Shown here: positions 1 to 64,000 of the stretch, in pieces
Position numbering within the stretch: the stretch's first letter is position 1
How the letters are laid out: each line of letters begins with the position of its first letter
Origin: Macrostomum lignano
Lineage: Eukaryota
Assembly: GCA_002269645.1 (NCBI GenBank)
Contig: NIVC01000404.1
Location: 186,001 to 250,000, forward strand
DNA: 64,000 bases
Direction of reading: 5' to 3'
Notes under the pieces: generated by a model
Seen by the model: only the letters and a program-made list of their open reading frames with translations
What the model was told of the DNA's origin: nothing
The model's database searches: none
Program-made: the position numbers and the translations under genes

Positions 1-32
1 TTTGTGTGGCCATAGAGAATAGGGACAGGGAA

Positions 33-430
<398 letters not shown>

Positions 431-441
431 GAAACCCTTAC

Positions 442-3400
442 CATTAATCACCCTGACTATGCGCCACAGCAGGAACAGGACAATAACGGACACCTCCGAG
501 GACTCGAGTTTGACGAACACGACGTCAGCTACGAAGGACACGGCGATAACGACCGCGTCCACAACCTGCGGTGTCGGGAGTGTACGGAGTGGAGGGGAGG
601 AATTAGAGAGGGAATTTAGGGATCAGTGTGAGGATTTGAAGTCAGGGTTTTGTGTCTAAAAAGATTAGGGATCACAGAAGGAGAGTAGGGATCAGAGAGG
701 GAGATTAGGGGTCAGAGAGGGAGATTAGGGGTCAGAGAGGGAGATTAGAGATCACAGAGGGAGATTAGAGATCGGAGAGGGAGATTAGGGATCAGAGAGG
801 GAGATTAGGGGTCAGAGAGGGAGATTAGGGGTCAGAGAGGGAGATTAGGGGTCAGAGAGGGAGATTATTGATCACAGAGGGAGATTAGAGATCGGAGAGG
901 GAGATTAGAGTTCAGAGAGGGAGATTAGGGGTCAGAGAGGGAGATTAGGGGTCAGAGAGGGAGATTAGAGATCAGAGAGGGAGATTAGATACCAGAGAGG
1001 GAGATTAGGGATCAGAGAGGGAGATTAGGGGTCAGAGAGGGAGATTAGAGTTCAGAGAGGGAGATTAGGGGTCAGAGAGGGAGATTATTGATCACAGAGG
1101 GAGATTAGGGGTCAGAGAGGGAGATTAGAGGGTCAGAGAGAAAGATTCGCGATCAGGAATCAGGAATCAGGATCAGGAAGATTAGGAACCGGAGGTAATC
1201 CTGAACTTCTGAGTAATAAATCCCGAACTCTAGTATTTACCGTACCTCAAACCTGTCGCGCAGAAACCCCCTGCCCAGGCAGACAATCTTCAGGGCCACC
1301 TCGGAGACGAACAGCGCCAAGATGGCGATGCTGACGAAGTGCAGCACGGCGGAGGCCGAGTGCAGCAGACGGGCCTGGCTGAACTCGAAGTGGAAGCTGC
1401 TGAACAGCGACGGCCCGCTGGAGTTGCTCGGCGAGGCTGGCGCCGAAGTCGACGCTGAAGAGGACGAGTTGACGCGAGCGTCTGACAGCGCGGTCACGAT
1501 GGCGTTCATCCCGGAGGCCAGCTTCTCGGCGAACTGAGGCGCCGCCAGCAGCTGCTGGGAGAACTCGGGCAGCAGGAGGCCGCGCTGTGCCAGCGGCTTT
1601 GAGAAGCTGCGATTAACGAAGGCGGCTGTTCGAGCGAACGCGGACTCGAGTTCCTGCTTCTCGCCTGGCGAGGAGGATTAGAGATTAAGGATTAAGGATT
1701 AGGGATAAAGGATTAGGGATTAGGGATTAGGGATTAGGGTATAGGGATTAGAGATTAAGTATTAGGGCATAGGGATTAGGGATTAGGGAATAGGGTATAT
1801 GGATTAAAGACTAGGGTATAGGGATTAGGGATTAGAGATTAGGGTATAGGGGTTAGGGATTAGAAATTAGGGTATAGGGATTAGGGATTAGAAATTAGGG
1901 TATAGGGATTAGGGATTAGAGATTAGGGTAAAGGGATTAGGGATTAAGGATTAGGGTAAAGGGATTAGGGATTAAGGATTAGGGTAAAGGGGTTAGGGAT
2001 TAAGGATTAGGGTAAAGGGATTAGGGATTAGGGATTAGAGTATGGTGATTAGGGATTAGGGATTAAAACGAGGGATTTGCCCATATCGGCGAAGAGAGGA
2101 TTGAGTCTCTCTCCTCTGAGTAAGAAATAGAAGATTCATGACTCAAGCTTTAAACCAATACATCCCAGATCGAATCCATTTTTTTAAATATCGTTAAAAA
2201 CAAACAACAGAAATTAGCATAAAAATTTAAACTCAGCAGACAGTAAATTATAATAGTTAGAATGTTTCGAGAAAAAATCGATAAGAAAGTCCGATAAACT
2301 ATACGAAAGCAGTTGGGTTAATTTCGATAAGAATTCGATTTCGAATCAGTTTCAATGCACGACTCAGAATAAAGTTTCAGCTGCATGGTGGGAAAGGTCA
2401 CCGGGGCTTGGGCTGCCCGCGCAGCACTTGCCCAGTGCTCGAGGCCTTTGAAACTTCACGATAGCAATCTGAACTCTTAAGATTTATGTCTTTTCTCAGA
2501 TCTCTATTCTCCTCTCTCATCTCTCACCTCTCCTCTCTCCTCTCTCCTCTCTCCTCTCTCCTCTCTCCTTTCTCCTCTCTCCTCTCTCCTCTCTCCTCTC
2601 TCATCTATCCTCTCTCATATCTCCTCTCCACTCTCCCCTCTCTCCTCTCTCCTCTCTTCTCTCTCCTCTCTCATCTCTCCTCTCTCTCTTCTCTCCTCTC
2701 TCCTCTCTCCTCTCTCCTCTCTCATCTATCCTCTCTCATCTCTCCTCTCTCCTCTCTCATCTCTCTTCTCTCCTCTCTAATCTCTCCTCTCTCCTCTCTC
2801 CTCTCTCCTCTCTCCTCTCTCCTCTCTCCTCTCTCCTCTCTCCTCTCTCCTCTTTCCTCTCTCCTCTCTCCTCTCTCCTCTCTCATATCTCCTCTCTCCT
2901 CTCTCATATCTCCTCTCTCATATCTCCTCTCTCATCTCTCCTCTCTCATCTCTCCTCTCTCATCTCTCCTTTCTCATATCTCCTCTCTACTCTCCTCTCT
3001 CGTATCTCCTCTCTCCTCTCTCCTCTCTCCTCTCCTCTCTCCTATTTCCTCTCTCCTCTCTCCTCTCTCCTCTCTCATCTCTCCTCTCTCCTCTCTCATC
3101 TCTCTTCTCTCCTCTCTCCTCTCTTCTCTCTCCTCTCTCCTCTCTCCTCTCTCCTCTCTCCTCTCTCCTCTCTCCTCTCTCCTCTCTCATCTCTCCTCTC
3201 TCTCCTCTCTCCTCTCTCCTCTTTCCTCTCTCCTCTCTCATCTATCCTCTCTCATCTCTCCTCTCTCCTCTCTCATCTCTCTTCTCTCCTCTCTCATCTC
3301 TCCTCTCTCATCTCTCCTCTCTCTCTCTCTCTCCTCTCTCCTCTCTCCTCTCTCCTCTCTCCTCTCTCCTCTCTCCTCTCTCCTCTCTCATCTATCCTCT

Positions 3401-6400
3401 CTCATCTCTCCTCTCTCCTCTCTCATCTCTCTTCTCTCCTCTCTAATCTCTCCTCTCTCCTCTCTCCTCTCTCCTCTCTCCTCTCTCCTCTCTCCTCTCT
3501 CCTTTTTCCTCTGTCCTCTCTCCTCTCTCCTCTCTCATATCTCCTCTCTCCTCTCTCATATCTCCTCTCTCATATCTCCTCTCTCATATCTCCTCTCTCA
3601 TCTCTCCTCTCTCATCTCTCCTTTCTCATATCTCCTCTCTACTCTCCTCTCTCGTATCTCCTCTCTCCTCTCTCCTCTCTCCTCTCCTCTCTCCTATCTC
3701 CTCTCTCCTCTCTCCTCTCTCCTCTCTCATCTCTCCTCTCTCCTCTCTCATATCTCCTCTCTCCTCTCTCCTCTCTCCTCTCTCCTCTCTCCTCTCTCCT
3801 CTCTCCTCTCTCCTCTCTCCTCTCCTCTCTCCTCTTCTCTCTCCTCTCCACTCTCCTCTCTCGTCTTCTCTTTCCCCTCCTCTACTCTATCCTTTGTACT
3901 CTCTCCTCTCTCTCCTCTCTCCTCTATCATATCTCCTCTCTCCTCTCTCCTCTCTCCACTCTCCTCTCTCCTCTCTCCCCTTTCGTCTCTCCTCTCTCTT
4001 CTCTTCTCTCTCGTCTCTCCTCTCTTTTCTCTTATCTCTCTACTGTCCTCTCTCCTCTCTCCTCTCTCCTCTATCATATCTCCTCTCCTCTCTCCTCTCT
4101 CCTCTCTCCACTCTCCTCTCTCCTCTCTCCCCTTTCGTCTCTCCTCTCTCTTCTCTTCTCTCTCGTCTCTCCTCTCTTTTCTCTTATCTCTCTACTGTCC
4201 TCTCTCCTCTCTCCTCTCTTCTCTCTCCTCTCTCATATCTCCTCTCTCATATCTCCTCTCTCATATCTCCTCTCTCATATCTCCTCTCTCTCATATCTCC
4301 TCTCTCATATCTCCTCTCTCATATCTCCTCTCTCATATCTCCTCTCTCATATCTCCTCTCTCATATCTCCTCTCTCATATCTTCTCTCTACTCTCCTCTT
4401 CTTTCATATCTCCTCTCTTCTCTCCTCTCTCCTCTCCTCTCTCCTCTCCTCTCTCTCTCTCTCTCTCTCTCCACTCTCCTCTCTCCTCTCCTCTCTCCTC
4501 TCTCATATCTCCTTTCTACTCTCCTCTCTCATATCTCCTCTCTCCTCTCTCCTCTCTCCTCTCTCATCTCTCCACTGTCCTCTCTCCTCTCTCCTCTCTC
4601 CTTTCTCTCTCTCCTCTCTCATCTCTCCTCTCTCATCTCTCCTCTCTCCTCTCTCATATCTCCTCTCTCCTCTCTCATATCTCCTCTCTCCTCTCCTCTC
4701 TCCTCTCTCCTCTCTCCTCTCTTCTCTCTTCTCTCTCCTCTCTCATCTCTCCACTGTCCTCTCTCCTTTCTCCTCTCTCCTTTCTTCTCTCTCCTCTCTC
4801 CTCTCTCCTCTCTCCTCTCCTCTCTCCTCTCCTCTCTCCTCTCCTCTCTCCCTCTCCACTCTTCTCTCTCGTCTTCTCTTTCCCCTCCTCTACTCTATCC
4901 TTTGTACTCTCTTTTCTCTCCTCTTCTCTCTCATCTACCCCGCCATTTCGTACAAGATTCTGTTATCTCACATTGCATTTATTAAAGTTCGCCGTGCACC
5001 ACGTTAAGAATTATCACCAAAATAGCACCACCGCAAGCTGGTACAGAGAGCTACAAACACTCCTGCTAGGCTTTAAAATGAGTCCAAGATAAGATATCAA
5101 ACTACCGTACTTTTAGTAGACTTGTTTGCAAATGATTCAGTCTTTACTTGCCTAAATTTAAATCATTTTATTGTTTTACTTTATAACAAAAATACCTGCA
5201 AAATAAGGCAACGGTTTGAGAAAGATTATAGAGACATTTAGTGGGAGACGATTCTTGATGAGGGATTAGCCACTGTTGATAAGGGATTAGCGATTGTTGA
5301 TAAGGGATTAGCCACTGTTGATAAGGGATTAGCGATTGTTGATAAGGGATTAGCGATTGTTGATGACGGATTAGCTATTGTTGATGAGGGATTAGCGATT
5401 GTTGATGAGGGATTAGCTATTGTTGATGAGGGATTAGCTATTGTTGATGAGGGCTTAGCGATTGTTAATGATGGATTAGCGATTGTTGATGAGGGATTAG
5501 CGATTGTTGATGAGGGCTTAGCGATTGTTGATGACGGATTAGCGATTGTTGATGAGGGATTAGCGATTGTTAATGAGGGATTAGCGATTGTTGATGAGGG
5601 ATTAGCGATTGTTGATGAGGGATTAGCGATTGTTAATGAGGGATTAGCGATTGTTGATGAGGGATTAGCTATTGTTGATGAGGGATTAGCTATTGTTGAT
5701 GAGGGCTTAGCGATTGTTAATGATGGATTAGCGATTTTTGATGAGGGATTAGCGACTGCTGATGAAGGATTAGTGATTGTTGATGAGGGATTAGCGATTG
5801 TTGATGAGGGATTAGCGATTGTTGATGAGGGATTAGCGATTGTTAATGAGGGATTAGCGATTGTTGATGAGGGATTAGCTATTGTTGATGAGGGATTAGC
5901 TATTGTTGATGAGGGCTTAGCGATTGTTAATGATGGATTAGCGATTTTTGATGAGGGATTAGCGACTGCTGATGAAGGATTAGTGATTGTTGATGAGGGA
6001 TTAGCGACTGCTGATGAAGGATTAGCGATTGTTGATGAAGGATTAGCGATTGTTGATGAGGGATTAGCGATTGTTGATGAGGGATTAGTGATTGTTGTTG
6101 ATAGATTAGCAATGGCTTTTTGGGAATTAGCCAAGTATTGATTTGAATAAATTCATTGGACTAAGAATTTAACATTAAAATATCTGTGGAACAATAACAA
6201 GGCATTATTCAGTGAACTTCCTTATAGAACAAAATTAGAGCATTGGAACAAAAGACAAAAAAGTCAGCGAACTCACTATTCAAAGCCTTAATCTCCAAAA
6301 TGATCTCAGCAATCACCAACACGGCATCGATGAGCACCAGTGCGCAGAGGACAATCTGGGCCGCGTTGGACCTGATGCACTGCAGCAGCTTCTGCTTCCA

Positions 6401-8134
6401 GCTGTAGGACAAGGGAGCACGTATACTTTTGGGGAGTTATTATTATAATTCAATCCATAGACCAACCGGTAAGCTCCAATTATTAAAAAAAAATCCTGAA
6501 AGGTATAGACCACTATTGGAATCCCATTAGATCTTTATTAGAATGTCATTAGACCATCATCAGAATCCCATTAGAATCTCATTAAATCATTATTCGAATA
6601 TCATTAGACCATCATTAGAATCTCATTAGACCATCATTAGAATCTCATTAGACCATCATTAGAATCTCATTAGACCATCATTAGAATTCCATCAGATCAT
6701 TATTTAAATCCCATTAGATGTATATAATAGTCTCAATAGACCATTCCTAGAATCCCATTGAATCATCATTAAGTCCCATTAGATGAACATTCGAGTCTTA
6801 TTAGATAATCAATAAATCATTCCTAGAATCGAATCTATTTAGATTTTTGTTAGAATTCAAATAGATCCAAATTATAATCCCATTAGATCTTTATTTGAAT
6901 CCCATTAGATCATCATTAAAATGTGGTCAGATAACCACCAGCTCACTCACGTGGATCTTTTGGCCCGATTTTCGGCGGAGCCGAGCTCCGTCTGCAGCAG
7001 ACTCAAATCGATGTTGTCCTTCTGCAGCTGCTTGATGAAGTTCTTGTTGTGCAGCCACCGGTACTGGTAGCCGCAACTGAGAGGATAAAGGGGTTTTAAA
7101 ATTTGTAAATAAAAAAATTTAAAAATTATAGCAAATTAAACTTTGACAACAGAAGAGTTTTGTTACGAAAGTACAGATCTATTACTGTTAGATCTGAGAA
7201 CTGTTCCTGTTAGATTCAACATCTGTTCCTGTTAGATTCAACATCTGTTCCTGTTAGATTCAACATCTGTTCCTGTTAGATTCAACATCTGTTCCTGTTA
7301 GATTCAACATCTGTTCCTGTTAGATTCAACATCTGTTCCTGTTAGATTCAACATCTGTTCCTGTTAGATTCAACATCTGTTCCTGTTAGATTCAACATCT
7401 GTTCCTGTTAGATTCAACATCTGTTCCTGTTAGATTCAACATCTGTTCCTGTTAGATTCAACATCTGTTCCTGTTAGATTCAACATCTGTTCCTGTTAGA
7501 TTCAACATCTGTTCCTGTTAGATTCAACATCTGTTCCTGTTAGATTCAACATCTGTTCCTGTTAGATTCAACATCTGTTCCTGTTAGATTCAACATCTGT
7601 TCCTGTTAGATTCAACATCTGTTCCTGTTAGATTCAACATCTGTTCCTGTTAGATTCAACATCTGTTCCTGTTAGATTCAACATCTGTTCCTGTTAGATT
7701 CAACATCTGTTCCTGTTAGATTCAACATCTGTTCCTGTTAGATTCAACATCTGTTCCTGTTAGATTCAACATCTGTTCCTGTTAGATTCAACATCTGTTC
7801 CTCTTAGAAAAGATCCAACATCTGTTCTTGTTAGAAAAGATCCAACATCTGTTCTTGTTAGATAAGCTCTCCAACATCTGTTCCTGTTAGATAAGCTCTC
7901 CAACATCTGTTCCTGTTAGATAAGCTCTCCAAAATCTGTTCCTGTTAGATAAGCTCTCCAACATCTGTTCCTGTTAGATAAGCTCTCCAACATCTGTTCC
8001 TGTTAGATAAGCCAAAGATGAAGCTGAAAATCAAATATATTCATATTCTGGGCACACTTACCGCCTTCTACTCAAAGCGATGTCGCCTCTCACTTGCGAA
8101 TATATGAGCATAGTAGGTTGCAATGGTCTTATAA
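442..8134 (-). CDS. HVCN1: Voltage-gated proton channel (Hv family), 3'-partial. Exons 8062-8134 (alternative ATG at 8111), 6951-7076, 6277-6401, 1246-1664, 442-565; continues beyond position 1
   Basis: All exons have GT/AG boundaries and consistent phases. Translation: S1 [25 protein letters not shown] (Asp at the human D112 selectivity position, Glu at E119); S2 [23 protein letters not shown] (H140, F150, E153, K157 equivalents); S3 [18 protein letters not shown] (D174, D185); S4 [13 protein letters not shown] (W207, R208, R211, N214). Alignment to human Hv1 is from memory. Confidence 0.92.
662..1145. repeat. 20-bp minisatellite GAGATTAGGGGTCAGAGAGG
   Basis: Direct reading; fills an Hv intron. 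Confidence 0.95.
1675..2066. repeat. Degenerate (GATTAGG)n telomere-like 7-mer array
   Basis: TTAGGGA units mixed with TTAGGGTATAGGGA variants. Confidence 0.9.
2495..4935. repeat. (TCTCC)/(TC)-type polypyrimidine satellite
   Basis: Direct reading; source of the 868-aa SLLSP pseudo-ORF. Confidence 0.97.
5255..6108. repeat. 21-bp minisatellite GTTGATGAGGGATTAGCGATT
   Basis: Direct reading. Confidence 0.96.
6520..6920. repeat. Degenerate CATTAG-core repeat
   Basis: Recurrent ATCATTAGAATC(T/C)CATTAGACC. Confidence 0.8.
7185..8010. repeat. 22-bp minisatellite ACATCTGTTCCTGTTAGATTCA
   Basis: Highly homogeneous core with longer variant units at the right end. Confidence 0.97.
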
Positions 8135-9269
8135 CTTAAAACAATTATAACAATTTGTTGCAATAAAGTTTGAAATTAGGAAATATCCAGGTGAACTGTT
8201 AAGAGCTGTTAGGGAAGATGATAGCGCTTGCTGATGAGGCTCTGCAGTCTCTCTCCGGAAGTAGCCACGCGCATTCGCTCGTGTTTAATAGAAAAATCCC
8301 CCCATTCTTCATCTGCAGCTTCCCTGTCCATACTGTCTCTCTCTCTATTCCATCCATTTTCTGTCCCTCTCTTTCCCCTTCCTCTTCAAGCTCCCCAATG
8401 CCCCCAGGTTGTCTCAAGGAGATCTTGCGACGTTAAACTTGGATTGGTAAAGGCATTTTCAATATTCTCCATCGTTATTCAGCTTCATTTTCAGGGACAT
8501 AGTTGAGAAATTGATAAAATTTAAAAGATTCTCCATTTATGGCCACGGCATAACGGATTTTGTCAATCCAATTGGGCAATCCGAGATATTTTCGTTCTCC
8601 TTGCGATTCTCGTTAACCTCCATCCACCTCGACATCACTCAGCCTCTCTCTCTCGTGCCTCTCTGTCTCAATTGAACAGCCCGCGCGATGCATCGGGGCC
8701 TGAAGCAGCCTTCAAAGCCTGCCATTCTCCTCGATAGGCACAGGTGGTTACTGGGCCGTTGGGGACAATGAGATGGGGGGGATGGTTGAGTTGACTGGTT
8801 GAGCCTTCGGGGGCTCCACATTTGTCGGATAGGTCAATGAATTCACCTTGGTCACGTTTTGTTCTTGTATATTCACTGACGCGAATTAGTTTTTGCTGAT
8901 GAATGCGTGTGTGGCTGTGTGGTTGCTATGCGCTTGTTTTTGACAGTTTTTTCTTTGACAATTCATGTCTTTGCTAACTGTCTGCTTTTTTATTGGATGA
9001 AGAAGAGAAGTATGAGTATAGGCTGCTCAGAGAGAATGCAATTCTGCAATTGTTTTTTTGGGGTGGCGGGGGAGAAACCGGCTTTTTTCCCGTGCAAGAT
9101 TCTCTCTCATATTTTGCTGCCTGAGCGATCAACGTTTTTGTTAGAGATGTACTTTTAGAAGAGCTGAATTAGAGAGCCAGTTTTGAGAGCTACATGTAGA
9201 ATGTAAATTGTCCGAATGATAAGGATGGTAATCCGAACAATAAATAGTGATAATGCAAAGAAGTATAAT

Positions 9270-9790
9270 ATTTCGATAAATAATTATGATAATCCGATAC
9301 GTAAATATCATCATAATCTGACACATTTTATGATAATCCGATACATAATTATGATAATCCAATACATAATTTTGATAATCCGATACATAATTATTATAAT
9401 CCAATACATAATTTTGATAATCCGATACATAATTATTATAATCCAATACATAATTATGATAATCCAATACATACTTATGATAATCTGATACATAATTATG
9501 ATAATCCGGTACATAAATACGATAACCCGATGTATAATTATGATAATCCGATGTATAATAATAATGATAATCTGATACATAATTATGATAATCCAATACA
9601 AAATTATGATAATCCGATGCATAATTATGATAATCCGATACATACTTATGATAATCCAATACATAATTATGATAATCCGATACATACTTATGATAATCCG
9701 ATACATAATTATGATAATCCGATACATAAATATAATAATCCATAGCATAGTTCAGATAATCCGTATAATGAATCTTTATAATCCAATACG
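9270..9790. repeat. 21-bp AT-rich minisatellite ATAATTATGATAATCCGATAC
   Basis: Direct reading. Confidence 0.93.
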
Positions 9791-10239
9791 TACCTACCTA
9801 ATATTAAGCATGACAGTTTGAAACATAAACCTTGATAATCAATATCTTAATTGAATATTGATTAATGCAAGCCATTAACTGTGACAATCAACAAGAGACT
9901 GTGAAACATTCTAAATGTTGTGAAAATTCCATAACTAGACTAAAATTCAATTGACTAAACAAGTAGAATGAACATCATACTGCTGCTACTAATCTACCGA
10001 AATAAGTAGTATGATGCTGTACAAAAGAATTTTCCTATTTTTTTAATAACAATGTCTTAAACATTCCAGTAAAAGTAACACTATTAGCTCCCATATTATG
10101 TTATCCAATAAGGATGTGCCATTCTAGAAAGTTGGAACAAGTTTAACCCTCGTTCTTTGCATTTTTAGCTCGTAAATTATAAGATAATAAAAGCATCACG
10201 ATGGCTTACATTTAGTAGAAAAAAGTACAATATGATTAC

Positions 10240-15677
<5,438 letters not shown>

Positions 15678-15939
15678 AAGGAAACACAATTGTACTGAAT
15701 TGCTATAGCGATTTAAAACTTTACATTGCAATGACGACATTCATTAAGCGAACTCAGTGAAATAATTTATACAGAAGTCTTTGAGTCAATTGGGGTGGCG
15801 ACTCTCAACCAATAATATTCTACTGAGCTGGAGAACTTTTGCCTAATGCCTGTACGTCTGCATGTGGGCATCTATAGTGACAGCTGACTGATCCTGTATG
15901 TACTTTAATCTCTGGATCTGGTTGAGCTGGAGAAGTCAA

Positions 15940-16475
15940 CTTGGGGTGTCTTCTTGACCAATTGGGGGTCTTTTCAAAAATAGGGTGTCTTCTTGACCAA
16001 TTGGGGGTCTTTTCGAAAATAGGGTGTCTTCTTGACCAATTGGGGGTCTTTTCGAAAATAGGGTGTCTTCATGAGTTGGGGTGTCTTTTTGAATTGGGGT
16101 GTCTTTGAATTGGGGTGTCTTCTTGAGTTGGGTTGTCTTCTTGAGTTGGGTCGTCTTCTTGAATTGGGGTGTCTTCTTGAATTGGGGTGTCTTCATCACC
16201 AATTGGGGTGTCTTCTTCACCAGTTGGGGTGTCTTCTTCACCAGTTGGGGTGTCTTCTTCACCAGTTGGGGTGTCTTCTTCACCAATTGGGGTGTCTTCT
16301 TCACCAGTTGGGGTGTCTTCTTCACCAATTGGGGTGTCTTCTTCACCAATTGGGGTGTCTTCTTCACCAATTGTTGTGTCTTCACACTAATCGGGGGTCT
16401 TCTCGGAATTTGCTGTGTCTTTTTGAATTGGGGTGTCTTCTTTTCGAAATTGGGGTGTCTTCTCCTATTGAAGTT
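15940..16475. repeat. 21-bp minisatellite TTGGGGTGTCTTCTTCACCAA and variants
   Basis: Direct reading. Confidence 0.92.
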
Positions 16476-16589
16476 TCTTCTTCCACTTTAAGTCCGAACT
16501 CTTAGTTCTAGGCTGGAGTGTTTTACTCATTCATGACAGGGCTGTCTGTGTAACTCTAAGATTGTCTTCTCTAAGTTCGATGTATATAA

Positions 16590-16730
16590 TCAAGAGACAA
16601 GGGGCGCCCACCAAGAGACATTGGCGCTAACCAAGAGACAGGGGGCGGCCAAGAGACAGGGGTTGCCCACCAAAAGAGACAGGGGCGCCCACCAAGAGAC
16701 AGGGGTCGCCAACCAAGATACCACAAGACC
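16590..16730. repeat. ~22-bp repeat CCAAGAGACAGGGGCGCCCA
   Basis: About 6 diverged copies. Confidence 0.8.
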
Positions 16731-17354
16731 AATACCAAAAACGATACAACTTGAAGCAACACGCAAAGCACCCGATGCACTTTTTGTTTGTGCTCAGCGC
16801 AGTGCCATGCTTGAGTGGACACAGGAGAGTCCAACTTTCAAGAGAGTTCACAGCCTTCAAGACCGAAAATCTACTTATACGCAGCAATTCAGCGTAACCG
16901 CTAGCACGACTTGATAATTTTATCTGGCAATTGAGCTGATGCAATTATTGCAGATCAATAAAGCGAAGAAGACCTCGCAGAGTGCCTCATGAATTAATCG
17001 AATCCGCGCAAGACAGACAGACAGGACAGGCAGATACACAGATAGAGACAAGTCAAGGATGTCCTACATGGCCAACATGCAGCTTAGTTTGGGCTTTCTA
17101 TAGCCCCGTTAATTACCTAACTATACACAAGCATAACAAACATTTATCTGTACATTTGTATCTTTTGTAAAAAGCACTTCCGGATGGCACAGGCTTTAAC
17201 TTAGAGAAGACACGTTTGATACTTTGCACATGTTATTATGTCAAATAAGCTTAATATTGTAATTTTTAACTTTGTTTGCGATTATCACCCTCACTTCAAG
17301 CATATATAAAAACATTAACTAAATATTTCATATTACCTAGATAATAGCTTATTA

Positions 17355-17690
17355 ATGACCAAAATTTATGCTGCTTTATGACCAAAACTCATGTTTCTCA
17401 ATCATGAACTACCGTGATGTCTTGCTCTTTTACAATATGACCGAAATTCATGTTGGTTTATAACCAAAATTCATGACCAGAATTCATGCTGTTTTATGAC
17501 CGAAGTTCATGTTGGTTTATGATCGGTATTCATGTCCTTTATGATCAAAATTCATGTTGGTTATGACCGAAGTTCATGCTGTTTTATGACCGACGTTCAT
17601 GTTGTTTATGCCCGGAATTAATGTTGGTTTATGACCGAAGTTCATGTTGGTTGATGACCAGAACTCATGACGTTTTATGACTCAAACTCA
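17355..17690. repeat. Degenerate ~23-bp repeat TTATGACCGAAGTTCATGTTGGT
   Basis: Direct reading. Confidence 0.8.
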
Positions 17691-18824
17691 CAAGAAACGA
17701 CCGAAACAGCAGCAACATTTCTTTTGCATGGATTTCGGTGAAAGAATAAAATTGCAACTTGCTTCAACTGATTACAAATTGTCTAATAATAATTGTATTT
17801 TGATGCGAAATTTTAAATAACAATTTGTAATAGGCGGATATGGCTACATTAATAAATATTACTATATGTAATAACCAGTATCAAGTAAACAGTTTCGTAT
17901 AAAAATGAATTTTCATGCCCTAAGAAACACACAAAGTACGCCTTGATTTCTTGGAATAGATATAGATTCAATTATTTATTTAAGCGCAGGACAGTTACAA
18001 CATAAAACCAAACACTGATTATACTAGATTATACTACTAAAAGATAAAATAATAAAAAAACCTAAACACCCAACGATCAGCAGTTATTGTTGCAAATTTT
18101 ACCGAGGACCAACTACTTACAGTAGAGTGATAACGTAAATTAAAAGTTTCACTAAGCTACTAACAAATGTTTTTTTTATTAAAACTAAGCTTCTATAATC
18201 TAACAGTGATCCGATTTTGTAAGCAATAAAGTTGCAAATTTAAAACTGGAAAATATTATTTATAAAAAAGTCTTTACAAGTTGCTAAGCTAACTGATGTG
18301 CCATGTTATAATAAATTAATAATAATTAAACAAACATAAATGATAGAGTTATCACAGACTGACACCAAACAAATGACAAACAATCGGGTTGAAAATAATT
18401 TATGAAATATTAATAACACAACAGAGTGCAGACAGTAAGACACACTCAAACACACACAAAAAGCTTGCAAGACTCCCAAAGCGATTGGAAAAGGAAACAG
18501 ACGTACTTGGATAAACACAAATGATAAACGAGAAAGAACAAACAAAAACAGTGTGTGTTAACTATATATATGCCAAGAGTAGTATTGGATGCGTATTATG
18601 CATTAGAGGTGTGCAACAGTTACATAACTTGTATAGGTAGGCTTATACAAGTTATATATAAAAAAAACACAATCTGGACCAGATGAAGTATCGCAGTTAA
18701 AAATAAATAACTATATGACAGTTATTTTATTAGCACTGCCATTGACTTTAATTGCTATAGGTTGTATTCGCCTGGCTTGACTACTAGAACCTAAAACAGT
18801 AGCAGTAGTGTAGCTGAAATGTTT

Positions 18825-21800
18825 TCAGTCTTCGGAATCATCTAATTTAGTTGCGTCAGCAGTTGTCTCAGTTAGAGGTAGGTCTGAAATAAAAATATGG
18901 TTGAAAGTTGGATTTTAAAATGTTATAAATAATGCTTCTCTATTTTTAGACGACAAAAGTACAAATCGAACTCGAAAAACATTGGTCTGTACTATACTAT
19001 GTAAATTATTTGTGGGTGACGACTGGCTATGCGGCGAGTGTACATTGGTTTGGGGTGGTGGGTGAGGACTGGCTATGCGGCGAGTATACATTGGCTTGGG
19101 GTGGTGGGTGAGGACTGGCTATGCGGCGAGTGTACATTGGCTTGGGGTGGTGGGTGAGGACTGGCTATGCGGCGAGTGTACATTGGCTTGGGGTGGTGGG
19201 TGAGGACTGGCTATGCGGCGAGTGTACATTGGCTTGGGGTGGTGGGTGAGGACTGGCTATGCGGCGAGTGTACATTGGCTTGGGGTGGTGGGTGAGGACT
19301 GGCTATGCGGGGAGTAAACACTGATTTGGGCATCACAAATTATTCTTTAATAATAATCAATAACGTACAAAAGTTGAAAAAATGCTTCTAGTGATACAAA
19401 ACATTATTAAGCAGCAGATAGTTAGCTGAAAAGTTTACTATATCTATAGGCACTGCACCGAACTAATGATAGCTAAATTTCTACTACAAATTTAGAATTG
19501 ATTTTAGATTTAATTCGTGCAAAATGACTCATTGTACTGTGATCAAAAAGTAGAAAATTAGAAAAGATAAGCGGGATTAATTAATTAATCAGATTAGATA
19601 AGCATTTTAGCAGCAAGCCAGTATAGACAAAGTAAGTATGTGAAAGTGCAAATCGTTTGTGATTAATTGATTACATTGTAGACAAAGCCTTTAATGGACA
19701 ATTAAAAATCGTTTAAAGCACTCCAACTGCTTTAACTAATCTTACACCTTGATACCCAAAGTCAAATACAAAAGAAACCGTAAAAAATTATTCTTGTGTT
19801 TTCATTCAACTACCTTATTATGTGGTGGATGCCCGACCAATAAGAATCAAGGATGGGCGGGTGGGTTTGCTGACTAATAGGAATAAAGAATAGGGCGGGT
19901 GTGTGTCTCGACCAGTAGGAATGAACGAGTGGGGCGGGTGGGTGTCCCGACCAATAAGAATAAAGGATAGGGCGGGTCGGTGTCTCGACCAATAGGAATG
20001 AAATATGGGGCAGGGTGGGTTTTCTGACTAATAACAATGAAGGATGAGCGGGGTGGGTGTCATGACCAATAAGAATGAAGGATGGGGCGGGGTAAGTGTC
20101 CCGACCAATGGGAATGAAGGATGAGCGGGGTGGGTGTCATGACCAATAAGAATGAAGGATGGGGCGGGGTAAGTGTCCCGACCAATGGGAATGAAGGATA
20201 AGCGGGGTGGGTGTCCTGACTAATAGGAATGAAGGATGGGCGGGGTGGGTGTCCTGACCAATAGGAATGAAGGATGGGCGGGGTGGGTGGCCTTATCGAT
20301 AAGCATGAAGGATGGGGCGGGTCGGTGTCTCGACCAATAGGAATTAAGGATGGGCGGGGTGGGTGGGTGTCCTGACTAATAAGAATGTAGGATAGGGCGG
20401 GTGGGTGTCCCGACCAATAAGAATGAAGGATGTGGCGGGGGGGGTGTCCCGACCAATGGGTGAAGGAAAGGTCAGTCCTCTGATTTAAATTAAAATTACA
20501 AGTTTACTAAGAGTCTTTCGTCAATATAAAATAACATCGTTTGTCAACAACTTTTACCGTGTGTATTCCAGATGCTCCAGCTCCAATTCCAACCACTGTT
20601 GATTATAGTATTAAAGAAAAATATGCAAATGCACACATTTAGCACCGCAAATGCGATAATGACAACAAAAAATGAATAAACTGTTGGCGTGGCCTAAATG
20701 ATAACACCCTAAACTAGATTAAAAACTAATATCCAATTGAATTTGAAAATATTTTTGTGCAATATTTCGTGCAGATAGGAGGGTATATGAAGTTATTAAG
20801 TATGCATTTAACAGCTTACTACCTTATTAGTAGCACTACTACATATATAAGATTAACTTTAGTAATTTGAGTAGCTACTAAATATATAATAAAATTTCTA
20901 TACCATGTTATAATTACATGTAAAGGTAGTTAGTAAGTTTATAAATGCGCGAAATTCATACCACTACTACTTTTACTACTACTAATGCTGGAATTTAAGT
21001 AGAATATTATGCATGCGGCATACTAAGCATTAACTTATATAGCTGACCTAAATATATTAATCAAAAAGAAATTGTTATTAATCAGACAAGATAACATTTA
21101 GGCAACACAGACGAATGAAAACAAGAAAAACAATTTAAAAAACTGGGGGAATCTACAGAGTTTTTAAAATGAATGTTGGATTTATAATTTGTTAATAGAT
21201 AATAAAAATTACGCCAGACGAAGAAAGCAGAGGAGAGACGTGAGACATAAGAGAGTGAGACAGGAGAAGGAAGAAAGGAGAGAAGAGAGACTGGAGTAGG
21301 GAGACAGGAGAGAAGGGAGACAGGAGAAGTGAGACAGGAGAGAAGTGAGACAGGAGAAGGGAGACAGGAGAAGTGAGACAGGAGAACGGAGACAGGAGAA
21401 GGGAGACAGGAGAAGTGAGACAGGAGAACGGAGACAGGAGAAGGGAGACAGGAGAAGGGAGACAGAAGAGAAGGGAGACAGGAGAAGGGAGACAGGACAG
21501 AAGGGAGACAGGAGAGAGGGAGACAAGAGAAGGGAGACAGGAGAAGTGAGACAGGAGAGAAGGGAGACAGGAGAAGTGAGACAGGACAGAAGGGAGACAG
21601 AAGTGAGACAGGAGAGAAGGGAGACAGGAGAGAAGGGAGACAGGAGAAGGGAGACAGGAGAGAAGGGAGACAAGAGAAGTGAGACAGGAGAGAAGGGAGA
21701 CAGGAGAGAAGGGAGACAGGAGAAGGGAGACAGGAGAGAAGGGAGACAGGAGAGAAGGGAGACAGGAGAGAAGGGAGACAGGAGAGAAGGGAGACAGGAG

Positions 21801-24800
21801 AGAAGGGAGACAGGAGAAGGGAGACAAGAGAGAAGGGAGACAAGAGAAGTGAGACAGGAGAAGGGAGACAGGAGAAGGGAGACAGGAGAGAAGGGAGACA
21901 GGAGAAGGGAGACAGGAGAAGGGAGACAAGAGAAGTGAGACAGGAGAAGGGAGACAGGAGAGAAGGGAGACAGGAGAAGGAAGACAGGACAAGGGAGACA
22001 GGAGAAGGGAGACAGGAGAAGGAAGACAGGAGAAGGGAGACAGAAGATGGGAGACAGGAGAAGGAAGACAGGAGAAGGGAGACAGTAGAAGGGAGACAGG
22101 AAAAGGGAGACAGGAGAAGGGAGACAGGAAAAGGGAGACAGGAGAAGGGAGACAGGAAAAGGGAGACAGGAGAAGGGAGACAGGAGAAGGGAGACAGGAG
22201 AAGGGAGACAGGAAAAGGGAGACAGGAGAAGGGAGACAGGAGAAGTGAGACAAGAGAGAAGGGAGACAGGAGAAGGGAGACAGGAGAAGGGAGACAGGAA
22301 AAGGGAGACAGGAGAAGGGAGACAGGAGAAGGGAGACAGGAAAAGGGAGACAGGAGAAGGGAGACAGGAGAAGGGAGACAGGAGAAGTGAGACAAGAGAG
22401 AAGGGAGACAGGAGAGAAGGGAGACAAGAGAGAAGGGAGACAGGAGAGAAGGGAGACAGGAGAGAAGGGAGACAGGAGAGAAGGGAGACAGGAGAGAAGG
22501 GAGACAGGAGAGAAGGGAGACAGGAGAGAAGGGAGACAGGAGAGAAGGGAGACAGGAGAAGTGAGACAGGAGAAGGGAGACAAGGTGTGCAAGGGTCGCA
22601 CACTAAAATTAAAGCCAGTGTTAAAAACTACATTAAAACGCCAGCTACAAAGTAGCAGAGATTAGGGGCAGCAGAACGTGAAGCACGGCAGCAAATAGCC
22701 CAGTAACTCACCGTTCCCGTGGCTGCCAGACCTGATCAACAGTCTTGGTGTCGCAGAGTCCCACGGGGTCAAGTCGCGATCGTCGATGGCGCCGGCTGGC
22801 TGCGACTGCGGCAGTGCGGCGGCGGCGACTGTCGAGAGGGCGGAACCGCTGCTGTCTGTTGCGATGGGAGAAGGGAGATGAGAAACTATAGAATGGAGAT
22901 AGAGGGATAGAATGAAGGGGACAGGGGGATAGAATGAAGGGGGACAGGGGGATAGAATGAAGGGGGACAGGGGGATAGAATAAAGGGAGACAGGGGGATA
23001 GAATGGAGACAGAAGGATAGAATGAAGGGAGAACTGGAGAAGGGATGAAAGTATGAAAGGAGACATACATGTACGATTCAGACAGAGTCAGACACAGGAG
23101 AACTGGACACAGAGAGAGTCAGACACAGGAGAACTGGACACAGAGAGAGTCAGACACAGGAGAACTGGACACAGAGAGAGTCAGACACAGGAGAACTGGA
23201 CACAGAGTCAGACACAGGAGAACTGGACACAGAGAGAGACACAGGAGAACTGGACACAGAGAGAGTCAGACACAGGAGAACTGGACACAGAGAGAGTCAG
23301 ACACAGAAGAACTGGACACAGAGAGAGTCAGACACAGGAGAACTGGACACAGAGAGAGTCAGACACAGGAGAACTGGACACAGAGAGAGTCAGACACAGG
23401 AGAACTGGACACAGAGAGAGTCAGACACAGGAGAACTGGACACAGAGAGAGTCAGACACAGGAGAACTGGACACAGAGAGAGTCAGACACAGGAGAACTG
23501 GACACAGAGAGAGTCAGACACAGGAGAACTGGACACAGAGAGAGTCAGACACAGGAGAACTGGACACAGAGAGAGTCAGACACAGGAGAACTGGACACAG
23601 AGAGAGTCAGACACAGGAGAACTGGACACAGAGAGAGTCAGACACAGGAGAACTGGACACAGAGAGAGTCAGACACAGGAGAACTGGACACAGAGAGAGT
23701 CAGACACAGGAGAACTGGACACAGAGAGAGTCAGACACAGGAGAACTGGACACAGAGAGAGTCAGACACAGGAGAACTGGACACAGAGAGAGTCAGACAC
23801 AGGAGAACTGGACACAGAGAGAGTCAGACACAGGAGAACTGGACACAGAGTCAGACACAGGAGAACTGGACACAGAGAGAGACACAGGAGAACTGGACAC
23901 AGAGAGAGTCAGACACAGGAGAACTGGACACAGAGAGAGTCAGACACAGAAGAACTGGACACAGAGAGAGTCAGACACAGGAGAACTGGACACAGAGAGA
24001 GTCAGACACAGGAGAACTGGACACAGAGAGAGTCAGACACAGGAGAACTGGACACAGAGAGAGTCAGACACAGGAGAACTGGACACAGAGAGAGTCAGAC
24101 ACAGGAGAACTGGACACAGAGAGAGTCAGACACAGGAGAACTGGACACAGAGAGAGTCAGACACAGGAGAACTGGACACAGAGAGAGTCAGACACAGGAG
24201 AACTGGACACAGAGAGAGTCAGACACAGGAGAACTGGACACAGAGAGAGTCAGACACAGGAGAACTGGACACAGAGAGAGTCAGACACAGGAGAACTGGA
24301 CACAGAGAGAGTCAGACACAGGAGAACTGGACACAGAGAGAGTCAGACACAGGAGAACTGGACACAGAGAGAGTCAGACACAGGAGAACTGGACACAGAG
24401 AGAGTCAGACACAGAAGAACTGGACACAGAGAGAGTCAGACACAGGAGAACTGGACACAGAGAGAGTCAGACACAGGAGAACTGGATACAGAGAGAGACA
24501 CAGGAGAACTGGACACAGAGAGAGTCAGACACAGGAGAACTGGACACAGAGAGAGACAGACACAGGAGAACTGGACACAGAGAGAGTCAGACACAGGAGA
24601 ACTGGACACAGAGAGAGACAGACACAGGAGAACTGGACACAGAGAGAGTCAGACACAGGAGAACGGGACACAGAGAGAGACACAGGAGAGCTGGACACAG
24701 AGAGAGTCAGACACAGGAGAACTGGACACAGAGAGAGTCAGACACAGGAGAACTGGACACAGAGAGACACAGGAGAACTGAACACAGAGAGAGTCAGACA

Positions 24801-25998
24801 CAGAACTGGACAAGAGAGAGTCAGACACAGGAGAACTGGACACAGAGAGAGTCAGACACAGGAGAACTGGACACAGAGAGAGACACAGGAGAACTGAACA
24901 CAGAGAGAGTCAGACACAGGACAACTGGACACAGACTATCAGCAGTCCTCACCATCCAGTCCAGCAGAGACGGCCACGGCAGCCATCATACTGGCAGGCC
25001 GGAGACCATCGCTGCCGCTTAAACAACCAGAATCGTCGATAGTGGATGATCGACCGCGCGTCGCCGCGCGTCGCCTGCTGGGCGCCGATTTCATAGCTGG
25101 GCGAGGGCGATGGTAAAATAGCATGATAATTATATCAGTGTTGCCTTTAAAATTACGCTCAGTTGAGCAGATATCAAATAAGTGAGATCTATGTGAATTA
25201 ATAATTAAATAATTACACGTATATACGCGAGTGAACACAGCCAGCGATAAAACATATCTTATCTTATTTGAACAAGTAATTAACTGGCAGTTGTGGCAGA
25301 AAAATAATTTCTAGAAAATTTGTTAATTACGAGTATAATTACAGACATTTTGTAATAAACAGGTAAAGCGATATTTAATAGGCCAATAAAAACTGAGATT
25401 ATTTCTCTATTTTATTACCTTGACATTTATAGGTAATATTTATATAGTAAGCCGTCAGAAAAAAAGTTAACGCACTACTGACTAAAGCAAATCTAATTCA
25501 GTAGTATAGATATATACGTCAAATTTTAAATATTAGAATATTTTTTAAAGAAAATAGACTCTACGCAGTTAAACGCACAGCGGTAATTCAATTAAACATT
25601 AATTTTGTATTGAAAAAGTATTAATCAAAATCTTACCAATCGCAGCTGAGGCTGTTTATGTTAATTTGAAAAAATAGGGCAATATTAACATTTTTATTTC
25701 TCTTTTAAAAAAGGCGGCAATGTTCGATTATTCTACTTGCGCCCGCACAGTAGTTTAAGGCAGTAGTATACTATTTCTTCAATAAATTACTTACACGAAG
25801 ACAATAATAAAGTGCAGCTAAATTAGCCCAACAACCAAAAATTTAGAAAACTATCTGACACAACAGTTACTGGAATAAACTTACGAAATATCCAATAAAT
25901 GCAAATATTTCTACGAAGCATATAACTAAATTTAATACCCCTGTACATTGGAAAAACAATTCAGTTCTAATAAAAACAATACAGGTTTTTTGTCTGCC

Positions 25999-26031
<33 letters not shown>

Positions 26032-26042
26032 GCCTGTCTTGC

Positions 26043-26081
<39 letters not shown>

Positions 26082-26132
26082 AGGGATGTATGTTTGTCTG
26101 TCTGTCTTTGTGTCTGTCTTTCTGTCTGTCTT

Positions 26133-26165
<33 letters not shown>

Positions 26166-29100
26166 AGGGATGTATGTCTGTCTGTCTGTCTGTGTGTCTA
26201 TTTTTCTGTCTGTCTCTCTGTCTGTCTGTCTGTGTGTCTGTCTTTCTGTCTGTCTGTGTGTCTGTCTTTCTGTCTGTCTGTGTGTCTGTCTTTCTGTCGG
26301 TCTGTCTGTCTGTCTGTCTGTCAGTCTGTCTGTCTGTCTCGCTTTTTTTAGATAATTTATTCTCTAAAAATCAGTGAAAAGTACCTCAACCATTTGTGAG
26401 TGTGATACCAAACACTCCCACTGTATACTAACAGAAAGAGACGATAACTGATGGTCAGACAACCAGCATCCTATAGAAAGTACACACATTTAAAAGTGCC
26501 ACAAATTAGGCTTAAATAGGCATGGAACCTGATGATATATTAATTAAGAGTGTTCAATAATAGTACTAATAGTAGTAGTGCTAGAAGAAAGTCAAGGAGT
26601 AAAAGAACTCAAAGTGAAAAAAACAATAAATAATAGCGACAAAAAACGATGGTGAAGTATATATCATTGCTGAACAATATTATGATTATTATGCCGTGTG
26701 CCACTGATAATCCATAATTGAAATATAAACTATATTGATGGTGTAAAAACTAAAGGTTTATTAACTAACTTTATATCATGATGCTACTAAAGACAAACAC
26801 ACTCTCGCGATGAATATTTTTATTACCGAGATTAACGATACGCCGGAATCGGAGCGCATTTGGTCCAAGCATGTGCGGCTCGTCCACTTGGAATTGAATT
26901 TCAAAATTAATAATCATAAACACTACTGAGCTAAGGATTTCAATCAGATGGCAATTATGAAACAATGTGAAAAATTGTGGCAGGAGAATGGCACAAGAGA
27001 ATGGCACAAATGTTGTGTGTTAACTATTAACGATATACATATTAGTATAATTATTATTTATTTTAATTTTTATTCTAGATGCTTGGGAGGTTGGTAGCCC
27101 AGCAACTGAGGATCTAGGAGGCTGGCCCAGCAACTGAGGATCTGGGAGGCTGGCCCAGCAACTGAGGATCTGAGAGGCTGGCCCAGCAACTGAGGATCTG
27201 GGAGGCTGGCCCAGCAACTGAGGATCTGGGAGGCTGGCCCAGCAACTGAGGATCTGAGAGGCTGGCAGAGCAACTGAGGATCTGAGAGGCTGGTGGCCCA
27301 GCAACTGGGGATCTGGGAGGCTGGTGGCCAGCAACTGGGGATCTGGGAGGCTGGCCCAGCAACTGAGGATCCGGGAGGCTGGCCCAGCAACTGAGAATCC
27401 GGGAGGCTGGTCCAGCAACTGAGGATCCGGGAGGCTGGTCCAGCAACTGAGGATCCGGGAGGCTGGCGCAGCAACGGACACTCTGGGAGGCTGGCAAAGC
27501 AACTGAGGATCCGGGAAGCTGGCCCAGCAACTGAGGATCTGGGAGGCTGGTCCAGCAACTGAGGATCCGGGAGGCTTATTAGCATTGAGGTGGTGCAATT
27601 TGGAAACGAATAGGTTTTAATATAACAACTCTGATTGGCACAAAAGTATTTAGTGATTCCTCACTATTTTATAATATACATTTAAGCTATATTAGTTAAA
27701 TAAAAATCTTGTAGTTACAAGACTCACACCAAAGTCACGTACACTAACGCTCATTAACTCTTGCCAAAAATGTGCCAATTTTAGCACTTTAAATAACATT
27801 CAAACAACTCAACAAAATCCAATTGTGATTAGCTTGACAATTTAACATTTACTATTCTGATGAACTAACAAAAAACAGAAAATTGAAAATCAAATTTGTT
27901 AGTAAAATTATTTTACAAAACACTTTGATTACATCAAAGTACTTACAGCTTTCAACCTTTTTGAAGACGTCGTTCTTCAGATACAATTGAAATCTTTCAG
28001 AGTAGAATCTAGGATTGTGCACGCTCACTGTGTCCTGGATAAAGTTATTGTAGAATAAACTATAGAAACATAACCATACTGACAAAAAGCTTTTATTACG
28101 GTTAGTTAAAAAACAGCCGCCAAAAAACCCAATAGCAATATCATTAGCCTTTAAACTGTTGCGATAACAACCCTTTGATCCATGCCGCCAATAACAACTC
28201 TTTGATCTATGCGGCAAATAATTTTTTTTGATCTATGCCGCCGATAAATTCCTTTGAACTATACCGCCAACAACTTTTGATCTATGCCGTCAATAAAAAC
28301 ACTTTGATCTGTGCCGCCAATAAGAACATTTCAATTTATGCCACCAACAAAAACCCTCTGATCTATGCCGCTAAAAACACCTTAATTTATTGTAGAGTGT
28401 TCTACCTCCCGCAAAGAAGTAAATTGACAATCGTAGAATGTTACTATAAGTAAATAAGTGCACGCATGCGCACCTAAACTTTAAGGATGATTCATGTTAC
28501 TATCTATAGCAGCAGAATGATTCATGTTACTATTTATAGCAGCAGAATGAATCATGTTACTATTTATGGCAGCACCATGGGTCATGTTACTATTTATAAC
28601 CACACGATGAATCATGTTACCCCTTATAGCGCAACGCGTGAATCATCATGTTACTATTTTTGGCCCACAAAATCGTCTATAAATACAAGCGGTCCAAAGC
28701 GGTACCGGAGTTATTTTCCCCACGGAAGAGGAGCGCTCCGAAGAGGAAGCCCTTAGCGAGACTTCCTGGTTACCAAGTCAATCGAGACTCGGTCGAGTTG
28801 TTGCGGTAAGCCTTTCTCATTTGCGCCTGTGTTTGAGACGTCTCGCTCAAGTCTAGTGTGACTTGACTCTTGAGTCCATTGAGACTCCATTGGCAGTAGT
28901 CGCCCGAAGTACTACCCTAATAGATCTTAGAGATAACCGGAGCATTACCTAGAGTGCAGAGAGGCACTACTAGAAGGAGAAGGCTAACGAGAAACCGCTA
29001 TTCGGCGCAGGGATCCCATTGTTTGATACGAGGCTGGTCCTGACTGAAGATACCCGCCGGAAGGAACTTCGTCGGAAGTGGAAGAAAACCTGGACCAGAA

Positions 29101-32100
29101 GCGACTGAAGAATCAAGGCGCCTGATCTACAAGATCACAAAGAGATCCACGCGAGATCTACTCGAAGTATACAGAAGGGATATCTCCAAACGACGTCAAG
29201 GTAAGAAGTACCTTTAATTGATAACTTCATTATGCCACCAACGAAAACTCTCTGATCTACGAGTATGCCGCTAACAAAAACCATATAATCAAGGCCACCA
29301 ATAATAACTCTAATGAATGCCGCCATGAAATTAGCAACCTGTATTATTGCAATTTTATAACTCACCCCGTCAGTAATGATACTCTTCATGGCATGTTCCA
29401 TCTTCTTGAACAGGCGATAATTCTGCAGGATGTCAATGATGCCCATGTATAGGAATAGGCGCTCGCCTTTGGCGTTTCTAGCTGGAATGCCGCCAACCCT
29501 GAAAGCAATAGCGATAAAACTATTGTTACAAAGTGATTATCCCATATGTGACATGAAAATATACCTAACTGAGGATCAAATTAACAGTCAGTGGAAAATC
29601 CCATCACAATGGAAAATACCGTCACAATGGAAAATATCATCACAATGGAAAATCCTATCACAATGGTAAATACCATCACACTAAAATCCAATCAAAACGA
29701 AAAATCCCATCATACGAGCTAATGAGAAATCCCACTATAATGAAAAATCCCACCATAATGAGAAATCCCACCATAATGAGAAATCCCACCATAATGAGAA
29801 ATCCCATCATAATGAGAAATCCCATCATAATGAGAAATCTCATCATAATGAGAAATCTCATCATAATGAGAAATCCCATCAAAACGAAAAATCCCATCAC
29901 AATGAAAATCCCTTCATAATGAACAATGCCTCACGGAGTAATGTCCATCTCGTCAGAGTGCAAATCGATGGGCGCCGTGTTCTCAGCATTGATTGACTCA
30001 ATCGGCGTATTGAACACGGAAATCTTCTTTAGACTCCAGCCTCGTTGAAGGCCTTCAACGCTGCCGCCGCGGCCAGCGCGTCGCTGCTGCTGCTGATTGC
30101 CGTCGGATTCATCGAAGCTGGCGGAGGCGGCCGCTGCAGAGGCGGTCAGTGCCGATGCGGATGTTGCTGCGCCTGCGCCGGAAGTTGACGGCGCGCCGCC
30201 TGCGAAGCCAACTGTTGCAGCGGCGCCAACGGAGCTGGTGGGTCGCTGACGCTCCTGTTGATGATTTGGCGACCCATTTTAAAGTACATCACTATTGGTG
30301 AAAGTGGAAAATCTTAAGGTAGGGAAATCCCATGGTTAGCCCAGGTGTGCCAGCGACCCAGGCTCGATTCCAAGTGCAGTCACAGTTTATTGGGAAATCC
30401 CAGGGTAGCTTATTGGGAAATCCCAGGGTAGCTTATTGGGAAATCCCAGAGTTGTTTATAGGGAAATCTTAGGGTTGATTTTGGGAAATCCAAGGGTTGT
30501 TTATAGGGAAATCTCAGGGTAGTTTATTGGGAAATCCCGGGGTATTTCGTGGGAAATCCCGTGTATTTTATTAGGAAATCCTGGTTATTTTTTGGGAAAT
30601 CTCAGGGTAGTTTATTGGGAAATTCCGGGGTATTTTTGGGAAATAATGGGTATTTTATTGACAAATCCCGGGGTTGTTTAGAGGAAAACCCCGGAGCTAT
30701 TTATAGGGAAATCTCAGGTAGCTTGTTGGGAAAATCCAGGGTAGTTTAGTGGAAAATCCTGGGGTTTTTTCATTAGAAATCCCAAAGTAAATTGATGGGA
30801 ACTCTCATAAAAACTAAAAAGATGGGAGAGGTTTTAAATCATAAGTCATAACTCAAATCAATAGCTCACCCTTTCTCGAAGAGTCTGATCTAAATTATAA
30901 ATGCCCAACAGTAGCGAGTAGTCCATAATTCGAAACGATTCAAGTACCAGACAGTCTCGACTAATGCATTCGATTAGGCTGGTGTAGATGTCTGCCTCAA
31001 GCGACAGGCCCGTCTCGTGTAGTGCTCTGCGGACAATGCGGATGAGACTTAGGGAATGGAGTGCTTAAATGTATGGAGTGCTCTAATGGATGGAGTGCTC
31101 AAATGGATGGAGTACTCAAATGGATAGAGTGCTCAAATGGATGGAGTGTTCTAATGTATGTAGTACTCGAATGTATGGAGTGCTCAAATGTATGGAGTGC
31201 TCAAATGGATGGAGTGCTCAGATGGATGGAGTGCTCAAATGGATGGAGTGCTCAAATGTATGGAGTGCTCAAATGGATGGAGTGCTCAAATGGATGGAGT
31301 GCTCAAATGGATGGAGTGCTCAAATGTATGGAGTGCTCAAATGGATGGAGTGCTCAAATGGATGGAGTGCTCAAATGGATGGAGTGCTCAAATGGATGGA
31401 GTGCTCAAATAGATGGAGTGCTCAAATAGATGGAGTGCTCAAATGGATGGAGTGCTCAAATAGATGGAGTGCTCAAATGGATGGAGTGCTCAAATGGATG
31501 GAGTGCTCAAATGGATGGAGTGCTCAGATGGATGGAGTGCTCAAATAGATGGAGTGCTGAAATGGATGGAGTGCTCAAATGTATGGACTTCTCAAATGGA
31601 TGGAGTGCTCTAATATATGGCTCATGGAGAGCTCAAACAGAAGAACTGTCTTTAGGACACAGTTTCATATTGAATATTATAAATAATAATCTTGCTCACT
31701 TAAAATCCAAATCTTTAAACGTAGGCGAAGATTTCGCTCGCTCGGCATTGCTTGCCTGGCGCTTATAAGTGGAGCCTTTCAGGTCGTACTTCTCCGTTAG
31801 CCGTATAGTAGAGGGCAGCAGGTTGTTCATCACTACGAAGCGAATGTTTTTACTGCCGCACTGTTCGGGATAGTTAGATAGATATTGATTTTAATAGTAT
31901 ATTATGTATGTTCAGTCCGAACAGACTACTCACTGAATAAATTAAACAGTAATATAAGTAGCGTTTCATCTTCTGACAATGTAAGACACAAGGTGAAAAC
32001 GAATCTGTTCAGACACTCTACAAAGATTAATAACGATGCGTACACAAACTGCATTCTGCGTAAGCACCTCCCGCAGGGTCCCAGTGAGCTTAGTACTTTA

Positions 32101-35100
32101 ATACTGCTTTAAGTCCCAATAAAATCTTCGACCGACTGGAGTGTATTTGGGAAATAAGGAATTCTGTTTGATCCTTTCTTAACCGTCTGCTTGTAACTCG
32201 CTTGCTATTTTTGTCTGTTTTAGTGTCTGCCGGTCTGGTTTAGTGTCTGCCGGTCTGTTTTAGTGTCTGCCGGTCTGGTTTAGTGTCTGCCTGTCTGTTT
32301 TAGTGTCTGTCGGTCTGTTATAGCGTCTGCCTATCTGGTTTAGTGTCTGCCTGTCTGGTTTAGTGTCTGCCGGTCTGGTTTAGTGTCTGCCTGTCTGTTA
32401 TAGTGTCTGCCTGTCTGGTTTAGTGTCTGCCTGTCTGGTTTAGTGTCTGCCGGTCTGTTTTAGTGTCTGCCGGTCTGGTTTAGTGTCTGCCGGTCTGGTT
32501 TAGTGTCTGCCTGTCTGGTTTAGTGTCTGCCTGTCTGGTTTAGTGTCTGCCGGTCTGGTTTAGTGTCTGCCGGTCTGTTTTAGTGTCTGCCGGTCTGGTT
32601 TAGTGTCTGCCGGTCTGGTTTAGTGTCTGCCTGTCTGGTTTAGTGTCTGTCGGTCTGTTATAGTGTCTGCCTGTCTGGTTTAGTGTCTGCCTGTCTGGTT
32701 TAGTGTCTGCCTGTCTGGTTTAGTGTCTGCCGGTCTGTTATAGCGTCTGCCGGTCTGGTTTAGTGTCTGCCGGTCTGGTTTAGTGTCTGCCTGTCTGGTT
32801 TAGTGTCTGCCGGTCTGGTTTAGTGTCTGCCTGTCTGGTTTAGTGTCTGCCTGTCTGGTTTAGTGTCTGCCGGTCTGGTTTAGTGTCTGCCGGTCTGGTT
32901 TAGTGTCTGCCGGTCTGGTTTAGTGTCTGCCTGTCTGGTTTAGTGTCTGCCTGTCTGGTTTAGTGTCTGCCGGTCTGGTTTAGTGTCTGCCTGTCTGGTT
33001 TAGTGTCTGTCGGTCTGTTATAGTGTCTGCCGGTCTGGTTTAGTGTCTGCCTGTCTGGTTTAGTGTCTGCCTGCCTGTTTTAGTGTCTGCCGGTCTGGTT
33101 TAGACTCTGCCTGTCTGTTTTAGTGGCTGCCTGTCTGGTTTAGTGTCTGCCTGTCTGGTTTAGTGTCTGCCTGCCTGTTTTAGTGTCTGCCGGTCTGGTT
33201 TAGACTCTGCCTGTCTGTTTTAGTGGCTGCCTGCCTGTTTTAGTGTCTGCCGGTCTGGTTTAGTGTCTGCCTGTCTGGTTTAGTGTCTGCCGGTCTGGTT
33301 TAGTGTCTGCCTGTCTGGTTTAGTGTCTGCCTGTCTGGTTTAGTGTCTGCCGGTCTGTTATAGCGTCTGCCGGTCTGGTTTAGTGTCTGCCTGTCTGGTT
33401 TAGTGTCTGCCGGTCTGGTTTAGTGTCTGCCTGTCTGGTTTAGTGTCTGCCTGCCTGTTTTAGTGTCTGCCGGTCTGGTTTAGACTCTGCCTGTCTGTTT
33501 TAGTGTCTGCCTGTCTGGTTTAGTGTCTGCCTGTCTGGTTTAGTGTCTGCCGGTCTGGTTTAGTGTCTGCCTGTCTGGTTTAGTGTCTGCCTGTCTGGTT
33601 TAGTGTCTGCCGGTCTGTTATAGCGTCTGCCGGTCTGGTTTAGTGTCTGCCTGTCTGGTTTAGTGTCTGCCGGTCTGTTTTAGTGTCTGCCTGTCTGGTT
33701 TAGTGTCTGCCTGTCTGGTTTAGTGTCTGCCTGTCTGGTTTAGTGTCTGCCGGTCTGGTTTAGTGTCTGCCGGTCTGGTTTAGTGTCTGCCTGTCTGGTT
33801 TAGTGTCTGCCTGTCTGGTTTAGTGTCTGCCGGTCTGGTTTAGTGTCTGCCTGCCTGTTTTAGTGTCTGCCTGTCTGGTTTAGTGTCTGTCGGTCTGTTA
33901 TAGTGTCTGCCGGTCTGGTTTAGTGTCTGCCTGTCTGGTTTAGTGTCTGCCTGTCTGGTTTAGTGTCTGCCGGTCTGGTTTAGTGTCTGCCGGTCTGGTT
34001 TAGTGTCTGCCTGTCTGGTTTAGTGTCTGCCTGTCTGGTTTAGTGTCTGCCGGTCTGGTTTAGTGTCTGCCTGCCTGTTTTAGTGTCTGCCGGTCTGGTT
34101 TAGACTCTGCCTGTCTGTTTTAGTGTCTGCCGGTCTGGTTTAGACTCTGCCTGTCTGTTTTAGTGTCTGCCGGTCTGGTTTAGTGTCTGCCGGTCTGGTT
34201 TAGTGTCTGCCTACCTGTCTGTCTGCCTATCTGTCTGTCTGTCTACTTGTTTGTTTTAGTATCTGTTTATCTGTCTGTCCATCTGTCTTAATCACTCAAA
34301 AGCACACATTTTCCCCAAGACCCTTCTCTCACAATCTGCTGGGCAAAAATATTTAATTAAAATTTTCCGCCTCAAGAAGACTAATTATATTTACTCGAAT
34401 AGAGGAAGCTGCAAAAAAGTTAAATACAATTTTATACCCGCCTCTATTAATCAGTCTTCTGCAAAGAAACACTGAATCAAGTCCATCATTGAGCAGAAAG
34501 CCCATATTTCTAAGAAATTCAAGCCAGAGTAAGCTGCGCAAAACTGCTTGTGCAACACGCAAAAGCAGCAACAGGAAAAAATTGCCTATCCAACCCGCTC
34601 GTACTGGTTTTGTTGCAAGCAAGCAAAAAGGCAACACACCCGAAGGAATGTACGGAGAAGTTTATTACGAATTAATTTGATGACTACATAGTAAAAGCAC
34701 TGCAGGATATTATTTAACTATTCGAAAAATATCATTACGTCGGATCTGCTTCTTTTTTAGACTAGTCTAGAATCTAGATTGCATGACCACCTCAAGGCTT
34801 CGGTCTTCTTCTAACTAATGGCCATAGAATAGCAATTGATTGTAAATGCCATTCAACCACTGTTTTAGTAGGCATCAACTACAGTGACTCAAGACTGTCT
34901 AATCAAACAAACAATATGATCACAATCATTATGACCATTTACCATATGACACTAAAGATCCTGACCAGAAGCATATAACTTTTAAGGTAAAACTAAGACT
35001 TTAATCTAAATGGCGCATAATATTTATGACCATTAACAATATGACCGACCCTACAGACTATGACCATCACCCATATGACACTTACAAACAGACTATGACC

Positions 35101-38100
35101 ATTTAGCATATGACCCTAACAATCAGACTATGACCGTACCCTATATGACCCTAACAAGCAGACTATGACCATTATCCATATGACCCTAACAAGCAGACTA
35201 TGACCAGTATCCATATGACCCAAACAGACTATGACCATTTTGCATATGGCCCTAACAAGCAGACTATGACCATTACCGATATGACCCAAACAAGCAGACT
35301 ATGACCATTACCTATATGACCCTAAGAAACAGACTATGACCATCACCCATATGACCCTAACAACCAGACTATGACTATTATCCACATGACCACATGACCC
35401 AAACAGACTATGACCATTTCGCATATGACCCAAACAAGCAGACTATGACCATTATCCATATGACCCTAACAAGCAGACTATGACCATTATCCATATGACC
35501 CAAACAGACTATGACCATTATCCATATGACCCTAACAAGCAGACTATGACCATACCCCATATGACTCAAACAGACTATGACCATGAAAAAGTAAACCTAT
35601 CAATTACCGAAGAACACGCACCTGATAGCAGTACAGACCATAGAACTTGGGCAGCAGAGTTCGGGGTTCTGAGTCAGGGTCAAATAGTACTGCAGTAGCA
35701 ATCGCTGCAGGTACTTGGCTTCCTTGTGCTGCACAGTTTTAATAATGAAATTATCATCCGCAGTGCGATAGAAGATGGAGCCGGAGGCGCCTGGATTTGA
35801 TAATTCTTCCAATTCTTCGCCGCAAATGGATGCCAAAAATTGCGATATGTCAATATTGTACAGCTTGCGAAAGTGCCTGAACGCCAGTGGGGCGTACGTT
35901 TTGAATGTGAAGCTGCTCATGGTGTGCGCCATGGTGAGCTTGCCGCCCTCTCTGCGGGTGGGCGAGCAGCAAAAGTACATTTGGTTAGATTGTAGTGAGT
36001 ATAGCACAGACAGACCGACACTAGGACAAACAGACATAGAGACAGACAGACACTAAGAAAGACACAGATCGCCAGACACTAAAAGAAACACATACAGATA
36101 GCCAGACACTAGGACTAAAGCAGACACATACAGATAGCCAGAAACTAACAGAAACACATACAGATAGCCAGACACAAACAGTACAGACAGACACAGATAG
36201 CCAGACACAAACAGACACATACAGATAGCCAGACACAAACAGAGACACATACAAATAGCCAGACACTAACAGTACAGACAGACACAGATAGCCAGACACA
36301 AACAGACACATACAGATAGCCAGACACAAACAGAGACACATACAAATAGCCAGACACTAACAGTACAGACAGAAACAGATAGCCAGACACAAACAGAGAC
36401 ACATACAAATAACCAGACACTAACAGTACAGACAGACACAGATAGCCAGACACAAACAGAGACACATACAAATAACCAGACACTAACAGTACAGACAGAC
36501 ACAGATAGCCAGACACAAACAGAGACACATACAAATAACCAGACACTAACAGTACAGACAGACACAGATAGCCAGACACAAACAGAGACACATACAAATA
36601 ACCAGACACTAACAGTACAGACAGACACAGATAGCCAGACACTAACAGAGACACATACAAATAGCCAGACACTAACAGTACAGACAGACACAGATAGCCA
36701 GACACTAACAGAGACACATGCAGATAGCCAGACACAAACAGAGACACATACAGATAGCCGGACACAAACAGAGACACATACAAATAGCCAGACACTTAAC
36801 AGTACAGACAGACACAGACAGCCAGACACTAACAGTACAGACAGACACAGATAGCCAGACACTAACAGAGACACATACAAATAGCCAGACACTTAACAGT
36901 ACAGACAGACACAGACAGCCAGACACTAACAGTACAGACAGACACAGATAGCCAGACACTAACAGAGACACTGACACATACAAATAACCAGACACTAACA
37001 GTACAGACAGACACAGATAGCCAGACACTAACAGAGACACATGCAGATAGCCAGACACAAACAGAGACACATACAGATAGCCGGACACAAACAGAGACAC
37101 ATACAAATAGCCAGACACTTAACAGTACAGACAGACACAGACAGCCAGACACTAACAGTACAGACAGACACAGACAGCCAGACACTAACAGTACAGACAG
37201 ACACAGATAGCCAGACACTAACAGAGACACATACAAATAGCCAGACACTAACAGTACAGACAGACACAGATAGCCAGACACTAACAGTACAGACAGACAC
37301 AGATAGCCAGACACTAACAGAGACACATACAAATAGCCAGACACTAACAGTACAGACAGACACAGATAGCCAGACACTAACAGTACAGACAGACACAGAT
37401 AGCCAGACACTAACAGAGACACATGCAGATAGCCAGACACTAACAGACAGACACAGATAGCCAGACACTAACAGACACATACAGATAGCCAGACACAAAC
37501 AGTACAGACAGACACAGATAGCCAGACACAAACAGAGACACATACAAATAGCCAGACACTAACAGTACAGACAGACACAGATAGCCAGACACTAACAGTA
37601 CAGACAGACACAGATAGCCAGACACAAACAGTACAGACAGACACAGATAGCCAGACACAAACAGAGACACATACAAATAGCCAGACACTAACAGTACAGA
37701 CAGACACAGATAGGCACACTAAGACTAAGGCAGACACAGAGATACAAGCACAACAAACAAATCACGCACAGCAGAGGCCGCTCACCTGGGAAAATCCACA
37801 ATCTCACAAACGCCAAAGTCCTGAGTCAGCAGGTCCCTACTGGGCTTTTGCGCCTCGTTGCCGACAGAATTCTGTATGCCCAGCTGGATCGCTCGCATGA
37901 TCTCGTTGGTTGGTCTCTGCCAGTGTTAATTGTGGCCGGCTTTGATGTCCAATCCAATTTAGTCTTGAAATAGCTGAATCAGATAACTCCGATTTATTCT
38001 TAAATCCTAAGTTTTAAACTTTTAGTTTCGTTTGAAATAACACAACCTAAATCTTTGTTGTTTTCAAGATTCCAAATCCCAGTGTCTTCACAATTCACAA

Positions 38101-39180
38101 ATCCCCAAATCCGTGTCTTCCTAAGTCCTCAAATCCCAGTGTCTTCCCAAATCCCCAAATCCCAGTGTCTTCACAAATCCCCAAATCCGTGTCTTCCTAA
38201 GTCCTCAAATCCCAGTGTCTTCCCAAATCCCCAAATCCCAGTGTCTTCCCAAATCCCCAAATCCCAGTGTCTTCACAAATCCCCAAATCCACGTGTCTTC
38301 CCAAAACATCACATCTCAGTCTCTTCCCAAATCTCCAAATCCCAGTCTCTTCCCAAATCTTCAAATCCCAGTCTCTTCCCAAATCTTCAAATCCCAGTCT
38401 CTTCCCAAATCTTCAAATCCCAGTCTCTTCCCAAATCTTCAATTCCCAGTCTCTTCCCAAATCTTCAAATCCCAGTCTCTTCCCAAATCTTCAAATCCCA
38501 GTCTCTTCCCAAATCTTCAAATCCCAGTCTCTTCCCAAATCTCCAAATCCCAGTCTCTTCCCAAATCTCCAAATCCCAGTTTCTTCCCAAATCTCCAAAT
38601 CCCAGTCTCTTCCCAAATCTCCAAATCCCAGTGTCTTGCAATCCCCAAATCCCTGATTCCCTGTGTCCTCCCAAATCACAAGTTTCTTTCCAAATCCCCA
38701 AATCCCGGTTTCTTCCCAAATCCTTAAATCCTGGCTTCTTCCGAAATCCCTAAATCTCAGTTTCTTTTAAATCCCTAAATCCCTAACTCTTAAGTTTTTT
38801 CCCCCAAATCTCCTAATTTCTTTAAAAGTCCCAATAACCAGTTGTTTTCTTCAGAATTACATCAAACAAGCAGTTTTTTTTTGAATCAACACGAGACAAA
38901 GCTTCGCTTACCTTCTTATAGGTCACCTGACCCTCATCGTCGACGCGTCGGTGGCCGAGTTTTTGCTTTTCCCGACGACTTAAATTAGCGGCGGCGGCAG
39001 CTGCAGCGAAGGAACCGGAAGCGGAAGCAGCTGTTGCCGATTGTAAGAAGTTCGCACCGGCAGCCGGTGGCAGCACCGAGGGATTGGAGGCTGCTGCCCA
39101 GCAGCTGCAGAGGAATTACTGGGTCCACCAGCCGCTGCACCGCCGCCACCGCGACTTTGGGCGCCAGCGCCCTGCAGCAT
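18825..39180 (-). CDS. PIP5K1: Type I phosphatidylinositol-4-phosphate 5-kinase, about 665 aa. Exons 38912-39180, 37786-37916, 35622-35951, 31700-31860, 30870-31026, 29935-30254, 29366-29498, 27947-28034, 26827-26886, 24953-25096, 22712-22855, (20558-20595), 18825/18872-18883
   Basis: Motifs: [125 protein letters not shown], and activation loop [22 protein letters not shown] (type-I Glu retained). One base must be added at 39097-39099 and one at 35663-35666 to keep frame. The four or five C-terminal tail exons rest on splice sites and phase only. Confidence 0.95.
19020..19315. repeat. 46-bp minisatellite, about 6.5 copies
   Basis: Unit GACTGGCTATGCGGCGAGTGTACATTGGCTTGGGGTGGTGGGTGAG; no unique spacers. 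Confidence 0.95.
19825..20465. repeat. ~38-40-bp degenerate repeat GACCAATAGGAATGAAGGATGGGCGGGGTGGGTGTCC
   Basis: Direct reading. Confidence 0.9.
20558..20595 (-). CDS. Putative 38-nt cassette exon of PIP5K1 ([13 protein letters not shown]) that shifts the frame of the last exon
   Basis: ctataatcaacAG|TGGTTGG...CACACG|GTAAAA. Phase 1 in, phase 0 out; no stop codon. Confidence 0.5.
21230..22585. repeat. Purine-rich satellite (GGGAGACAGGAGAA core)
   Basis: Direct reading; source of the ~460-aa pseudo-ORFs. Confidence 0.97.
23080..24935. repeat. 31-bp minisatellite CAGACACAGGAGAACTGGACACAGAGAGAGT
   Basis: The 31-aa periodicity of the pseudo-ORF equals three units. Confidence 0.98.
25990..26340. 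repeat. (CTGT)n microsatellite
   Basis: Direct reading. Confidence 0.95.
27085..27575. repeat. 28-bp minisatellite GGGAGGCTGGCCCAGCAACTGAGGATCT
   Basis: Direct reading. Confidence 0.95.
28391..29229 (+). mobile_element. Solo LTR (839 bp; a 4-bp TSD suggests Gypsy/Ty3), antisense within a PIP5K1 intron
   Basis: TG...CA termini; TTAT duplicated at 28387-28390 and 29230-29233; internal TATAAATA near 28678. Removing the element restores the local repeat unit AATTTATGCCACCAAC-AAAA--CTCTGATCT seen at about 28333-28365. Confidence 0.85.
29585..29920. repeat. 18-bp minisatellite CCCATCATAATGAGAAAT
   Basis: Direct reading. Confidence 0.9.
30385..30795. repeat. ~22-23-bp degenerate repeat GGGAAATCCCAGGGTAGTTTATT
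   Basis: Direct reading. Confidence 0.85.
31045..31635. repeat. 17-bp minisatellite TGGAGTGCTCAAATGGA
   Basis: Direct reading. Confidence 0.96.
32210..34215. repeat. 20-bp minisatellite TAGTGTCTGCC(T/G)GTCTGGTT, about 100 copies
   Basis: Direct reading. Confidence 0.98.
34925..35585. repeat. ~31-35-bp repeat with TATGACC core
   Basis: Unit approximates TATGACCCTAACAAGCAGACTATGACCATTATCCA. Confidence 0.9.
36005..37735. repeat. GACA-derived composite satellite (AGATAGCCAGACACTAACAGTACAGACAGACAC)
   Basis: Direct reading. Confidence 0.96.
38065..38815. repeat. 26-bp minisatellite CCCAGTCTCTTCCCAAATCTCCAAAT
   Basis: Direct reading. Confidence 0.93.
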
Positions 39181-40323
39181 GACTTGTTATTATTGCAAAT
39201 AAAAACCAATAGTTGACTTGAGAAATAGGAGGGAATGTTAGGCTTGAAAAAAGATGGAAACTTAGATAAAAATACTAATTAGACTAGACTAGAAAATATT
39301 TATTGGAATTGGACTCAAAGATAGTGCAGGGTGAAGTTAAAATTGTATGCAATGAAGTAGAGGCAACAGGAAAAGTCCGGTTGACACATTTGTACTTTTA
39401 AAGGCTGGTTCAGTTGTGGCATGCATAAAATGGAAGCTTTATAATAGTTTTAACCTTGACATGGTAGCATTTTTAAATATTTAATAACAAAACTATTGGG
39501 TTTCTATGGCAAAATTGAAATATATATTCACAAATTTGTTTTTCAATTCAGATACCAACTTTTAAGCATTAGAATTTCAGTGCCATTTTAAACAAATCGA
39601 AGATGTCAAATAAAATACTGTTGCCAACTAGCATTAGTCAAAAAGTAAAAATTAAACAATATACCAACATCTTTTCAGTAGATACTCCATCTAATAAGCT
39701 TAAGTTTATGTAATAATTGTCCCTAATTATCCTCTTGCTTGTTTTCTCCTATCCCAGGTCCAATTTTTTGTCACTTTTTTATCCAAATCCAGCTTCCTAA
39801 TATCACTGTGAGCAGAATGACATATCTATATATAAATATAAAAATATATATATAAATATATAAAAAAATTAATAAAATATAATAGTGCTTCATAACTTTG
39901 TGTAACTATAAGTTGTAAAGGAGAAATAGACAAGACTTATTTCGTTATAATATACATGTAAATTTCAAATGTAACAATGTAAAAAAAATCCATCATTGTC
40001 ATTAATAAAAAAGGTAAAGTAACATAATTGTGAAATTTTGGTATATATGATAATCACATTTCTAATTTTTGGTATACTTAGTAGACTATACCTAAAATTT
40101 ACCTAAAAAAACTTTGGCATATACTAGACACCAGAAATCCTCTAGTTTTGCATGTTTAATTATTTTTCAAAAAATATTGACTTTGTTAGTTACCGCAAAT
40201 AAATATTTAAACTTGTGCAAGTATAAGATGTGGCAGTAATGTGGCAGACATCGATTTTATGTCTATGATCACTAGTTTGAGATAGCTAAAGGCATGCTTG
40301 GGTGCAACCTAAGAATTCACCCA

Positions 40324-40437
40324 GCCATTTCTATTGGCAACACACACATGTAAGTTGCTTTTGGATAGAATAGTAGTCACGTGACTGCTTTCAGCCAATA
40401 GCATTAACAATTTACATGTGTTGCCAATAGAAATGGC
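40324..40437. repeat. Imperfect palindrome (MITE-like hairpin)
   Basis: Perfect 20-bp arms at 40324-40343 and 40418-40437; central palindrome AGTCACGTGACT at 40375-40386. Confidence 0.75.
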
Positions 40438-40699
40438 CAAATGATTCTCAAGGTTATGCATATATGGCTAAAGGCTGTCTATGGCCTTTAGTAAATGTCT
40501 AAGGCAAAACCCTGCAATAGCTCCCTGTTTTTTAAAAGGGACTAAGCTAGGAAAGACTGGGATTCTGAGAGATTTCTTGCCTTGCTTTTTTCTTATATCT
40601 TAGGCAACACAACAAAGCATAATTCTAATTGTGGATGTTCAACCTGCAGTAGATCTATGTAACTTCAACCCTATGATATGTGAGCTTACTATAATAAAA

Positions 40700-41270
40700 G
40701 CTATCAATGAAGCAATGGTCCATTGGCTGGCCATGTACCACTTGCTGGTCAATCAATGTTAATGTGGCACTTGTCCTAGGCAGCCAGCTATGCATTTGCA
40801 GAAATGGCAAGGTGGACACTTTGTCAATGACTGCTGCTAAGCATGTCCACAATGTTGGACTCAGGCCTCAATCCAAAAGGGCTCCTTTTTTGAGGCTAGC
40901 CATCTACCCTTGACCCAGATAATTGACATAATGTACTGGTGGGCAGTGCAGGCCAAGCAGGAAGATGCCCGACAACAGTGTAGAAACATTGCCATCTAGA
41001 CCATTGTGGATAGGCAAAACTTTATCTGCAACATCAGTAGCCAATACTTGCAAGACTATCCACTGCAGCTGGGAAGACCTGGTGTCAATGTTGAAATCGA
41101 CAAAAGCTATTTCTTTCACTGTAAATACCATCAAGGCCAGTATCAGCCAGGCCAATAGGTTTTAAATATGGTTGAATAAGGCTTGAACCATTGCATAGTG
41201 GCCATACTAGATTGCAGTGCAGCCAGTATCCTGCCCCTAGTGCAACAGTATGTATTGCCATGCATGACAC
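40700..41270 (+). pseudogene. Decayed Merlin (IS1595/ISXO2-like) DDE transposase fragment
   Basis: A single frame with 5 stops reads CGTC...CPQC..ASIQKGSFF...PLQLGRPGVNVEIDKS...KY..G...GQ*V..MVE*...DCSAASILPLVQQYVLP. This matches the zinc ribbon and the GGPGxxVEIDES...LLPIIxxxVLPG pattern of Merlin transposases, and breaks off before the second catalytic Asp. Confidence 0.8.
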
Positions 41271-42136
41271 ATTTAAGTCCCTATTTGATAACCCACCTAG
41301 ATGGTACTGTAGATTCTATGGTACCATTGCTACCTGCGCAACATCTTCAACAATATATGTTTCCCATAGTCAGGAAGGAGGCAAGTACATGCCAATTTTT
41401 CCCCTAACTTCTATGTGTATGCTAAGTGTATGCCAAAATTTGAGCCTGCAAGTTTTTATATGCCAAAAAATGAGTGTCTTAAACATATATACTGTTATTC
41501 TCTAGATAAGCCACTTTTTATTAAAACAATGTTAAAATTTGGAACCAAAAAAGCAAGAAAAATATATTTAAGCTGTCAAGCTGACCACAGTTGCTTAAAG
41601 TTTAAGTTTAGTAGCTGAGAGACATAGACATTATTTTTTGTTTTATTTATATAAATTGTACAATAAAAAATCTGGGGTGGGAAAAGTTCTAACATTCAAA
41701 GGTTTATCACGCTGTATTAATTATATTACATTAAATTCAAATGAATTATTTTCTTTATTTGTAAACTCGAGGAGTTGTAATTTATAATGGTCAAGTTCAT
41801 ACATGTGCAACTGCTGGCCAACCTGGCTGATCAGGCCACCATAAATTGTGGTGGACCAGGAGTAAGTTGCAAAAATGCCTATCCCAAAGAATACAGACGT
41901 AGTGCTAATTAGATATTGAGGCATTTAGCCCTTATAAGAGAGTCAAAGTTACTCCTGCTGTTTACCCAAAATTGTGTTATGTTGCTCTAGGGTTTCTTTC
42001 ATAGGTAAGTTGCATTTTTGGTCAAAAAGTAAGTTGCATGGCCAGTGTAAATCAGGGGGGTTGCACATGTATGGTCAAGTTAGGATAGTGAAACCTAGTT
42101 ATATCATTGATGCCAAATGCCAAAATTGGGTACAAG

Positions 42137-42689
42137 GTATGCCCCATAGTCAGGAAGGTGGCTTTTTTTCTCAAAAATTCCAGCGTGCATTGGCATAGTC
42201 AAAGATATTTGGCGTACATTTGGCATACATGGCATACCACGGTTTAGAAAAAGTATCCCATGGCATGCAATGGCGTGCACGACACACAATTATATGCCAC
42301 GCCACGGCGCGGTATTGTGGGTGGGGCCCTGCCCTGCCCACCCACAATATCCCAAATCCTGATGCATAAAATTTATTTTTAAAAAACTGTTTTTTTAAAA
42401 CTGAAAAGGAAAGAAAAAATGTTTTTTCTGGTGCTAATTTTCTTTTGTTAAAGTCATTGAAATTTCAAGACAAAAGAAAACTTTGTTAAAGTTTGACTTT
42501 TATATTATTTTAAACTTCCATTATTATTTAAAAGATTATTATCGAAACTTCTGTTCATATGCACTACTACCCCCTACCCCCCAGTCTGTCGGCATACCAC
42601 TTACCTACTGGATTCTGATCTCAGCATACACGGCGTACCACTTTTTTACCAACTTTTTATTCCGGCGTACCCGTGCCTATGGGCCATAC
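42137..42689. mobile_element. Possible non-autonomous DNA transposon (MITE)
   Basis: 13-bp inverted ends with 1 mismatch (GTATGCCCCATAG / CTATGGGCCATAC); repeated GGC[AG]TAC motifs; internal 13-bp stem at 42313-42325/42337-42349. No TSD found. Confidence 0.45.
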
Positions 42690-44815
42690 ATTACTAGGCC
42701 GATGATATTTAGTGCAACCAAAAATAATATAACAGTCTTTAACTTTGTTTTGCATTGTTAAAACTTCATTCAAAATTTGTTAAATTTGAAAAATAATTAA
42801 ATGTACAAAAGTAGAGGATTGCCTAGACACCTTCCTGATAGTGGCAAATTTATAACAATGTTTAGTTTAGGCCTATATAATGATTATATTAAATTCAAAA
42901 AAGTATTTTATAGCAATAATAAATCTATAAATATAAACATATAAATATATAAATATCTATAAATATACTAGACATATATGCATTTTACATTATTATGAGA
43001 ATCATGAGATCATATTATATAATTTATAGGCTTATTAGGCCTAAAAATAGGCCCCATATCAATGGCTATCATCATGGCATGTTTTAACTTTTAAGCAATC
43101 AAATAGTTCAAATTCATTTCTATAGTCATTAGGAATTATATAGGACTCCTAGCATCATTAGAAGTGTCTCATGTATTTTAGCGATTGGTATTAAGTTTTA
43201 AAGGTAAAACCCTGGCGAAACCGAAGCCGAAGTTATGCCTGATTTCAAAATCAATAGAATCTAGTAGAAGTAGGTGATCCAACTTTTTCTACTTAGCATA
43301 CTGACATTATGAATTAAATATATAATTTACTGGGCTTTGCAACAGTCAAGAAAATGCATATATGCATATATGTAAATTAAAACTGACATATACCCTCACG
43401 GTTTGGGTTTGGTTTGGTAACGATTTGTAACGCATTCGATTTCTTCGATGTTATGCAATCTGAAAGGGTGCGCTTATTGGTTTAGATTAAAACAAGCTAT
43501 TAATTTGAAGGTAAAAAATATACAACTTAATTTTACAAATAGACTTAAGAAGGTTAAATATTTTTATATTATTTATCTTGCAAATTTTGATAGCTAACAC
43601 ACTACGTTCGTATACCCATTACACTCATGTAAAGCACGGTGCAATCCGTGTTATTGTGATATACGCGATGCTACAGAATATAAAGTAGTATTTCAATATT
43701 TCTTTGGTTAGGGTAGAATTTTTATAGTTTATTGACTGTGTATCAAAATTTGTAACAGAATGACGAAATGATTGAATAAAACCAAATGAATGATTCGAGC
43801 TGTGCCTTTTTAGAGTTTTACTAGGACTTGTACGATTGTACCAATGATTATAAAATTACCAAATTATCTTAACTTTATAAACAGAAAAGCGCTATGAATA
43901 AGAGCTACATGTATAGAAGAAGGCAAGACATATCTAGAAGATGAACATTGGGTCTGCAGCTCCCACCAAAACATGATAACAATTTTGAACTAAAAATGAA
44001 AACTCCCTATCTCCGTAAGTATTTTTGATAAAGCCTACCACCTAAAATTTCATAGAAACATAGTTTCCCGTCAATAGCTTCCCCTGATTCTTTCCTATCC
44101 TCTGATCCCTTCCCATCCTTCAGATTTCTCTCACTATATAGGATCCCTCTTCTGGTACGCTCGTAGTTGCGTCTTAGACTTTGCTCACATATATATATAC
44201 ATGTGCATGATAACATGAGCAAAGTACATGTAAAGTTGACAATGATACTACATGTACATGTACTAGACATGCAGTAACACCTGCACTCCAAGAGCTACTA
44301 TAGACATGCAGCTAAGGATATTAAAACCACATTTCAAACTGCACATCATTATTCATTCAAGTAGTTCCATTTTGCACTGCAATCGTTATTAATTCATTTC
44401 AAATTTGAATGATTTCGAGAGAACAGAAAAATTGCCAATCTTTATTGTCAACCGCAGCTAATGTACCGCGAGCTGTTTTATCAAGCAGCTGTGCTTTGAT
44501 TGATGAAAATGCCAACTGAAGACGGCATTTGAAGTTATTACATTTTAATTAAATTCTGTATTCGAATCTTACAGAAGAGAATGCATGGGTGAATGCATGA
44601 ATGCATGAACTAGCTGCATGGGTGACTTTTTACATGTACATGTAGAGAAAAGATTTGAAGTTATTTATGCTTGTAGATGCTTATATAGCTAGTTATATAT
44701 AGGTTCGACCAGTGCTGCATGACCACACATGCAGGCTTGAAATAAGCTCTGAGATTGAGAGGCAATTAAGCTCGAGTGGCGCGCGCGCGCTCACATGTGA
44801 TGGAAAGAAGAGATG

Positions 44816-45350
44816 TGAGTCATCCTGGTTCTTCGGAAAGTTGAGCAAGAATTAAGGGATCTGTACGTGCGTCACCTCTGCATTGCTCTGATTTACAGCT
44901 GCGCATGACTGGAGTGTACAGCTGCTCCATTTCAGCCTTAATTTAGCATGAAAAGGGGCTATAATATATTGCCTATGACGCGCGCTTGAGAAGTTTTTTT
45001 GGCTTGATCAATTAGCTAATATATTAATTGGGGCAAGAAGGCTGAATGGACACTAGCGGGCACGCTTTGATCAATTCGGAGCTATATAAATGGGTAAAGG
45101 CGATTAGGGATATTCGGATATCTGGATAGCTAGGAGGATCATCATAACTACAGGTAAAGTCGAATTAGAAAAGTCAGTTCGGGAAAATATAGAGAAAAAT
45201 GGAGTGACTGAGTGACGGAGTACGTGAGTGAGTGAGTGAGTGACTGCGTGAGTTAATGAGCGTGTTAACGAGTTCATAAATGCAGAATGAGTCACTTGAG
45301 TCAGTCAGCTGTCAATTCATGAGTAAATTCAAGCCAGATCTCATGAGTCA
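44816..45350 (+). promoter_or_regulatory. Candidate promoter/enhancer with TATA box, AP-1 sites and a short first exon
   Basis: TATATAAA at 45083-45090; CAG|GTAAAG donor after 45153; TGAGTCA at 44816, 45288, 45297 and 45344. Confidence 0.3.
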
Positions 45351-45820
45351 TAGTTGATGAGGCCGATTCATGATGCGGCGTTTTCTCCTGAGATCAGACA
45401 TGGCTAAACCGCTCGTATAAATAATTTTACCAAGCATCCTTCAGTATTTATTATTCGACCAACGAACGTACACAACTAACAATATAATCTCATAATCCTT
45501 CTTGGGTGTACAGGCACGCATCAAACGGTTGAGTATACTATATACTAGCCCAGAAGGCACGATCCGAAATGCCACTCATGTGGAGGAGAGATATGATGGT
45601 GCAGGTTCCGGGGCTGCAGCATCTCTGCTGTTGGCTTGATTAAGTTACACTTCACTGTGGAAACTCCTGCGTACAAAAATAGCTCTGAATTCGTCAGATA
45701 ATGAATCCAAATGACATTTTGATAGATGCAAGCATGAATTAATGTTGCACTGGCGAAAGTTGTAAATGGCTTGAAACCCATCCTATCCCATCTCATCTCT
45801 ATCATCTCCATGAGGTGGAA

Positions 45821-46263
45821 GGCGCCAGCACCAGAGGCGCCAGCACCAGAGGCGCCAGCACCAGAGGCGCCAGCACCAGAGGCGCCAGCACCAGAGGCGC
45901 CAGCACCAGAGGCGCCAGCACCAGAGGCGCCAGCACCAGAGGCGCCAGCACCAGAGGCGCCAGCACCAGAGGCGCCAGCACCAGAGGCGCCAGCACCAGA
46001 GGCGCCAGCACCAGAGGCGCCAGCACCAGAGGCGCCAGCACCAGAGGCGCCAGCACCAGAGGCGCCAGCACCAGAGGCGCCAGCACCAGAGGCGCCAGCA
46101 CCAGAGGCGCCAGCACCAGAGGCGCCAGCACCAGAGGCGCCAGCACCAGAGGCGCCAGCACCAGAGGCGCCAGCACCAGAGGCGCCAGCACCAGAGGCGC
46201 CAGCACCAGAGGCGCCAGCACCAGAGGCGCCAGCACCAGAGGCGCCAGCACCAGAGGCGCCAG
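45821..46263. repeat. 15-bp perfect minisatellite GGCGCCAGCACCAGA, 29.5 copies
   Basis: No variant units seen. Confidence 0.98.
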
Positions 46264-46914
46264 AAGTCGGAGTTCTCAAGAAAATTTTTACAACCAGAAA
46301 GTCTTGCATGTAGTTCTGATTTAAAGGGGTAAATAACATTCAATAATTGTGTAGCTAACAACTTTCCATCAGTACAGAACAATATCCATTATTATATTTT
46401 TTACATCGCTACTATGTAAGGTAGCAATTTCTAAACGAAGTGCCTCGCTTTGCTTTTACATGTACATTCCTGCATTAGAAGTCCCTGAGACTCCCTGGGA
46501 GAATTTCTACAGTATGCCAGTAGCTATAGTAGCAGTTAATAGCGCTTAGCAAAAGCAGCACACATGCACACAATGGCATGTTGATAAAGGTACAACAATA
46601 AAATCGCTTAACAAGAGCAACAGTGACGGCAAAACAGAGAGAGGAAAGACAGACAGAGAGAGAGAGGGACGAATGGAAAGCAGCTCAAACCAAGGAGATC
46701 TTAAATAAATAGAAGTCTGGATTGTCAACGCAAAAGGTTTACTAGCTCAATATTATTGGATTTGATTCAGCCTAGCTTTTATTAACTTTGAATTCCACTG
46801 ACTCTTTTTATGCTGAGTAAACTCACCATGGACTCATTGGATAAATTTGTGATTGGTAGTCTTGATATCAAAATAAAACTAAAAGTCTAAAAATTTTGAT
46901 ACTTTCACCCATTC

Positions 46915-47885
46915 ACCGATTTCTCACTGATTCACTGAGTTCTCACTGATTCACTGAGTTCTCACTGATTCACTGAGTTCTCACCGATTCACTGAGTTCT
47001 CACTGATTCACTGAGTTCTCACTGATTCACTGAGTTCTCACTGATTCACTGAGTTCTCACCGATTCACTGGTTGATCACTGATTCACTGATTTCTCACCG
47101 ATTCACTGATTTCTGACTGATTCACTGAAATCTCACTGATGCACTGATTTCTCACTGATTTCTCACCGATTCACTTTGATCATAGATTCACTGGTTTCTC
47201 ACCGATTCACTGAGTTCTCATCGATTCACTGATTTCTCACTGATTTCTCACTGATTTCTCACCGATTCACTTTGATCATAGATTCACTGGTTTCTCACCG
47301 ATTCACTGAGTTCTCATCGATTCACTGATTTCTCACTGATTTCTCACTGATTTCTCACCGATTCACTTTGATCATAGATTCACTGGTTTCTCACCGATTC
47401 ACTGAGTTCTCATCGATTCACTGATTTCTCACTGATTTCTCACTGATTTCTCACCGATTCACTGATTTCTCACTGATTTCTCACTGATTTCTCACCGATT
47501 CACTGATTTCTCACTGATTTCTCACTGATTTCTCACTGATTTCTCACTGATTTCTCACTGATTTCTCACCGATTCACTGAGTTCTCACCGATTCACTGAG
47601 TTCTCACTGACTCACTGAGTTCTCACCGATTCACTGAGTTCTCACCGTTTCACTGAGTTCTCACCGATTCACTGAGTTCTCACCGATTCACTGAGTTCTC
47701 ACCGATTCACTGAGTTCTCACCGATTCACTGAGTTCTCACCGATTCACTGAGTTCTCACCGATTCACTGGTTTCTCGCCGATTCACTGGTTGATCACTGA
47801 TTTACTGAGTTGTCACAGATTCACCGATTTCTCATTGATTCACAGATTTCTCATTGATTCACTGATTTCTCATTTATTCACCAAC
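46915..47885. repeat. ~19-bp minisatellite TTCACTGAGTTCTCACCGA and variants
   Basis: Direct reading. Confidence 0.95.
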
Positions 47886-48542
47886 TGCTCACCCTATACT
47901 TACATGTAATACTATTTTTCCAATAAACAACCAAAAAACATTTCAACCAATCTCACAATTCACCAAGTATGTCCCAATTGACCAACTATACAATTAACAA
48001 TGGTTTTTCTGTACGAACAAACAAAATTTTGTGTCGGGGGGGGCTTTTGCTGGGTGTGGGGAATTAAAAGACAGACCTGCTATAACTAGACATTTATAAA
48101 AAGGTTGGCCTTGGCCATACCAATGAATGATTGGTACTCGTATTGGTAGCGACCGCTCGCTGTATAAAAATAATCGATATTTATAATTTCTATACGTAGA
48201 AGAGCTACGGTTTATCGACCAATGGGACGCCCTCCCACCCCAACTACCCCGATTGAAAGACGCGTATTAACTCCTGCTCTAGGAGGGGGAGAGAGAAAAC
48301 TGCCTTGGAGTCGAAAATTCAACCCAATTCCAGACACGTTCCTTAGTGAAATACTCGCAGTGAGCACTAGCTGTGTTGGTTGAAACTCTATATATTTCCA
48401 AACTTCAATTCGAAAAATTAATCCCAATTCGGGAATTTCTTGAAGAGAAAAATCCCCATAGGGATATATATCTAGGCATCGAGACAGGCTTCACAGAATC
48501 CAAAGCTTTTCGAGGCTTAACTTTCTAAGAAAACCTGCGTAT

Positions 48543-48550
48543 TATAAAAG
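48543..48550 (+). promoter_or_regulatory. TATA-like box upstream of the candidate first exon
   Basis: TATAAAAG lies about 70 nt upstream of a GTGAGT donor; a CCAAT is present near 48220. Motif match only. Confidence 0.3.
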
Positions 48551-48569
48551 TGAACGAAGCGAATTCGTC

Positions 48570-48621
48570 ATGATTAAAAGTAGGTCAACTTTGGCTATTC
48601 AACCAGCGCGGCCGAGAAGAA
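48570..48621 (+). CDS. Candidate first coding exon of the NPxTG-repeat gene (MIKSRSTLAIQPARPRR)
   Basis: ATG at 48570 and a strong GTGAGT donor in phase 1 match the downstream exons. A TATAAAAG at 48543 is so close that this ATG may sit at the transcription start. Confidence 0.45.
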
Positions 48622-48624
48622 GTG

Positions 48625-49570
48625 AGTCACTGATTTCTCACATCGATTCACTGATCTCTCACATCGATTCACTGATTTCTCACATCGATTCACTGATCTC
48701 TCACATCGATTCACTGATTTCTCACATCGATTCACTGATTTCTCACACCGATTCACTGATTTCTCACACCGATTCACTGATTTGATTTCTCACATCGATT
48801 CACTGATTTCTCACATCGATTCACTGATTTCTCACATCGATTCACTGATTTCTCACATCGATTCACTGATTTCTCACATCGATTCACTGATTTCTCACAT
48901 CGATTCACTGATTTCTCACATCGATTCACTGATTTCTCACATCGATTCACTGATTTCTCACATCGATTCACTGATTTCTCACACCGATTCACTGATTTCT
49001 CACACCGATTCACTGATTTGATTTCTCACATCGATTCACTGATTTCTCACATCGATTCACTGATTTCTCACATCGATTCACTGATCTCTCACATCGATTC
49101 ACTGATTTCTCACACCGATTCACTGATTTCTCACACCGATTCACTGATTTGATTTCTCACATCGATTCACTGATTTCTCACATCGATTCACTGATTTCTC
49201 ACATCGATTCACTGATTTCTCACATCGATTCACTGATTTCTCACATCGATTCACTGATTTCTCACATCGATTCACTGATTTCTCACACCGATTCACTGAT
49301 TTCTCACACCGATTCACTGATTTGATTTCTCACATCGATTCACTGATTTCTCACATCGATTCACTGATTTCTCACATCGATTCACTGATTTCTCACATCG
49401 ATTCACTGATTTCTCACATCGATTCACTGATTTCTCACATCGATTCACTGATTTCTCACATCGATTCACTGATTTCTCACATCGATTCACTGATTTCTCA
49501 CATCGATTCACTGACTTCTCTAATCGGTTCACTGATTTCTCACATCGATTCACTGATTTCTCTTACCGAA
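48625..49570. repeat. 21-bp minisatellite TCACTGATTTCTCACATCGAT
   Basis: Related to the 46915-47885 array; higher-order blocks present. Confidence 0.97.
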
Positions 49571-50246
49571 TCGACTATTTTTCACAAATGTTAAATACTT
49601 CACACTCATTGGTGTCAGAATTCACAAATGTCACTATTCATGAGAAAAGACCACAATTCATCAACGTTTTCATTCGCTATTTTTCATGCCAATACTCGTA
49701 TCTAAATCCTATATACTAAAAATGAGTTGTCTGTATGTATGGTATATGGGTATGCGATTTTACATACCTACCCATAAATTTGTGAGTTTTATTAAACTTC
49801 ACAAATCCGACTAGCAAAATCAATCGTATTAATTAAATCGGTCTCGCGAAGATTCATACTATTTAATAAAATATCAGATATCGTCAGCTGCATGCAGTGT
49901 GTGTTTGTGTCACCAGCTGTCGAGAGAAAATTGAGAGATTGCAGGATGATGTATTTTCAAGCCAGACAAAGAGCAAAAGCCACATGCTAGCATACATGGT
50001 GAGTCGAAAAAATGATTGATGGATTCTACGTTGTACTATTAGACTCAATCAGCTCAAAGTTATACATCAAGCATAGGAGAGAATGTATGAAATTACTATA
50101 AAGGAATATAATTGATGGAGGACGGCTTAACTTACAGAATTATAGCCAGACAGATTTTCACTAAGTATCAGCATTATGTTTATGCTTATGCAGACACAAT
50201 AACATCACAAATCTATACAGGTCGAATTATAACAACTTAATTTTGT

Positions 50247-50785
<539 letters not shown>

Positions 50786-51238
50786 ATAAAGTACAATTCA
50801 ACACACCAATACAAATGCAAATAAGATATTTTCTGTAGCAAAGGACTCACTTCACTATACAGCACTCAGTTCTATTCCCAAACCGCCACATCAATCTATC
50901 CAAGCCCCTCCCAGACTGGGTCTGCTCGCTGGGTCGTCCGACCGAGTTCGTTCCATCGTTTTTAGCGCCAGACAGACAGAGTGCAGGGAGAAATGAAGAG
51001 CAGAAAGGAGATAGAGAGTAAAAAAACATATAGATATATATAAAATTTTATCCCGTCGTCTGCTGGGACAGATCATTAATCTGAGATCCTGATCTTTGAT
51101 GCTTTATGTGCGTCTGTCCCCTATTTCATAATTCGTTCATCTCATGATTTGGTTCTGTAATGTATTTAGCTTGCTAATCTTATATTCGGCTATAAAATTA
51201 ATTAGTAGCTTATTTTTCAGATGAGATTAGTGCAATTT

Positions 51239-51645
<407 letters not shown>

Positions 51646-51656
51646 TGCAATTTCAG

Positions 51657-58263
<6,607 letters not shown>

Positions 58264-60145
58264 TTGGATCGTAGCTGAAGACTCTTGGTAATGTTTGTGA
58301 TCAAAAAGTAAAGGAACAAAAATATTGTTTGTCAGAATGAGTCTGCAGTTCGATTTTTAGTCTTCGTTGCAAAGTAATAAATTCTTCTAACCGCTTCGCC
58401 TATGTTATATATAGCTACACTTAAATTTTCGAACATGAAAGCTTTTATCTGCAAAGTTCCATTACAAAGGACAGAGGGCATCCACTGCTACGGTAATACG
58501 CCTGTTTACACCGCAAACAGCAATTCCATTTAAGTTGAGCCTAGTTGACAAAAGTTTAATCCTCTTTCCTCAAATCAAATCACACAGATCCGTTATCATG
58601 ATCTTTTTTGTAAACTAGACCGTACTGTATAAAAGTAACAATAAATATCATTAATTTCTCCGGTGTTGGTAAACCTTCCGCTTTATAGGCATAAACGAAA
58701 ACAAAATACTTCACCTATTAGATAATTGTCTAGACAGTATATCAGCTTTTATTGGCGTCGTGCTTTTGAGCAGCTTTATTTGTTTTTAACTCGCTCACAT
58801 TTCATACTTCAGCTTCCAGTTTAATTTGTTTTATTTAGTGTTTTTTTGTTATAAACGGTTCGAATTATCGGCGTTTCGATTTTTAAAGCTTTTCTAATTT
58901 TAACTTTTTCTGCTGATTTGCTTTGGCAATAGCTAATATACATTTTTAAATGCAATTTTTATTTGAATTCTATTCAAGGCTGGTTGTTCACTACCTACTG
59001 AATCACTGCATAAGTATAAATAATTCTGCTTCCTACTCCTTCCAAACAAACAAAATATATAAATTTATTGTTTGTTTGTTTGTTTGTTTGTTTGTTAAAA
59101 CAAAACAAATTGTTTGTTAAATTATATCTGCTGAACAATTAGTAAACTTTTATGATATTTTTAAATGCTGCTATTTATTTGCTAATTTTTATAGTGTTGT
59201 AGGCTGTACTACTGTAACGTATTTCTTAGCCAGTTTTTGATTAAATTTTCTCTAAGCGCTGCGCTGTAGCTTTAATTAACCGCCTTTTTTGTTTCAAACT
59301 TTTCACTCGATGTTAAAGTTTATTATGGCGAACATTCTATTAATACGCTTTGCTGTTCAAACTTTAATAAATTGGCGTGAAAAAAACAAAATTATATATT
59401 TTATTAAATATCGCTTCTGGGTTTCCAAAATTTACAACTTAGTTTTAAAAGCAAAAACAAACAAACAAAGGAGCTTCGTTCTACATTACTGAAAGTAGAT
59501 AAGCGCATGCAAATTATGCTGCTCACCCTTTTAGGACATTAGGACAGACGCTCTCTTAATATTTAATGTTGCGAAAAAAAACAAAAATAGCTATTTATAG
59601 CTATAAATCGAGCTTAAATGAGCGGAAAACGTGCTCTCGGCTGAATGTCCGTCGTACAGTTATAATAAATTCAACTATTGAATTTATTAATTAGTTTATT
59701 AATAATTTATTAATTACTAGTAGTAAATGCTACTTGCTGGAAATTAGCATTCGAATTCTATGATTCCAAAATCCGATTTGAGAACAATAATCAGAACTGA
59801 AGCAGTCTATAGCTAATATCTGAATCTATAACAGTCTACATGTACGCTCGCAGATTGAGTGTAGTTAACATGTAGAATAGTAAGAATTACCACATAGAAA
59901 TAATAAATTTCGAAGATCTACATGTACTGTAACTGCAAAAATTAAAAAAAGTAGATGTACTTTAGTTAACAAAAGATTATAACAATAATATCTTTATTGT
60001 TACGTTAAAAATATCGTCGAAACAAACATATCGATCACTTTCATAAGCTTCACATCTCGTCAAAATCGTCGAAGTCGTTTGAGTTGTGAGATACTGGACA
60101 AGTAAGACACTAGATCTTTGACAATGTGAAACTTCGCACTTGGCG

Positions 60146-60432
60146 CCCCTTGGTGCTATAAAGCCCCTTGGTGCTAAAGCCCCTTGGTGCTAAAAAGCCC
60201 CTTGGTGCTAAAGCCCTTGGTGCTAAAGCCCCTTGGTGCTAAAGCCCCTTGGTGCTAAAGCCCTTGGTGCTAAAGCCCCTTGGTGCTAAAGCCCTTGGTG
60301 CTAAAGCCCTTGGTGCTAAAGCCCCTTGGTGCTAAAGCCCCTTGGTGCTAAAGCCCCTTGGTGCTAAAGCCCTTGGTGCTAAAGCCCCTTGGTGCTAAAG
60401 CCCCTTGGTGCTAAAGCCCATTGGTGCTAAAG
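60146..60432. repeat. 16-17-bp minisatellite GCCC(C)TTGGTGCTAAA
   Basis: Direct reading. Confidence 0.95.
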
Positions 60433-60487
60433 CAATAAAGAAACTTGGCAACGCCCCTGAACAAATCTGTCAGTTATATAGATTACA

Positions 60488-60763
60488 AAATAAATTAAGA
60501 CTGCAAAATAAATTAAGACTGCAAAATAAATTAAGACTGCAAAATAAATTAAGACTGCAAAATAAATTAAGACTGCAAAATAAATTAAGACTGCAAAATA
60601 AATTAAGACTGCAAAATAAATTAAGACTGCAAAATAAATTAAGACTGCAAAATAAATTAAGACTGCAAAATAAATTAAGACTGCAAAATAAATTAAGACT
60701 GCAAAATAAATTAAGATCAATCATAAGGTCTTAATTGATTTTGCAGTCTTAATTTATTTTGCA
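60488..60763. repeat. 18-bp array (AAAATAAATTAAGACTGC)x13 followed by two inverted copies
   Basis: Thirteen direct copies to about 60717; inverted copies at about 60729-60763. Confidence 0.96.
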
Positions 60764-63700
60764 CCACGGTGCAGATAAATGCCGCTACCTCCTCGTGGTG
60801 AGAGTGGAGAGCGCGCTTAACTGCTGCGGCGGCCAAATGCGGCAGGACCAAGCGAGGGCAGCGGAGCGCGCGTCGGCGAGTTGAACGCCGTCGCGAGCGA
60901 AACTGGCGAGGTCGGCAACGTGGCGCCGCCCGCCGAGCTGCTGCTGCGCTGGCCCAATTGGATCTTCCGGGTGGCGCCGGGACCATGAGGCTCACCAGCA
61001 TCGAGCCCCAGCCGTACCAGAAGGCACGCTTCGGGTCGGGACGCTGAACTGCCGCACTCTCAAGGCCACATGGCGGAGAGGGCTGCTGGCGAGGCTAGCG
61101 CTCGACCTCAGCTGTGATGTCATCGCACTACAGGAGGTGTCTATCAGAGCCGACCCCGGACTTCACTGTGAGGACCTGGGCGCCGGTTGGACACTCTGGT
61201 ACACCTCAGCGGATGAGCGAGGCCGTGGAGGAGTTGGAGCGCTGATCGGACCGAGGCTGCAGCAGAGCTGTCGCTGCATCTCCCTGTCTTCTCGCTGCTT
61301 CGGGTCGACGTCCGGCTTCGCGGCCGGAACACCCGCCTGTTCTGCGCGTATGCGCCGCCTGCTACCCGCTCCGATGAGGCTCAGGCCTTCTTCGAGCAAC
61401 TCTCGGTGCGGGTGGAGGAGATGGCGCAACGTGACACAGTGGTCATTCTCGGAGACCTGAACGCAGTTCTGCGTAGGTCCGAGCGATCGCTGTTTGTGAC
61501 AGCGCGCGAGAACGGCAACACCGGAGCGCTAGAGGACTTCCTGGAGAGACAGGACATGGTGTCGGCCAACACCAGATTCCGCAAGTCACCGGGCAGGCTC
61601 GCGACCTTCGTGGGCTGCAAGCGGAGGCGGCGGAACCGCGCGGCCGGAACGCTACGCGGAGGCTGGCACAGCTCGACCACGTGCTTGTGCGCTTTCGTGA
61701 GCGCCGCCGCGTCACCAACTGCCACACCATTACGCCGCTGGCTCTGCGGTCCGACCATCGGCTGCTCATCTGCGACCTTCGGCTTCGGGACCCGCTCTAC
61801 CGTCCGCCAAAGCGGCCACCGCGGCGCTACTACGCGCGCTCAGGGACGCCGAGACGCGACGTCGCTTTGCCGGTGCCTTTGTCACTGCGCTGGGCGACAA
61901 GCGTGGAGGAGCCGAGTACGCGGAGGTGAGCGCTGCAGTTCGAGCCGCTGCGGAGCAAGCAGTCCCGCTGATGCGACCGGCCCAGCGCGGGCAGCCGGTC
62001 TGGCAGGACGACCCCGCGATCGACGAAGCGAGGGAAGATCTGGAGAGGCTCCGACTGAGTGGGCGGCCAACTCGCGAGGCGGAGGAGGCTCTGGCGGCTG
62101 TCTACCTGCAGCGGCAGCAGTCCGCTGTCGATGACGCCATCCAAGCCGTCTCTGCCGCAGGCCCGATGCCAGAGGGCGCTTGGCCTGGTCCGCCATCAAC
62201 ACTCTGACGGGGCGAAAGCGCGCATCGCGCTCAACCTGGCAGGCGACACTCCGGATGAGCGCAGGAACGAGCTGCGCGAGTTCTTCGCCGCCATTGTCAA
62301 CGCGCCGCCCCCTCCGCTTCCAGAAAATCTGAGGCTGCCGCCGGAGACGCCGTTGCCGGCGGAGGAGAGCTTCAATGTTGCCCCAGTCAGCACAGCCGAC
62401 GTTGTGAAGTTCGCTCGGCAGTCGCCGGGCGGCAAAGCGCTTGGTCCGGACGAGGTGCCCACCGAGGCGCTGCGGATCCACTGCGTGGCCACTGAGGTCG
62501 CCAGAGTGATGAACCGCGTGCTTTCGGTGAGGTGGCGCCAAACGAATGGACCACGGCGCACATCGTCGCCATTCCAAAGAAGCCGGGCACCACCAAGCTC
62601 GAGGAGCATCGAGGCATCTGCCTACAGTCCTGCGCCGCGAAGCTGTTCAACCGCATGCGCTATCGCGGTTACAGCCTGTGCTGGACCCGTACCTGCGACC
62701 TGAGCAGAACGGATTCCGGCCCCATCGCGGCACAGTGACGCAGATCCTGCTCTTCGACGAGTCATCGAGGAGGCGCGCATCCGCCAGTTGACCCTGATCC
62801 TGATCTTCGTCGATTTCAGGAAGGCTTTCGACTCGGTCGTGAGGGACGCGCTCCCAGAGGTGCTCCGTGCGTACAACGTGCCAGAGCTGCTGATTTCTGC
62901 TGTCATGGCGCTGTACCACGGCACGACGGCTGCTGTCTCAACACCGGACGGCCTATCGGATTTCTTCGAGACATCCTCCGGGGTGCTCCAGGGAGATACG
63001 CTAGCGCCGTTCCTATTTATTCTGGTGCTTGACTGGGTGCTACGGACTGCTCTGCCTTCCAACGACGACGGCTTCCTGCTGCGGCGACGCGTGGGTCGAC
63101 GCCAACCGGAGAGACGGCTCAGCGTGCTTGGCTACGCCGATGACCTCGCCCTGCTGTCCTCGACCGTCGAGGGCGCCCAACGACAGCTGGATAGGCTGGT
63201 TGCCGTTGCGGCGAGCGTCGGCCTGGTGGTCAACACGCAGAAGACCGTCGTGCTATGCGTGCCGGACGACACCGAGGCTGCAATCTTCTGCCGAGGCGCT
63301 GACGGACAGGCGAGTGAGCTTCCAAGATGTCAGCAGTTCGTCTACCTCGGCGGTCTGGTTCCCGACGTCCGCGAGGATCTGCGGCGTCGCCGAGGACTTG
63401 CTTGGGCTGCCTTTCGTTCTATAAGGTCAGTCCTGCAGTCCGAGGCCCTACCGGACCGCCAGAGGGCGGCGCTGTTCCAGGCGTGATCGAGACCGTCCTG
63501 TTATAGAACGCCGAGACCTGGACGCTGACAGACTCGCTCGAGGCTCAAGTCGACGCGGCGCACGCTGGCCTGCTGCGCGCCGCCTTCAAGATCGGCAACG
63601 AGCGAGTCACCAACACGGCGCTCTATCATCGCGCCGGCCTGGCCCGTCCTAGCGATCTGCTGCGCCGTCGGCGACTCCAGCTGGCAGGCCACGTCATCCG

Positions 63701-63926
63701 CGCCGAGGCCTACTGTCCGGAGCCGGTGCAGGAGGTGCTGCTACTTACGTTGCAGGCACCCTACCGGCGGGACAGGCGAAGTCTCGGCGCTACGTCGACT
63801 GTCTGCTGGCTGACGCCGGCGCCCGGACTCTGCCGGCGGTGCGGCTTTTGTTCGCGCCCAAGCTTTGAAGCGCGCCATCTGACGCTGCTTTTGTGAACTG
63901 GCAGCGTACTCTGTTGTTGCTGTTGT
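60488..63926 (+). mobile_element. Near full-length RTE-like non-LTR retrotransposon (APE endonuclease + RT, no ORF1), frameshifted
   Basis: EN motifs: GTLNCRTL, DVIALQE, GGVG, ILGDLNA, SANTRF, LDHVL, SDHRLL. RT motifs: QNGFRPHRGT, FVDFRKAFDSV, GVLQGDTLAPFLF, GYADDLALL, FVYLGG. ORF stop at 63880-63882 and a (TGT)n tail. An 11-bp direct repeat TATAGATTACA lies at 60477-60487 and 63927-63937. About ten single-base frameshifts and one TAG at 63504. Confidence 0.93.
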
Positions 63927-64000
63927 TATAGATTACACCTGGCCCAGAAAGCCTAACTCACATGGATTGAGTATTAGGATGCCGAAAATGCAGGCTTGAT

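What the first reader, a model, noticed from the sequence alone, without database searches (positions are those of the whole stretch)
442..565. Hv proton channel with only two S4 arginines (LLWRIVR)
Seen: the S3-S4 exon translates [41 protein letters not shown]. Established: canonical Hv1 has RxWRxxR (R205/R208/R211). Here the R205-equivalent codon (470-472) is CTG (Leu), while the S1 selectivity Asp, W207, R208, R211 and N214 equivalents are kept. From memory, two-Arg S4 variants are described only in a few insect and mollusc Hv paralogues, with altered or leaky gating. Inference: this is a divergent Hv paralogue with a weakened or shifted voltage sensor.
Basis: partly seen in the sequence, partly recalled or inferred. 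Interest (0 to 1): 0.7.

Follow-up and report, generated by a model that had tools for sequence, protein, structure and literature searches.

The report
Flatworm proton-channel gene lacking first arginine
This exon belongs to a proton-channel gene of the flatworm Macrostomum lignano whose voltage sensor carries two charged arginines instead of three; that feature is inherited and shared by a whole subfamily in flatworms, worms, bryozoans and brachiopods, so it is real but is a new member of a known kind.

Summary
On the minus strand, 565-442 is a cleanly spliced exon. It translates exactly as quoted, and codon 470-472 is CTG (Leu) where Hv1 has its first S4 arginine (R205, R1).

Three further exons (7076-6951, 6401-6277, 1664-1246) join in frame. 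Together they give the N-terminal motif, S1 with the selectivity Asp, a ~100-residue S1-S2 loop, S2, S3 and S4. The 3' end lies off the window.

The window is Macrostomum lignano. The Leu is not an error. All M. lignano paralogues with an intact S4 record (one has a garbled S4), all cestode and trematode relatives recovered, and nemertean, annelid, bryozoan and brachiopod relatives carry LxWRxxR. Trematodes and a nemertean also keep a separate canonical RLWRxxR channel.

The gene belongs to the proline-less "unconventional" Hv group of Lophotrochozoa, noted in a 2023 review but never recorded electrically. Its characterised relative, Aplysia AcHv3 (LPWRxxR), is proton-selective, leaky and weakly voltage dependent. 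Human R205W behaves similarly.

Weak voltage sensing here is therefore a reasonable inference but is untested. I rate it a new member of a known kind, of moderate-to-low interest.

The parts
442..565 (-). Exon encoding S3, the short S3-S4 linker and S4 (VVDAVV...[12 protein letters not shown]+G). It ends in phase 1.
   Evidence: Translation and splice sites. Aligns to human Hv1 residues through ...LWRVARIING.
470..472 (-). CTG = Leu at the position of Hv1 R205 (R1), the first S4 gating charge.
   Evidence: The same Leu is in M. lignano paralogues P0002, P0004 and P0154 and in all flatworm relatives.
1246..1664 (-). Exon encoding a ~100-residue S1-S2 loop (three N-x-S/T sequons, 24% Ser+Thr) and S2. 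S2 carries the H140, F150, E153, K157 and E171 equivalents.
   Evidence: AG/GT sites and in-frame joining. The loop start aligns with paralogue P0001 at 48% identity. Hydropathy and sequons.
6277..6401 (-). Exon encoding S1 ([41 protein letters not shown]). The selectivity-filter Asp is GAT 6326-6328; the E119 equivalent is at 6305-6307.
   Evidence: Aligns to human Hv1 S1. 100% identical to UniProt A0A1I8ITQ1 once spliced.
6951..7076 (-). Cytoplasmic N-terminal exon with the subfamily motif [19 protein letters not shown].
   Evidence: 100% match to P0003. The motif is found in 16/29 LxW-type proteins, 0/33 xPW-type and 1/81 R1-bearing proteins.
22712..22853 (-). Further 5' exon ([16 protein letters not shown]...LLIRSGSH). 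It is incomplete at its 5' side, and its frame differs by one base from the UniProt model about 9 nt before the GT donor at 22711-22710.
   Evidence: tblastn of P0003 and frame analysis.

Best explanation
The exon is part of a multi-exon Macrostomum lignano gene. The gene spans more than 22.8 kb on the minus strand, has introns full of tandem repeats, and runs off the window at its 3' end. It encodes a voltage-sensor-only (S1-S4) protein of the Hv proton-channel family.

It belongs to the lophotrochozoan 'unconventional' lineage that lost the first S4 arginine. More precisely, it belongs to the proline-less LxWRxxR subfamily, which has a long glycosylatable S1-S2 loop and a conserved acidic N-terminal motif. 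The Leu at R1 is an old, conserved character of that subfamily. It is neither an error nor a recent mutation.

Shown here: the gene structure, the family assignment, the retention of every other residue needed for proton conduction and charge transfer, and the conservation of Leu.

Inferred: the protein conducts protons through the S1 Asp / S4 R2 pair as Hv1 does. With one gating charge fewer per subunit, and without the R1-D112/D185 salt bridges that hold the closed state, its conductance-voltage relation should be shallower. It may also leak protons at rest, as AcHv3 and human R205W do.
For: - Exact translation, canonical splice sites and in-frame joining of four exons into 264 aa.
- Best solved-structure matches are human and mouse Hv1, E 1.7e-15 and 4.6e-14.
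- The D112, E119, H140, F150, E153, K157, E171, D174, D185, W207, R208, R211 and N214 equivalents are all present.
- The window exons match M. lignano UniProt A0A1I8ITQ1 at 100%.
- The nearest relatives, P0004-P0017, are all flatworm or nemertean proteins with L at R1.
- The flatworm clade has 95% NJ bootstrap support.
- The same species hold a separate RLWRxxR channel: S. mekongi P0243 versus P0008, Heterobilharzia P0241 versus P0014, Fasciola P0264 versus P0157, Tubulanus P0199 versus P0017.
- Subfamily signatures: S1-S2 gap of 103 aa here, against a median of 8 in R1-bearing proteins and 140 in LxW-type proteins. The post-S4 QKRAR motif is in 25/31 LxW-type, 0/85 R1-bearing and 1/29 xPW-type proteins. 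The N-terminal motif is in 16/29, 1/81 and 0/33 respectively.
- Function of relatives: AcHv3 lacks R1, is proton selective, leaky and changes about 60 mV per e-fold. Human R205W leaks and has weaker voltage dependence.
Against: - No transcript, read or electrophysiological data for this locus were available.
- The 3' exons (post-S4 helix and coiled coil) are outside the window.
- The 5' exon at 22.7 kb has a one-base frame discrepancy with the UniProt model.
- AcHv3 also has a Pro next to the Trp, and its authors say a simple R-to-L change may not explain the leak. Arg-to-Ala mutants of Hv1 were not reported to leak.
- A common origin with mollusc Hv3 is not robust. One NJ tree gives a single R1-less clade, but bootstrap support is about 19-20%.
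- TM-core HMM scores do not favour the xPW group over canonical Hv1.
Confidence: 0.8

Rival explanations
1. The Leu codon is a sequencing or assembly error, or a private mutation of this copy; the real channel has CGG (Arg).
For: CTG is one substitution from CGG. The same window shows at least one single-base discrepancy with a database model elsewhere in the gene.
Against: The identical [13 protein letters not shown] is found in independent M. lignano paralogues P0002, P0004 and P0154. L at this position is found in every cestode, trematode, nemertean, bryozoan, annelid and brachiopod relative recovered.
Confidence: 0.02
2. This locus is a decaying duplicate (pseudogene) in the duplicated M. 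lignano genome. It has not yet lost its transmembrane exons.
For: M. lignano has at least three such loci. The 5' exon is out of frame by one base relative to A0A1I8ITQ1. The database model for this locus stops after S1. The 3' end is unseen.
Against: Four consecutive exons have canonical AG/GT sites, compatible phases and no stop codon. Every functionally important residue is kept. The ancestral N-terminal motif is retained here although paralogue P0154 lacks it. A one-base difference could be an assembly error on either side.
Confidence: 0.1
3. The protein is a non-conducting voltage sensor or sensor-like regulator, in the manner of TMEM266/HVRP1, rather than a proton channel.
For: NCBI names some isoforms of the Lingula relative 'transmembrane protein 266'. 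TMEM266 is the closest relative of Hv1 and gives no proton current. No member of the proline-less subfamily has been recorded.
Against: TMEM266 has three S4 arginines, Val at the selectivity-Asp position, Met at the D185 position and Asp at the N214 position. The window protein has Asp, Asp and Asn there, and keeps the Hv-specific Trp. AcHv3, with the same R1 loss and a long loop, does conduct protons selectively.
Confidence: 0.1
4. The channel is a normal, steeply voltage-gated proton channel. Loss of R1 is compensated and has little functional consequence.
For: Single Arg-to-Ala mutants of human and mouse Hv1 still gate and were not reported to leak. The Pro of AcHv3, absent here, may be the main cause of its odd gating. 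The charge-transfer centre is intact in M. lignano.
Against: All five tested human S4 mutants, including those at R1 and R2, showed reduced effective charge displacement, and R205W leaks with AcHv3-like currents. R1 normally bonds D112 and D185 in the closed state.
Confidence: 0.25

Closest known systems
Proline-less 'unconventional' Hv channels of Lophotrochozoa (for example Eisenia fetida GIUK01058977, Lingula anatina LOC106155662, Dendrobeania GJXY01243660; review PMC10377628 and its supplement)
   Same: LxWRxxR S4 without R1 and without Pro. Long S1-S2 loop. N-terminal D(N/S)xDxxx(L/I)xxE(L/I) motif. Post-S4 KQRxEFRIxLQKRARR (seen in the M. lignano paralogues). S1 Asp and N214 equivalent kept.
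   Different: The review names Annelida, Bryozoa and Nemertea for this form. For flatworms it shows only the canonical R-L-W channels of Schistosoma. The M. lignano full-length paralogue is short (397 aa, 68 aa after S4), whereas many relatives have 300-560 aa C-termini. None has been recorded electrically, as far as I could find.
Aplysia californica AcHv3 (XP_005094274, 980 aa; P0106), the mollusc Hv3 type
   Same: R1 replaced by Leu (L429). W, R2, R3 and the S1 Asp kept. Large S1-S2 loop. 43% identity over S2-S4.
   Different: AcHv3 has Pro directly before the Trp (LPWRxxR), a 299-aa loop and a 535-aa C-terminus. It lacks the N-terminal motif and the QKRAR motif. Common ancestry of the R1 loss is not robustly resolved.
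Canonical Hv1 (human HVCN1; structures 5oqk, 3wkv)
   Same: Four-helix voltage-sensor-only architecture. D112, E119, F150, E153, K157, D174, D185, W207, R208, R211 and N214 equivalents present. H140 equivalent present.
   Different: R205 is Leu. D123 is Glu. No His at the H193 position. S1-S2 gap about 100 aa instead of a median of about 8.
Human Hv1 somatic mutant R205W
   Same: Hydrophobic residue at R1 in an otherwise canonical sensor. Gives closed-state proton leak, faster activation and weaker voltage dependence.
   Different: Trp is not Leu, and it is an engineered or somatic change on a human background rather than a co-evolved protein.
TMEM266 / HVRP1
   Same: Hv1-like S1-S4 domain followed by a coiled coil. 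Automated annotation confuses the Lingula relative with it.
   Different: TMEM266 has three Arg, V111, M185, K213 and D217, and gives no proton current. The window protein has Asp/Asp/Asn at the corresponding sites.

Membership tests
Hv (HVCN1-type) voltage-gated proton channels | Four transmembrane helices S1-S4 with no S5-S6 pore domain | tested here: met
   Four hydrophobic segments at the expected places. Pfam Ion_trans matches only profile positions 32-106. The full-length paralogue P0154 ends 68 aa after S4. The window gene's own 3' end is off the window.
Hv (HVCN1-type) voltage-gated proton channels | Acidic selectivity-filter residue in S1 (D112) | tested here: met
   GAT at 6326-6328 aligns with D112 of human Hv1.
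Hv (HVCN1-type) voltage-gated proton channels | S4 signature RxWRxxR with three arginines | tested here: not met
   The sequence is LLWRIVR. W, R2 and R3 are present; R1 is Leu.
Hv (HVCN1-type) voltage-gated proton channels | Asn three residues after R3 (N214), and the charge-transfer centre F150/E153/D174 | tested here: met
   AAT 443-445, TTC 1309-1311, GAG 1300-1302, GAC 557-559.
Hv (HVCN1-type) voltage-gated proton channels | C-terminal coiled coil continuing from S4 | not testable with these tools
   The exons after 442 lie beyond the window start. Paralogue P0154 has ...INGLMMHEKQRDEFRIQLQKRARR...; it is modelled as one long helix, but the model has low overall confidence.
Hv (HVCN1-type) voltage-gated proton channels | Voltage- and delta-pH-dependent proton-selective current | not testable with these tools
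   Needs heterologous expression and patch clamp.
Mollusc Hv3 (AcHv3 type) | R1 replaced by a hydrophobic residue | tested here: met
   Leu at 470-472. AcHv3 has L429.
Mollusc Hv3 (AcHv3 type) | Proline immediately before the S4 Trp (xPWRxxR) | tested here: not met
   Leu (CTG 467-469) precedes the Trp. All flatworm relatives also lack Pro.
Mollusc Hv3 (AcHv3 type) | Very large S1-S2 loop | tested here: met
   Gap of 103 aa, within the xPW range of 89-576 (median 125). The median is 8 in R1-bearing channels.
Mollusc Hv3 (AcHv3 type) | Clade membership with mollusc xPW proteins | tested here: inconclusive
   The BLOSUM62 NJ tree gives one R1-less clade. Kimura-distance NJ bootstrap support is about 19-20%. 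HMM scores do not favour xPW.
Proline-less LxWRxxR subfamily of Lophotrochozoa | LxWRxxR S4 plus a long S1-S2 loop | tested here: met
Proline-less LxWRxxR subfamily of Lophotrochozoa | N-terminal motif D(N/S)xDxxx(L/I/V)xxE(L/I) before S1 | tested here: met
   [13 protein letters not shown] in exon 6951-7076. The motif is in 16/29 LxW-type, 0/33 xPW-type and 1/81 R1-bearing proteins.
Proline-less LxWRxxR subfamily of Lophotrochozoa | Post-S4 motif ...EFRIxLQKRARR | not testable with these tools
   The region is off the window. The motif is present in M. lignano paralogues and in 25/31 LxW-type proteins, against 0/85 R1-bearing and 1/29 xPW-type proteins.
Proline-less LxWRxxR subfamily of Lophotrochozoa | Groups with flatworm members in a tree | tested here: met
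   The flatworm clade has 95% bootstrap support. The window protein groups with the M. lignano paralogues and cestode P0010/P0011 at 79%.
TMEM266 / HVRP1 | Non-polar residues at the D112 and D185 positions, three S4 Arg with K213, and Asp at the N214 position | tested here: not met
   The window protein has Asp, Asp, two Arg and Asn.

The most novel reading that the evidence does not exclude
The proline-less LxWRxxR proteins, including this gene, may not be depolarisation-gated plasma-membrane channels at all. They could be weakly voltage-dependent, partly constitutive proton conductances of internal membranes. On this reading the conserved acidic N-terminal motif (DLSLL here, resembling a DxxLL sorting signal) directs trafficking, and the long glycosylated S1-S2 loop faces the lumen. 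Because they lack the Pro of AcHv3, they would also be a natural experiment separating the effect of losing R1 from the effect of the Pro.
Probability: 0.2. Interest if true: 0.55.

Novelty: new member of a known kind. Interest (0 to 1): 0.3.

Why it matters
Hv channels normally carry three S4 arginines. Only one natural channel without R1 (AcHv3) has been recorded, and it also carries an S4 proline that confounds the interpretation. The flatworm proteins lose R1 alone in an otherwise intact sensor. Recording one would show how much of AcHv3's leak and weak voltage dependence comes from the missing charge.

M. lignano was proposed as a laboratory model for ion-channel work in the 2012 paper I read (PMC3447372); my recollection, not checked here, is that RNAi and transgenesis are available in it. 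Related parasites (Schistosoma, Fasciola, Echinococcus) carry orthologues. Apart from that, the gene is an ordinary member of a lineage already noted in the literature and already annotated automatically as 'voltage-gated hydrogen channel 1'.

Tried and rejected
- Reading the + strand: stops only.
- Looking up contigs or transcripts for the M. lignano proteins P0003 and P0002: not on record. The codon could therefore not be checked in independent reads.
- Word-indexed homologue search with the single protein: only three M. lignano hits. With the subfamily profile: only 16 hits. The index-free search was the informative one.
The paralogue P0154 with a 9-row alignment gave mean pLDDT 45.8 and pTM 0.25. 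That is too poor to use, so no fold search was run.
- Pfam on the N-terminus: UniRef's 'CaATP_NAI' label for P0003 was not reproduced, and no significant domain was found.
- Testing a single origin of R1 loss: the NJ trees disagree and bootstrap support is weak. HMM scoring of the transmembrane core with the R1 columns removed did not favour Hv3. The question is left open.
- Search for a canonical RLW channel in M. lignano: none appeared. The search depends on a word index, so absence is not shown.
- Rfam and tRNA scans of the window: nothing.
Full report
**1. Observation**

The + strand of 442-565 contains only stops. The reverse complement of 565-442 translates exactly to [41 protein letters not shown] plus the first base of a Gly codon. 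The exon is bounded by an AG acceptor (567-566) and a GTAAGG donor (441-440).

Codon 470-472 on the minus strand is CTG (Leu). It aligns with R205 of human Hv1. TGG 464-466, CGC 461-463, AGG 452-454 and AAT 443-445 align with W207, R208, R211 and N214.

**2. The gene**

Six-frame inspection found the upstream exons on the same strand. All have canonical AG/GT sites.

- 6401-6277 encodes S1 (...[26 protein letters not shown]). The selectivity Asp is at 6326-6328.
- 1664-1246 encodes a loop of about 100 residues and S2.
- 7076-6951 encodes a cytoplasmic N-terminal segment.

Their phases are compatible. The four exons join into an uninterrupted 264-residue product. That product has four hydrophobic segments at the expected positions, and all three N-x-S/T sequons lie in the S1-S2 loop.

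The D112, E119, H140, F150, E153, K157, E171, D174 and D185 equivalents are all present. D123 is Glu.

A further 5' exon lies at about 22853-22712, so the gene spans more than 22.8 kb. The introns are filled with tandem repeats. The window begins inside the intron that follows the S4 exon, so the post-S4 helix and coiled coil are not in the window.

**3. Source organism**

The only close database hits are UniRef proteins of the flatworm Macrostomum lignano. P0003 (A0A1I8ITQ1, a fragment) maps onto window exons 22853-22712, 7076-6951 and 6401-6277. Once the splice junction is taken into account, it is 100% identical over the latter two. The window is therefore M. lignano DNA, and P0003 is a partial model of this locus.

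There is one discrepancy. About 9 nt before the donor of the 22.7-kb exon, the window is one base short relative to what P0003 requires (SGSH|GNG in the window against SGSH|RER in P0003). I cannot tell whether this is an assembly error on either side or a real frameshift.

**4. Is the Leu real?**

Two other M. lignano loci (P0002; P0004/P0154) are 67% (full assembled query) to 83% (S3-S4 exon) identical to this one and carry the same [13 protein letters not shown].

An index-free HMMER search found 533 relatives. I took a census of the S4 motif in the best 150 and looked up names for 30 of them.

- The nearest relatives, P0004-P0017, are cestode, trematode and M. lignano proteins plus one nemertean. 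The genera are Rodentolepis, Hymenolepis, Spirometra, Sparganum, Hydatigera, Schistosoma, Heterobilharzia, Fasciola, Clonorchis, Calicophoron and Tubulanus. Every one has a hydrophobic residue at R1: LLLWRIxR, FLIWRIIR, FLVWRMVR or LILWRIVR.
- Bryozoan (Bugula), annelid (Owenia) and brachiopod (Lingula) relatives are also LxW.
- A further tier is the mollusc and brachiopod xPW type. It includes P0106, which is AcHv3 itself (980 aa, L429-P430).
- Canonical LRLWRxxR proteins are interleaved from rank 15 (sea cucumber P0018, E 9e-16) and rank as high as the xPW type.

**5. A separate paralogue lineage**

A profile of canonical channels recovered RLWRxxR proteins from the same species that hold the LxW type:

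- Schistosoma mekongi: P0243 against P0008.
- Heterobilharzia: P0241 against P0014.
- Fasciola hepatica: P0264 against P0157.
- Tubulanus: P0199 against P0017.

The R1-less form is thus an old paralogue, not the flatworm version of Hv1. No canonical M. lignano protein surfaced, but that search depends on a word index, so absence is not shown.

**6. Which subfamily?**

Three features outside the S4 motif separate the proline-less LxW proteins from both canonical and mollusc xPW channels.

- Distance between S1 and S2: median 8 aa in 79 R1-bearing proteins, 140 in LxW-type and 125 in xPW-type proteins. The window protein has 103.
- A post-S4 ...QKRAR... motif: 25/31 LxW-type, 0/85 R1-bearing and 1/29 xPW-type proteins. 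It is off-window here but present in the paralogues.
- An N-terminal motif D(N/S)xDxxx(L/I/V)xxE(L/I): 16/29 LxW-type, 0/33 xPW-type and 1/81 R1-bearing proteins. In the window it is [13 protein letters not shown], in exon 7076-6951.

In NJ trees of 118 transmembrane columns, the flatworm proteins form a clade with 95% bootstrap support. The window protein groups with the M. lignano paralogues and a second cestode group at 79%.

Whether LxW and xPW share a single loss of R1 is unresolved.

- A BLOSUM62 NJ tree gives one R1-less clade.
- Kimura-distance NJ bootstrap support for that clade is only about 19-20%.
- HMM scoring with the R1 columns removed does not favour xPW over canonical channels.

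**7. Comparison with what is known**

Chaves et al. 2022 described AcHv3. It lacks R1, has LPWRxxR, a 299-aa S1-S2 loop and a 535-aa C-terminus. It is proton selective, has a large proton leak, and its conductance changes about 60 mV per e-fold against 4-6 mV for AcHv1/2. The authors suspect an intracellular location, and they note that R-to-L alone may not explain the leak.

The 2023 review calls this the unconventional group. It states that Annelida, Bryozoa and Nemertea have long-loop forms lacking the S4 proline. Its supplement prints such sequences from Eisenia, Lingula (LOC106155662) and Dendrobeania; these show the same N-terminal and post-S4 motifs as the window family. For flatworms the review shows only two Schistosoma haematobium channels with R at the R1 position (one a complete RLWRxxR), with a long S3-S4 loop.

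The flatworm LxW members are thus in the databases, auto-annotated as 'voltage-gated hydrogen channel 1'. They are not described in what I could read.

Human R205W leaks in the closed state, activates faster and has weaker voltage dependence, with currents 'comparable to AcHv3'.

TMEM266 does not fit. It has three Arg, V111, M185 and D217, and gives no proton current.

A 2012 M. lignano transcriptome listed three HVCN1-like transcripts.

**8. Mechanism**

Shown: the architecture, the residues and the lineage.

Inferred: protons pass through the S1-S4 bundle via the Asp/R2 pair. With two gating charges instead of three, and without the R1-D112/D185 closed-state bridges, voltage dependence should be shallower and a resting proton leak is possible. 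The absence of Pro may make the effect milder than in AcHv3.

**9. Verdict**

However, the trait is characteristic of a widespread and already noted lineage, so this is a new member of a known kind. Its main value is as a clean natural test of losing R1.

The attempted structure model was too poor to use.

Noticed in passing
window 22712-22730 (minus strand): One-base frame discrepancy between the window and UniProt A0A1I8ITQ1, just before the donor of the 5' exon. The window reads ...SGSHGNG; the model reads ...SGSHRER and then joins to CGYQ. In the window sequence the exon cannot be joined in frame in the reading that matches the model.
   Followed up: partly
window 6951-7076 (minus strand): The conserved cytoplasmic motif [19 protein letters not shown] is specific to the proline-less R1-less subfamily (16/29 against 0/33 and 1/81). 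Its core, DLSLL, resembles a DxxLL-type sorting signal. That resemblance is from memory and was not tested.
   Followed up: partly
window 32-430, 662-1156, 1675-2065, 2508-4936, 5249-6110, 7201-8012, 12285-12904, 13389-15313, 21257-22582: The introns of the gene are largely built of tandem arrays: (AGAC)n, 20-22-mers, a 2.4-kb (TCTCCTC)n array and a GGATTAG 7-mer array containing TTAGGG-like units. The same (AGAC)n array type recurs at 12.3 kb.
   Followed up: partly
window 60885-63900 (+ strand): A G+C-rich (56-64%) stretch with long ORFs of a retroelement. 62704-63483 matches the reverse transcriptase family PF00078 (E 4.8e-19). The upstream ORF 60885-61457 looked endonuclease-like by eye but had no Pfam match.
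   Followed up: partly
window 29138-29536 and 35603-36052 (minus strand): Two exon-like ORFs match the phosphatidylinositol-4-phosphate 5-kinase family PF01504: the N-terminal part (E 1.1e-16) and the C-terminal part (E 6e-10). A PIP-kinase gene therefore lies next to the channel gene.
   Followed up: partly
alignment A1; relatives P0008, P0009, P0005 (the trematode P0013 shows the same): Trematode and cestode members of the subfamily have replaced the S2 charge-transfer Glu (E153 equivalent) by Cys or Thr, whereas M. lignano keeps Glu. The parasite channels may be further degenerate as voltage sensors.
   Followed up: no
database protein P0001 (UniRef A0A1I8F401, M. lignano): This record reads LFLLCAHCRVING where its near-identical sister records P0004 and P0154 read [13 protein letters not shown]. 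It is probably an error in that model, not a third S4 variant.
   Followed up: no
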